IMG/VR virus record: IMGVR_UViG_2541047843_000008 | Reading direction: 5' to 3' (one strand) | From: a virus | Taxonomy: Duplodnaviria; Heunggongvirae; Uroviricota; Caudoviricetes | DNA: 40,690 nt | In this document: positions 1-40,690 of the stretch, piece by piece | How the letters are laid out: the number at the start of each line of letters is the position of its first letter | Position numbering within the stretch: the first letter of the stretch is position 1 | The notes under the pieces: generated by a model | What the model was told of the DNA's origin: nothing | The model's database searches: none | Seen by the model: only the letters and a program-made list of their open reading frames with translations | Translations under genes and position numbers: made by a program

Positions 1-516
1 ATGAAATTTAAAAAATGTCTTCTGCCTGTGGCAATGTTAGCGTCATTCACTCTGGCAGGATGCCAGTCAAATGCTGATGATCATGCCGCCGATGTTTATC
101 AAACCGATCAACTGAATACCAAACAAGAAACTAAAACCGTTAATATTATTTCCATTCTTCCCGCAAAAGTTGCCGTAGACAACGCCCAAAATAAACGGAA
201 CGCACAAGCCTTCGGCGCGCTTATTGGCGCTGTCGCTGGCGGTGTTATCGGCCACAACGTCGGGTCTGGCAGCAATTCCGGAACGACGGCAGGTGCAGTT
301 GGCGGCGGAGCTGTAGGCGCGGCAGCGGGTTCTATGGTGAATGATAAAACCTTAGTGGAAGGTGTTTCTTTAACATATAAGGAAGGCACCAAAGTGTATA
401 CCTCCACCCAGGTGGGTAAAGAGTGCCAGTTTACGACAGGTTTAGCCGTTGTTATTACCACGACGTATAACGAAACGCGTATTCAGCCAAATACCAAATG
501 TCCTGAAAAGAGCTAA
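1..516 (+). CDS. Outer-membrane lipoprotein with glycine-zipper region (SlyB/Pcp-like architecture); host flank or prophage cargo
   Basis: N-terminal lipobox LAGC; Gly/Ala-rich stretch GALIGAVAGGVIGHNVG...GAVGGGAVGAAAGS. Confidence 0.55.
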   Translation: MKFKKCLLPVAMLASFTLAGCQSNADDHAADVYQTDQLNTKQETKTVNIISILPAKVAVDNAQNKRNAQAFGALIGAVAGGVIGHNVGSGSNSGTTAGAVGGGAVGAAAGSMVNDKTLVEGVSLTYKEGTKVYTSTQVGKECQFTTGLAVVITTTYNETRIQPNTKCPEKS

Positions 517-531
517 TAATCAGGAGGAGTC

Positions 532-1071
532 ATGAAGAAAGTTTTTCTTTGCGCCATCTTAGCCTCCTTAAGCTATCCGGCTATCGCCTCATCATTGCAG
601 GATCAACTCTCGGCTGTCGCAGAAGCGGAACAGCAAGGTAAAAATGAAGAGCAAAGGCAGCATGACGAATGGGTCGCGGAGCGCAACAGGGAAATCCAGC
701 AAGAGAAGCAACGTCGCGCAAACGCCCAGGCCGCGGCTAATAAAAGAGCGGCAACGGCAGCAGCGAATAAGAAAGCTCGTCAGGATAAACTGGACGCCGA
801 AGCCACTGCGGACAAAAAACGCGATCAAAGTTATGAAGATGAGCTACGTAGCTTAGAGATTCAGAAACAAAAACTGGCGCTGGCGAAAGAAGAAGCCCGC
901 GTCAAGCGCGAAAACGAATTTATCGATCAGGAACTGAAGCACAAAGCTGCGCAAACCGATGTGGTGCAATCTGAAGCTGACGCAAACAGAAATATGACTG
1001 AAGGCGGTCGCGATCTGATGAAAAGCGTGGGTAAAGCAGAAGAGAATAAATCAGATAGCTGGTTTAACTAA
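532..1071 (+). CDS. Secreted charged coiled-coil protein, function unknown
   Basis: Signal-peptide-like N-terminus MKKVFLCAILASLSYPAIAS followed by K/E/Q/A-rich low-complexity sequence; SD-like AGGAGG upstream. Confidence 0.5.
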   Translation: MKKVFLCAILASLSYPAIASSLQDQLSAVAEAEQQGKNEEQRQHDEWVAERNREIQQEKQRRANAQAAANKRAATAAANKKARQDKLDAEATADKKRDQSYEDELRSLEIQKQKLALAKEEARVKRENEFIDQELKHKAAQTDVVQSEADANRNMTEGGRDLMKSVGKAEENKSDSWFN

Positions 1072-1110
1072 ACGATGTTAGTAACTTCAAACCTATAATT
1101 CTTTAGGATA

Positions 1111-1141
1111 AAAAAACCCTCTGTAGTAACAGAGGGTTTTG
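1111..1141. terminator. Bidirectional rho-independent terminator between the flank gene and Rz
   Basis: Stem ACCCTCTG / CAGAGGGT with 6-nt loop, flanked by an A-run upstream and T-run downstream. Confidence 0.5.
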
Positions 1142-1289
1142 TTCATTCATAGTGCAGGGTCAAATCATTCCCACTCAATTATTTACGATAACCATAACCA
1201 ATTGAGTGATAACATTTTTCCAAATCTCAATTTTTCCCGTACCGTTTTATATACCGTCACCGGAAATCAGTACCATGAAAAATGCCATG

Positions 1290-1772
1290 CTATCTGGTCA
1301 AAGTGTCGTACTGTTTTTCGCAGACTCTTCCGGCTTCGGCTGCCCGGTCAGCATACTCTGCCAGTTGTCTGTTTCTCTCGAGAGATTTGCTGAGCACGTC
1401 GGCAAGCAAAACTCCGGTGTCTGCGGCTGACGACCCAGCGCCGACAATGGCGTTATACTGCCTGAGCTGCTCACGGATGGCAAAGAGTTGTTGCTGCAAC
1501 CGGCCAGCGCTAGCGGCAGCATCAAGAGCATCATTGCGCTCCTGGTCGATCCTCTGCTGAGCTTCACGTTCATTGGTCACTTTCTCCTGTTCGTAGTACT
1601 GACGAACTTTGTCTTCTTCGGCTTTGCGGTCTTCTTCCGCCTGAGCATACCCGGCATCGTACTGGCGACTGCCGTGTATATTCCAGGCAACCACTCCTGA
1701 TATGACCAGAACAGCAAGCACTGCCACGATAAGAAACTGTTTCCAGTATGCTTTTACGAATGCCCAGATCAT
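1290..1772 (-). CDS. Rz-like i-spanin (lysis protein)
   Basis: N-terminal TM segment then charged coiled-coil; last gene of lysis cassette; contains embedded out-of-frame lipoprotein ORF. Confidence 0.65.
1298..1573 (-). CDS. Rz1-like o-spanin lipoprotein embedded in Rz (true start probably an internal Met near 1534)
   Basis: Lipobox LALAGCS in alternate frame fully inside Rz; Pro-rich mature part. Confidence 0.5.
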   Translation of the reverse strand: MNVKLSRGSTRSAMMLLMLPLALAGCSNNSLPSVSSSGSITPLSALGRQPQTPEFCLPTCSANLSRETDNWQSMLTGQPKPEESAKNSTTL

Positions 1773-2398
1773 ACCGCCAGCACCTTACTGGCAGTGATGT
1801 ACCGCGCTCGCCGGTCGTCGATGCCGTTCCGGCCACCATTGATAATCAGAGTTACACGTGCAATATCGCCGGTATACTTCATGCATCCTTTGCTGGCGAA
1901 GAACCACGCCGCGCTACGAGCCGCATATCCGTCCTGCGCCAGCAGTTCAGGGCTCTCCAGCAGGTCCACTTTCAGGCCGTTTCCGCAATCACGATAGTTA
2001 TTCAAACCGGTAATCTGGATAAGTCCGCGGCCACGGTAATTCCAGCCATCGCCGGGGGCATTGTTCCCCATGCGTTTGCTGTATACCAGATTTGCGATCG
2101 CGCGCTGGCGCTCAAGTGGCAATGGTGGTTCACCAGCACGGCGCCCCAGTGCATTAGCCTGCCCCTGAGTGAGACGCCCAGCCCGAACGAAGTTAGCCAG
2201 TCCGCTGACACTGTAGTTGAAATTCTCCTGCAACCTGGTGAAGCCCCCAGACTCATGCCCGACTTGAGCAATAAACATTGCCTGATCTTCTGCTTTGCTG
2301 ATACCAAACTCTTTCATCGCAGAAGTTATATGCGAGAACCAGCGTGCGGCCAGTGCCTCGCTGATACCAGCAGCTCGCTGGAATTGTTTAATCTCCAT
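1769..2398 (-). CDS. Endolysin, glycoside hydrolase family 19 (chitinase-like lysozyme)
   Basis: GH19-type motifs QVGHESGGF and [15 protein letters not shown]; start taken at internal ATG (MEIKQF...) overlapping the upstream gene end. Confidence 0.8.
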
Positions 2399-2696
2399 GT
2401 TTAGACCTCGATACTTTAAAAATTTGAACGACGTTACCGCGCGTTTTAATAACCGCAGCCAGCATGACAGCGTTGATAATGACCTCAGATAAATCCACAG
2501 CCATTGGCGTACGTAACCAGATTGCATAGGCGACTCGAACAGGAATACTGGCCGCAGCAACAATCAGGAAATAAGCAAGCCATCCTCCCCACCTTCGATG
2601 TTGAGAGCCGTTACGCCGGAATGTGACAACGCGAATTGCTATGCCAGTGCAAATAACTGCATTAGTGATAAGCAAAAAAAACTCATGCGTTACCAT
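2388..2696 (-). CDS. Small two-TM membrane protein, putative holin/antiholin partner
   Basis: Two hydrophobic segments; sits between holin and endolysin with overlapping ends. Confidence 0.4.
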
Positions 2697-3087
2697 CGTC
2701 TTTTCTCCCCGGAATTAACTCGCGTGGATTATCGGAACGGTGATAGAGCCATATACCAATACGCACAGCGACAATTGCTGACACGAATGCGCCTGCAGAG
2801 AAAACAATCCCTTTTTCAAAAGAGTCCTGCGTGATGGTAGGGATCAGGCTGGCTATGCCGATAAGAATTGATGCTGCTGGTTTGTAAAAGAGAAGGCCGC
2901 AAAGAAAGCTGAGCATCGACAGGAGCACCCGGCGACGGATGGGGTACTCTACTGCAGAGGTAACAAAAATTACCGCCCCAGCCAAAGCCCCTAAAGCAAC
3001 CTCCGGAGGGACACCTGCAATAACTGCAGCAAGAGAACCAAAACTAAGCAACTGATTTAATTGCTCACTTGTTACTTGAGCAGACAT
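2683..3087 (-). CDS. Holin (three predicted TM segments, charged C-terminus)
   Basis: Three hydrophobic helices and basic/acidic C-terminal tail; first gene of lysis cassette. Confidence 0.6.
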   Translation of the reverse strand: MSAQVTSEQLNQLLSFGSLAAVIAGVPPEVALGALAGAVIFVTSAVEYPIRRRVLLSMLSFLCGLLFYKPAASILIGIASLIPTITQDSFEKGIVFSAGAFVSAIVAVRIGIWLYHRSDNPRELIPGRKDDGNA

Positions 3088-3366
3088 ACTTTCTCCTGTT
3101 TACTATCTATAAGCCAGTCAATTATTGATGACTAAACCCGCATAGTAAACCATATATGAATCATTATTGTTCCATATCATATATCTCAATAAAAGTACTA
3201 ATGATTTTACAGAACGAGCCAGCAGAGTGGGGGCAGTTGTACAGGAACCATAGACTTAATTTTGTATTTAATAATGCTATGGTGTAATAAACCTGAACAT
3301 GTATTTAAAATACGTACTGATTCATGATAGAATTCAAAGATAACTTTTCACCAACTCAGTTTTTGA

Positions 3367-3395
3367 TGCCCGCAATATTTTGCGGGCTTTTTTTT
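3367..3395 (+). terminator. Rho-independent terminator, plus-strand orientation only
   Basis: Stem GCCCGCAA / TTGCGGGC followed by 8 T on the plus strand; abuts the tailspike stop. Confidence 0.5.
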
Positions 3396-6300
3396 AACGT
3401 TCTTCCAGAGACTGAACCCGCTCTTTTATCTTATCCATTTCTCTGCGCTGCCATGCTGCCTCGATATAGAATAAGAGATCAGGTCTGACCCCCCATCTAG
3501 ATCCTGCTGGCGTTATTTCAACGCGCTCAATGATGTCTTCCATTACCATCACTGGATTATCATCCTCATCAACAATGATGCTCCCGTCATTATCAGTCAG
3601 CGGCATTTCCCTTTGGCCAGTAATGACGTCATCATATACTGCGGGATAATCGTCATAGCAAAGAAAGGCATAGCGGCATGTTGTGCTTTCTTCTTCCATG
3701 AGTCCGTGAGAAATAAGAACATCACGAAGTTGCTGCGCGATTACACCATGATGTATCCTCGCCCCTTCTTCCCCCTTTATAGCGACAGCGTTCAGCCATT
3801 TATAAGCGATATACCTGACGTCACCCCAGGCATCCAGCAATGCTTCGTCAGGAGAGACAGGCTCTGTCTTTAATGTTCCGTCACTGGTAACCACAGGATT
3901 GGAGCCAAGATAAACTGTCGAGAACCTGTTTCCCGGACCACCAAGAGCATTTACATTATCAAGATAAGGTTTAACATCTCCGTTCTCAAAAAGATGTTCG
4001 AGTGCGTTATATACCGCGCGACGTGGAGTACTGCTTCCGGAACCATGCAACGTTATCATTGCACCATCTGCTGAAGACGTTGTTTCACCGCCGCTAACGA
4101 TTAATCTCTGAGCGGTAACATCATCAGACGGTACTTTCTTCGCAATAATGGCGTAATTACCCTCAAGTTTGACTTCCGCGCGAACTTGTCCTGATGTACC
4201 TGCATGGACAGTCAGTGACTGGACGGCAACATCATCTGTGAAATCAACGGGTACAGGAACCGTCCTCACGCCTGACGTCGACATAAAAGTAGGAAGCGTT
4301 CTGTTAGGAGTGGCTCCGTAGACAAAATCCCTTGAAACAAATTCTTCCTGTTTAATTTTCACCCTGAAACAATACAAATCAGCCGGGTGACCATCGTGAA
4401 CATAAGGATATTTTCTGTTGTTATCCCCTATGCTCCATGGGTTTAGAAAGTCTTCCCCACCGAAAATGTAGTACAGCCAGTTGTCTTTGATACAAACTGA
4501 ACCAACACCAACCGCAGAGTTAACTATTCCGCCCTGATAAATCTGATCAGTAACATTAACCCACTCTACATTATCCAGACTCCACTCATTGACGTTAACT
4601 CTGGTCATAAATGTTCTTGGATAATTTCCTGCATAACGGTTATCAGGTTCTCCTCCTTCCCACTCACCAAATGCGCGCTCACTGCCAAAAATAATCAGCT
4701 CATCGCCAACTTTGGCAAAAGGAAGGTTTGAGTGATGAACATTATTTGGGAAGCGAAGAGAATTCCATGATGTACCTAAATCAGAGCTTCTGTGCAATGA
4801 ACTACCGGGTTGAGTACTTAATGTCCCCCTGGTCGTCAGATACAGAATGCCATCATAATATTTTACACATGGCTCAGATGCATTCGCCTCATATTCTACA
4901 GGTATGCGTCTGCGAACAAAGCTACCAGGAGAACCGAAAGCATCAGAGAAATAGAGTATCCCAAGCTCGCGTGGACCAATATCACCATTATGGTAGCCAA
5001 CAGCAAAACTGTTATCGCTAATCGTCGCAAAACTGTGAATCTCAGTAACAGGAGTGCTTCCGTCAACAAAAGAAGGAATAGTTCCAAGACTGGTTTTTCT
5101 CCATGGTGACGAGTGAAATGATGTGCCAAAACTCCAGTATCTACCCTCGTTATTCTGATCCACATCCTGGGTATTTTGCGTCGTAACTGTAAAGGTATTT
5201 TTATCAATAACAGTAGTCACCGTCATATTCCCGGTAACACCTGTAACACCAGAGTTTGAGAAGTTGACAAAATCACCAGCAAATAATCCGTGATCAGTAA
5301 TGCGAATATAAGCGACTTGCTGATTTGCTGCTTTCGTTATACCACCATAAACGCGAAGGCTGCGACTCATTGGGCGATCCCACAACTCTGCAACCTGCAG
5401 TTTATTTCCTCTCACGGTCCGCGTCTCAATTACAGCAAAAAGGCGATTTCTGACAACCCCCATACTCATGCAGTGATAGTTAACTGTGGGATAGTTTTCA
5501 TGTAAATCTGTAAGCCATTCCGGCGTTGTCCAGGTCTTCCCGTCATCTCCTGAGCGAACCCATGCAACATGGAGGTTATTTACACCATGGCGGTCTCCAG
5601 CCATAAAAGGCGCATAGATGACATTGTCATATACAAACGTTTTATCCTGCGTCCAGGCGTTGTACCACGGTGTATCTGTAATTTTAAATAACTCTCCCTG
5701 GATAAAATCTTCAGAAGCATAAAAAAGAGGCTGGCCCGGTATTCTCTCAAATAAAAAACGAGCATTTTTAAATCGACTGACATCCGGAAGAGTTGATACT
5801 TTAAAAGTAAGCCCTAATCCGTCAATTTTATAACCTGGAGATGAGGCTTCAAGGCACGCGCTTATTGCAGTGGAATCGTCATTTATACCATCACCAACAG
5901 CTCCAAAATCTTTGGGGCTAATAGCATCACGCATTTTATCCTGGAACGTTCGGTACACAGCCCCAGAACCATACTGAATAAACCAACCAAAACCACCAAC
6001 AACCCCGGCGATTGCAGCATCGACATAATTACGCATTGAGCGATTATTTACAGCGTCCTGCTCAAGTGATGGATCTGCAAGGTTAGAAATTTTGTTTTGC
6101 TTTGCATCGTAATATTTTGCAAGCAAAGATGGTTTCATCAATGCACGTCTGAACCACCCAAAACATTGCTGGATCAGCATCGTCAGGTAGTCAAAAGCAT
6201 CTTCATGCACTTCGGGGAAAAATTTTCCCTGATTGCGAAGGTCTGTCTCCTGCACTACATCAAGCACACGATCTATCGTAATTCGCCATCCAGCAGCAAG

Positions 6301-6513
6301 CGGAGACGGAAGAACAACAGAACCGCCACTATAAGTGCCCGCCCCAGTTACCGTATAACCGGTATCCAGAACCAATTCTGTTACGTTCCCGTTCAGGTCA
6401 GACACCTGAACAACCAGGTCGGATTTTTTGAAAATACGGAAGGTATACGGAAATGATGTCGTAACGCCGTTACCTGTGTATTCGTTGTGGTCAACTTCGG
6501 TTGAGACCGTCAT
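3394..6513 (-). CDS. Tailspike/tail fibre: T7 gp17-like N-terminal anchor, depolymerase domain with sialidase-type Asp-boxes (candidate endosialidase), C-terminal intramolecular chaperone (S74-like) domain
   Basis: N-terminal ~120 aa with gp17-like pattern; DFGAVGDGINDDS; Asp-boxes SGDDGKTW and SSDLGTSW; C-terminal VTSDGTLKTEP...HHGVIAQQ chaperone-like region. Confidence 0.85.
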   Translation of the reverse strand: MTVSTEVDHNEYTGNGVTTSFPYTFRIFKKSDLVVQVSDLNGNVTELVLDTGYTVTGAGTYSGGSVVLPSPLAAGWRITIDRVLDVVQETDLRNQGKFFPEVHEDAFDYLTMLIQQCFGWFRRALMKPSLLAKYYDAKQNKISNLADPSLEQDAVNNRSMRNYVDAAIAGVVGGFGWFIQYGSGAVYRTFQDKMRDAISPKDFGAVGDGINDDSTAISACLEASSPGYKIDGLGLTFKVSTLPDVSRFKNARFLFERIPGQPLFYASEDFIQGELFKITDTPWYNAWTQDKTFVYDNVIYAPFMAGDRHGVNNLHVAWVRSGDDGKTWTTPEWLTDLHENYPTVNYHCMSMGVVRNRLFAVIETRTVRGNKLQVAELWDRPMSRSLRVYGGITKAANQQVAYIRITDHGLFAGDFVNFSNSGVTGVTGNMTVTTVIDKNTFTVTTQNTQDVDQNNEGRYWSFGTSFHSSPWRKTSLGTIPSFVDGSTPVTEIHSFATISDNSFAVGYHNGDIGPRELGILYFSDAFGSPGSFVRRRIPVEYEANASEPCVKYYDGILYLTTRGTLSTQPGSSLHRSSDLGTSWNSLRFPNNVHHSNLPFAKVGDELIIFGSERAFGEWEGGEPDNRYAGNYPRTFMTRVNVNEWSLDNVEWVNVTDQIYQGGIVNSAVGVGSVCIKDNWLYYIFGGEDFLNPWSIGDNNRKYPYVHDGHPADLYCFRVKIKQEEFVSRDFVYGATPNRTLPTFMSTSGVRTVPVPVDFTDDVAVQSLTVHAGTSGQVRAEVKLEGNYAIIAKKVPSDDVTAQRLIVSGGETTSSADGAMITLHGSGSSTPRRAVYNALEHLFENGDVKPYLDNVNALGGPGNRFSTVYLGSNPVVTSDGTLKTEPVSPDEALLDAWGDVRYIAYKWLNAVAIKGEEGARIHHGVIAQQLRDVLISHGLMEEESTTCRYAFLCYDDYPAVYDDVITGQREMPLTDNDGSIIVDEDDNPVMVMEDIIERVEITPAGSRWGVRPDLLFYIEAAWQRREMDKIKERVQSLEER

Positions 6514-6617
6514 GTTAAATCTCCAGATAGTCGCAGCACCCGTTGCGCCGCATATCTGGTTATTCTATTACCTGAAAAACCACATATGGATAGATAACCC
6601 ATAAATACGAAAAGATA

Positions 6618-6632
6618 TTACCTTTCAGGTGA
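6618..6632. promoter_or_regulatory. Operator-like palindrome variant TTACCTTTCAGGTGA
   Basis: One-mismatch copy of the recurring TTACCT-N3-AGGTAA palindrome, between the tailspike start and a plus-strand moron. Confidence 0.4.
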
Positions 6633-6669
6633 TTTGCAAAACGTGCTGGATAGCAAACAAATTATTTGA

Positions 6670-6689
6670 TACTGTATATTTATACAGTT
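6670..6689. promoter_or_regulatory. LexA (SOS) box upstream of the small antirepressor-like gene
   Basis: TACTGTATATTTATACAGTT fits CTGT-N8-ACAG with AT-rich spacer; 20-40 nt upstream of the ATG candidates at 6695 and 6710. Confidence 0.6.
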
Positions 6690-6709
6690 ATTGCATGGAG
6701 AAGATTAAG

Positions 6710-6967
6710 ATGCAGCAGTATCACTATCCACTGGAAGACGGATTTACCGAAAGGATTCACACGCCGGGAGGCGTCAGGTCACTGGTGGAGGGATCGCACT
6801 TGATGAAATTACTCCGGGATCTCGATAAGGATGGATTTAATGTCGATGGCCCACTTGCCGAACTGACTGCACTGATTAACTACGTCACCAGCTCACAGAT
6901 GTCTATGCAGGATCTGCAAACACATCTCGACTATTGTGCCGAACAATTACGAAAACAAACCAGATAA
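6710..6967 (+). CDS. Small antirepressor-like protein: stand-alone paralog of the C-terminal domain of the neighbouring antirepressor (Tum-like candidate); alternative start 6695
   Basis: About 80 aa align with the C-terminus of the 7285..7941 product (e.g. [36 protein letters not shown]); GGAG 9 nt upstream of ATG. Confidence 0.5.
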   Translation: MQQYHYPLEDGFTERIHTPGGVRSLVEGSHLMKLLRDLDKDGFNVDGPLAELTALINYVTSSQMSMQDLQTHLDYCAEQLRKQTR

Positions 6968-6998
6968 GGTTTGCAATTACCAAGTGGAGTGCTTATAT

Positions 6999-7013
6999 TT
7001 ACCTTTTCGGTAA
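6999..7013. promoter_or_regulatory. Operator-like palindrome TTACCTTTTCGGTAA
   Basis: Copy of recurring TTACC-N5-GGTAA palindrome downstream of the small ant-like gene. Confidence 0.45.
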
Positions 7014-7104
7014 ATTTACATCGCACTCCTCTTGTGCCATAGTAATCGGGCACTGGCAAAATCCAGTGCCGGGATTGGTCTCCCGGATTACTAAGTGGCG
7101 CATA

Positions 7105-7127
7105 CCACGCCAGACGTGGTTTTTTTA
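7105..7127 (+). terminator. Rho-independent terminator after the small antirepressor-like gene
   Basis: Stem CCACG / CGTGG with 5-nt loop followed by 8 T. Confidence 0.5.
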
Positions 7128-7284
7128 TGCGTATAGCACAGTCATGCCAGAATTATGGTGGGCTGAATGGGGGTCCGAAAGGACGCCGGTACCACTTAGG
7201 CCGGTAAGACCAACTCCGTTCAGTTCACCACCATCTGATTGGTCTCAGCGGTGGTGATGTAATTCGCTAAGTGGAGACGCCATC

Positions 7285-7941
7285 ATGAACGCTCAACTCA
7301 TCCCCGTATTCAACGGCACTATATCTAACGAAACAGCCCTACTTTGTAATGCCCGCGATCTGCACGCTTTTTTAGGTGTTAAAAAGGTGTTTGCAGCATG
7401 GATTACAAATCGCATATCAGAATACGAATTCATTGAAAATCAAGACTATATTTTGCTTTCCAATTTGGGAAAGCAAACATCTGGTAGAGGCGGCCACAAC
7501 CGCAAAGAGTACCACCTCACCCTTGATACAGCCAAAGAGCTGGCGATGGTCGAGCGTAACGAAAAAGGTCGCCAGGTGCGACGCTACTTCATTGAATGCG
7601 AGAAACGTTTAAGACAACAAGAAACAAAAGTGGAGAAGGTCTTGTCAGGCTTCATGCCCGCCATAATGGAGGCGATCAAGCTGGAAGACAAAAAAGAATA
7701 CAGCGCCCCACTGAAGCCCGGCTACCGCAGCCTGATTCATTCGCCGTCTGGTGTTCTCGGCCTGACGGAGAACTCACTGCTGATGAATCTGCTGAACCAG
7801 TTACAGGACGACGGGCACGACGTATCGGGCGCGGCGGCGGAGCTGACCACCATGTTCTGCTACATCGTCGGTGTGAGCAAATGCCTGCGTGATATCCAGA
7901 CCCACGCGGAGTACATCAACGACAAGGCAGGGTTCTTCTGA
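7285..7941 (+). CDS. Antirepressor-like protein (N-terminal Ant-type domain plus C-terminal domain shared with 6710..6967)
   Basis: N-terminus resembles phage antirepressor N-terminal domains as recalled; SD GGAGA upstream; C-terminal paralogy seen directly. Confidence 0.6.
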
Positions 7942-7949
7942 CGGGCGGT

Positions 7950-7972
7950 GGCACAGGGATGTGCCTTTAAAT
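7950..7972 (+). terminator. Putative terminator after antirepressor gene
   Basis: Stem GGCACA / TGTGCC with GGGA loop followed by TTTAAATAATT. Confidence 0.4.
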
Positions 7973-8013
7973 AATTCTGTACAGATTGCAGACCGGGGGT
8001 GAATAGCGTACTA

Positions 8014-8028
8014 TTACCTTAAAGGTAA
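8014..8028. promoter_or_regulatory. Operator palindrome TTACCTTAAAGGTAA upstream of the two-gene cassette
   Basis: Perfect TTACCT-N3-AGGTAA palindrome 43 nt upstream of the ATG at 8071. Confidence 0.5.
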
Positions 8029-8070
8029 ACCTGTTTTTATTTTATACCTGTAACTTACCGGAGATTAAAG

Positions 8071-8397
8071 ATGACAAAACTTGGATTCGTGATGAGAGGT
8101 CCGGTAAGAAGCGGAACTCATGCAAAGCGTAGCAAGAGTCGTATTTTTACTGGTAAGGTTGTAGCACGTAAATCAGCTATTGGCTCGTTCAATAGTGAAA
8201 ATGCGGCATTGCGCCATATTTTTATCAGCACAAAGCCAAGAGCATCCGCTGATGTGCATACAATGTCTATTCCTATCACAAAGAATATCAAGCGGATAAA
8301 AAAGCTCTCATCTGCAGAATCAAAAGAGATATCTTTCCGCCAGCTTAACTCATTAGAAACGCATATGAAGGAAGAGGAATTCGATGTTTTTGAGTGA
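8071..8397 (+). CDS. Hypothetical basic protein, first gene of unassigned two-gene cassette
   Basis: ATG with GGAG SD; K/R/S-rich N-terminus; AT-rich moron-like composition. Confidence 0.5.
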   Translation: MTKLGFVMRGPVRSGTHAKRSKSRIFTGKVVARKSAIGSFNSENAALRHIFISTKPRASADVHTMSIPITKNIKRIKKLSSAESKEISFRQLNSLETHMKEEEFDVFE

Positions 8398-8896
8398 GTA
8401 TAGCGGGAAGGTTATACCTACTGGTGAGTTTAAAACTGATGACTTTCTGATTTCGCTAAAAGATGCTTTTAAACAACACTGGCGTCATGGTCATCATCCT
8501 GATCTGGGAAAAGATACTCTTTTTGAAAGACCAGACGAAGTATTAGGCTTCCATCTCAGAAAGGTTCATGTCAATATTGGTGAATATGCATCATATTCAT
8601 ACTCATGTACTGAACAGTGTTGGGATGAGTGGTCATATGGATTGATTGATGAACAAGGAAATTACAGGCCAAAACCAACCAGTAACGCATATCTCATATA
8701 TGCAGTCAATGAAATAAGAGATGCAGCCTTACTAGCTTATTGGGACCCGCCCGCACACACCAAAGCTAACGCAAAAGTTTGGATGGATTCCGTATTGAAT
8801 TTCACAAAATTATTTCATGAACGAACGAATACAGCTCCACTTAGTAGAAATGTTTATCCGTGGGATTATTCGTACAAATCCAAAAAGCCTGCATAG
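8384..8896 (+). CDS. Hypothetical protein, second gene of cassette (His-rich segment HWRHGHHPD)
   Basis: ORF overlaps upstream gene end by 14 nt (translational coupling); no recognisable family. Confidence 0.5.
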   Translation: MFLSEYSGKVIPTGEFKTDDFLISLKDAFKQHWRHGHHPDLGKDTLFERPDEVLGFHLRKVHVNIGEYASYSYSCTEQCWDEWSYGLIDEQGNYRPKPTSNAYLIYAVNEIRDAALLAYWDPPAHTKANAKVWMDSVLNFTKLFHERTNTAPLSRNVYPWDYSYKSKKPA

Positions 8897-8977
8897 TAGT
8901 TTTTTATGGACGAAACAAAAGTCAGTGCTACACTCATTGACGCCACATTGAGGTGGCTTATAGATGGAAATGTCACA

Positions 8978-9139
8978 ATGAAAAAAGCATTTGCTGCACT
9001 GTTCGTTTTGTTGTCTCTGGTAGCTTCAACTCAGGCCTTTGCCGGTCGTTGTCAGCACGACAGCGACACTGCTGCTGACGGCTCACGCTGCGGTGGGCGT
9101 TCTGCGGATTCCCGCCCAGGCGGCGGTGGCATTCGTTAA
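8978..9139 (+). CDS. Small secreted Cys-containing peptide (signal peptide MKKAFAALFVLLSLVASTQAFA)
   Basis: Internal ATG begins a canonical signal peptide; about 30-aa mature part with 2 Cys and a Gly-rich tail. Confidence 0.4.
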   Translation: MKKAFAALFVLLSLVASTQAFAGRCQHDSDTAADGSRCGGRSADSRPGGGGIR

Positions 9140-9161
9140 AAACAAGGCCGCGAAAGCGGCC
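9136..9161 (-). terminator. Rho-independent terminator for the minus-strand membrane gene
   Basis: Stem GGCCGC / GCGGCC with GAAA loop; U-run on the minus-strand side (TTGTTTTT). Confidence 0.5.
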
Positions 9162-9170
9162 TGTGACATG

Positions 9171-9467
9171 TCACGTCCCTTTTCTGAATGATAGCCATTC
9201 GAAAAATGATGACATTCCACCGCAGACAATAGCAAAGATGATCCCACCAAAGAAGAGAAGGCCAGCCTGCCACCACTCCCACCGCCATACATCCACAGCG
9301 CCAACCATACCAACAATCGCTCCAACAAATGGAATATAGCTCACGATGAAAGCAATGGGGGCTGCAATTATCCAGTGCAATCCCCACCATGATTCAAGCC
9401 CAGCCATAATTGCTGCCAACTGAAAAAGACCAACGACGATATAAACAATGAATCCTATAGCTTGCAT
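9171..9467 (-). CDS. Multi-pass inner-membrane protein immediately after the ejection-protein genes; candidate superinfection-exclusion (SieA-position) protein
   Basis: Three or four hydrophobic helices, Trp-rich; start taken at ATG preceded by AGGTG SD. Confidence 0.5.
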   Translation of the reverse strand: MQAIGFIVYIVVGLFQLAAIMAGLESWWGLHWIIAAPIAFIVSYIPFVGAIVGMVGAVDVWRWEWWQAGLLFFGGIIFAIVCGGMSSFFEWLSFRKGT

Positions 9468-9663
9468 GTAGTCACCTAATTTACCCAGTAAAAATAAGAG
9501 GCCTCCCCTCAATAAGGCTTGCAACAAGAACTACTCCCTGCACAACAAAGATGAACCAGCAAATAGCTTGAGTCTGAGGGTTAAGAAAATATTTGTAGCG
9601 GTCAATAAATAACAATCCACCAGAAATTATCACACTCAAAATAATTAAAAACACAACACTTCC

Positions 9664-12138
9664 TTATTGCGGAGTGACATCCTGTGGTCGCCACCAGTAT
9701 GTCTGGTTAAACTCTTTCTTCGAACGTTGCTCCATTTTACGCAAATAACCTGGTGAAAAATACTCCTGCATCTGGTTAAAGATCATGTGATCGAGAGCCG
9801 CCTTTAAGTACCAGAGATTCGCACCTGGCATCAGACCTTTCCCCAGCTTAACCAGATCACCACCAGTCTGCTCATTCTTCCCTTCCACAGCATTTAACGG
9901 TATGCCCTGAGCAATCTTCACTACGTCATCAACCAGACCAGCTACCGGGCCAAGCATCGACGCCAGCGCGCCGCTTCCGTACCTAGTGTGATCTGACAAT
10001 AAAAAGTCACCGTAAAGGCCAAGACCACCACCTTTCAGTAGAGCACCAAGCCAAAATTTAGCAGCATCTTCTCCTGTCATCTCGCGAGGATTACGACCAG
10101 ACGCAAGGTCGTTAAGTTGCTGCGACAAAGCGCCAAGAATGGTCGTACTGGCAATAAACGTCGCAATATATGCCGCACGCCCACCAGCCGACGGCATACC
10201 CATAGCGCGTGACCAGTGACGCATAACCACCGAGATAGGGAACGATTTAAACAGGAAAACACTTCTCGTTAATTCACCTTTCCATGTTCCACGCTGAATA
10301 CCAGAACCGGTTATCAGTTGCTCACGTGCACCCGGTGTAATAACAGCCATATCAACTTCTTCAGTTACGGCACCGAGCAGTTTACGCATTGCCTCAAATT
10401 TCACGCGTTCAGGCTCACCAAGATGTTTAACTGCTGAATCAGGGATACGCATAATGCTTTCCGGTGTCAGCATCGTATTATTACCGTTCCCCCAGTCCTC
10501 CTGTTGCGCCAGCTTCCATACGCTCCAGTCTGTGTCAGTAATCCCTTTGCTTTTCAGGATACGAAAATCAGAATCATCGAGGCTACGAAGGTCTGGTGTC
10601 CGTGACACTACTTCTCCCAGGCTTCCCATCATGGTTACGCCATAGGCGCGCTTGTGCGCATCTGACCATGCTGTAAGCCCACTGGCACGCATTACCGCCG
10701 TTGCAGCCCAACGAGACACAGACGGCCCCATATTATCCATCGCCCAGCGGTTAACGCTGCCAAGTAGAGATTCCATCGCCAGACCAGCGCGGCGCGCCCG
10801 CGCAAGTTCTGTACGGTTCGTTGGGTCCATAGCTTCAAGCTGGTTGCGGAATAACTGGTTCATTGGAAGGTTGGTAACCTTCGCAGACAGATACATGGTT
10901 CCAAGATCAGAGAACGATGACAGCAACGCGGATCCGAGTCTGCTGGCAACCAGCCAGTTGCGGATATTGTCAGACCATCGCGCGATGTGCGGATTCGCTA
11001 CAGGCTGTGTCTTTCCGGAAATAAAGTTGTACAGATTCTCTGTGTTGTTCGCCAGCCGCTCGACTTTACCGGTTTTACTCGGGTTAGCTGTTGCCGTTTC
11101 TGCCTTCACCTGATCAAGAAGAGAGCGGAAAACATGATCGGGGTTTGGGCCATATGTTTCCACCAGTGCAATATCTTTACTGATACCTTCCAGGTGACCG
11201 ACCATGATTTCCCATAGAGAGCGATCGCCATAAAGTTGCTGATATTGCAGATAGGAATCTGCATCTTTGAAATGTATCTGTCGTGATGCATTACCCCGGT
11301 TAGCACGTGCGCCGGAAATTCGCATTCCGGTATCAGTAAGCTTATTCAGCCCACCAGTAGCGATCGTGTTATAAGCCTCTCCAAGAAATGCAGACAACTC
11401 GGCATCGTTCATCAGTTGTCCATCGACTCGGGTATAATATTTGCGATCCAGCTTACCTATAACATCGCTAACCCACTTATCCTTTGATACCGCCCCAACC
11501 TTTTCCATAGAATGATGTTGAGGGAGCCCCCAGTTTTCGAGATAGCCAATGTCCCCACCAGCATCATTAAACCGGCGGCGCAGTAGCTCTGTCACTTCTC
11601 TCCACGCCTTAGCACCTTTTCTTGCTTTAGCATTGCCAGTATTTTGCCCTCGCATTTCATATACCAGGTCACGCACGCCAGCTTCATCTTCAAACAGGCC
11701 AAAAAAGCGAGGATCAACTGCTTCAAATGCCTCCTGCAATTGACTCAATGCATAATCACGAGTGGCTTTTGTTCTGGATTCAACAGAGAGGAAATTCGAT
11801 TTACCGTCTGCATTAAAAGCAATAGTACGGTTAAGAGCGCCAAGTTTCCCATCAGCCCCTTGATAGCTATTGATAAATTTATCCAATCTCTGACGTGCGG
11901 CTATAGTGAGGGCCACACGACGTTTCTTTAATGCCGCTTCTCGCTGTAATTCTTCAGATGCCAATTGTGCTGCTCGATATAGCCGCTCTGATTCGGAAAG
12001 TTGTCGCCACGACATCGGGTCATCACGAGCAATGGAGCGCATATTTCGATAAATGCGGTCTTCAATGTTCTGTATTTCTCGCGCCGTTAACATGCGCTGC
12101 GCCGCCTGCTGGACCGCTTGTATACATTCCTGTCTCAT
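9664..12138 (-). CDS. Internal virion/ejection protein (large, T7 gp15/gp16 position)
   Basis: 824 aa, translationally coupled in a run of large genes between the tail tubular genes and the tailspike. Confidence 0.65.
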   Translation of the reverse strand: MRQECIQAVQQAAQRMLTAREIQNIEDRIYRNMRSIARDDPMSWRQLSESERLYRAAQLASEELQREAALKKRRVALTIAARQRLDKFINSYQGADGKLGALNRTIAFNADGKSNFLSVESRTKATRDYALSQLQEAFEAVDPRFFGLFEDEAGVRDLVYEMRGQNTGNAKARKGAKAWREVTELLRRRFNDAGGDIGYLENWGLPQHHSMEKVGAVSKDKWVSDVIGKLDRKYYTRVDGQLMNDAELSAFLGEAYNTIATGGLNKLTDTGMRISGARANRGNASRQIHFKDADSYLQYQQLYGDRSLWEIMVGHLEGISKDIALVETYGPNPDHVFRSLLDQVKAETATANPSKTGKVERLANNTENLYNFISGKTQPVANPHIARWSDNIRNWLVASRLGSALLSSFSDLGTMYLSAKVTNLPMNQLFRNQLEAMDPTNRTELARARRAGLAMESLLGSVNRWAMDNMGPSVSRWAATAVMRASGLTAWSDAHKRAYGVTMMGSLGEVVSRTPDLRSLDDSDFRILKSKGITDTDWSVWKLAQQEDWGNGNNTMLTPESIMRIPDSAVKHLGEPERVKFEAMRKLLGAVTEEVDMAVITPGAREQLITGSGIQRGTWKGELTRSVFLFKSFPISVVMRHWSRAMGMPSAGGRAAYIATFIASTTILGALSQQLNDLASGRNPREMTGEDAAKFWLGALLKGGGLGLYGDFLLSDHTRYGSGALASMLGPVAGLVDDVVKIAQGIPLNAVEGKNEQTGGDLVKLGKGLMPGANLWYLKAALDHMIFNQMQEYFSPGYLRKMEQRSKKEFNQTYWWRPQDVTPQ

Positions 12139-12143
12139 TTAAT

Positions 12144-13946
12144 TTAACCTCTCAAGAAACACGCCACAGCGACATCAAACAGGCTGGAATCCTGTATTGC
12201 CTGCTCACTTTCCCTGTTCGCTTCATCCAGTACTTCACGCGCACTGCGCGATTGTGGATTACCATCATCATCCAGCACGGTGATTATCATGTCCGGAGAT
12301 TCAAGCAGCGAGTCTTCAGCTATACGCAGATCAATATCTCCTGCCGGATCTGCCATCATTTTTTGTTCTGTCTGTTGCAATATCTTACCGGGCTCAAAAG
12401 GAGCTACTTCGTCTGGCGTCCTGACCTCTGCTGTTTTATAGAATGAAACAGCCTGAGCATTAAGTTCACTTTCTGCCTGCTGTCGTCGTGCCAGTTCTGC
12501 TCGAGCTTCAAAAAACTGACCGCCAGGCTCGTGCGGTACCAACGCGTTACGGGAAAACTCCAGGCGTTCTTGTGCCTGCCGGATTCGTTGATCAATATCG
12601 CGAAGTCTGGCCTGTTTATCTGATCGAGCACGAGACAAAGCTTTACCGCTACCGGCTGGATCTTCTGCAAGAATTTGTGCACGCTGTTCAGTGAGATTTT
12701 CAATAATTCGTTGGCTATTAGCGATTTCAGACTGGTAAACCTGTCTATCTCCACGCGGCAAAAGCTGCGCGGCCTGTTCTTCAAGCAACCGATTTTCTAT
12801 AGCGCGCGCCGTTATTCCATCATCTACAGATGACAGAGCCTCATTAACTGCCTGAGACAGCAGACTCTTGCGCCCAGGAATTTCACTGAAAGATGCAGAC
12901 TCAACAATGCTGGCAACGTCTACAGGTCTCCCCTGGCTAACATCAGACATAGCTTTTCGCAGAGCCTGAATGTGAGAATTACGCGAAAGCACGTTGATCG
13001 GCACGCCAGGAGCAATATCAATTTCAGCATGATGAGCGGCATTCGCCGCCAGTGCAGCATCGATATCAACTGGTGAAAAATTTGGTGTGCTTGTAGACTC
13101 GCCGCGAGAGTTAATAAATCTGCCGACACCACCAAACGCCACCCCAAGAACAGCATCAATAGCAATTGCCTGTCGATCCAACACATCATACTGGTTAGCC
13201 ATTTCGCTATAGCCACCATCACGAAGTGTTTTTGCAGTAAGCCCACGCTGTGCCATACCGAACGCAATATTTGTACCTGCGGCATAGGCAATATCTGGCG
13301 TTGCACGTACTGCTGTTGCTGCGGCGCGTCGCACTGAACTCTCACCCGTCCGTGCAAGCTGAGCCGCCACACCTTCCGCCAGCGCACCACCAGCACGTAA
13401 CCCGAGGCTCATAGGGATCAGTGTTCCGGCACCAGCAGTAATGCCCTGCACTAATCCCGCTTCCTGCGCCGTCCTGAAATCAACACCCTGTGCTGTCAGC
13501 CGTTCAAACTCAGAAAAACCCTGTAGCGAAGTTACCGCCGCTGCACCTCCGACAGGACCACCGAGCGTTGTACCGACAACAGCCTGCCCGCCCATATCGA
13601 ACAACCCATAAAGAACCTGCCCGGCGGTTCCGGTTGTCGCGGCATCAGGCGTCAGCCGCTTAACCTGCTGCTCTGCTAGTTTTCTCTGCTCAGCAATGTA
13701 TGAAACTGAAGTGTCATTGAGCGAGGTGTTTTCGTTAACAAACTGAGCAATCGGGGATACGATTTTATCCATCCCTGCCCATAGCAACTGATCTGGCTTT
13801 GCCACCAGCCCGGAGTACAAACCAGACAATGCCGCTCCTACAGCATTGTCGAAAAAACCAACATCGCTGTTAAAGCCAACTGGATTTGATGCTGCTTCGT
13901 CAAGCTGCTGATTCTGGTTTACTGGATTAAGGCCAAAGTAACTCAT
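12144..13946 (-). CDS. Internal virion/ejection protein
   Basis: 600 aa, Ala/Gly-rich N-terminal half and coiled-coil C-terminal half; same operon position. Confidence 0.6.
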   Translation of the reverse strand: MSYFGLNPVNQNQQLDEAASNPVGFNSDVGFFDNAVGAALSGLYSGLVAKPDQLLWAGMDKIVSPIAQFVNENTSLNDTSVSYIAEQRKLAEQQVKRLTPDAATTGTAGQVLYGLFDMGGQAVVGTTLGGPVGGAAAVTSLQGFSEFERLTAQGVDFRTAQEAGLVQGITAGAGTLIPMSLGLRAGGALAEGVAAQLARTGESSVRRAAATAVRATPDIAYAAGTNIAFGMAQRGLTAKTLRDGGYSEMANQYDVLDRQAIAIDAVLGVAFGGVGRFINSRGESTSTPNFSPVDIDAALAANAAHHAEIDIAPGVPINVLSRNSHIQALRKAMSDVSQGRPVDVASIVESASFSEIPGRKSLLSQAVNEALSSVDDGITARAIENRLLEEQAAQLLPRGDRQVYQSEIANSQRIIENLTEQRAQILAEDPAGSGKALSRARSDKQARLRDIDQRIRQAQERLEFSRNALVPHEPGGQFFEARAELARRQQAESELNAQAVSFYKTAEVRTPDEVAPFEPGKILQQTEQKMMADPAGDIDLRIAEDSLLESPDMIITVLDDDGNPQSRSAREVLDEANRESEQAIQDSSLFDVAVACFLRG

Positions 13947-16456
13947 TGCGGAATATCTCCGGAGAATCTCTGACGCTTCTGTGTCAGATCAAGAACAACA
14001 GGAGAACCATCATCTTTCAGCAGATAACCAGTACCAAGTTTCACCAGGTACTGACTATCGCCGTAACTTTGCAAACCATACTGACCAGGCGGTGTTTTTA
14101 TCCCAGAGCCGACAACTTGTTCATTCCAAGTCTGATTAACCTGCTTATCGAATTGCTCTGCAGACATTCCCCACGGCAAAAGGACATTCCCCATTCCGTT
14201 ATAGTCATGCACGCCACCTGTAGCTACGTTAACAGCCTGTTTCCAGACATCATTGTCAATTTCGCCTGATACCACGCCTTTTTTCGCCATCACACCAGCG
14301 TAATAATCCTTTGCGATCTCGTATGCCATTGATGCCCCCTGAGCGTCACCAGCAAATGCATCCTTCACCATGTCAGAAAACTCAAGGCGAAGATCAGCAT
14401 CTTTAGGCATCGGAATACCTTTCGCATCATCAGTACCTTTACGAGCCGCCGCGCCAGCAAGAATTGTCTGCGCAGCGGTTTCAGGAGACACGGAAACATC
14501 CGGATTAAACCAGTTTTTTTCTGCCAAAATACCACCTGGCTTATCCATCAGTATCCCGGCAACGGCAGCAGATGGAGCGTTGGCACTGATCTGCTGTAGT
14601 GCTGACATATACACCTGCCCACCACCAGTGCTCTGCCTGATGGTATCGAGATATGCTGCCTGTTGGGAAACGGGCGCATCACGAAAGAAAACACCGATCT
14701 GATTGGCCTCGTCTTTGGAAAAGAACGTCAGTGGAGTGCCATATGACTTAGCAAGGTCACTGACCTGAGCAGCACGCAAGGCAACGCTCTGTCCAAAGTT
14801 ATCCTTATTGCTCATGTCGATAGGCTTTGTCTGTCCGGCGGCAAGAGAGAACTGTACAGGATCAGCCTGTCGCTGCTTTATCACCTGACTTGCAGCCGAC
14901 ACAACGTTGTCATAAAGAGCGGCTCGTGCCGCATAACCCTCCCCTGTCTCACCAGTATCCGGGCGTAATTGCTCAACATATGCTGTAATGCTGCTTGTCG
15001 GCATGTTGCGGAAAGAGCCTATATACTGTCCGGCGATTTGCGTATTTCTGAACTCGGTATATCGCAGGTTTCCTTCTCTTACTCCATAAGCTGCAATAAA
15101 ATCAGCCTCACCAGGTGGGTTAGGAAATTCAACGCCACGCATATACGCAGCTGTCGCATCGCGAACCTGGCTGTCAATCATCGTTTTATATTCAGCCTGC
15201 TGCTGCCGACGCAGTTGATCCGCCTGTCGCATAAAACTTGCCTGCGCCTCAGGAGATGCCGCATCGAATGCTGCATTACCGGTATAGCGTTTGGTGTTGG
15301 TTGGAATTGTTGATAAACCAAGTGCTGCACTGACACCAGCAGTTAACTGCTGATCACTGTATGGCTGGCTACCGTTCTCATGATGGATAATGGCTGCACA
15401 AAGCGCCTTCAGGGTATCAGGATTAGATGCATCGAGAGGCTCATCAGCAGAAACGCCAAGTTGTTCGCACACTGCTTTGATATACGACATAGTGTCATTT
15501 TTATCAGCAGGCGGTGCCCAGCGATTAATTATCTCGCTGACGGTATCAATACCCTGCCTCTGATACGACATCAGGTTCCGCCCTAATGCACGAATCCCGT
15601 GTTCAGGTGTTTCGAATTTAGCAAATCGACCATCATCACCGGTCTGGCCTACCCACGGATTAGTTTTGCTGTATTCGAGATTTCCTGGGTTATTGTTGCG
15701 TATGCCACGGGCACGCTCGGAAGAGTCACTATCTGCTACAGCACGGCGAGCTCCAGCAGCAGTATCACTTAACTCGCCATTACTTTGGATGAATGCGGTC
15801 GCATTGTTTGCCGACCACTGGGACAATGCAGCATCAGCAACCTTCTCTTTAAACTCGATTTTCTTGGCCTGGATTTGCTCGTTGCTCCAGCCATGTGCAA
15901 CACCGTACTCCTCAATTTGCTGGAAAGTTTGTTTGTTAGCCAATACGTATGCGGCGTTGTCGCCATACAATGCTGCGGCATTTTTACCATTGTTCAGCAG
16001 TGTCGCCTGAAACTGGCCTTCTTCGTAGGCATTAATTTGCCCTATCTCGTGTCGCCCGGCCTGCGTAGTGAACTGAATGCGCTGCTGCTGCGCCTGCTGC
16101 ATGAAAGCATTACGAGCCTGTTCATCCGGCAGCGACATAGCCAGTTGTTCGACCTGAGCATCAAACTGCTGCGTATACTCATGGCCTTTTCCAATAGCAT
16201 TTTTCCCTTTCAGGTTAAGCAATCCTGTTTCAGGATTATTCAGCAGATCGCTGCTTATCTGACTGAGGTTAAGAGATGCCTCCTGAGCCAGAGCGATATT
16301 GGCACGCTGTTTTGCCTGCCCCAAAACATCAATTGCCTCTGTCCCTGCCCGAACAAAAGCATCACCAATACCTTGCTGAGAAAACGTCTGCAAGCCTGCT
16401 GACTGAACTCCACGACTCTCAACCTGACGTCCGGATACTGTTGGTACGACTGGCAT
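13943..16456 (-). CDS. Internal virion protein with a conserved-looking GIRNNNPGNLEY segment (possible cell-wall-active domain)
   Basis: Start at ATG 16456 overlapping upstream stop (TAATG), GGAGG SD; motif at about 15300-15750. Confidence 0.65.
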   Translation of the reverse strand: MPVVPTVSGRQVESRGVQSAGLQTFSQQGIGDAFVRAGTEAIDVLGQAKQRANIALAQEASLNLSQISSDLLNNPETGLLNLKGKNAIGKGHEYTQQFDAQVEQLAMSLPDEQARNAFMQQAQQQRIQFTTQAGRHEIGQINAYEEGQFQATLLNNGKNAAALYGDNAAYVLANKQTFQQIEEYGVAHGWSNEQIQAKKIEFKEKVADAALSQWSANNATAFIQSNGELSDTAAGARRAVADSDSSERARGIRNNNPGNLEYSKTNPWVGQTGDDGRFAKFETPEHGIRALGRNLMSYQRQGIDTVSEIINRWAPPADKNDTMSYIKAVCEQLGVSADEPLDASNPDTLKALCAAIIHHENGSQPYSDQQLTAGVSAALGLSTIPTNTKRYTGNAAFDAASPEAQASFMRQADQLRRQQQAEYKTMIDSQVRDATAAYMRGVEFPNPPGEADFIAAYGVREGNLRYTEFRNTQIAGQYIGSFRNMPTSSITAYVEQLRPDTGETGEGYAARAALYDNVVSAASQVIKQRQADPVQFSLAAGQTKPIDMSNKDNFGQSVALRAAQVSDLAKSYGTPLTFFSKDEANQIGVFFRDAPVSQQAAYLDTIRQSTGGGQVYMSALQQISANAPSAAVAGILMDKPGGILAEKNWFNPDVSVSPETAAQTILAGAAARKGTDDAKGIPMPKDADLRLEFSDMVKDAFAGDAQGASMAYEIAKDYYAGVMAKKGVVSGEIDNDVWKQAVNVATGGVHDYNGMGNVLLPWGMSAEQFDKQVNQTWNEQVVGSGIKTPPGQYGLQSYGDSQYLVKLGTGYLLKDDGSPVVLDLTQKRQRFSGDIPQ

Positions 16457-17001
16457 TATAATCCTCCGGGTAATCTGGTTCCTGCTGCTGCCCCGATTGG
16501 CGCAGGAGTGCTTTGAGTAAACGGACTCCACGTCCCACCAAACATCTGGTACGCACCGTATGCCTTCAGAGGCGCAGTGAGCAATGTTGTTGCTGCTCCC
16601 ACATTCCCCTGTTTACGGGCTGAACTGGCTTCTGCTTTATAGTTGGCAGCCTGAACCTGATAACCGTAAGCCTCGCGTTGCGCGTTATTCACCGTCGTCA
16701 GCGAATCAAGAGCGCCAAACTGGGCAGTGTCGCCAAATATATCCAGCGCGTTACCGGTAGATAAATCGGCGCCGGTCGCCCCCATTGTCGCCGCCTGTGT
16801 ACCAAGCCGCTGTCGGGTCTCTCTGCGCCGTTGCTCAGCTTCAGCGTTACCTCTGTTTATTGCATCATTTGCCTGAGCTGTGGCTATATCTGCGTTCGCT
16901 TCTGCAACCTTCGAGACATACTTTCCCTGTTGGTACTGGGTGTATGCCTGAATGCCACTCATGGCGAGCATTGCGCCACCAGCAATAACCGGATCGCACA
17001 T
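16456..17001 (-). CDS. Internal virion protein, T7 gp14-like
   Basis: About 180 aa, starts MC..., Ala/Gln-rich, C-terminal APIGAAAGT end similar to the T7 gp14 pattern as recalled. Confidence 0.55.
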   Translation of the reverse strand: MCDPVIAGGAMLAMSGIQAYTQYQQGKYVSKVAEANADIATAQANDAINRGNAEAEQRRRETRQRLGTQAATMGATGADLSTGNALDIFGDTAQFGALDSLTTVNNAQREAYGYQVQAANYKAEASSARKQGNVGAATTLLTAPLKAYGAYQMFGGTWSPFTQSTPAPIGAAAGTRLPGGL

Positions 17002-17465
17002 TATTTTCTCTCCATGTGAAATCTGTGGAAATTAAGACCAAGAGCACCATAAGGCGCGGCTTCTTCAAGCCTGAATCCAAGCCAGTGCAGCCATGCTTTG
17101 GCAACATGGTTTCGCTCGTCGACGTAGTTTTCCAGGCGCGGATAAACTGCCAGCATCTGCTGCAATACAGGGAGGCAGTGGCGAAGAAATGTCTTCTGAT
17201 ATTTTTCAATACGGCTGGTTCCTACCAGCCAGGGCGTACCATTGCCACCGATCATTGACGCCGGAGATACGCCAAACATGGTTACCAGTTCTCCGTTCGC
17301 AAATCCTGACCAGGCCATAGTCGCAGTACGCAGACCAACACGCAGCGCATCTTCGGTAGTCATCAGTGATACCGCATACAGTTCGTCAATATCAGCCTGA
17401 CGAACATCCGGCAAAATCATCTGAAGATGCTCTTCGGTTGCGGGAATAATTTGAACATCGACCAT
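17001..17465 (-). CDS. Virion-associated protein (T7 gp13 position), function unknown
   Basis: 154 aa, translationally coupled between the tail tubular B-like and gp14-like genes. Confidence 0.4.
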   Translation of the reverse strand: MVDVQIIPATEEHLQMILPDVRQADIDELYAVSLMTTEDALRVGLRTATMAWSGFANGELVTMFGVSPASMIGGNGTPWLVGTSRIEKYQKTFLRHCLPVLQQMLAVYPRLENYVDERNHVAKAWLHWLGFRLEEAAPYGALGLNFHRFHMERK

Positions 17466-19936
17466 CAGAATCCCCCAACAGTAAGGCGAGGAATAACGGC
17501 AAGAACAGACAGCGGCAACGGATCAAGCTGACGGATTTTTACACGTCCGTTTTTGCCCCAGTTACTGTCCAGTTTCACTTCTACTTTTCCGGTAGCATCA
17601 TCAACAGGATCATCGTAGAACTCGAATTCACGCTGTGGATATTCGTACCATTTACCGCCGGGCGTAGTCGCCCAGATGCCGCGACTGGCATTCACAACCA
17701 GAGTAACGGACGGGATCACCTGTTTTTTGTCCAGCAGCGTTTCCTGTCCGTTAATGTTGATATCCAGTGTTTCGAATTCAGCAGTTATTGGCAGGCCGAT
17801 GTGCACAACAGCCCCAGGTGATTCCAGCGTGACGGCACCTCCGGAAACCACTTTCTGTGGTTCCACGTTCGCATCAGAGAGGATGTTTACGGTCTGGCCT
17901 TCAAGATGAGACAAGCCGCCAAATGTCCGGCGCGCCATCTGCCAGTTCGTGGTGGCCACATTCCTGAGGGATGGCGGGACGTTCCTGTTAGCACGAACCA
18001 CTACAGCGGTATTGCTGGTTACAGAAATAATGTCGCAACGTAATTCTTTTGACACCTCATCGCCAGTATCAGGATCAGTTCCGGTATAAGGGAACTGTAG
18101 TTGCGCGCCGACATCACTACTGGTGAAGTACGCACCACCAGAAACACTGATTGTATATTCCGCGCAGTAATCCCATTCGCCAGAACCACCAGTGATGGTC
18201 ATCGTTCTGTCAGACGTATTTCTTCCATCATAGCTAAGGCCAGAATCAACAAAGAAAGCATCTTCATCGCTGGTAAATAAACGGCTGGACAGTCGCTCGA
18301 TGTATCTCACTGTTTGCCCGTTAACGGTTCGGTTAATGACGAAATACACCGCATCTTCATTGCCTTCGCTGATACTGCATGTGCTTTCATATTTTCCGGT
18401 ACTGGACTGTGGTGCCCATGCAAAAACCTGTTGATCACGCAAATAGGTCATCACCAGTAATTTACCGTCATCACGAATGCAGAAGGCGCTGGAGTAAGGG
18501 ACTATCGAGAAGCACCAGTCAACAATGCTGTGCTTCTGAAAAAGATGATTGGCAAGGATGGTCAGGTCGTTCCCCTGATAGCCGTCAACATCGAATGAGT
18601 AGGCCAGATCACGGACAACGCTGCCTTTCTCCTGGACGAACAGAGCAATATTCGCCACGGCAATTGGTGGGACATTGCTCGAGCCATTTGATCCCTGAGA
18701 GCTGAATGCAAATGATGATGGGGTAAGCACTTTGTTCTGGTCGCCAGTGATGACGTACTCACCTCCGGAAGTCAGCGCCACCAGCGAACCAACATCAATC
18801 AGGTGACGGATCTCATTAACCTGACGCCCGGCATAGGTGTAGATAATTCTGTCGTCATCCTGCGTAGGATTGCTTTTGCCAAAATCCTTATAATCCCCAG
18901 TACGGCTGGCCCAGATAGTCTGAGGGAACGCAGTCGATGCGGCGAAGTAAAGACGCTGTTGATAATAAACAACAGTGCCAGGATAACCATTAACACTGTT
19001 CCAGGCATATTTAGCCCATTTATAGCTGGCATTATCCTCGCCCACGACCTGCGAAGGGATATAGGAAATCACCTCGGCAGTTGCAGTAGTTCCATTTGCA
19101 GCAGTGATACGGGCAATGCCAAAACCACTGTGCAGATATTCCCACTCAATGCCAGTATCATCATCACCGGATCCGCCCCAGCCATCCCATGATGTGCCTT
19201 CTGTATGCGAAGGGCGCAAAGTACCTGTTTTGCCTGCTGTAACGGCGCGATAGTAGTTACTGTCTGCACGGCGAATATCGCCAATCGACGTACTCTTACT
19301 GGTTTCCCATACCGGCACAGAATCCACTGCAGGCTGTTCCAGATAGAACAATTTGCCTACCTGCTCCGCGCCAAAAATAGAGGCGCTTGCCGTTAACGTA
19401 ATTGTCCCGGTGCTGGCGCTGGCATAAACCGTCAATGACTCATCAATATTGATATCTTCAAATGGCCCGTTCTTCGTTACCACATCAACCAGTTGCCAGT
19501 TGTCATGCGCATAGCGACGCAACTCTTTCGGCGGGTATGCCGGATGAACAAGCGTAAGCACGTCTGCGCTTTGCGTGAATTTAATTCGGAACAGATCGGC
19601 TTCAGTATATGGCGTGGCAATTTCATAAATAACATTGCTGCTGTTCAGCACCAACGCACCATCTTTGATAACGCGCATGTACTGGTGTCCGAACTCCAGA
19701 GCATAGGTCTGAACCGTCGAGAACTGGAACGGGATCAGGCGGCATTTCCGATTTGGGTATTTGGCGGCACCGACAAAACGCGTACCAGGTCGATTCTCAA
19801 CGCCGCCATACTGCCGCACGATAAAGTTATCGCACTTGCGCAATGCCACCTGGTACTTCGCCATGTCGATACGTCCGTACAACGACGGTCCAATCTCACC
19901 ACCAGCAAAGCTGGGCTGGATCCAACTGATAGCCAT
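17465..19936 (-). CDS. Tail tubular protein B-like (nozzle), T7 gp12 position
   Basis: 823 aa directly after the gp11-like gene; size and position match T7 gp12. Confidence 0.6.
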   Translation of the reverse strand: MAISWIQPSFAGGEIGPSLYGRIDMAKYQVALRKCDNFIVRQYGGVENRPGTRFVGAAKYPNRKCRLIPFQFSTVQTYALEFGHQYMRVIKDGALVLNSSNVIYEIATPYTEADLFRIKFTQSADVLTLVHPAYPPKELRRYAHDNWQLVDVVTKNGPFEDINIDESLTVYASASTGTITLTASASIFGAEQVGKLFYLEQPAVDSVPVWETSKSTSIGDIRRADSNYYRAVTAGKTGTLRPSHTEGTSWDGWGGSGDDDTGIEWEYLHSGFGIARITAANGTTATAEVISYIPSQVVGEDNASYKWAKYAWNSVNGYPGTVVYYQQRLYFAASTAFPQTIWASRTGDYKDFGKSNPTQDDDRIIYTYAGRQVNEIRHLIDVGSLVALTSGGEYVITGDQNKVLTPSSFAFSSQGSNGSSNVPPIAVANIALFVQEKGSVVRDLAYSFDVDGYQGNDLTILANHLFQKHSIVDWCFSIVPYSSAFCIRDDGKLLVMTYLRDQQVFAWAPQSSTGKYESTCSISEGNEDAVYFVINRTVNGQTVRYIERLSSRLFTSDEDAFFVDSGLSYDGRNTSDRTMTITGGSGEWDYCAEYTISVSGGAYFTSSDVGAQLQFPYTGTDPDTGDEVSKELRCDIISVTSNTAVVVRANRNVPPSLRNVATTNWQMARRTFGGLSHLEGQTVNILSDANVEPQKVVSGGAVTLESPGAVVHIGLPITAEFETLDININGQETLLDKKQVIPSVTLVVNASRGIWATTPGGKWYEYPQREFEFYDDPVDDATGKVEVKLDSNWGKNGRVKIRQLDPLPLSVLAVIPRLTVGGF

Positions 19937-20544
19937 CAGGACAACCTCGCAATGGTAAACTCGTCAACCGGTGGCTGTGGTTCCTGTGATTCATTCTGGC
20001 TATGCGAGCCAGCACTAAGAATCACGCGATTGTACATATTGAGAGCAAATGTACCGAGATCCGCATTCCCAGTCAGCGCCATGTTAATGGCTGCCGCAAG
20101 ACGCCAGGCCAGCGCCTCCATAAAAATGGCATCAAACATGTTTACATCTGAAACGCGAGAGACATACTTGAGCCATGCCTGAGGCTGGTCTGTGTAGATC
20201 AACTTTCCTGTTCCGTTGGTGTCTGCACCAACTTCGTACTGAACGCGCATTGCTGCTGTTGGATTGCGTACACCAGGAAGCATAATTTCAGTAATGCGCA
20301 GACAATCTGACGGGTACTGGTACGCATATTCCCAGTCAGGCGGTGGATTGCTCGTATCTGCAAGCGCCACGCGTTTGGTAGCAAAGTTCCAGTCAAAATC
20401 AGAAAGCACAGCATCACGGCAGGCCTCAAAGTGCAGCGAACATTCCCCCGCTTCCTTGCTGGCTTCCGTCAGGCTGTTAATGCTGCGGCTGTTGCCAATA
20501 TTGGACAGCGCACGATTACAGATCTCTACTACAGAGGCCATCAC
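19936..20544 (-). CDS. Tail tubular protein A-like (adaptor), T7 gp11 position
   Basis: 202 aa directly before the gp12-like gene with overlapping stop/start. Confidence 0.5.
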   Translation of the reverse strand: MMASVVEICNRALSNIGNSRSINSLTEASKEAGECSLHFEACRDAVLSDFDWNFATKRVALADTSNPPPDWEYAYQYPSDCLRITEIMLPGVRNPTAAMRVQYEVGADTNGTGKLIYTDQPQAWLKYVSRVSDVNMFDAIFMEALAWRLAAAINMALTGNADLGTFALNMYNRVILSAGSHSQNESQEPQPPVDEFTIARLS

Positions 20545-20864
20545 TCACCTCCGTTACCGTACAGAGTTTCAGCCGCTGATTTTTCTACATCCCCGGAAAC
20601 AGGAGCGATCGCCATATCAGTGATCTGCAGATCGGCGCTGCGATTAACACCATCGTCAGTTTCTCTGGCAGACAGGCCTCGAATAACAGCCTTTGCAGTT
20701 ATCATCACTTCTGTTCCGACGCCCTGAGGTTGCGCCTTCAGCTTATTCAATGTGTCGTTATTAAGAGTGATGCACAGCCCCCACGGGTATTCATCGCGAG
20801 TTCTGGTTTCTCCGCTCTCATCCTGGTAGCTGTCAGTGCCGGTTTTGAGGTTTACGAGTTCCAT
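20541..20864 (-). CDS. Hypothetical virion protein
   Basis: ATG with AGGAG SD immediately after a GC-rich hairpin. Confidence 0.4.
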   Translation of the reverse strand: MELVNLKTGTDSYQDESGETRTRDEYPWGLCITLNNDTLNKLKAQPQGVGTEVMITAKAVIRGLSARETDDGVNRSADLQITDMAIAPVSGDVEKSAAETLYGNGGE

Positions 20865-20880
20865 ATACACTCCTGCAATA

Positions 20881-20896
20881 AAGGGGCCGAAGCCCC
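20881..20896 (-). other. Intra-operon stem-loop (AGGGGC / GCCCCT, UUCG loop in the transcript) after head genes
   Basis: Perfect 6-bp GC stem with tetraloop followed by UUAUUG and then SD/ATG of the next gene. Confidence 0.45.
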
Positions 20897-20914
20897 TTGT
20901 CTGATCCGCGAGGC

Positions 20915-21259
20915 TTACACGCCCAGTTCTTTACGCTTATCTGCGATCTTCTCGCGGAGCGTTTCGGCTTTGGCGTTATGGTGTGGCTTCTCGTTAAAGA
21001 GCAATTCGTACTCTTCACGGAGCTTATCCAGTTCACCATCATCTGACACGTCGTTGATGATTTTGGTGCTGGTTGCTGCCATTGACACCTTTCCTGCAAC
21101 TTTTGCTTTTGCCTGTCTGGCTGCATCGTTAACAGGTTCCAGTGCGCTACCAGGCTCACCTTCGTATTCGATTTCTGCCCCCTCCGGCCACAGAGTGTTA
21201 TGGATATGAGAGAGGCGCAGAACGCGGTATCTTGGTTTCTCACCTGACATCGATATCAC
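20915..21259 (-). CDS. Hypothetical head-associated protein
   Basis: ORF in structural operon, coiled-coil C-terminus. Confidence 0.4.
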   Translation of the reverse strand: MISMSGEKPRYRVLRLSHIHNTLWPEGAEIEYEGEPGSALEPVNDAARQAKAKVAGKVSMAATSTKIINDVSDDGELDKLREEYELLFNEKPHHNAKAETLREKIADKRKELGV

Positions 21260-21260
21260 C

Positions 21261-21698
21261 TTAACCAGTTACTTTTGAGCGGATCGGATACGGCGTATTG
21301 GCATCAACATCAAGACTGATACCAGCAGTGAATTCGCCAGCCGTTAGTGGGCCAGTTGCGACGGAGTAGTTAACACGCAGATATCGCTGAACACCGGCAG
21401 GCACCTTTGCAGAAACAACTCGTTTACCTGCTGTCAGGGCGGTCTTTGCCAGTGCGCCACTATCATAAATAGTGGTCCATGAGCTGTTATTCTCACTCGT
21501 CTGCAACTGGATGTTTACAGTTGCATCACCGCTTGCTGCGGCGGCTGTGTTAACCAGCGCCCAAAACTCAAGCGGGTAACCCACGCCGATATCACGACGT
21601 TTTCCGTCAATTGGACCGAGATCGATTACGTCAGTAGAAGCCGCGGTATTCGTAACCGCCTGAGCTTCGGAGAACATCAACAGTTTGTCGGTGATCAT
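21261..21698 (-). CDS. Hypothetical virion structural protein (possible capsid decoration)
   Basis: 145 aa, Thr/Ser/Ala-rich beta-type composition, directly after the capsid gene. Confidence 0.45.
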   Translation of the reverse strand: MITDKLLMFSEAQAVTNTAASTDVIDLGPIDGKRRDIGVGYPLEFWALVNTAAAASGDATVNIQLQTSENNSSWTTIYDSGALAKTALTAGKRVVSAKVPAGVQRYLRVNYSVATGPLTAGEFTAGISLDVDANTPYPIRSKVTG

Positions 21699-21713
21699 CT
21701 TCTTTCTCCATTA

Positions 21714-21733
21714 GTGGGTCTGTTACGACCCAC
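21714..21733 (-). other. Stem-loop (GTGGGTC / GACCCAC) between capsid and next gene
   Basis: 7-bp inverted repeat with 6-nt loop, followed on the minus strand by GGAG and ATG. Confidence 0.4.
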
Positions 21734-21749
21734 AGGTTAATAACAGGCG

Positions 21750-22742
21750 TTACACCACGCGGGCTTCTGTTTCCAGAAGCGCATCAGTTTCACGGATTGG
21801 TACACCACGGAATGAAGTCCACCACTCGCCTTCTGTCTCTTTTACGCTGATAGCCAGAGATGTTTTCTCCAGAGACTGCAGATCAAGAGCCTGGCCTACA
21901 GTGCGGTTCATGTAGAACACCGGGCGGCCCATGCCACGGTTTGGAATGCGATGTAGTGCTTTAACCATCAACTTCGCAATATTTGCGGCAGAGGATGGTT
22001 CTGAAAGATTGCTGACATCGATGTTTGCAATGCGAACAACATAACGCCAGTCACGCAGAGCAAGTCCGTTATCCCATTTGTAATGGGTGCGATAGCCTTC
22101 GTACTTGCCGCCATTAGCATCTTCCAGTGTCACCTGGCCTTTATCTTCCATCTGGATGCCAGCCTTCTGCCCTTTCGGGAAGATGCCATGCACGGTGTTT
22201 TCGCCCCACACCACTAACCAGATTGAGGTGTTATCTGTACCCGTGCCACCAGCATCAATGATGTTCTGAGCATTACCCGCAGACAGGCTGGAATAGCGGG
22301 AGGACAGTCCCATAAACTGCTGAGGGTTAACGCTGGAATCACCATAAAACAGCGTCTGCGCCATCTGCTGATTCATCGCTTCAATAAATGCGCGGTCTTC
22401 AGACAGGCGGAATTCGGCGGTATTGCCGTTCAGATCAGCCAGTGACTTATCGACTTCCGCATAGGTTTCCAGCATGCCAACGGAATCGGTTACCTGCACT
22501 GTGGTTGATTTGCTTGGCTGTACGCCATAGTTCAGCAAACGCCAGGTAGCTGAAGGTAAACCAGAACGAATGGTGGTTCGGTGTCCGGTAGGAAGGTTCC
22601 CTTCGACAAAAGGCATATCCTGAAGGATCGGGTTAGTTTGACCGAGAAGCTCGATAATCTTATCGACTTTCCCGTTTTGATCGACGCGCTTACCCCAGTC
22701 AGCCAGCGTTAGCGCAGTTAAGCCTTTAACAGCCATTGTCAT
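21750..22742 (-). CDS. Major capsid protein
   Basis: 330 aa immediately after the scaffold gene; classic portal-scaffold-capsid order. Confidence 0.7.
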   Translation of the reverse strand: MTMAVKGLTALTLADWGKRVDQNGKVDKIIELLGQTNPILQDMPFVEGNLPTGHRTTIRSGLPSATWRLLNYGVQPSKSTTVQVTDSVGMLETYAEVDKSLADLNGNTAEFRLSEDRAFIEAMNQQMAQTLFYGDSSVNPQQFMGLSSRYSSLSAGNAQNIIDAGGTGTDNTSIWLVVWGENTVHGIFPKGQKAGIQMEDKGQVTLEDANGGKYEGYRTHYKWDNGLALRDWRYVVRIANIDVSNLSEPSSAANIAKLMVKALHRIPNRGMGRPVFYMNRTVGQALDLQSLEKTSLAISVKETEGEWWTSFRGVPIRETDALLETEARVV

Positions 22743-22750
22743 TTCCTCTC

Positions 22751-23452
22751 TTATTTGCCATAGAGCACTTCGGCCGCACTACGCTGGCCTTCATTACCAC
22801 CGGTGACCATGCCATCTTCAGACATCGCCTTTCCGATTTTCACGAACGTTTTGACCAGATCAGGGTGATTACCCAGCCCGGTGGTGTTCAGATATTCTTT
22901 GAGTTCAGGTGTCCCGAACTGGTCAAGCGCACGCTGTGCGGCGCTAAGGTTAGAAATCAACTTGTCGCCACCGATTTCTTTGTCGGCTTTTACATCCGCA
23001 GCCCACTGCTCGGTTGTTTTCTGCCAGGCTTCTGCCTGGCGCTGCTGAACACCTGCCAGAATCTTCGGATAAGCATCAACCAGCTTTTGCGCTTGCTCGT
23101 TGGTCAGGTTTAGTTCTCGCGCCACCGGCTCGAATTCCTTCAACGCTTCTGTATCCAGCTCTACGCCTTCGGCAGCCTGAAACTCGTACTTTTCAGGCGC
23201 ACCCTCTGGTTTATCGCCGTCCTTTTTTTCATCCTGCTTATCGTTTTCAGGCTTTTTGTCATCAGCAGGTTTATCGCCATCAGCAACAGGTTGTGGCTTA
23301 TCACCTTCCTGTTGTGATGGATCACCAACTGGAGCAGGGTTATCACCTGCAGGCGCTGACGGTTCTGACGCAGCCGGAGCTGCTCCACCATCGACTGGTT
23401 GCTCATTGCAAAGACGGCGATACAGCAAACGCTCAAATAAATTCATGATCAC
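22751..23452 (-). CDS. Scaffolding protein
   Basis: Acidic, Pro/Asp/Lys-rich low-complexity N-terminal half and helical C-terminal half, between portal and capsid. Confidence 0.6.
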   Translation of the reverse strand: MIMNLFERLLYRRLCNEQPVDGGAAPAASEPSAPAGDNPAPVGDPSQQEGDKPQPVADGDKPADDKKPENDKQDEKKDGDKPEGAPEKYEFQAAEGVELDTEALKEFEPVARELNLTNEQAQKLVDAYPKILAGVQQRQAEAWQKTTEQWAADVKADKEIGGDKLISNLSAAQRALDQFGTPELKEYLNTTGLGNHPDLVKTFVKIGKAMSEDGMVTGGNEGQRSAAEVLYGK

Positions 23453-23745
23453 TCCTGTTCACTGGCCTCTTTGGCCATCTTCAAATACTGTTCAGGGCAA
23501 TGCGCCATAACGCGCTGAAACAGTTCCAGCGCCAGATTGCGTTGCCCCTCATTAAATGCCATTGCCATAGCATCCATCGGAGAGATAGCGGAAAACACCC
23601 GGCCTTTCTCCAGCACCGACCAGACAACGCGACGCCCCTGTTCACTGCTCATGACAAAGCGAATGTCATCAATTTCACGCTGCTCCATGTCACGTTGCTT
23701 ACGGGCGTTTTCTTCTTTCAGTTGATCGTCTTCGTAATCTGTCAT
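23449..23745 (-). CDS. Hypothetical protein between portal and scaffold
   Basis: 98 aa, overlapping start/stop with neighbours. Confidence 0.4.
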   Translation of the reverse strand: MTDYEDDQLKEENARKQRDMEQREIDDIRFVMSSEQGRRVVWSVLEKGRVFSAISPMDAMAMAFNEGQRNLALELFQRVMAHCPEQYLKMAKEASEQE

Positions 23746-25421
23746 TGTGATTGCCCACCCTGACCACTAACTGCATTCGCCATAGCTGACAAAACACTCG
23801 GATCCGAAGTTTTAGCTTCGCTTAGCGTCTTGGCGCCCTGTGCCGCCGCCATCCCCATCGCCATCATTTGTTGCTGCTGTTGCTGCTGTGCCCGTTGCTG
23901 GCGAGCCTGCTCAACCTGTTCCTGCGGAACAATGACGGTTGGAGACACTCCGGACATATCAGCGAATGCATCGATCGCCTGATCAACGTTGAGTTTGTCG
24001 AGAGCTTCTGGTTTCGCTTGCGCAAGTTGACCAATGAAGTTAACCGTGGACGCCAGACTGGACAGGCCGATAGACTTCTGCGCCTGAGCCATGACGGAAA
24101 TGTATTCGACCTTCAGGGGCATACCTTCCATCACGTCTGGCGGTGGCGGCAGCATGTTTTTACGCACCATCATCGAGAAAGAGCGGTCAATGAGAGGATT
24201 AAGACATTCGTCGTTCAGACGCTCCAGAACCGGCCCCAACATCAGAAGTTTTTCTTCTTTCATTTCGATCACCGCTTCAACAGGCATCGAGCGGGTATTG
24301 ATGTTCTGCAACATCATGAACAGATCGACAAAGTAGGCGCTGTTAATGATTTGACGAGTGTCCTGAATGTCTGCCACCAAATCTGCTGTACTGGGGTTAA
24401 CCAGATAAGCAGGCCTGAAACCATCCTGACCAGTAATCTGATCGATATACGTGATGTCGCCAGGAAGAAGGGAGGCACGCTGATTCTTGAGGGAAGTCGG
24501 AGCAACCATCGGCGGATTGGTGGCTTTATCAATCAACTGCGACTTGCGCTTCTGGAGAAGCTGCAATGCCTTAACAGGTCCAAGCGCCAGCATACCCGGG
24601 CATGATGATCCATAAACATCTTCGCCGTTAACTTCCCAGCGCGGAGCCATAATTGGAAACTCATCGAATCCGGACTCACGCAACAACTTGTCGTTATCGC
24701 CACCAACCTCGTAATAAACCGATTTGAATGGCTTGTTCTTGCTATCCAGCTTCGATGTATCGCGGTCAATGTTCGGGTAAACCGAATGCATCACTTCAAT
24801 CCACTTCTCGTAGGTTCCGCTTTCCCACATGCTTTTTACGGATTCGCTGACGTTATTTAGCCCGAACTCCTGAACAAGCTGACGAACAGTCATAGAGAAC
24901 TTGCGAAAACAGGTGTCCACACTGCCACGAGGTGAGTTAGCCAGGTAGTAACTGCCTATCGGGAATGGCATTGTGCGAATGATGTCCTCGTCATCCTCCA
25001 GCACTGCCATTGCACCAGTGCTGTATGTGCCGAGGCTTCCGTATAACTGCGGCAGCGACTGATAGAGATTCGACTTATTGAACATATCGTTCATGCGGTT
25101 CTGCACCGCCTCAAGCCACAACTTAACAGGGCCATAATCCATCATTTCAGGATCTGGCGTAGCCAGGCGAAACCACGGACGCGCGGGGCTTGTGATGCCT
25201 GACATCATGCCGCTGGCGAGAGTGCGCGCCGCCATAGTCCCGGTCGAATCAATAATGCGTGTATTGCGTCGATCGTTACGGTTGGCCTCAGAAGTCAGAA
25301 AGCGGGAACCACGCGGGTTGATGTAATCACTCAACTCGCGCCAGTGCGGCTCGAACGACTGACGCTCGCTTTCAAGTTGTGCGAACTGTTTGTTCAATCG
25401 CTCTTTAGTTGTTTCCGCCAT
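23742..25421 (-). CDS. Portal (head-tail connector) protein, T7 gp8-like
   Basis: 559 aa; Gln/Met/Ala-rich C-terminal tail as in T7 gp8 as recalled; GGAG SD. Confidence 0.8.
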   Translation of the reverse strand: MAETTKERLNKQFAQLESERQSFEPHWRELSDYINPRGSRFLTSEANRNDRRNTRIIDSTGTMAARTLASGMMSGITSPARPWFRLATPDPEMMDYGPVKLWLEAVQNRMNDMFNKSNLYQSLPQLYGSLGTYSTGAMAVLEDDEDIIRTMPFPIGSYYLANSPRGSVDTCFRKFSMTVRQLVQEFGLNNVSESVKSMWESGTYEKWIEVMHSVYPNIDRDTSKLDSKNKPFKSVYYEVGGDNDKLLRESGFDEFPIMAPRWEVNGEDVYGSSCPGMLALGPVKALQLLQKRKSQLIDKATNPPMVAPTSLKNQRASLLPGDITYIDQITGQDGFRPAYLVNPSTADLVADIQDTRQIINSAYFVDLFMMLQNINTRSMPVEAVIEMKEEKLLMLGPVLERLNDECLNPLIDRSFSMMVRKNMLPPPPDVMEGMPLKVEYISVMAQAQKSIGLSSLASTVNFIGQLAQAKPEALDKLNVDQAIDAFADMSGVSPTVIVPQEQVEQARQQRAQQQQQQQMMAMGMAAAQGAKTLSEAKTSDPSVLSAMANAVSGQGGQSQ

Positions 25422-25435
25422 TTCAATGACTCCGG

Positions 25436-25642
25436 TTACTGACCAAGCAGCGTTTTACCGCTGGTATTAGCGGTTGATGTGTCACCCTGAGAACCGGTAA
25501 GCAGCGTAGAACTACGACCAGCAGCAGCGCGACGGCGACGAGTTTCTTCGTCGCGGGCATCAACAACGGCGGCATCCTGCTCCTGTGGTGCTGCCTGAAC
25601 TTCTGGTGTTGCAGGCACTGACGGTGAGCTACCCATGCACAT
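25436..25642 (-). CDS. Small hypothetical protein preceding portal
   Basis: ATG with a GGAGTCATTGA translation-initiation region that is duplicated in front of the portal gene. Confidence 0.4.
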   Translation of the reverse strand: MCMGSSPSVPATPEVQAAPQEQDAAVVDARDEETRRRRAAAGRSSTLLTGSQGDTSTANTSGKTLLGQ

Positions 25643-25710
25643 ATCAATGACTCCGTACGCAATTAAATTATTACCAATTTAACCACATATGATTTATTTA
25701 TCGTAGATAG

Positions 25711-25747
25711 TTGACATTTAACGCACGAATTATTACCTTTCAGGTAA
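25711..25747. promoter_or_regulatory. Promoter-like region (TTGACA) with operator palindrome TTACCTTTCAGGTAA upstream of tRNA moron and portal operon
   Basis: TTGACA hexamer at about 25711-25716; perfect palindrome at about 25733-25747. Confidence 0.5.
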
Positions 25748-26069
25748 GCAAATGGTTCATTCCGGTTATTAACCTGACTGGCTTGTCGTTAAATTGAACA
25801 GGTGGAGTGAGCTTTTATTTTGAGCAGTACGGCGTATGGCACATGCGCCGATAGCGGTCTGGATACGTTTAAGGGGCACCCTCCCTTGCTCGGGCAAACG
25901 AACCAGGTAGCCGGAATGTGCAAGTCGAGCGGTTTTATTCCGCGCACGGGGATTCACCATCCCGGCGATTCGGTGTGACGCCTCGGAAGAGACGAGGGTA
26001 CAACGATGAGAGCATTTATGGAGCCGCGACAAAGTGTGGTGCCTTAACAGGCTAAGTGCTCTCAGCGTT

Positions 26070-26146
26070 GTGGCATTAGCTCAGTCGGACAGAGCAACCG
26101 CCTTCTAAGCGGTTGGTCGCAGGTTCGAATCCTGCATGCCACGCCA
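26070..26146 (+). tRNA. tRNA-Arg (anticodon UCU, reads AGA), phage-encoded
   Basis: Cloverleaf read by hand: acceptor GTGGCAT/ATGCCAC, D-arm GCTC..GAGC, anticodon loop CUUCUAA, T-arm GCAGGTTCGAATCCTGC, discriminator G, CCA end. Confidence 0.9.
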
Positions 26147-26189
26147 GAATCACGCCTAAGGACCGTGATGCCAGAAGTTCCAGGTGCTT

Positions 26190-26232
26190 GGCGGTGATGG
26201 TTTCCCTTGAAGGACTATCACCGCCCTTTTTA
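26190..26232 (+). terminator. Rho-independent terminator after the tRNA
   Basis: 9-bp stem GGCGGTGAT / ATCACCGCC followed by CTTTTTA. Confidence 0.5.
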
Positions 26233-26349
26233 CAGCAGGACGCCATTGCGATGACTTCATGCTGTAAACCAGTACAGCCACGGAAGGCATAACTCATTGC
26301 TTCCAGTTCGCCCGGTTCGCAGGGCATTTTTTTAAGGTGAGATTAGACT

Positions 26350-26721
26350 ATGAGTGAAAAAGACATTGAATCTGAAATTCAGGCTAAAGGTTTAGCCGCG
26401 CCGCGCGTTACGCCAGACCATATCGAGAGCATTATTGCTCAGGAGGCATATTTCACAGCAGAAGATGGTGCCTTTGGCGTAGCCATAAAAGCGAAACATA
26501 CTGGCGGAGAGGTAAACTACCAGCCGCACGAATCACTTTCTCTGCTGACGTTCTGCGTCCTGGTGCTGCGCAACGGCTTCACCGTCACCGGAGAGAGCGC
26601 CTGTGCAAGCCCGGAAAACTTTGATGCAGAAATTGGTCGGAAGATTGCCCGACAGAATGCTGTAAACAAAATCTGGATGCTCGAAGGTTACTTGCTGAAG
26701 CAGAAGTTAAGCGAGCAATAA
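26350..26721 (+). CDS. Hypothetical moron protein downstream of the tRNA
   Basis: ATG with AAGGTGAG SD; opposite strand to the flanking packaging and head genes. Confidence 0.55.
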   Translation: MSEKDIESEIQAKGLAAPRVTPDHIESIIAQEAYFTAEDGAFGVAIKAKHTGGEVNYQPHESLSLLTFCVLVLRNGFTVTGESACASPENFDAEIGRKIARQNAVNKIWMLEGYLLKQKLSEQ

Positions 26722-26741
26722 CACCGTGACATATCACAAAC

Positions 26742-26768
26742 AGCCAGCCTATGAGCTGGCTTTGTTTT
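26742..26768. terminator. Putative terminator between moron gene and terminase large subunit
   Basis: Stem AGCCAGC / GCTGGCT with 6-nt loop followed by TTGTTTT. Confidence 0.45.
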
Positions 26769-26811
26769 ATCCTCATCAGAGGATATCAACAACATTATCC
26801 CCTCAAGCGGA

Positions 26812-28287
26812 TTAAGCATAGGGATCGTAATCTGTAATGGCCCTTCCCTGCTGGCTTTGCTGTCCTGGTATATTTATGCGTTTCGAGACCGGGAAAGCAA
26901 ACGTCAGCAGTAGCGCATCGCCTTTACCCGGCGAACGCCCAAGCCGCTCCTTGATATCTTCCTTCGGTTCGATAACGATTTTACCGTCCACTCGAACTTT
27001 GTACTCTGCCGCCGACAGGTCGTCCGCTGTTTCCTGGTCATCCAGCATGCCGCCCAGCCTCAGCCATGTCTTGCATGAGTTGAACATCTCCCCACGCTTG
27101 TTGAGCATCTGCGGGTCAGTAGACGCGCCACCGAACGGAACAAGTTGCCATGTACGACCCCAGCCGTCACCGATTGACTTCAAACCGGTTCCGTAACCGA
27201 AGTCGATGAACACCGCGTCAGCCTGATACTGGTCTTCAAAGTCAGCGATACGCTTCGCCATAATCAGATCGTCGGTAGTCTTGTTGCCAGTCCACAGCAC
27301 CTTACTGTGTAGCCCCTGCCGCAGGTATATCACAGCGTCATCAACGCCGGAGTATGCCGGGTCAACGCCGATTATCACCGGAGCATGTGCAACCTGCGCA
27401 GCGGTTACCACCCGTTTCATTGCCTCGTCAGTAAGACCGGTAGGGATAAACTGCAATTCAGATGCATCAGGGAATATGCCACGCACACGGATTTTAACGA
27501 AGTCGCTGTCTTCCCCGTAGTCATCAACCCATTTCTGCAACTGCTGTTTGTTGGTACCTTCCACCGTCCGACTGTCAATCTGCGCAGTTTTCCAGCGGTG
27601 TTTATACTTGCGGAAACATTCACGGAAACGTCCGGTATTACGCGTCGGGTTTCCGAACGCCACCCAGATAATCTCAGTGTCTTCGTCCGTTAGCGCACCT
27701 TCGGCAACTTCCCACACCAGATCCGCAATGTTCGACGCTTCATCAAACACCACGATGATGCGTTTGCGCTCGTTGTGTAGTCCGGCGAACGCCTCAGTGT
27801 TGTGCTCAGACCAGGGTATTGCGTCAGCACGCCACCGCTTGTCGTGCCCAGGGTCATTGCTGTACATCGCGGTAGCGGTACAGGTAAACCAGTCTTTCGT
27901 GATAGCAAGGTTCGACCACTTGATAATTTCCGGCCAGGTCTTCGTTCGTAGCTGGTTGTCGGTGTTGGCGGTCACCACGACCTTACAATCCTCGCAAGTG
28001 GACATGCCCCAGTTGATCAGCATTGAGATGAATGCGGATTTACCAATACCGTGACCAGAAGCACGTGCCAGCATAAGCGGCTGATATCTCGTCTCTGGAT
28101 TCTGCAGGTGATCACGTATCTCTCGGAACGCATCGGCCTGCCACTGACGTGGACCGGTGGCATGTGCCAGTTCAGTACCCTCTTCCCCCCACGGGAACGC
28201 ATAGAGGGCATAGCCAAGCGGATCGTGAGTGAACCCTGCAATATCCTCGATCAACTGCTCTTCAGGAGATAACGCTGTATCTGTCAC
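26812..28287 (-). CDS. Terminase large subunit
   Basis: 491 aa; Walker A-like ASGHGIGKS; acidic nuclease-type C-terminal half; GTG start overlapping the TerS stop. Confidence 0.9.
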   Translation of the reverse strand: MTDTALSPEEQLIEDIAGFTHDPLGYALYAFPWGEEGTELAHATGPRQWQADAFREIRDHLQNPETRYQPLMLARASGHGIGKSAFISMLINWGMSTCEDCKVVVTANTDNQLRTKTWPEIIKWSNLAITKDWFTCTATAMYSNDPGHDKRWRADAIPWSEHNTEAFAGLHNERKRIIVVFDEASNIADLVWEVAEGALTDEDTEIIWVAFGNPTRNTGRFRECFRKYKHRWKTAQIDSRTVEGTNKQQLQKWVDDYGEDSDFVKIRVRGIFPDASELQFIPTGLTDEAMKRVVTAAQVAHAPVIIGVDPAYSGVDDAVIYLRQGLHSKVLWTGNKTTDDLIMAKRIADFEDQYQADAVFIDFGYGTGLKSIGDGWGRTWQLVPFGGASTDPQMLNKRGEMFNSCKTWLRLGGMLDDQETADDLSAAEYKVRVDGKIVIEPKEDIKERLGRSPGKGDALLLTFAFPVSKRINIPGQQSQQGRAITDYDPYA

Positions 28288-28880
28288 TGATTACCATCCT
28301 GACGTTCTTTGAGTCGCTTCCTGGCTGCTGCTATGCGATCAGCAATTGTCACATTCACATTAACATCCAGACGTTCTTTGAACGCGTTGACATCAACATG
28401 CTTACCAATCAGCTCAAGGTTCTTCACCTTGTCAGGCCATTTAATTTTTTTGAGGATTGTCTCTATCGAATCCTCGTTCATGTTCATGATGGTCGATGAC
28501 AGATCAAAGCCACTAAGCGTAGTGCGCCAGATTTTCGGCCACTCGCGGATTGGCTTAAGGCTCCCATCGTCGTTGAGGATGTCGATCACGTCCATCTGGT
28601 CGATCTCCACCAGGCGCATGAGAACGTAATCAGCACTGACGCGCATTCGTTTGTTGCGCTCCTCCATCAACTCGGCAATCCGTTTTTGAATGCGTTCATC
28701 GCGCATCATGACACTGGCTTTAACTGCCGCTGTATTTGGGGAGAATCCTGCGTTAATCGCTGCCTGAGTCTGGTTTTCAGGCGTTTTGATGTATGACTGG
28801 CAATAAGCCTCCTGCATTGCTGTTAGTGGCTTAAATTGCGTTGATTTGCGTTTATAGGTTTTAGGTTCAGCAGGCATCAT
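28284..28880 (-). CDS. Terminase small subunit
   Basis: KPLTAMQEAYCQSYIKTPENQTQAAINAGFS matches the common terminase small subunit N-terminal HTH pattern; start taken at internal ATG after a terminator. Confidence 0.7.
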   Translation of the reverse strand: MMPAEPKTYKRKSTQFKPLTAMQEAYCQSYIKTPENQTQAAINAGFSPNTAAVKASVMMRDERIQKRIAELMEERNKRMRVSADYVLMRLVEIDQMDVIDILNDDGSLKPIREWPKIWRTTLSGFDLSSTIMNMNEDSIETILKKIKWPDKVKNLELIGKHVDVNAFKERLDVNVNVTIADRIAAARKRLKERQDGNQ

Positions 28881-28887
28881 AACCACC

Positions 28888-28916
28888 GTGGTAATAGTTA
28901 CCGTTGTGGTAATAGT
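28888..28916. repeat. Tandem direct repeat GTGGTAATAGT x2 in the terminase leader
   Basis: Two 11-bp copies 18 bp apart, between an upstream terminator and the TerS start. Confidence 0.5.
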
Positions 28917-28931
28917 ACCATGCAAAATAAA

Positions 28932-28955
28932 GCCGCCATAGTTGGCGGCAGTATT
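28932..28955 (-). terminator. Rho-independent terminator separating nin-like genes from the packaging/late operon
   Basis: Stem GCCGCCA / TGGCGGC with 4-nt loop, U-run (UUUAUUUUG) on the minus-strand side. Confidence 0.5.
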
Positions 28956-29188
28956 CAAAGTCCATCAAATTCATCGTAAAAACTCTCGTCAAGATACCCT
29001 TCCCATTTACCGCGAATGAAAATTACATCCTCGCCGCAAGGGTGCTGACTGTCGATAACTATATCCCTCCTGGCGCAACCATACTTATGCATGAGAAATT
29101 TAACCTCTTTCGGAAAATTTGCTGAGTTATCTCTCATATCTTCAAGGTCGTAGCGTATTTTTGGCATAACACCTTCGTGACATGTCAC
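28955..29188 (-). CDS. Hypothetical protein
   Basis: 77-aa ORF in nin-like block. Confidence 0.4.
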   Translation of the reverse strand: MTCHEGVMPKIRYDLEDMRDNSANFPKEVKFLMHKYGCARRDIVIDSQHPCGEDVIFIRGKWEGYLDESFYDEFDGL

Positions 29189-29526
29189 ACTATTAATTTC
29201 GTTTCATGCCAGCCTTTGGTCACCCAGCATTGCGAGTCACCATTACACGGGCATGAATTAACTGGAACTCTCTCGCCGCACTTACCGCAACGTTTTCTGC
29301 TGATCGATTTTATACGCCCGCGCACGCGTGCATCATCCTGGCGGATCAGTAACGCTATATACTCACCAAATTCGTAAGGCGCACGCCCGGGGCGACGCGT
29401 GGCACAGTTACGCTCCAGCATTTCAATTTCCTGAGCATCAAGCACAATCTCCAGTTTACGCACACCAGATGCAGCTTGTCTGGCTCTCTGAGCGGCTTTG
29501 CGCTCTGCTGCTGATTTAGCCATCAA
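29185..29526 (-). CDS. Hypothetical Cys-rich (zinc-finger-like) protein
   Basis: CGKCG...CPCNGDSQC cluster; basic N-terminus. Confidence 0.4.
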   Translation of the reverse strand: MMAKSAAERKAAQRARQAASGVRKLEIVLDAQEIEMLERNCATRRPGRAPYEFGEYIALLIRQDDARVRGRIKSISRKRCGKCGERVPVNSCPCNGDSQCWVTKGWHETKLIV

Positions 29527-29797
29527 TATTCACCTTTATCGCGAACACCTTTACCGGTTTATCGCCGAAGTGCGGATGTGTGATTGTCTTGATTTCATAT
29601 CCGTCATACGGGACGTCAATTCTGCGGCTGGAATCGTCGCGCTTCGGATATCCCTTTGTGATAATCAGGCGGTCATACTCGCGGAACATAATTCGCTTAT
29701 TCCAGTAGTCATTACACAGGCGATACTCTTCCGTTTTCTCTCCGCGAATCATGGCATCGAAGTATTCACCTTTAACGGCAAGTTGCAGGTTAGCCAC
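29516..29797 (-). CDS. ASCH/PUA-like (DUF3850-type) small protein
   Basis: N-terminal LAVKGEYFDAMIRGEKTEEYR resembles the ASCH-domain start. Confidence 0.45.
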   Translation of the reverse strand: MANLQLAVKGEYFDAMIRGEKTEEYRLCNDYWNKRIMFREYDRLIITKGYPKRDDSSRRIDVPYDGYEIKTITHPHFGDKPVKVFAIKVNIDG

Positions 29798-29880
29798 GAC
29801 CTTCCTCCTTTGGCTTGTGAATTTGTATCGTCATGCCGCTTTGAGTGGTGACTACAACGACAGAACCAGGCTGAAGACTG

Positions 29881-30078
29881 TTAAGATTGAATGCTTCGTA
29901 AAACGAAGCCAAGGCCAGCGCTTTTTTTATTCTTTCGGTTCCACCAACGCCATCCATTGCTACAGGCTACACTGACAATCCACTGTCCACTCCTGTAAGC
30001 CATATAAAACCAGATGAGCAAAACCTGAATGAATGCTATCCAGTCAATAATCGTATATTTCGCGAAGGAGACCATCAA
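29881..30078 (-). CDS. Small putative membrane protein
   Basis: 65 aa with one hydrophobic segment; start overlaps upstream stop. Confidence 0.3.
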   Translation of the reverse strand: MMVSFAKYTIIDWIAFIQVLLIWFYMAYRSGQWIVSVACSNGWRWWNRKNKKSAGLGFVLRSIQS

Positions 30079-30509
30079 TTAACCTCCTGCGGCGGTTCCG
30101 GTAGAGGCATCCAGTACAAGGCGTTCCCTAACCACGATAAAGTGCCGTCGCTCAACTCCACGTATTCCCCTTGTACCTGTCCTGCCATATACTCGCCGTG
30201 CTTTGAATAAATTAAAATCCAATCATCTTGAGGGGGCATTCGCTCACTACAGCTTATCCAACCATCCGGAGTTACCGGATAGTTGCCCGACAGCTCGTTC
30301 AACTTGTAAGTTTGGCTTACAGGTTCTGCACTATCAGCTTCGCGCCGCTTCTGTAGCTCTGCTGCCATCGCTCTCACGACTTCAACTGGTGCCCTTGCAG
30401 CAAACTCTATGTTGGTGATCAGCTCATTAAGATATTGCTCGCCTGGATACTGTTTCTTATCGGTTATAGTGGTCATATCACTCTCCTTTGATGCGAATGC
30501 CTGTTGCAA
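30075..30509 (-). CDS. DUF551-type phage protein
   Basis: C-terminal WISCSERMP...W...Y pattern typical of DUF551 as recalled. Confidence 0.5.
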   Translation of the reverse strand: MQQAFASKESDMTTITDKKQYPGEQYLNELITNIEFAARAPVEVVRAMAAELQKRREADSAEPVSQTYKLNELSGNYPVTPDGWISCSERMPPQDDWILIYSKHGEYMAGQVQGEYVELSDGTLSWLGNALYWMPLPEPPQEVN

Positions 30510-31026
30510 TGCTGTTTATGATGCTGTCAGTGCATGGGGTAGAAAGCTGGGCATCTCCAGCAATTTTCATGACCTCAACATCTGCATATCGAATACCGAG
30601 GTGTATCAGACCGGCTATGCCTGACTTAAGCCGAGCATTTTCCATAAATAGAACTTTTGCCCGCTGTTTTTCTGCTTCAAGCTCAACGCGCAGCTTCCCT
30701 ACCGTTAGCGCAATATCCTCGTTCTCCTTGTCGCGGGATTTTATGTATTGCTGGTTTCTTTCCCGTTCATCCAGTAGTGCCAGCGCAACATTTGGATTAA
30801 AGGCAGCAATAAATTCAGCGTTTGCGTAAGCCTGAGCATCTGTTTCAACCAGGCAGTTAACATGACATTCTGCAATCACGCCACCGGGTTCTCCTTTCCA
30901 TTTTTGGCAAACAAAAACTCCTGTTAAATTGCCGTGCTGGTTAACAGATGTATGCCCTACGATGTAGCTCCCTTTCGTTGCCTTTTCTGCCGCATCACGC
31001 AGTGCCTGATAATTAATTTCGCTCAC
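30478..31026 (-). CDS. Ead/Ea22-like protein
   Basis: N-terminus MSEINYQALRDAAEKAT resembles Ead/Ea22-like prophage proteins; coiled-coil middle. Confidence 0.45.
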   Translation of the reverse strand: MSEINYQALRDAAEKATKGSYIVGHTSVNQHGNLTGVFVCQKWKGEPGGVIAECHVNCLVETDAQAYANAEFIAAFNPNVALALLDERERNQQYIKSRDKENEDIALTVGKLRVELEAEKQRAKVLFMENARLKSGIAGLIHLGIRYADVEVMKIAGDAQLSTPCTDSIINSIATGIRIKGE

Positions 31027-31247
31027 TCTTCATCCTCCAAGTCGGCAACGGCGTCCATCACATCAGAACCGCGAATAACCTCAAAAGCACGGCAGGCCAT
31101 TTGAAATACCAGTTGCTCTTGCGGGTGAGGAGACTCCCAATATTTGAAGCCTGGGCGATGCGTGTACCCCATCATTGAATAAAAATCACCAGCAAGCTTA
31201 ATCGCGGCATCGACAAGCTCTCTGTTAGTCATTCTTTTTCCGCTCAC
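31023..31247 (-). CDS. Hypothetical protein
   Basis: 74-aa ORF with coupled start/stop. Confidence 0.35.
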   Translation of the reverse strand: MSGKRMTNRELVDAAIKLAGDFYSMMGYTHRPGFKYWESPHPQEQLVFQMACRAFEVIRGSDVMDAVADLEDEE

Positions 31248-31539
31248 TGGCTGCCTCCTTTACTGGGCTTTCGAATGTATCAAACTCAAACAACTTAACT
31301 ACGTCATCAAACAGGACATAATCGCCATCAGAATCTTCAGTCATGTCAGCGCCACAATCCTGACCGAACGAGTCACAACCATCCATATCAAGCTCGTATC
31401 GCTTGAGTTTTGCGATATTTGATAAATTCAGCGCCAGTACAGCAAGGTCATAAACCTCATCAGCGGTATACCCGGCACCATGCCCATACATTTCAATACG
31501 GGATATGATTTCTTCTACACGTTGTTTTGTGATCGTCAT
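31225..31539 (-). CDS. Hypothetical acidic protein
   Basis: 104-aa ORF in nin-like block. Confidence 0.35.
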   Translation of the reverse strand: MTITKQRVEEIISRIEMYGHGAGYTADEVYDLAVLALNLSNIAKLKRYELDMDGCDSFGQDCGADMTEDSDGDYVLFDDVVKLFEFDTFESPVKEAASERKKND

Positions 31540-31952
31540 TTTTGCTCACCTTCCTGTTCTTCCAGAAAAATACGCATAGCCTCAAGCATCTCTTCGGTAT
31601 CATACGGAGACAGCTTGTCACGCAGGATGTGTTCAATGCTGTTAATGAACTTGCGGATTGCTTTGCGTTCAATTTCAGCCAGGAAAGCGTCGGTGGCTGG
31701 GGTTTCCGTGAAGTTGTCCTCCCAACCGTAGTACTCCTGACGACAGAAGTTATTAAATTCCTTCTCCGACTGTTTAAGCCCAGCATTCTCCGCTGCCAGC
31801 GCATTAGCACGCACCAGTTGCACTTCCAGTTGCGTTGCCAAATCGCTGATCAGCTTTGCCACACTGCGCATATCAACGGCACCACATTCTGCGTTCAGTT
31901 CCGAAGCCATCTCATGCCCGGCGGCAACTAACCCTTTGATATTACTTTCCAT
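31536..31952 (-). CDS. Hypothetical protein
   Basis: 138-aa ORF in nin-like block. Confidence 0.4.
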   Translation of the reverse strand: MESNIKGLVAAGHEMASELNAECGAVDMRSVAKLISDLATQLEVQLVRANALAAENAGLKQSEKEFNNFCRQEYYGWEDNFTETPATDAFLAEIERKAIRKFINSIEHILRDKLSPYDTEEMLEAMRIFLEEQEGEQK

Positions 31953-32013
31953 CTTTACCCTCGCTTATCCACATAACTTATTGATTACATTGATAACTAA
32001 AAAGATCGTCGAT

Positions 32014-32358
32014 TCAGAACTCTTCGATGTTCCAGCCGCCACCTGCTTTCTTTGGTTTAACCGTTACCCCGATGATTCGGAACGGATACTGATCTGCGGC
32101 GACTTTGGTTTTCACCCTGGCGTCGTCGGTCCAGAAACCTTTCACTTCGTGCAGTTCCATCTCTCCGGTGGCGAGCATCACAGCGAAATCTGGCGTATAG
32201 AACGTGTTGTCAGCTAACCGCAGCTTGATACCCTCGAATCGATACCAGGCGATTTCCCCTGCACGTTTACGCAGCTCAAGGTGCTGGCAATACGCAGATT
32301 CAGTTTTGTTCATCTGGCCTGTTTTGAGTCGACCAAGAGCCTGTATCTGTTTTCTCAT
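32014..32358 (-). CDS. DUF1064-type phage protein (nuclease-fold family)
   Basis: 114 aa with the AYCQHLELRKRAGEI...FYTPDF...HEVKG pattern. Confidence 0.55.
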   Translation of the reverse strand: MRKQIQALGRLKTGQMNKTESAYCQHLELRKRAGEIAWYRFEGIKLRLADNTFYTPDFAVMLATGEMELHEVKGFWTDDARVKTKVAADQYPFRIIGVTVKPKKAGGGWNIEEF

Positions 32359-32361
32359 GAT

Positions 32362-32438
32362 TTACCTCTGAGGTAATTAAAAACCACATAAGACATGAAA
32401 TCAATAGAGTTTACAATATTTTGTTACCTAACAGGTAA
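32362..32438. promoter_or_regulatory. Regulatory hub: two TTACCT-N3-AGGTAA palindromes (about 32362-32376 and 32424-32438) flanking an AACCACATA element
   Basis: Two perfect palindromes about 62 bp apart between the P-like stop and the DUF1064 start. Confidence 0.5.
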
Positions 32439-32475
32439 TTATCGAGGCGTAAAAAAATGCGCTATCGCGCTGGTA

Positions 32476-33252
32476 TTACTTGATAAATCCTGCCGCCTTT
32501 CCCCGCCTGTATTCCTCCATCAGCCACTGCGCCGGTGTTATTCCCCCAAGGGTGGCGGCGTTAGGCATGCACCCGAAACTTCGCCCTGGTGGATGGTAAA
32601 CGTCTCTCCCTGTGTCCGGAGGTGTACTCATGGGCTCTGGCTTTGCCTGTATGCTGATCACCGGATCGGGTATCTGCTGTCCGGAAGCCACCTTTTTCGC
32701 CCAATCATCGAGCAGCCTGCGCGCGTGTTTCTCAACCTCACTCTCGCTAAGCTGGCGCTGATACATTGCACGACGGGTATCACATACGACCCAGTACATA
32801 ACCGGATGCCGCCACGGGAATCTTTCGGGACCACCAGGATATAAACTTTTTTCCTTGCTGTACCGGTGAAACTCCGCCATCACATCGTCAATGGTGACGC
32901 CAAGAACCATCTTGCTGTCTTTGCACCACTTGATGAATTGCCCTGGCGACGGCCAGAACGGAGATTCACTGGCGCGGGCGTGGCGCATACCAGCGTTAAC
33001 CTGTTCCATTGTAGTGATCCCATTCTCCAGAAACGCAAGCATCCATTGCTTACGGAATTCATTAAGTTTGTTCTGCTCCCTTATGGTCGAAACGCTTGCA
33101 GGAAATGCAGCCTGTAACTGGACAAATAGTTCATTGAAAATTCTAGCAACCTGCTCCTTTTTGCCATTGCTGTCACGCCGCTCTTCATGCACAGCAACAC
33201 CATGCTCACGTAAGCGATCGTACTCATTGAGAAGTTCTGGAGTTGATTTCAT
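32476..33252 (-). CDS. Replication protein P-like (DnaB helicase loader)
   Basis: Long colinear similarity to lambda P as recalled: FPAS...NEFRKQW.LAF.ENGITTMEQVNAGMR.AR...PF.PSPGQF..WC. Confidence 0.8.
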   Translation of the reverse strand: MKSTPELLNEYDRLREHGVAVHEERRDSNGKKEQVARIFNELFVQLQAAFPASVSTIREQNKLNEFRKQWMLAFLENGITTMEQVNAGMRHARASESPFWPSPGQFIKWCKDSKMVLGVTIDDVMAEFHRYSKEKSLYPGGPERFPWRHPVMYWVVCDTRRAMYQRQLSESEVEKHARRLLDDWAKKVASGQQIPDPVISIQAKPEPMSTPPDTGRDVYHPPGRSFGCMPNAATLGGITPAQWLMEEYRRGKAAGFIK

Positions 33253-34066
33253 CCCACACCCCTTCTATCCAGTCAGTGTTATTCCAGTCAAGCTCATCGC
33301 TTTTCCCGGCATTTTTTGATTTTCCCCTGATATGATTTACGTGCCTGGCGAATTTTTGTTCCCACTGAACCTGCGTGAACACTTTGCCCTCAGCCATCCA
33401 GTAATCCCGGAATGCAGCAAGTTCAGCAGGTGTAAATTCCGGTTCCGGCAGGGCCGTTCCCCACAGCGCAGCACGCCGCCGAAAATCTGGCGACGGTAGC
33501 CAGCCATCTGTCATCGGAAATTTCCCGATGGGTTCACTCAGGCCATCCAGAAATTCAGGTTCTGCCACCTGCAACGGCGTACTGTTCGCTTCACTGGTCG
33601 GAGCACCCTCGCGCACGTGCGCTATGTGTGGGGTTTTATATATATCTTCCTCTTCCTCTGGTAACTCCTTTTGTAACGCTGTTGGCGTTACTTTTTGCGT
33701 TACTCGTTTTCGATGCTCTGCCACTCTTCTATTCGTAAGTGCACGTTTTTTCGATGATTCTCCATTATGTCGCTCAAAGTTTGGAAGAATTAGTTTGCCG
33801 TCATGATAAGCAAGCCATCCGACGCTAATGAGGGCGTCAGCAAATCCTGTAATAAAAGCGAGTCTATCAAGTACTCCTTTTGTAACGCTGCCAGCGTTAC
33901 CGTCTATTGTTTGCTGGTCAGCCCATGCCCATATACGAACCAGCTTTCCAAGAACAGCATCTGGATCAATACCCAGAATTTCTGCTATCTGAAAAATTTC
34001 AGGTTTATCAGGAGTGATAACTTCAACCTTAATCCAGCTGCTTGCCATAGGTTTCCCCTCTTGCAC
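33224..34066 (-). CDS. Replication initiator (O-like position), with internal origin-like repeats; start may be internal ATG near 34048
   Basis: Directly upstream of and coupled to the P-like gene; contains two copies of a 27-bp palindromic element. Confidence 0.55.
   Translation of the reverse strand: MQEGKPMASSWIKVEVITPDKPEIFQIAEILGIDPDAVLGKLVRIWAWADQQTIDGNAGSVTKGVLDRLAFITGFADALISVGWLAYHDGKLILPNFERHNGESSKKRALTNRRVAEHRKRVTQKVTPTALQKELPEEEEDIYKTPHIAHVREGAPTSEANSTPLQVAEPEFLDGLSEPIGKFPMTDGWLPSPDFRRRAALWGTALPEPEFTPAELAAFRDYWMAEGKVFTQVQWEQKFARHVNHIRGKSKNAGKSDELDWNNTDWIEGVWDEINSRTSQ
33665..33900. repeat. Two copies of a 27-bp element CTCCTTTTGTAACGCTGnnnGCGTTAC (palindrome GTAACGC-N5-GCGTTAC) plus an extra half-site; candidate origin iterons
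   Basis: Copies at about 33665-33691 and 33874-33900 lie in two different reading frames of the same gene; extra GCGTTAC at about 33696-33702. Confidence 0.55.
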
Positions 34067-34241
34067 TCTTTAGTGCACAAGCAAATTCATTACGATGGCG
34101 GTTGGCGCTATTCATTGCACATTCAACACATGTTCCGTTCAGAACATACCTTTCAGAGAGATGGCCGTGACGGCACCGCTTTCCTGTGAAATAGCGATTT
34201 AACCCGGCTTTTGCGGCCTCCATTCTGGTTACTATCTTCAA
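34029..34241 (-). CDS. Small Cys/His-containing protein between Cro-like and O-like genes (cII-position regulator candidate)
   Basis: CRHGH...CVEC motif; non-ATG start in ORF track, internal ATG near 34223. Confidence 0.35.
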   Translation of the reverse strand: MKIVTRMEAAKAGLNRYFTGKRCRHGHLSERYVLNGTCVECAMNSANRHRNEFACALKSARGETYGKQLD

Positions 34242-34340
34242 TTTTTCCGCCCCTTTTTGTTATTGATATTGGCTATTTTGCACAATTGGAAAATTTGATC
34301 AACCAGATTTGGTTTTTTATTACCTTTGAGGTACGAATAG

Positions 34341-34368
34341 ATATGAAAAGACCGCCGGGTGGCGGTCT
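34341..34368 (-). terminator. Rho-independent terminator immediately downstream of the Cro-like gene (tR1-like position)
   Basis: 8-bp stem AGACCGCC / GGCGGTCT with GGGT loop; U-run on the minus-strand side. Confidence 0.5.
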
Positions 34369-34389
34369 ACAGAGGGTTGTAGCTGGATA

Positions 34390-34620
34390 TCATGAGTAGA
34401 AGAAGTATGCCAGTTCTGCTTTTGAGCGCAGCCATTGTCTTGTTTTACAGGCTTTAAAAAGCCCATTCATCAATACCTTACCTGGCATTTTGCGCTTGCC
34501 TGTTAAGTGAGTCTGGATATAGTGACTCGTCGTTCCGGCTTCCTGTGCGAAGGCTTCACGCTCATCCGGAGTAAGTGCAAGCCAGTGCTTTTTGAAATCG
34601 AAATGTCCGTTATCGCTCAT
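34390..34620 (-). CDS. Cro-like HTH regulator
   Basis: 76 aa, HTH-like segment, divergent from the repressor gene across the operator cluster. Confidence 0.55.
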   Translation of the reverse strand: MSDNGHFDFKKHWLALTPDEREAFAQEAGTTSHYIQTHLTGKRKMPGKVLMNGLFKACKTRQWLRSKAELAYFFYS

Positions 34621-34656
34621 AGCTATTGCCTGATATTTATTTCAGATAATAAATAT

Positions 34657-34720
34657 TCACCCATAAGGTAACAAAAATCAAGGATAGTTACCTATGAGGT
34701 GCATTTACCTGTTGGGTAAT
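34657..34720. promoter_or_regulatory. Immunity-region operator cluster: three TTACC-N5-GGTAA-type palindromes between the divergent Cro-like and repressor genes
   Basis: TCACCCATAAGGTAA, TTACCTATGAGGTGC, TTACCTGTTGGGTAA at about 34657-34671, 34688-34702, 34706-34720. Confidence 0.55.
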
Positions 34721-34774
34721 ATTGCTTTAAATTGAATCATCTACTGATTCATATATGAGGCGATTTTCCAGAAA

Positions 34775-35359
34775 ATGAAAAGTATCCAGGACGTCCGCAG
34801 GCAAAATCTCAACGACTTGATCGACCGTGAATTCAATGGTGTTCAGACGCGGATGGCAGAAAAACTTGGAACTCAGGCAAATCTGGTAAACCGCTGGGCT
34901 CTTGGCAAGAAGGTTATCGGCGACCAGGTTGCACGAAAAATTGAAGCTGCCGCCAATAAACCCCGTAACTGGCTTGATATTGATCGTTCGCTTTCTCAGG
35001 AGGGTTTTCAGCCTGTCGGCCCGAGCGATATAGGTCAGCTGGCGGCTCACAATCTGGAACGCTGGATGAGCGAAAGCCGCGACCTTTCAACACAGGGAAA
35101 ACTTCACCGCGCATCCGGCGTCGCCCAGGTGACAATCAGCCGCCTGTTAAACAATGAGGTCAGCGTTTCCATTTCCACCCTGGAGAATGTTGCATCCGCA
35201 TTCGGGCGTCACGGATATGAACTACTGATTCACCCGCACGACCCTGCGACTATCAACTATGACCGCTCACGCTACGCATTGTTACCCGAAACCGAGAAAG
35301 CAAAGATCGAAAGTTACATTGAATTTGTCATCAACCAGAACGAAAAAAGCAAACAATAA
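34775..35359 (+). CDS. Repressor candidate with two XRE-type HTH domains and no LexA-like autocleavage domain
   Basis: HTH-like segments VQTRMAEKLGTQANLVNRWALGKK and LHRASGVAQVTISRLLNNEVSVSISTLENVASAFG; own terminator downstream. Confidence 0.6.
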   Translation: MKSIQDVRRQNLNDLIDREFNGVQTRMAEKLGTQANLVNRWALGKKVIGDQVARKIEAAANKPRNWLDIDRSLSQEGFQPVGPSDIGQLAAHNLERWMSESRDLSTQGKLHRASGVAQVTISRLLNNEVSVSISTLENVASAFGRHGYELLIHPHDPATINYDRSRYALLPETEKAKIESYIEFVINQNEKSKQ

Positions 35360-35380
35360 AACTATATTTTTCAGTAAGTA

Positions 35381-35406
35381 AGCCGCCTCATGGCGGCTTT
35401 TTTATT
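35381..35406 (+). terminator. Rho-independent terminator after repressor gene
   Basis: Stem AGCCGCC / GGCGGCT with 5-nt loop followed by 7 T. Confidence 0.6.
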
Positions 35407-35416
35407 GCCAGATAGA

Positions 35417-35493
35417 TTACCTTACGGGTAATTTTTTTAACTCATATCTATTGACACCAAACCAAATAAGCATAATTATTACCTCAACGGTAA
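35417..35493. promoter_or_regulatory. Early (PL-like) promoter region with TTGACA flanked by two operator palindromes
   Basis: TTACCTTACGGGTAA (about 35417-35431), TTGACA (about 35451-35456), AT-rich -10 candidates, TTACCTCAACGGTAA (about 35479-35493). Confidence 0.55.
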
Positions 35494-35512
35494 CAGACCG
35501 AGGTAACAAGTT

Positions 35513-35665
35513 ATGCAGTGGAAAATCATCAACGGTTGGTACTGCGTTACTGCATGCGGATTCATGAGCTGGAAGTTCCGCACCTTACAGGAAGGCATTA
35601 AGTGGGCTTTCGTCAGCAAAGAAGCTCGCGATGTAGCCAACGATAACGAGATATGGGAGGGCTGA
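35513..35665 (+). CDS. Small 50-aa Trp/Cys-containing ORF, first in early operon (below the ORF-track size cutoff)
   Basis: ATG right after the operator; MQWKIINGWYCVTACGF...; stop overlaps next gene's SD. Confidence 0.3.
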   Translation: MQWKIINGWYCVTACGFMSWKFRTLQEGIKWAFVSKEARDVANDNEIWEG

Positions 35666-35667
35666 TA

Positions 35668-35967
35668 ATGAACGTTAATCAGCAGAAAAATCTTCAAAAA
35701 ATCATGCTGGCATTCGACAAGGACTACCGCCTGTCAGAACAGCTATATGACCGACAAGTTGAACTGATTGAGAGCATCCGACTTCATCAACTGTCCTCAA
35801 CTTTCGACGTTGTAACAGGCAAAGGCGTTCGTCAGGAAGTGCTGGAGGCTGCTAAAGACAGCCCTGAGTTCGAAGAACTGATAGATTCCTACCGGCGCGA
35901 GGCAATGGCAATTATCGCCCGCTGGGATCTGGCGGATCGGATTGATGGGCAGAGGGAAGCGGCATGA
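35668..35967 (+). CDS. Hypothetical early protein upstream of exonuclease (position of Gam/Abc-type anti-nuclease)
   Basis: 100 aa, GGGAGGG SD; function unassigned. Confidence 0.45.
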   Translation: MNVNQQKNLQKIMLAFDKDYRLSEQLYDRQVELIESIRLHQLSSTFDVVTGKGVRQEVLEAAKDSPEFEELIDSYRREAMAIIARWDLADRIDGQREAA

Positions 35968-36863
35968 TGCAGAACGCTGGAATCATGGATAGAACAAAAT
36001 ACATCGGAGGAAGCGATGTTGCAGGGATTCTTGGAATTAGCCCATGGCGCACCCCGCTTGAGGTTTATCTGGATAAGGTCCAGCCACGTGTCAAACCAGT
36101 AGACCCAAGCAAGCAGAAAGTTTTCACGCGTGGCCAGCGTATGGAGCCATACGTAATAGACCTGCTTTCTGAGGAAACAGGGATGGAAATCGTTCATCGC
36201 GGAAACCGCTATATCCACCGTGATTACGATTTTATTGCAGCTGAGATCGATGCAGAAGCAGCGTCAGGCGAGAACATTGAGATCAAAACAGTTAGTCCGT
36301 TCAAAGCCAAAGAATGGGGAGAAATCCAGACAGATGCAATTCCTGTGCATTACACGGCCCAGGCCATGCACGGGTTGATGGTTACAAACAAACAGGTATG
36401 CGTTTTCGGTGTGCTTATCGGTGGCGACGACTTCCGAATCTATCGGGTTGAGCGTGATGAAGAAACTATCCAGGCGATCTTAGAAAAAGAAATCGCTTTC
36501 TGGGACCGAGTGAAAAATCTTAACCCGCCGGAAGCTACCAGCGTAAGCGATGTATCGCTGATGTTTGAGAAAGATGCCGGGACAAGTATCGAGGCTGACG
36601 GAAAGGCACTCGCACTATTCAACGATCTACGAGACATGAAGTCACGCAGAAAATCACTGGAAGAAGAAATAGCTATATCAGAAGAGAAGCTGAAGATGTA
36701 CATGCAAGAGCACTCAGTCCTGACCCTGGACGGAAAGCCGCTCTGCACATGGAAATCTCAGATCAGCAACAGATTCGACCAGAAGCTATTCCAGTCAGTA
36801 CACCCTGAGTTATTCGAAAAATTCAAAACAACAACGACACAACGCGTCTTCAGAATGAAGTAA
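35964..36863 (+). CDS. Recombination exonuclease, YqaJ/RecE-like
   Basis: N-terminal YIGGSDVAGILGISPWRTPLEVY resembles YqaJ-type viral recombinase domain; paired with RecT. Confidence 0.7.
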   Translation: MMQNAGIMDRTKYIGGSDVAGILGISPWRTPLEVYLDKVQPRVKPVDPSKQKVFTRGQRMEPYVIDLLSEETGMEIVHRGNRYIHRDYDFIAAEIDAEAASGENIEIKTVSPFKAKEWGEIQTDAIPVHYTAQAMHGLMVTNKQVCVFGVLIGGDDFRIYRVERDEETIQAILEKEIAFWDRVKNLNPPEATSVSDVSLMFEKDAGTSIEADGKALALFNDLRDMKSRRKSLEEEIAISEEKLKMYMQEHSVLTLDGKPLCTWKSQISNRFDQKLFQSVHPELFEKFKTTTTQRVFRMK

Positions 36864-36872
36864 GGAGAAAAA

Positions 36873-37895
36873 ATGTCTATCAATGCACTTAAGGCAGCGG
36901 CTACCGGTAACCAAGTTGCACATCATAATGAGAAACCAACAACTCTGGCCGGACTTCTGGCAGACCCAAAAATTAAAGCTCAGATGGCTTTGGCACTTCC
37001 AAAGCACATGACAGCAGACCGTCTGGCGCGCATAGCAACCACAGAGATCCGAAAGGTTCCAAAACTTGCATCATGCGACCAAGCCAGCTTCCTGGGGGCA
37101 ATTATGCAATGTGCCCAATTGGGTCTTGAACCAGGCGGAGCTCTTGGACACGCTTACCTGATACCGTTCGACAAACGCCAGAAAGTAAATGGAAGATGGG
37201 AAACCGTATCTACAGAAGCACAGCTGATTATCGGCTATCGCGGAATGATTGACCTTGCCCGCCGCTCTGGGCAGATCCTGAGTATCTCGGCTCGTACCGT
37301 ACATACAAACGACAAATTCAGCTACTCATACGGCCTGGAAGAAACGCTCGAGCATTTACCTTGCGAAACAGGTGACCGCGGAGAATTAACGCACGTTTAC
37401 GCCGTTGCACGACTGAAAGATGGCGGAGTCCAATTTGAAGTTATGAGCCGGGCAGACATTGAGAAAGTTCGTGCACTGAGCAAAGCCGGTAGCAGTGGCC
37501 CATGGGTTGATCACTTCGATGAGATGGCTAAAAAAACAGTAATTCGCCGACTATTCAAATATCTTCCTGTTTCTATTGAAATGCAGAAGGCTGTTGTTAT
37601 GGATGAGCGCGCTGAAGCTGGACTTAGCCAAGATAACGCAGCTGTTATCACTGGTGAATATTCCGTAGTTGACGATGAGCGTCAACACCTGTCGCCAATT
37701 TCAGATTCAGAACGAGAAGAAGCTCGAGAATATATCATCGCGATACTTAATAGCCTGGATCCATCTGCTGAAGATGCAAAAACGATGTTCAAGCGCGCTG
37801 AAAATGAGATTAACACCATGGCTGAAAAGCTCGGTGATGAATATCACCAAAAATTCATGATGACGCTTAACGATATGCGTCCAGAATTCGAGTAA
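36873..37895 (+). CDS. recT: RecT-family single-strand annealing protein
   Basis: Central conserved-looking block SCDQASFLGAIMQCAQLGLEPG...AYLIPF typical of RecT; AGGAG SD. Confidence 0.85.
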   Translation: MSINALKAAATGNQVAHHNEKPTTLAGLLADPKIKAQMALALPKHMTADRLARIATTEIRKVPKLASCDQASFLGAIMQCAQLGLEPGGALGHAYLIPFDKRQKVNGRWETVSTEAQLIIGYRGMIDLARRSGQILSISARTVHTNDKFSYSYGLEETLEHLPCETGDRGELTHVYAVARLKDGGVQFEVMSRADIEKVRALSKAGSSGPWVDHFDEMAKKTVIRRLFKYLPVSIEMQKAVVMDERAEAGLSQDNAAVITGEYSVVDDERQHLSPISDSEREEAREYIIAILNSLDPSAEDAKTMFKRAENEINTMAEKLGDEYHQKFMMTLNDMRPEFE

Positions 37896-37944
37896 CCACC
37901 ACCGCGGTGCCACACGCGCCGCACTGCAACCAAGAGAGGTATTT

Positions 37945-38193
37945 ATGAAAGGTGCATTAGGTAAGAAGGAACTCCTGGCGGTGGTGCCACTGTCATGGAG
38001 CACTATCGACCGTATGGAGCGCGCAGGGGAATTTCCTAAACGCTGGTATATCACTGACAAACGCTGCGCATGGAACCGTGACGAAGTTGAGCGTTGGCTT
38101 GATGAACGTCAGGCAGCAAGCCCGGCAGAGTTCCAGGGTAAAAAACCTCCTGTTCAGCAACGTGTATATCGTCCCGTGAGCAACGCTGCATGA
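37945..38193 (+). CDS. AlpA-family regulator/excisionase-like protein
   Basis: LSWSTIDRMERAGEFPKRWYITDKRCAWNRDEVERWL matches the AlpA/Xis-type HTH pattern. Confidence 0.65.
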   Translation: MKGALGKKELLAVVPLSWSTIDRMERAGEFPKRWYITDKRCAWNRDEVERWLDERQAASPAEFQGKKPPVQQRVYRPVSNAA

Positions 38194-38302
38194 GTGCGCT
38201 GCTAAGGCACTGGATCAAATGGTCAGGATGGTACTTATTCCTGGCCTCTGTTTCAGCATGGCTTTATCTGCTGGCATTAATTTTCAGAGAGGGTTGGATT
38301 AA

Positions 38303-38602
38303 GTGAGAAAGTTAAGCCGACTTGAAAAATATCACATGAATAAGGTTTCAATGCGCAGTCCGTCAAAGATTGTCGCCGTTACTCCTGCGGCGATAGAGAT
38401 CGAAAAACGCGCGATTGAAAGAGAGAAAAAAGGGCAGTTCCGCATTGCCGCTCACCTTTGGCTTCAGTGTATGGATGTTGCTTCTGGTGATGTTGAGCGT
38501 GCAAGGATCGCGGTTCGCAGGGACCAATGTATCACAAAAGGTAACGGCCTTCGCCGTGGAGACTATAGCGGTATAGGATGTTGCGGGGTGGTTTATGACT
38601 AA
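38303..38602 (+). CDS. PerC-like transcriptional regulator candidate (start may be ATG near 38336)
   Basis: Segment KKGQFRIAAHLWLQCMD resembles the PerC-family core as recalled. Confidence 0.45.
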   Translation: MRKLSRLEKYHMNKVSMRSPSKIVAVTPAAIEIEKRAIEREKKGQFRIAAHLWLQCMDVASGDVERARIAVRRDQCITKGNGLRRGDYSGIGCCGVVYD

Positions 38603-39245
38603 GAAATACACACTAATCTATGCAGATCCACCCTGGGTATACCGGGACAAAGCCGCAGATGGTAATCGCGGTGCCGGTTTTAAATATCCAGTTATGAGTG
38701 TGCTGGATATCTGCCGCCTTCCTGTGTGGGATTTGACCGCTGAAAACTGTCTGTTGGCCATGTGGTGGGTGCCAACACAACCACTCGAAGCACTAAAAGT
38801 TGTTGAAGCCTGGGGATTTCGTCTGATGACGATGAAGGGCTTCACGTGGATAAAATGTGGTAGTCGACAACCAGATAAACTGGTTATGGGTATGGGACAC
38901 ATGACTCGCGCCAATAGTGAAGATTGCCTGTTTGCGGTAAAGGGAAAACTACCTACGCGCATTAATGCAGGGATCGTTCAGTCATTTACCGCACCGCGGC
39001 TTGAGCATTCAAGAAAGCCAGATATCGTTCGTGAAAAACTTGTGCAATTATTAGGCGATGTTTCTCGCATTGAACTGTTCGCCCGCCAGACGTCTCATGG
39101 CTTCGATGTTTGGGGTAATCAGTGCGAAGACCCGGCAGTGCAACTACACCCTGGATACGCGTTGGATATTGGCGGATTAACAAATGCATTCAGCAATGCT
39201 CCGCTGTCACCAACAGACATCCAGGGGCGAGAGCGTGCTGCATGA
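38595..39245 (+). CDS. DNA N6-adenine methyltransferase, MT-A70 family
   Basis: Catalytic DPPW motif (LIYADPPWVY). Confidence 0.85.
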   Translation: MTKKYTLIYADPPWVYRDKAADGNRGAGFKYPVMSVLDICRLPVWDLTAENCLLAMWWVPTQPLEALKVVEAWGFRLMTMKGFTWIKCGSRQPDKLVMGMGHMTRANSEDCLFAVKGKLPTRINAGIVQSFTAPRLEHSRKPDIVREKLVQLLGDVSRIELFARQTSHGFDVWGNQCEDPAVQLHPGYALDIGGLTNAFSNAPLSPTDIQGRERAA

Positions 39246-39436
39246 ACAGGGCATCACCAGCAGATTTAAGAAAATGCCTTGAAACTGCAAACATGCTTGC
39301 ACACAGCGGGATCAGGTTTGTTCCAATTCCCGCTGTCACTGATGCTGAATTTGCAACACTGTCAGCAATATTCGAAAACAAAATTGAATCACTGGCAGCA
39401 GAAGCAGAGATGGAAGAAAATCAGCAGAACTATTAA
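39242..39436 (+). CDS. Hypothetical small protein
   Basis: ATG overlapping the methyltransferase stop; 64 aa. Confidence 0.4.
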   Translation: MNRASPADLRKCLETANMLAHSGIRFVPIPAVTDAEFATLSAIFENKIESLAAEAEMEENQQNY

Positions 39437-39439
39437 ACG

Positions 39440-40690
39440 TTATTCCCCCGCCATCCACTTCTCAAACTTCGACGGGGAGAACGGAATCAGATCCGTATGC
39501 TCCCCGTCAATCCATGAATCAATCATATCGGCCCACTGCTGCAACATGTAGGCGCGCTGTCTGGCGTATTCCGCTTTGTTATATACGGCGCGCACACCTT
39601 TCTGCTCATGTGCCAGAGCCTTTTCAATCCAGTCTGAAGGATAACCAGCCTCATGCAACAACGTACTGGCTGTACGGCGCATATCGTGTACGGTGAAGCC
39701 CTGAATATGCTCACCATCTTCATTTATTATTTTCACCGTTCTGTCGATCAGAGAGTTCAGCGCGGCATTAGATAATGGCTTCCGGAAATTGTAACGACCA
39801 GGAACCAGATATTCACTTCCACCAGCGCACATCTGCAACCCGACCAATATATCCTGTGCCTGTTTAGGCAGGTAAATAACGTGCGCCCGGCTTCCCTTCA
39901 TGCGGTCTGGAGGAATTGTCCATGTCCATTTTTTAAAATCTATTTCATCCCACGTTGCATTGGTGAATTCGCCCTTACGAACCATAGTGATAAGCACCAG
40001 TTTTAAAGCCATTTTCATAGTGCCCATAGCACCAATGGCATCCAGCGTGCGGAAGAACAGGCCAATTTCTTCTGGTGTCAGTGTTCGCTCTCGTGGTTTA
40101 AATATGGCGATAGACGAAGGTTTAATGTCAGCCGCAGGATTAAACAAACCATGACCACGGTCATTGGCGTGACGGTATACGCTACTGATGATCTCCCTGG
40201 CCTGCACTGCTGTTGCCCGACCACCGCGTTCGACAATCCGGTCACACAAATCACGAACCATCGATGTGGTAATTTCAGCCATCATTTTGTTGCCAAGAAC
40301 CGGAAGTATGTCACGGTCGATCACCGCCTGCTTCATTGCGCGGGTACTGTCAGCCAGGATGACGTGTTTCATATAACTGTCGGTATGTACCGCAAACGTC
40401 TCGGCACCACGAATCTTTTTGATACCGTCACGTTTAGCCGCAGCCGGTGACTGGCCTGCTTTAAGCAGCTTCTTTGCAGCAATCAGTTCTTCTCGCGCTT
40501 CTGCCAGGCTGATACCGTCACGCCCATACTGCCCGATTACCAGTGTTTCGCGGCGACCGTTGATACGGTAGTCATAGCGAAACGAGACCGTGCCTGACGT
40601 AAGCACAGCTACATACAGCCCGTCACGATCGGAGACCTTGTACAGTTTGTCCTGCGGCTTGAGGTTTTTTAATTTTGTATCGGTAAGCAC
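39440..40690 (-). CDS. int: Tyrosine integrase (P4/IntA-like); start coincides with window edge
   Basis: N-terminus MLTDTKLKNLKPQDKLYKVSDRDGLYV typical of this integrase family; C-terminal catalytic region with R...HDMRRT...Y pattern. Confidence 0.9.
   Translation of the reverse strand: MLTDTKLKNLKPQDKLYKVSDRDGLYVAVLTSGTVSFRYDYRINGRRETLVIGQYGRDGISLAEAREELIAAKKLLKAGQSPAAAKRDGIKKIRGAETFAVHTDSYMKHVILADSTRAMKQAVIDRDILPVLGNKMMAEITTSMVRDLCDRIVERGGRATAVQAREIISSVYRHANDRGHGLFNPAADIKPSSIAIFKPRERTLTPEEIGLFFRTLDAIGAMGTMKMALKLVLITMVRKGEFTNATWDEIDFKKWTWTIPPDRMKGSRAHVIYLPKQAQDILVGLQMCAGGSEYLVPGRYNFRKPLSNAALNSLIDRTVKIINEDGEHIQGFTVHDMRRTASTLLHEAGYPSDWIEKALAHEQKGVRAVYNKAEYARQRAYMLQQWADMIDSWIDGEHTDLIPFSPSKFEKWMAGE

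What the first reader, a model, noticed from the sequence alone, without database searches (positions are those of the whole stretch)
34657..35493. One 15-bp palindrome (TTACCT-N3-AGGTAA) recurs at 12 or more sites across early, replication, late and moron promoter regions
Seen: perfect or one-mismatch copies at about 34657, 34688 and 34706 (between the divergent Cro-like and repressor genes), 35417 and 35479 (flanking a TTGACA early promoter), 34320 (after the tR1-like terminator), 32362 and 32424 (before the DUF1064 gene), 25733 (before the tRNA moron and portal operon), 8014 (before the two-gene cassette), 6999 (antirepressor leader) and 6618 (before the tailspike and small ant gene). Inference: this is the phage repressor/Cro operator, and the repressor controls a dispersed regulon including moron and late-entry promoters, comparable to multi-site repressors such as N15 CB. 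The motif is neither a LexA, CRP nor lambda-type site.
Basis: partly seen in the sequence, partly recalled or inferred. Interest (0 to 1): 0.7.

Follow-up and report, generated by a model that had tools for sequence, protein, structure and literature searches.

The report
Repressor operators of an epsilon15-like prophage
The repeated palindrome is real and is almost certainly the binding site of this phiV10/epsilon15-type phage's lysogeny repressor, placed in front of nearly every transcription unit. The same dispersed sites are already annotated in phage epsilon15, so this is a well-supported but ordinary finding.

Summary
TTACCT-N3-AGGTAA occurs 10 times at one mismatch or fewer (0.04 expected), and all 12 reported sites exist. 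The conserved core is TTACC-N5-GGTAA, or ATTACC-N5-GGTAAT at 17 bp. Two further sites, 28880 and 28898, lie before the small terminase gene. All 14 sites are intergenic, although only 8.1% of the window is. In 200 kb of E. coli K-12 the 12-base motif has no hit at one mismatch or fewer.

The window is a phiV10-like Uetakevirus. Its 194-aa repressor is a full-length homologue of Salmonella phage SPC32H Rep (PDB 5D50, E=3.5e-42). A small antirepressor 86% identical to SPC32H Ant sits behind a perfect LexA box. The epsilon15 RefSeq record already marks the same palindrome as "repressor" binding sites at equivalent dispersed positions.

The layout is conserved in epsilon15, SPC32H, Tyrion, phiv142-3 and two more distant prophages. 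It comprises three sites between rep and the cro-like gene, two operator pairs exactly 62 bp apart, an 18-bp pair before terS, and single sites before the portal operon and the tailspike.

Novelty: a new member of a known kind. Physical binding was not tested.

The parts
34657..34671 (.). Operator nearest the cro-like gene (TCACCCATAAGGTAA). It covers the spacer and part of the -35 of the leftward PR-like promoter.
   Evidence: for the site. for the promoter-like site on the - strand, 34674..34646 (TTGTTA-17-TATTAT). Conserved in 7 genomes.
34688..34702 (.). Middle operator of the rep/cro intergenic triple (TTACCTATGAGGTGC; weak right half).
   Evidence: The right half is GGTGC in the phiV10-like, Tyrion, L086 and L087 genomes and GGTAA in epsilon15/SPC32H.
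34705..34719 (.). Operator nearest rep (TTACCTGTTGGGTAA; exact core), 17 bp from the middle site.
   Evidence: Identical in all 80 IMG/VR loci that carry the same Rep. Conserved.
35417..35431 (.). Upstream operator of the PL-like pair, about 20 bp upstream of the -35.
   Evidence: In 80 loci the half-sites are invariant while the spacer has at least 8 alleles.
35479..35493 (.). Downstream operator of the PL-like pair. It starts at the last base of the -10 and lies exactly 62 bp from 35417.
   Evidence: TTGACA-17-AATTAT at 35451..35479. The 62-bp spacing is kept in five other genomes (phiv142-3, epsilon15, Tyrion, SPC32H, L087).
34320..34334 (.). Lone site (TTACCTTTGAGGTAC) just downstream of the terminator that follows the cro-like gene and before the next leftward gene.
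   Evidence: Terminator at 34368..34349 on the - strand. Equivalent sites occur in phiv142-3 and Tyrion. The right half varies in the population.
32424..32438 (.). Upstream member of a second 62-bp operator pair. It lies after the replication-gene terminator and before the DUF1064 operon.
32362..32376. Downstream member of that pair. It overlaps the ribosome-binding site of the DUF1064 gene, whose start is at 32358 on the - strand.
   Evidence: DUF1064 assignment.
28898..28912 (.). Operator before terS (TTACCGTTGTGGTAA; exact core).
   Evidence: Equivalent to the epsilon15 site 12-27, which is annotated 'repressor'.
28880..28894 (.). Weaker partner site 18 bp away (TAACCACCGTGGTAA). It abuts the terS start codon at 28877.
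   Evidence: An 18-bp pair is conserved in phiv142-3, epsilon15, Tyrion and L087.
25733..25747 (.). Lone exact site between the portal/structural operon (- strand) and the tRNA-Arg region (+ strand).
   Evidence: Equivalent to the epsilon15 site 2931-2947, annotated 'repressor'. Also present in Tyrion, SPC32H and phiv142-3.
8014..8028 (.). Exact site at the -10/+1 of a weak promoter-like sequence (TTGCAG-17-TACTAT, read by eye) before the 8071-9139 cassette of unknown function.
   Evidence: Also in phiv142-3. The cassette has no hit in the PADLOC or NCBIfam libraries.
6999..7013 (.). Operator overlapping the -10/+1 of the promoter TTGCAA-17-TATATT (6971..6999). That promoter drives the isrK-like RNA, the C4-like RNA and the antA antirepressor operon.
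6618..6632 (.). Site in the divergent region between the tailspike gene (start 6513, - strand) and the small ant gene (+ strand).
   Evidence: Equivalent to the epsilon15 site 19895-19911, annotated 'repressor', and to SPC32H 20013 between ant and tsp.
34775..35359 (+). Rep, the lysogeny repressor (194 aa). It has an N-terminal HTH DNA-binding domain and a C-terminal HTH_3-like domain, and no peptidase domain.
   Evidence: PDB 5D50 (SPC32H Repressor), E=3.5e-42 over residues 1-190. Pfam finds HTH families only. 43% identical to the epsilon15/SPC32H Rep, with a conserved NLVNRW stretch. The same protein blocks lytic growth when overexpressed in phage ZX5 (PMC9782041).
34390..34620 (-). Cro-like small regulator (76 aa), divergent from rep. 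It is a probable second reader of the same operators.
   Evidence: phrog_35 'transcriptional repressor', E=5.6e-13. 76% identical to epsilon15 gp39.
6710..6967 (+). Small antirepressor Ant (85 aa) of the SPC32H type.
   Evidence: 86% identical to SPC32H Ant. The gene is named 'ant' in record KC911856.
6672..6687 (.). Perfect LexA box, CTGTATATTTATACAG, 23 bp upstream of the ant start codon.
7050..7235 (+). Leader RNAs of the second antirepressor: isrK-like RNA (7050-7126, ending in a terminator) and C4-type antisense RNA (7151-7235).
   Evidence: Rfam RF01394 scores 67.7 bits (gathering 50) and RF01695 scores 61.2 bits (gathering 45). Both are full-length matches.
7285..7941 (+). Large antirepressor. 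It has an AntA N-terminal domain, and its C-terminal domain belongs to the same family as the small Ant.
   Evidence: Pfam AntA, E=4e-26. phrog_377 'anti-repressor Ant', and phrog_450 on residues 135-216.

Best explanation
The palindrome ATTACC-N5-GGTAAT is the operator of the prophage's lysogeny repressor Rep (34775..35359). Rep is an SPC32H/epsilon15-type repressor that cannot cleave itself.

Inferred binding mode: pairs of N-terminal helix-turn-helix domains read the two TTACC half-sites. The 76-aa Cro-like protein probably reads the same sites.

Where promoters can be recognised, the operator sits on them:
- in the spacer/-35 of the leftward early promoter (34657);
- at the -10/+1 of the rightward early promoter (35479), with a partner 62 bp upstream (35417);
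- at the -10/+1 of the promoter of the RNA-gated second antirepressor (6999);
- at the -10/+1 of a weak moron promoter (8014).

Further sites sit at the head of the middle (DUF1064), terminase, portal/structural and tailspike units, often just after a terminator. Inferred consequence: one repressor directly silences, or blocks read-through into, nearly every transcription unit in the lysogen.

SPC32H Rep is reported to bind DNA as a tetramer. The invariant 62-bp spacing, about six helical turns, at two loci fits one tetramer bridging two operators on the same face of the DNA. This step is inferred.

Induction would run as follows. DNA damage removes LexA from the box in front of the small ant gene, and Ant strips Rep from DNA. 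This also derepresses the second antirepressor operon. That step is inferred from homology with SPC32H.
For: Shown directly:
- Motif enrichment.
- All 14 sites lie in the 8.1% of the window that is intergenic.
- The motif is rare in 200 kb of host DNA.
- Rep is homologous to PDB 5D50 over its full length and has no peptidase domain.
- The epsilon15 RefSeq record annotates the same palindrome as repressor-binding sites at 7 dispersed, positionally equivalent places.
- The same layout, with spacings of 62, 62, 18 and 17+30/31 bp, occurs in phiv142-3, epsilon15, Tyrion and SPC32H, and largely in the 54-55%-identity Rep prophages L086/L087.
- In alignments of the PL and OR regions, the invariant columns concentrate on the half-sites and the -35.
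- In 80 prophages the half-sites of the sites tracked cleanly are almost fixed while the spacers are polymorphic.
- Operators overlap promoter-like hexamers at PL, PR and the antA promoter.
- The Ant homologue and LexA box are present.

From papers:
- Overexpressing the repressor of phage ZX5 abolishes free phage and cuts lysis-gene transcripts by more than 99.9% (PMC9782041). ZX5's immunity region is 97.9% identical to the window's, and the paper states its repressor has the same sequence as that of phiV10.
- SPC32H Rep binds palindromic sites as a tetramer (secondary account in PMC9638917).
Against: No binding experiment exists for this phage, and I could not read the primary epsilon15 and SPC32H papers. 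The epsilon15 sites are a record annotation whose experimental basis I could not check.

The motif is the same in every Rep homologue found, down to 43% identity. There is therefore no operator/protein covariation to tie the motif to Rep rather than to the equally conserved Cro-like protein.

No convincing sigma-70 promoter was found at 25733, 28880/28898 or 34320. The rep promoter itself was not identified.

Host background was sampled on 4.3% of one genome only.
Confidence: 0.85

Rival explanations
1. The immunity-region and promoter-overlapping sites are true operators. The promoter-less distal sites (34320, 28880/28898, 25733, perhaps 32362) do not occlude promoters. Instead they act as roadblocks to read-through transcription after leaky terminators, as stoperators do, or as anchors for Rep-mediated DNA loops.
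For: Several of these sites lie directly downstream of predicted terminators and upstream of the next gene, with no promoter-like hexamers. Two of them overlap ribosome-binding sites rather than -10 elements. A tetrameric repressor has spare DNA-binding pairs (PMC9638917).
Against: Late promoters may depend on an activator and be invisible to a sigma-70 consensus scan. The palindrome has no orientation, so the orientation test that defines stoperators cannot be applied. epsilon15 annotates an IHF site next to the portal-operon operator, which suggests a regulated promoter there.
Confidence: 0.3
2. The palindrome is read mainly by the Cro-like 76-aa protein or by another phage regulator. Rep recognises something else.
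For: The Cro-like protein is even better conserved than Rep across phages that share the motif, at 76-84% identity. It matches a 'transcriptional repressor' family. No covariation separates the two candidates.
Against: The epsilon15 curators assign the sites to the repressor. Rep's N-terminal domain is conserved wherever the motif is. Sites flank rep's own gene and the early promoters as expected for an immunity repressor. Switches of this kind normally have both proteins sharing the operators, so this is more an addition than a replacement.
Confidence: 0.07
3. The motif works at the RNA level, as a short hairpin that hides AGGU Shine-Dalgarno-like sequences, or it is a by-product of ribosome-binding sites and AT-rich promoter DNA.
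For: AGGTAA resembles a Shine-Dalgarno sequence. Sites 32362 and 28880 overlap ribosome-binding sites.
Against: Several sites overlap the -10/+1 and would not be fully transcribed. Sites serve genes on both strands. The mismatched sites do not preserve G-U pairing on one strand. A 5-6 bp stem is weak. Host DNA, rich in ribosome-binding sites, lacks the palindrome.
Confidence: 0.03

Closest known systems
Repressor gp38 of phage epsilon15 and Rep/Ant of Salmonella phage SPC32H (genus Uetakevirus)
   Same: The two-domain repressor is homologous (PDB 5D50, E=3.5e-42; 43% identity). The operator palindrome ATTACC-N5-GGTAAT is the same, and so are the relative positions and spacings of the operators. 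The small Ant is homologous (86%) and sits behind a LexA box. The Cro-like gene is homologous (76%).
   Different: The Rep C-terminal half is much more diverged than Ant or the Cro-like protein. This lineage adds operators at a second, RNA-gated antirepressor operon (6999) and at a moron cassette (8014). It lacks the site before the lysis cassette that epsilon15, SPC32H and Tyrion have. The operators are not annotated in the phiV10, phiv142-3, Tyrion and SPC32H records I read.
Phage P1 C1 repressor, with its many dispersed operators and the immI (c4 RNA-icd-ant) region (from my own knowledge)
   Same: One repressor has operators scattered over the genome at separate transcription units. One of these is on the promoter of an antirepressor operon whose leader encodes a C4-type antisense RNA; the C4 family match is.
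   Different: P1 operators are asymmetric 17-mers and C1 is not an HTH_3-type protein. Here the operator is a true palindrome and the repressor belongs to a different family. No homology to C1 was tested.
Mycobacteriophage L5 gp71 'stoperators' (from my own knowledge)
   Same: Many repressor sites lie in short intergenic gaps throughout the genome, some away from promoters.
   Different: Stoperators are asymmetric and act in one orientation on elongating polymerase. These sites are symmetric and several clearly overlap promoter hexamers.
N15 CB repressor
   Same: A temperate enterobacterial phage repressor with several operator sites beyond the primary immunity region.
   Different: No sequence relationship was shown or tested here. 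The epsilon15/SPC32H system is a direct homologue and makes this analogy unnecessary.
Lambda CI/Cro switch
   Same: Repressor and cro-like genes are divergent with three operators between them, and a second operator set lies at the other early promoter.
   Different: There is no RecA-cleavable peptidase domain, and induction is by antirepressor. Operators also sit at middle, late, tailspike and moron units, rather than late genes being reached only through an antitermination cascade.

Membership tests
epsilon15/SPC32H-type Rep-operator immunity system | Repressor homologous over its full length to SPC32H Rep (N-terminal DNA-binding HTH plus C-terminal oligomerisation/Ant-binding domain) | tested here: met
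   phmmer against PDB: 5D50_A, E=3.5e-42, query residues 1-190; 5D4Z (C-terminal domain), E=3.6e-20. Alignment.
epsilon15/SPC32H-type Rep-operator immunity system | No LexA/CI-type S24 peptidase domain (repressor that does not cleave itself) | tested here: met
   Pfam reports only HTH_3, HTH_26, LacI-HTH, YdaS and HTH_31.
epsilon15/SPC32H-type Rep-operator immunity system | Operator is the palindrome ATTACC-N5-GGTAAT, as annotated for the epsilon15 repressor | tested here: met
   The 7 epsilon15 protein_bind 'repressor' features read ATTACC-N5-GGTAAT. The window has 9 exact cores.
epsilon15/SPC32H-type Rep-operator immunity system | Operators at the same genomic positions (rep/cro gap, left early promoter, before terS, the portal operon, the tailspike and the post-replication operon) | tested here: met
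   Site tables for 7 genomes. Alignments A4 and A5.
epsilon15/SPC32H-type Rep-operator immunity system | Small antirepressor Ant under LexA control | tested here: met
   The 85-aa protein is 86% identical to SPC32H Ant. A perfect CTGT-N8-ACAG box lies at 6672-6687. LexA control itself is inferred from the box.
epsilon15/SPC32H-type Rep-operator immunity system | Rep physically binds the palindromes (as a tetramer) and is released by Ant | not testable with these tools
   Only a secondary account is available, for SPC32H (PMC9638917). The primary papers are not held.
Lambda-type CI/Cro switch | RecA-stimulated self-cleavage through a C-terminal S24 peptidase domain | tested here: not met
   No peptidase family in the Pfam scan.
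Lambda-type CI/Cro switch | Three operators between divergent repressor and cro genes, overlapping the two promoters | tested here: inconclusive
   Three conserved sites are present and one overlaps a PR-like promoter. The rep promoter could not be placed.
P1 C1 dispersed-operator regulon with immI | C4-type antisense RNA in the leader of an antirepressor operon whose promoter carries a repressor operator | tested here: met
   Rfam C4 at 61.2 bits (gathering 45) at 7151-7235. Operator 6999 lies on the promoter at 6971-6999.
P1 C1 dispersed-operator regulon with immI | Asymmetric 17-bp operators read by a C1-family protein | tested here: not met
   The operator is a symmetric palindrome and the repressor is of the HTH_3/SPC32H Rep type. 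The asymmetric form of the P1 operator is from my own knowledge.
L5-type stoperators | Asymmetric sites whose orientation matches the direction of transcription | tested here: not met
   The sites are symmetric, so orientation is undefined.
N15 CB multi-site repressor | Homology of the repressor or the operator sequence to CB and its sites | not tested
   No N15 sequence was fetched. A direct homologue (SPC32H Rep) was found instead.

The most novel reading that the evidence does not exclude
In epsilon15-like phages, lysogeny is kept by one antirepressor-sensitive tetrameric repressor rather than by a lambda-type cascade. This repressor directly clamps every transcription unit: both early operons, the middle operon, terminase, the structural operon, the tailspike, a moron and a second antirepressor. 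It uses operator pairs at a fixed 62-bp, same-face spacing, together with lone sites that act as loop anchors or roadblocks. The Rep-repressed, RNA-gated second antirepressor, whose C-terminal domain resembles Ant, would form a positive-feedback latch that makes SOS induction irreversible.
Probability: 0.35. Interest if true: 0.5.

Novelty: new member of a known kind. Interest (0 to 1): 0.3.

Why it matters
phiV10-like prophages are very common in E. coli. More than 80 near-identical Rep loci turned up in one viral-contig scan, and the repressor cluster has 618 member sequences. phiV10 itself infects E. coli O157:H7.

A complete operator map tells which prophage genes are silenced directly by Rep, including the morons and the two antirepressors. 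It also predicts cross-immunity between E. coli, Salmonella, Enterobacter and Serratia phages that share the operator.

The conserved 62-bp operator pairs give a simple, testable geometry for how the unusual SPC32H-type tetrameric repressor engages DNA. None of this changes current understanding of phage repressors.

Tried and rejected
1. Primary papers. I tried to read epsilon15 genome (PMC2698709), SPC32H antirepression (PMC3807360) and the Rep-Ant structure (PMC4983836). None is held. What I say about LexA control of Ant and about Rep domains rests on titles, on a secondary account, on record annotations and on memory.

2. Operator/protein covariation. I looked for it to tie the motif to Rep. 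The viral-contig scan returned only 99-100% identical Rep loci. The protein search reached 52% identity, and the two distant prophages I fetched keep the same motif. No covariation test is possible.

3. Literature on Uetakevirus operators. Nothing was found. The ZX5 paper defines no operator.

4. Promoter scans at 25400-29300 found no sigma-70-like site next to the 25733 or 28880/28898 operators. The rep promoter could not be placed by eye.

5. A site before the lysis cassette, present in epsilon15, SPC32H and Tyrion. The window has only a decayed remnant.

6. PADLOC and NCBIfam scans of the 8071-9139 cassette and of the ORFs at the window start gave nothing useful.

7. Rejected explanations:
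- Chance (shuffles, host sample).
- RNA hairpin or ribosome-binding-site artefact (the sites overlap the -10/+1, and the palindrome is absent from host DNA).
- LexA site (a separate, canonical LexA box exists at 6672).
Full report

Yes. TTACCTNNNAGGTAA gives 10 matches at one mismatch or fewer, against 0.04 expected from shuffles. At two mismatches or fewer it gives 15 matches against 0.81 expected.

- The conserved unit is TTACC-N5-GGTAA: 9 exact copies and 13 at one mismatch or fewer, against 0.56 expected.
- A count over 42 exact-core sites from five genomes gives aTTACC-t-n-W-n-a-GGTAAt.
They are 18 bp apart and lie between a terminator and the terS start codon.
- All 14 sites lie wholly in intergenic DNA, which makes up 8.1% of the window.
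- Four 50-kb samples of E. coli MG1655 hold no copy of the 12-base motif at one mismatch or fewer, and one exact core. The window holds 10 and 9.

**2. What is the element?**

The window is a phiV10-like member of the genus Uetakevirus (epsilon15-like podophages). It is 97-98% identical to phages HEMP4, phiv142-3, ZX5 and phiV10.

- The gene at 34775..35359 encodes a 194-aa protein that aligns over its whole length with the repressor of Salmonella phage SPC32H. The PDB match is 5D50 (E=3.5e-42), and 5D4Z matches the C-terminal domain.
- Pfam finds only helix-turn-helix families and no S24 peptidase.
- The divergent 76-aa gene (34390..34620, - strand) matches a phage 'transcriptional repressor' family. 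It is 76% identical to epsilon15 gp39.
- An 85-aa gene at 6710..6967 is 86% identical to SPC32H Ant. It is preceded by a perfect LexA box, CTGTATATTTATACAG, at 6672-6687.

**3. The decisive comparison**

The curated epsilon15 RefSeq record carries seven protein_bind features labelled 'repressor / lysogeny'. They read ATTACC-N5-GGTAAT. They lie:

- before terS;
- before the portal operon;
- between gp19 (the Ant homologue) and the tailspike gene;
- three times between the repressor gene and the left early operon;
- after the replication genes.

The window has sites at the same relative places. It is not annotated in the phiV10, phiv142-3, Tyrion or SPC32H records I read.

**4. Conservation**

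I scanned phiv142-3, epsilon15, Tyrion and SPC32H. I also scanned two prophages whose Rep is only 54-55% identical, one in Serratia and one from a metagenome-type assembly.

- Five of these genomes keep the same architecture. The Serratia prophage L086 keeps the motif but differs in spacing: 75 bp instead of 62 at the left early promoter, and no 62-bp pair ahead of the post-replication operon.
- The shared architecture has five parts:
  - a triple of sites between rep and the cro-like gene, spaced 17 + 30/31 bp;
  - a pair exactly 62 bp apart at the left early promoter;
  - a second pair exactly 62 bp apart ahead of the post-replication operon (DUF1064 or RuvC);
  - a pair 18 bp apart before terS;
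  - single sites before the portal operon and in the ant/tailspike gap.
- In alignments of the two immunity-region gaps, the invariant columns are concentrated on the half-sites and the -35 hexamer, while spacers and flanks vary.
- In 80 IMG/VR prophages with 99-100% identical Rep, four sites could be followed cleanly:
  - 35417 keeps TTACC/GGTAA in all the alleles listed (at least 70 of the 80 loci), while its 5-bp spacer has at least eight alleles;
  - 35479 behaves the same way, apart from one locus where the search picked up the partner site;
  - 34705 is identical in all 80;
  - 34320 keeps its left half in all but one locus, and its weak right half varies.
- The search for the other four sites (34657, 34688, 32362, 32424) landed on neighbouring operators and says nothing about them.
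- This is the pattern expected of a protein-binding palindrome under selection.

**5. How it probably works**

Shown:
- The site at 35479 begins at the last base of the -10 of a strong promoter-like sequence, TTGACA-17-AATTAT. Its partner at 35417 lies about 20 bp upstream of the -35.
- The site at 34657 covers the spacer and part of the -35 of a leftward promoter-like sequence in front of the cro-like gene.
- The site at 6999 overlaps the -10/+1 of TTGCAA-17-TATATT.

Read by eye and weak:
- The site at 8014 overlaps TTGCAG-17-TACTAT.

Inferred:
- Rep bound at these sites blocks initiation.

The sites at 34320, 32424/32362 and 28898/28880 follow predicted terminators and precede the next gene cluster. 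Two of them overlap ribosome-binding sites, and I found no sigma-70-like promoter next to 25733, 28880/28898 or 34320. These may control activator-dependent promoters, or they may act as roadblocks or loop anchors. I give that alternative about 0.3 for this subset.

A secondary account states that SPC32H Rep binds palindromic DNA as a tetramer, and that each DNA-binding pair is formed by domains from different dimers (PMC9638917). The invariant 62-bp spacing, close to six helical turns, at two separate loci in five or six genomes fits one tetramer bridging two operators on one face of the DNA. This is my inference, not a result.

Functional support comes from phage ZX5. Its immunity region is 97.9% identical to the window's, and the paper states its repressor has the same sequence as that of phiV10. 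Overexpressing that repressor abolished free phage and cut holin and endolysin transcripts by more than 99.9%. That paper defined no operator (PMC9782041).

**6. Induction**

By homology with SPC32H, LexA would hold the small ant gene off, and DNA damage would release Ant, which removes Rep from DNA. The LexA-to-Ant step is inferred from the box and from the title of Kim and Ryu 2013, which I could not read.

The site at 6999 adds a further layer.
- The 270-nt leader it controls contains full-length Rfam matches to isrK (7050-7126, 67.7 bits) and to the C4 antisense RNA (7151-7235, 61.2 bits), ahead of the AntA-type antirepressor gene.
- This is the arrangement of the Gifsy-1 isrK-orf45-anrP operon, in which read-through of the isrK terminator and the sRNA gate translation of the antirepressor-like protein (PMC4825925).
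- From memory, it is also the arrangement of the P1/P7 immI region.
- The C-terminal domain of AntA belongs to the same family as the small Ant.
- A Rep-repressed second antirepressor would reinforce induction once Rep starts to fall. This is inferred.

**7. Which protein reads the sites?**

I could not separate Rep from the Cro-like protein by computation. Both are conserved wherever the motif occurs, and the motif does not change across the Rep homologues I could reach. Shared operators are the usual arrangement, so I treat Cro-like binding as an addition rather than a rival.

An RNA-level role is unlikely.
- Several sites straddle the -10/+1.
- The sites serve both strands.
- The imperfect sites do not preserve G-U pairing.
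- Host DNA lacks the palindrome.

**8. Comparison and novelty**

This system is a member of the epsilon15/SPC32H Rep-operator family. All five testable defining features are met; physical binding could not be tested. In the dispersal of its operators and in its C4-RNA-gated antirepressor it works like P1 C1, but it is not a member of that family: the operator is symmetric and the protein is of a different type. The comparison with N15 CB is only a loose analogy.

Modest new points:
- a full 14-site map for the phiV10 lineage;
- the two sites before terS;
- the exact 62-bp pairs at two loci;
- Rep operators on the isrK/C4-antA promoter and on a moron promoter.

Interest is 0.3. The finding is real and neatly organised, but a specialist who knows the epsilon15 annotation would expect it.

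Noticed in passing
window 7050-7235 (+): The leader of the antA antirepressor gene holds full-length Rfam matches to the isrK Hfq-binding RNA (7050-7126, ending in a terminator) and to the C4 antisense RNA (7151-7235). This is a Gifsy-1 isrK-anrP / P1 immI-type RNA-gated antirepressor module inside an epsilon15-like podophage.
   Followed up: partly
window 6672-6687: A perfect LexA box, CTGTATATTTATACAG, lies 23 bp upstream of the small ant gene (6710-6967), which is 86% identical to SPC32H Ant. This implies SOS induction through an antirepressor rather than repressor cleavage.
   Followed up: partly
window 7285-7941 (+) and 6710-6967 (+): The large AntA-type antirepressor carries a C-terminal domain (residues 135-216) of the same family (phrog_450) as the small Ant. 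The phage therefore has two Ant-domain proteins under different controls: LexA for one, and Rep plus RNAs for the other.
   Followed up: no
window 34775-35359 versus 6710-6967: The Rep C-terminal half, the part reported to bind Ant in SPC32H, is much more diverged from SPC32H/epsilon15 than Ant is. Rep is 43% identical overall, against 86% for Ant. How such a conserved Ant keeps recognising such a diverged partner is unexplained.
   Followed up: no
window 35417/35479 and 32362/32424; L002-L005, L087: Both operator pairs are exactly 62 bp apart centre to centre, in the window and at the equivalent pairs of phiv142-3, epsilon15, Tyrion and SPC32H. The left early pair of L087 is also 62 bp apart. 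In the Serratia prophage L086 the corresponding pair is 75 bp apart.
   Followed up: partly
window 26070-26146 (+): tRNA-Arg(TCT) lies on the strand opposite to the flanking terminase and structural genes. The phiv142-3 record places its tRNA on the other strand at the equivalent position, so one of the two calls is wrong. ARAGORN and Rfam both place it on + here.
   Followed up: no
window 8071-9139 (+): A three-gene cassette sits behind the 8014 operator. Its proteins of 108 and 170 aa match only families of unknown function; the 170-aa protein has a sub-threshold YafO-toxin resemblance. There is no hit in PADLOC or NCBIfam. It may be a toxin-antitoxin or defence moron under Rep control.
   Followed up: partly
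window 3088-3393: epsilon15, SPC32H and Tyrion have an operator before the lysis cassette. The window has only a decayed remnant there. The region between the tailspike and the lysis genes has been exchanged in this lineage.
   Followed up: partly
window 1-1162: The first 1.16 kb holds two + strand ORFs of 171 and 179 aa. The first has a weak resemblance to a glycine-zipper/OmpA-like lipoprotein. Among listed phages this stretch is shared only with TL-2011b, and it looks like a cargo region next to the lysis genes.
   Followed up: no
L003 (epsilon15) 33341, 33358, 33388, 35969, 24704: The epsilon15 record annotates 7 repressor sites but omits the three sites between rep and gp39, the partner of the 35906 site, and the site before the lysis cassette. 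All have exact or near-exact cores.
   Followed up: no

Follow-up and report, generated by a model that had tools for sequence, protein, structure and literature searches.

The DNA analysed here, a stretch of 40,690 nt (IMG/VR record IMGVR_UViG_2541047843_000008; hereafter the window), is on sequence grounds a phiV10/epsilon15-type (Uetakevirus) prophage of Escherichia coli. Two overlapping genes on its + strand, lying where the original prediction had placed them, are the subject of this study: one for a PerC-family small protein (38303-38602, 99 aa from a GTG start; PF06069, phrog_868) and one for a predicted orphan MT-A70 (beta-class, DPPW) N6-adenine methyltransferase (38595-39245, 216 aa; PF05063). 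They are the counterparts of phiV10 genes p34 (gp34, PhiV10p34; PerC-like) and p33 (gp33, PhiV10p33; methyltransferase), in the same order and with the same overlaps; the pair is 98% identical to the phiV10 stretch, and the DNA from 37900 to 39440 is 98.2% identical to phiV10 p32-p36. Epsilon15 likewise carries its PerC-like gene (gp31) and an MT-A70 gene within one operon. The stretch was found in 559 of 5426 complete E. coli genomes (about 10%), where PGAP/RefSeq already uses the names "PerC family transcriptional regulator" and "MT-A70 family methyltransferase". Both are real, conserved accessory genes, their family membership being known from this annotation, and the dN/dS ratios of 0.07-0.13 obtained for both (comparison with Tyrion, epsilon15 and Stx phage F004) indicate purifying selection. 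In the literature searched no experiment on either protein or on any Uetakevirus orthologue was found: a study of the phiv142-3 prophage dealt with a tail-fibre gene and a hypothetical gene, neither of them one of these two, and a term search of the vB_EcoP_ZX5 paper returned nothing on the PerC-like or the methyltransferase gene.

Upstream of the early-left operon lies a repressor-like gene (34775-35359, + strand, 194 aa) equivalent to phiV10 p40, the annotated product of which carries two HTH (helix-turn-helix) motifs and is similar to the putative epsilon15 repressor. It is followed by a terminator-like hairpin (35380-35399, + strand; 8-pair stem with 6 G-C pairs, then TTTTATT). The phiV10 record has a terminator annotated at the equivalent place, and an Rfam search of 34000-40690 gave a sub-threshold Phe_leader as its sole match, which corresponds to the same hairpin. 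The candidate early-left promoter (TTGACA-17-AATTAT, 10/12 consensus positions; 35451-35479, + strand) is the only + strand promoter-like site from 34523 to the end of the window, and no + strand terminator-like site was found from 35400 to 40455, promoter and terminator calls alike coming from consensus scans only. In the epsilon15 record, three repressor-binding sites stand just upstream of the first early-left gene.

From the promoter at about 35451 the operon would proceed through two small genes, a RecE-like exonuclease, RecT and an AlpA-family excisionase/regulator gene (37945-38193, + strand, 82 aa; Phage_AlpA 24.2 bits, gathering threshold 21; also phrog_66, "excisionase and transcriptional regulator"). 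Its last genes would be, in order, a 38-aa membrane protein gene that overlaps its neighbors on both sides (38190-38306, + strand; phrog_17484, 92 bits, full length), the PerC-like gene, the methyltransferase gene and a DUF1382 gene (39242-39436, + strand, 64 aa; PF07131, 105 bits, full length), the start of which overlaps the methyltransferase stop (ATGA). Placement of the pair in the early operon was thus correct, but the operon does not end at the methyltransferase as had been proposed, since the DUF1382 gene comes after it; DUF1382 is also found 3' of the methyltransferase in Stx phages, and directly 5' of it in four other loci. The stop codon of the tyrosine integrase gene (39440-40690, - strand; an ORF that both PGAP and the phiV10 record annotate as integrase) is 3 nt from that of DUF1382, and the operon would meet this convergent gene head-on. 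A single operon with translationally coupled genes is suggested by the one promoter-like site, the lack of + strand terminator-like sites and the overlapping start and stop codons. As the genes stand behind the post-repressor promoter-like site, with no internal promoter-like site, no expression would be expected in a quiet lysogen.

The PerC-like protein had been described as a ~90-aa protein, and while it is indeed small, its length has to be corrected. The GTG start giving 99 aa overlaps the stop codon of the 38-aa ORF before it (GTGA), and the internal ATG used in the phiV10 record gives 88 aa; the 99-aa reading is preferable, since homologues in Salmonella, Citrobacter and Enterobacter have an ATG at the GTG position and residues 1-33 are conserved. 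The predicted PerC-family resemblance was borne out by an HMM search with the Pfam PerC model (PF06069; 30.1 bits against a gathering threshold of 22.6 bits, E 6e-7), in which residues 35-80 aligned with model positions 5-50 of 90, a region that includes the core KKGQFRIAAHLWLQCMD (residues 42-58). A pairwise BLASTP comparison with PerC of EPEC plasmid pMAR2 gave 24/60 identical residues (40%; E 2e-10), the match to phrog_868 is full length (207 bits), and EPEC PerC itself matches this PHROG family (E 1.7e-7). By sequence, then, the protein is a member of the PerC family, and like EPEC PerC and EHEC PchA/B/C it is small, encoded on a mobile element and built around the conserved helical core. 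The match to PF06069 is nevertheless not full length, with model positions 51-90 unaligned: the last ~25 residues of EPEC PerC have no counterpart, and the phage protein has instead ~33 additional conserved N-terminal residues and a conserved C-terminal tail of its own (GDYSGI..GVVYD), predicted to be disordered. An AlphaFold model of moderate quality (mean pLDDT 71.5) places helices at residues 28-42, 46-59 and 63-80 (pLDDT 81-89) and a disordered tail at 84-99. The protein gave nothing below E 0.99 in a PDB sequence search, and its model nothing below E 0.89 with Foldseek, where only generic TPR/MIT-like helical matches were returned. Three confident helices without a significant PDB match are in line with the description of Pch as having no homology to known DNA-binding proteins (PMC4764244).

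The order AlpA, membrane protein, PerC-like is kept in epsilon15, SPC32N, Tyrion and about 20 IMG/VR loci, and the PerC-like gene belongs to the backbone of a phage genus that occurs in Salmonella, Citrobacter, Enterobacter and every kind of E. coli. Most hosts of this phage genus have no LEE. Given that it is encoded in the backbone of phages with many hosts, the protein probably has phage promoters as its primary targets. It would be made on infection or when the prophage is derepressed, and would act as a small three-helix protein with no recognizable DNA-binding motif, as the structural model suggests. By analogy with ANR proteins and with Pch, which relieves silencing by H-NS/StpA/Hha (PMC4764244), it probably alters transcription, either through the remodeling of nucleoprotein complexes of the H-NS type or by attaching to a different regulator.

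The original prediction had cited as established that prophage-encoded PerC homologs in pathogenic E. coli activate host virulence loci, and had proposed a possible cross-talk with host regulation. Activation holds for PerC and PchA/B/C, the only members that switch on LEE1, and not for PchD and PchE (PMC6265319), nor for the PerC-like genes carried by two PICIs of E. coli, elements that share with this prophage an AlpA plus PerC-like arrangement: these had no effect, and EcCIMP1_025 represses LEE1 (PMC11773190). Judging from these relatives, PerC-family membership does not predict virulence activation, and because PchD/E and the PICI homologues do not activate, LEE1 activation cannot be inferred for the protein described here. 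That it serves as a host virulence activator, turning on LEE1/ler in lysogens, or else further loci gained by horizontal transfer, is in our opinion very unlikely. Its 40% identity to PerC falls in the region shared with Pch, and prophage Pch proteins do activate LEE1 by displacing H-NS (PMC4764244); yet the outputs of the family range from activation through no effect to repression (PMC6265319, PMC11773190), nothing in the protein corresponds to PerC model positions 51-90 and it has conserved parts of its own, the 33 N-terminal residues and the GDYSGI..GVVYD tail, phages of Salmonella, Enterobacter, Citrobacter and Klebsiella retain the gene, as do ~10% of all E. coli, and the consensus scan detected no promoter of its own. 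The variability of the family, a match confined to the N-terminal half of the model, the presence of this backbone gene in phages of many hosts and the lack of an internal promoter-like site leave the proposed cross-talk unsupported by anything specific to the two genes, and it stands as the inference it was. A role in the opposite direction, that of a repressor working as an ANR-type anti-activator or as a modulator of H-NS, also has to be considered. The ANR family (Aar, Rnr) and EcCIMP1_025 are small helical regulators without a DNA-binding motif that act via H-NS and other regulators, and the LEE1-repressing EcCIMP1_025 is suspected by its authors to be ANR-like (PMC11773190). The sequence similarity of the ANR family to the phage protein is weak: with the NCBIfam ANR model NF033650 the latter scores 23.6 bits (E 3.4e-5), above the 18.2 of canonical PerC, but both fall below the curated cut-off of 32, whereas with the Pfam PerC model the protein does pass the cut-off. 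No gene for an AraC-family partner was found near the PerC-like gene in the region examined, and we consider this repressive role distinctly unlikely.

The identification of the second gene as an MT-A70 (DPPW) adenine methyltransferase was confirmed. The 216-aa ORF matches the whole PF05063 model (positions 1-172; 79.4 bits, threshold 23.9 bits; E 3.9e-22) and is by sequence a full-length member of the family, with the catalytic motif DPPW at residues 11-14 invariant among five homologues aligned. The nearest solved relative in a PDB search was Tetrahymena MT-A70 (7f4r, E 6e-13), with the RNA enzyme METTL3 behind it (E 3e-5); Tetrahymena MT-A70 is a DNA 6mA enzyme. In both of these proteins of the same Pfam family DPPW lies early in the aligned MT-A70 domain, and the S-(R/Q)-KP and E(L/I)FAR segments of the 7f4r alignment are conserved here as SRKPD (139-143) and IELFAR (159-164), again invariant in the five homologues. 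Tetrahymena MT-A70 and METTL3 each function in a heterodimer, paired with a paralogue that is inactive, and have additional subunits that bind DNA or RNA (PMC7544214), whereas the phage enzyme is a bare catalytic domain with a 29-residue tail. The only PADLOC match was this gene, with the Type II MTase model (260.7 bits); no restriction endonuclease gene stands beside it, its neighbors being the PerC-like, DUF1382 and integrase genes, and the enzyme is an orphan without a restriction partner. M.EcoGII and M.EcoGI are likewise orphan beta-class N6-adenine methyltransferases of prophages, non-specific and silent in the lysogen (PMC5778455), but of another family: M.EcoGII was rejected as a relative, being a 349-aa DPPY enzyme and not an MT-A70 protein, and so was M.EcoGIX, a plasmid-borne, single-strand-specific enzyme that is not MT-A70 either.

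The comparison that bears most directly on the substrate is that with M.EcoPA8orf6770P of the Stx2a phage phiPA8, the published primers for which map onto the gene compared here, that of phage F004. Residues 1-187 are 83-84% identical to this enzyme, an orthologous catalytic subunit; after residue 187 the C-terminal tail diverges fully, and the ~27 C-terminal residues of the STEC type are absent. In both the M.EcoPA8orf6770P-PNB-2 system and M.EcoGV of E. coli O104:H4 a DPPW core is followed by DUF1382 near the integrase end of a temperate phage, as in the window. The phiPA8 system belongs to Sepvirinae and has PNB-2 upstream, whereas the present phage is a podovirus of the genus Uetakevirus with a PerC-like gene in that place. 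M.EcoPA8orf6770P is reported to have a 13.5-fold preference for RNA, with 16S and 30S as preferred substrates, for which it needs its upstream partner PNB-2, and to raise spontaneous prophage induction; its effects on induction and virulence are lost in a DPPW-to-APPA mutant (PMC10810198). Alone it showed weak non-specific activity, and M.EcoGV has been assigned GATC (PMC10810198, PMC6602927), an assignment questioned by the authors as an overexpression artefact (PMC10810198). No homologue of PNB-2 or of the Tyrion-type winged-helix protein was found by tblastn anywhere in the window (best E 7.6 for PNB-2), and the idea that PNB-2 is a PerC-like protein in disguise was rejected by hhalign profile comparison (probability 0.1).

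The original prediction had pointed out that phage orphan methyltransferases can protect against host restriction or change host methylation. This is only one of the two published behaviors of its closest relatives, the other being the methylation of 16S rRNA that tunes prophage induction (PMC10810198). The enzyme would methylate adenine at N6 with SAM as the donor, and as the phage is without PNB-2, the subunit by which the Stx-phage orthologue is directed to 16S rRNA, replicating phage and host DNA would be the likeliest substrate. Specificity is likely either low or similar to that of Dam, in keeping with what is reported for M.EcoGV when expressed by itself, and the likely benefit is the shielding of progeny DNA from restriction sensitive to adenine methylation; a GATC-specific enzyme would add little, since the hosts already have Dam. 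Against DNA as the substrate, the orthologue is reported to prefer RNA once its partner is present (PMC10810198). That the enzyme is instead a 16S rRNA adenine methyltransferase like that of phiPA8, raising spontaneous induction through altered translation and not through DNA, would agree with the 83-84% identity of the core, with the published RNA preference and DPPW-dependent effect on induction and virulence (PMC10810198), and with the downstream DUF1382 gene common to both phage types. The RNA preference, however, needed PNB-2, which is absent here, and the tail that the authors suspect to bind PNB-2 is replaced from residue 188; variants without the last 27 residues do occur without PNB-2, and the rRNA base modified was never identified (PMC10810198). 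We therefore regard rRNA as an unlikely substrate.

The position of the two genes raises the question of whether their products work together. The methyltransferase start overlaps the PerC-like gene by 8 nt, but no lineage other than that of phiV10 has the two genes in contact: epsilon15, SPC32N and Tyrion have a DUF1317 gene between them, at times accompanied by one more, and the enzyme tails differ. An alignment of three phages shows the PerC-like gene of each ending ...TATGACTAA, and the ATG embedded in this end starts DUF1317 in Tyrion and SPC32N and the methyltransferase here. The direct contact would thus be a lineage-specific outcome of module exchange, and no sign of a working relationship. 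A two-subunit enzyme, with the PerC-like protein replacing PNB-2 as the targeting or activating subunit, could be read from the overlap as a sign of coupled translation, from the presence of both genes in one operon in every Uetakevirus examined and from the three-helix TPR/MIT-like fold of the model, which would suit protein-protein contact; MT-A70 enzymes are moreover usually heteromers (PMC10810198, PMC7544214). A second, independent juxtaposition occurs in a different operon of an unrelated lambdoid contig (L083), where a gene for a 146-aa PerC-domain protein (phrog_1324; PF06069 22.6 bits; hhalign probability 79.5) lies upstream of an MT-A70 gene and ends 2 nt before it, this divergent enzyme being 44% identical to that of the window. 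On the other side, the contact confined to the phiV10 lineage is explained by a swap at the shared ATGACTAA, enzymes with the same tail type follow DUF1382, DUF1317, a winged-helix gene, a further methyltransferase gene or an unknown gene, at least 20 unrelated families stand upstream of the enzyme across 75 loci, and PNB-2 and the PerC-like protein are unrelated (the hhalign comparison above); with 4-nt overlaps near-universal in these operons, coupling is generic. A co-variation of tail type and upstream gene, considered as a sign of partnership, fails for the phiV10 tail type, seen downstream of six different genes, and does hold for the Stx tail type, where PNB-2 is always upstream. A two-subunit enzyme therefore seems to us extremely improbable. 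We give as little credit to the broader proposition that PerC-domain proteins are recurrent partners of phage MT-A70 enzymes, in which the PerC-like protein would here take the place of a winged-helix PNB-2, bind the enzyme, direct or gate the methylation of adenine in rRNA or DNA and so set the rate of spontaneous induction of the prophage; if true, the PerC family, widespread and puzzling in function, would gain a second, non-transcriptional role.

Taken as a whole, the locus is best explained, with somewhat better than even confidence, as a set of Uetakevirus accessory genes in which the PerC-like protein would act on transcription and the methyltransferase would methylate DNA, the two not forming a functional pair. 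The finding confirms the routine annotation of a prophage present in about one tenth of E. coli genomes, and the label "PerC family transcriptional activator" says little on function. A close orthologue of the methyltransferase is reported to change prophage induction and Stx-linked virulence via a partner-dependent switch to rRNA methylation, and a widespread prophage lineage that has the enzyme and is without PNB-2 thus offers a natural comparison for what the bare enzyme does.

The gene at 38303-38602 (+) indeed encodes a PerC-family protein, as originally predicted. It exceeded the curated threshold of the Pfam PerC model (PF06069; 30.1 bits, E 6e-7, threshold 22.6), with only residues 35-80 matching (model positions 5-50 of 90), showed 24/60 identities with the founding member PerC of the EPEC plasmid pMAR2 (E 2e-10), and matched over its full length the PHROGs family phrog_868 ('transcriptional activator', 207 bits). 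The expected size of about 90 aa needs correction to 99 aa from a GTG start, since the first 33 residues are conserved in homologues having ATG at that position. The MT-A70 (DPPW) assignment of the following gene (38595-39245, +) was likewise confirmed: its product covers the whole Pfam model (79.4 bits, E 3.9e-22), falls into phrog_359 ('DNA methyltransferase', 400 bits) and matches the solved structures of Tetrahymena MT-A70 proteins (E 6e-13) and METTL3 (E 3e-5), with which its DPPW, S-(R/Q)-KP and E(L/I)FAR segments align. PerC-domain proteins are spread over at least six PHROG families, and by sequence the PerC and ANR families are evidently related; on the NCBIfam ANR model (cut-off 32) the window protein scored 23.6 bits and PerC itself 18.2 bits, below the cut-off.

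The two genes lie among five closely packed ORFs on the plus strand (37945-39436), encoding an AlpA-family excisionase/regulator (37945-38193), a 38-aa membrane protein (38190-38306), the PerC-like protein, the methyltransferase and a DUF1382 protein (39242-39436), with consecutive overlaps of 4, 4, 8 and 4 nt. The proposed placement in the early operon was thus sound, while its end was misplaced at the methyltransferase, the DUF1382 ORF being the last gene. 'Early operon' is a fair label in light of the promoter and terminator calls, which are consensus scans and not measurements, and of the epsilon15 record, where three repressor-binding sites are annotated immediately ahead of the first early-left gene. 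A repressor-like gene (34775-35359, +) is followed by a strong terminator-like hairpin (35380-35399, +) and by the best promoter-like site of the region (35451-35479, +; 10/12 consensus positions); no other plus-strand promoter-like site was found in the region scanned, and no plus-strand terminator-like site before 40456, inside the integrase gene. This placement implies that the PerC-like and methyltransferase genes would normally be silent in the lysogen. A 13-pair inverted repeat (35476-35509, minus strand) overlaps the -10 hexamer of the candidate early-left promoter and, by analogy with the three epsilon15 sites, may be an operator. The integrase gene (39440-40690, -) is convergent with the DUF1382 ORF, only 3 nt separate the two stops (39436-39440), and neither strand has a terminator-like site between the operon and the integrase gene, so that early-left transcripts are expected to continue antisense across the latter. 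RNase III sites are annotated around the integrase gene of epsilon15. Two separate genes encode the exonuclease (299 aa, YqaJ domain) and RecT (340 aa) at 35964-37895, as in epsilon15, whereas the phiV10 record has a single 586-aa RecE-RecT fusion there.

Positions 37900-39440 share 98.2% identity with phage phiV10, and the first 703 bases of this stretch match Salmonella phage epsilon15 at 78% identity. Of 5426 complete E. coli genomes, 559 contain the stretch; in these, RefSeq uses the names 'PerC family transcriptional regulator', 'MT-A70 family methyltransferase' and 'DUF1382 family protein', and the Pfam families given in the phiV10 record are the same. As these genes are already annotated and common, the finding restates what annotation already says about a widespread Uetakevirus prophage.

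Whether the PerC-like protein and the methyltransferase are functional partners was addressed by collecting 80 IMG/VR loci with relatives of the window enzyme and classifying their neighbors. At least 20 unrelated gene families occur directly upstream of the enzyme, and the PerC-like gene does so only in the phiV10 lineage (18 near-identical loci), which argues against partnership. Other Uetakevirus backbones, including epsilon15, SPC32N and Tyrion, carry the order PerC-like gene, DUF1317, sometimes one extra gene (winged-helix, DndB, DUF1382, another methyltransferase or unknown), methyltransferase. In the SPN1S/SPC32 group the gene directly upstream, overlapping the methyltransferase start, is of the DndB family (162 bits; SPC32N 2437-3504), a different candidate nucleic-acid-binding neighbor. 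The three aligned phages share TATGACTAA at the end of the PerC-like gene (window 38588-38602, Tyrion ~2600-2615, SPC32N ~2275-2289). The ATG embedded in it is the start codon of DUF1317 in Tyrion and SPC32N, and of the methyltransferase in the window. Since both of these genes begin with ATGACTAA, the contact is explained by a module swap at this microhomology, and the shared PerC-like end resembles a fixed joint at which cargo genes are exchanged by recombination. The tail of the enzyme does not track the PerC-like gene either, the phiV10-type C-terminus being found behind six different upstream genes. In favor of partnership, a second, independent juxtaposition occurs in a lambdoid contig (L083, IMGVR_UViG_2609459761_000003, 2564-3666), where a 146-aa protein with about 80 unassigned N-terminal residues and a C-terminal PerC domain (PF06069 22.6 bits, phrog_1324, hhalign probability 79.5) ends 2 nt before a 219-aa MT-A70 enzyme 44% identical to that of the window. 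This pair is flanked by a replication gene and a RusA-like gene (as read from the ORF translation), hence in a different operon and backbone. Two such cases are too few to argue for partnership, whose probability we consider low.

For the methyltransferase, the main rival is rRNA methylation tuning induction, as in the Stx2a phage phiPA8. There, spontaneous induction and virulence both increase with the MT-A70/DPPW enzyme M.EcoPA8orf6770P, but not with its DPPW-to-APPA mutant. The enzyme alone has weak, non-specific activity, while together with PNB-2, encoded by the gene upstream, it assembles 1:1 into a complex with a 13.5-fold preference for RNA, specifically for 16S rRNA in 30S subunits (PMC10810198). 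Residues 1-187 of the window enzyme are 83-84% identical to the Stx2a-phage enzyme (published primers map onto the gene of Stx2 phage F004 that we compared, confirming it as the same gene), but the two are unrelated past residue 187. No PNB-2 homologue was found in the window, and profile comparison showed no relationship between PNB-2 and the PerC-like protein (hhalign probability 0.1). Because PNB-2 is missing, DNA is the most probable substrate; M.EcoGV, a close homologue of M.EcoPA8orf6770P, methylated GATC in DNA when overexpressed alone (PMC10810198) and is listed as GATC in REBASE-based tables (PMC6602927). With no endonuclease gene nearby, the window enzyme is an orphan, and PADLOC recognizes it only as a Type II methyltransferase. 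Most probably, it would be an N6-adenine enzyme acting on DNA, Dam-like or of low specificity.

DUF1382 recurs beside the enzyme in both phage types examined (Stx phages and Uetakevirus-type loci), downstream in the window and Stx phages and upstream in four loci (L025, L026, L047, L053). In F004 the 'PNB-2 plus methyltransferase' primers of Gong et al. (3069-4299) end at the DUF1382 stop and the reverse primer of their longer construct at the DUF1627 stop (4691-4712), so both constructs also carried DUF1382. Window 7285-7617, translated, is 74% identical to the N-terminal part of the F004 'antirepressor', encoded upstream of PNB-2, which by position may be PNB-1 of Gong et al.; their forward primer did not map within 4 mismatches.

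Both genes are under purifying selection, with dN/dS of 0.10-0.13 (PerC-like) and 0.07 (methyltransferase) against orthologues in Tyrion, SPC32N, epsilon15 and F004, synonymous sites being near saturation. Across 27 homologues (Escherichia, Salmonella, Citrobacter, Enterobacter, Klebsiella, Raoultella, Kosakonia and an Erwinia symbiont) the PerC-like protein is conserved over its whole length, including KYH...VAVTPAA in the N-terminal part and the GDYSGI..GVVYD tail at the C-terminus. The AlphaFold model computed from their alignment (mean pLDDT 71.5) has confident helices at 28-42, 46-59 and 63-80 (pLDDT 81-89 by block); a further helix at the N-terminus is weaker, and the tail is disordered. 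Foldseek returned no significant PDB match; the top hits were TPR-like and MIT three-helix domains, which a weak Pfam MIT match fits.

Activation of host virulence, as originally suggested, and ANR-like repression are the main rivals for this protein. Pch activates LEE1 only under H-NS/StpA/Hha silencing and lowers H-NS occupancy (PMC4764244), PchD and PchE have no control over LEE (PMC6265319), and among PICI-encoded PerC-like genes those of EcCIEDL933 and EcCICFT073 had no effect, while EcCIMP1_025 repressed LEE1, its authors suspecting ANR-protein behavior (PMC11773190). Family membership is thus a poor predictor of output. The AlpA, membrane protein and PerC-like genes form a conserved block of a phage genus infecting many genera, so a primary role in phage development seems more likely than LEE control. 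Overall, the families and operon placement of the original prediction stand, and the host cross-talk that it proposed is not specifically indicated. The PerC-like protein is probably a small helical protein that modulates nucleoprotein or regulator complexes, and it and the methyltransferase would represent independent accessory functions expressed on derepression of the prophage.
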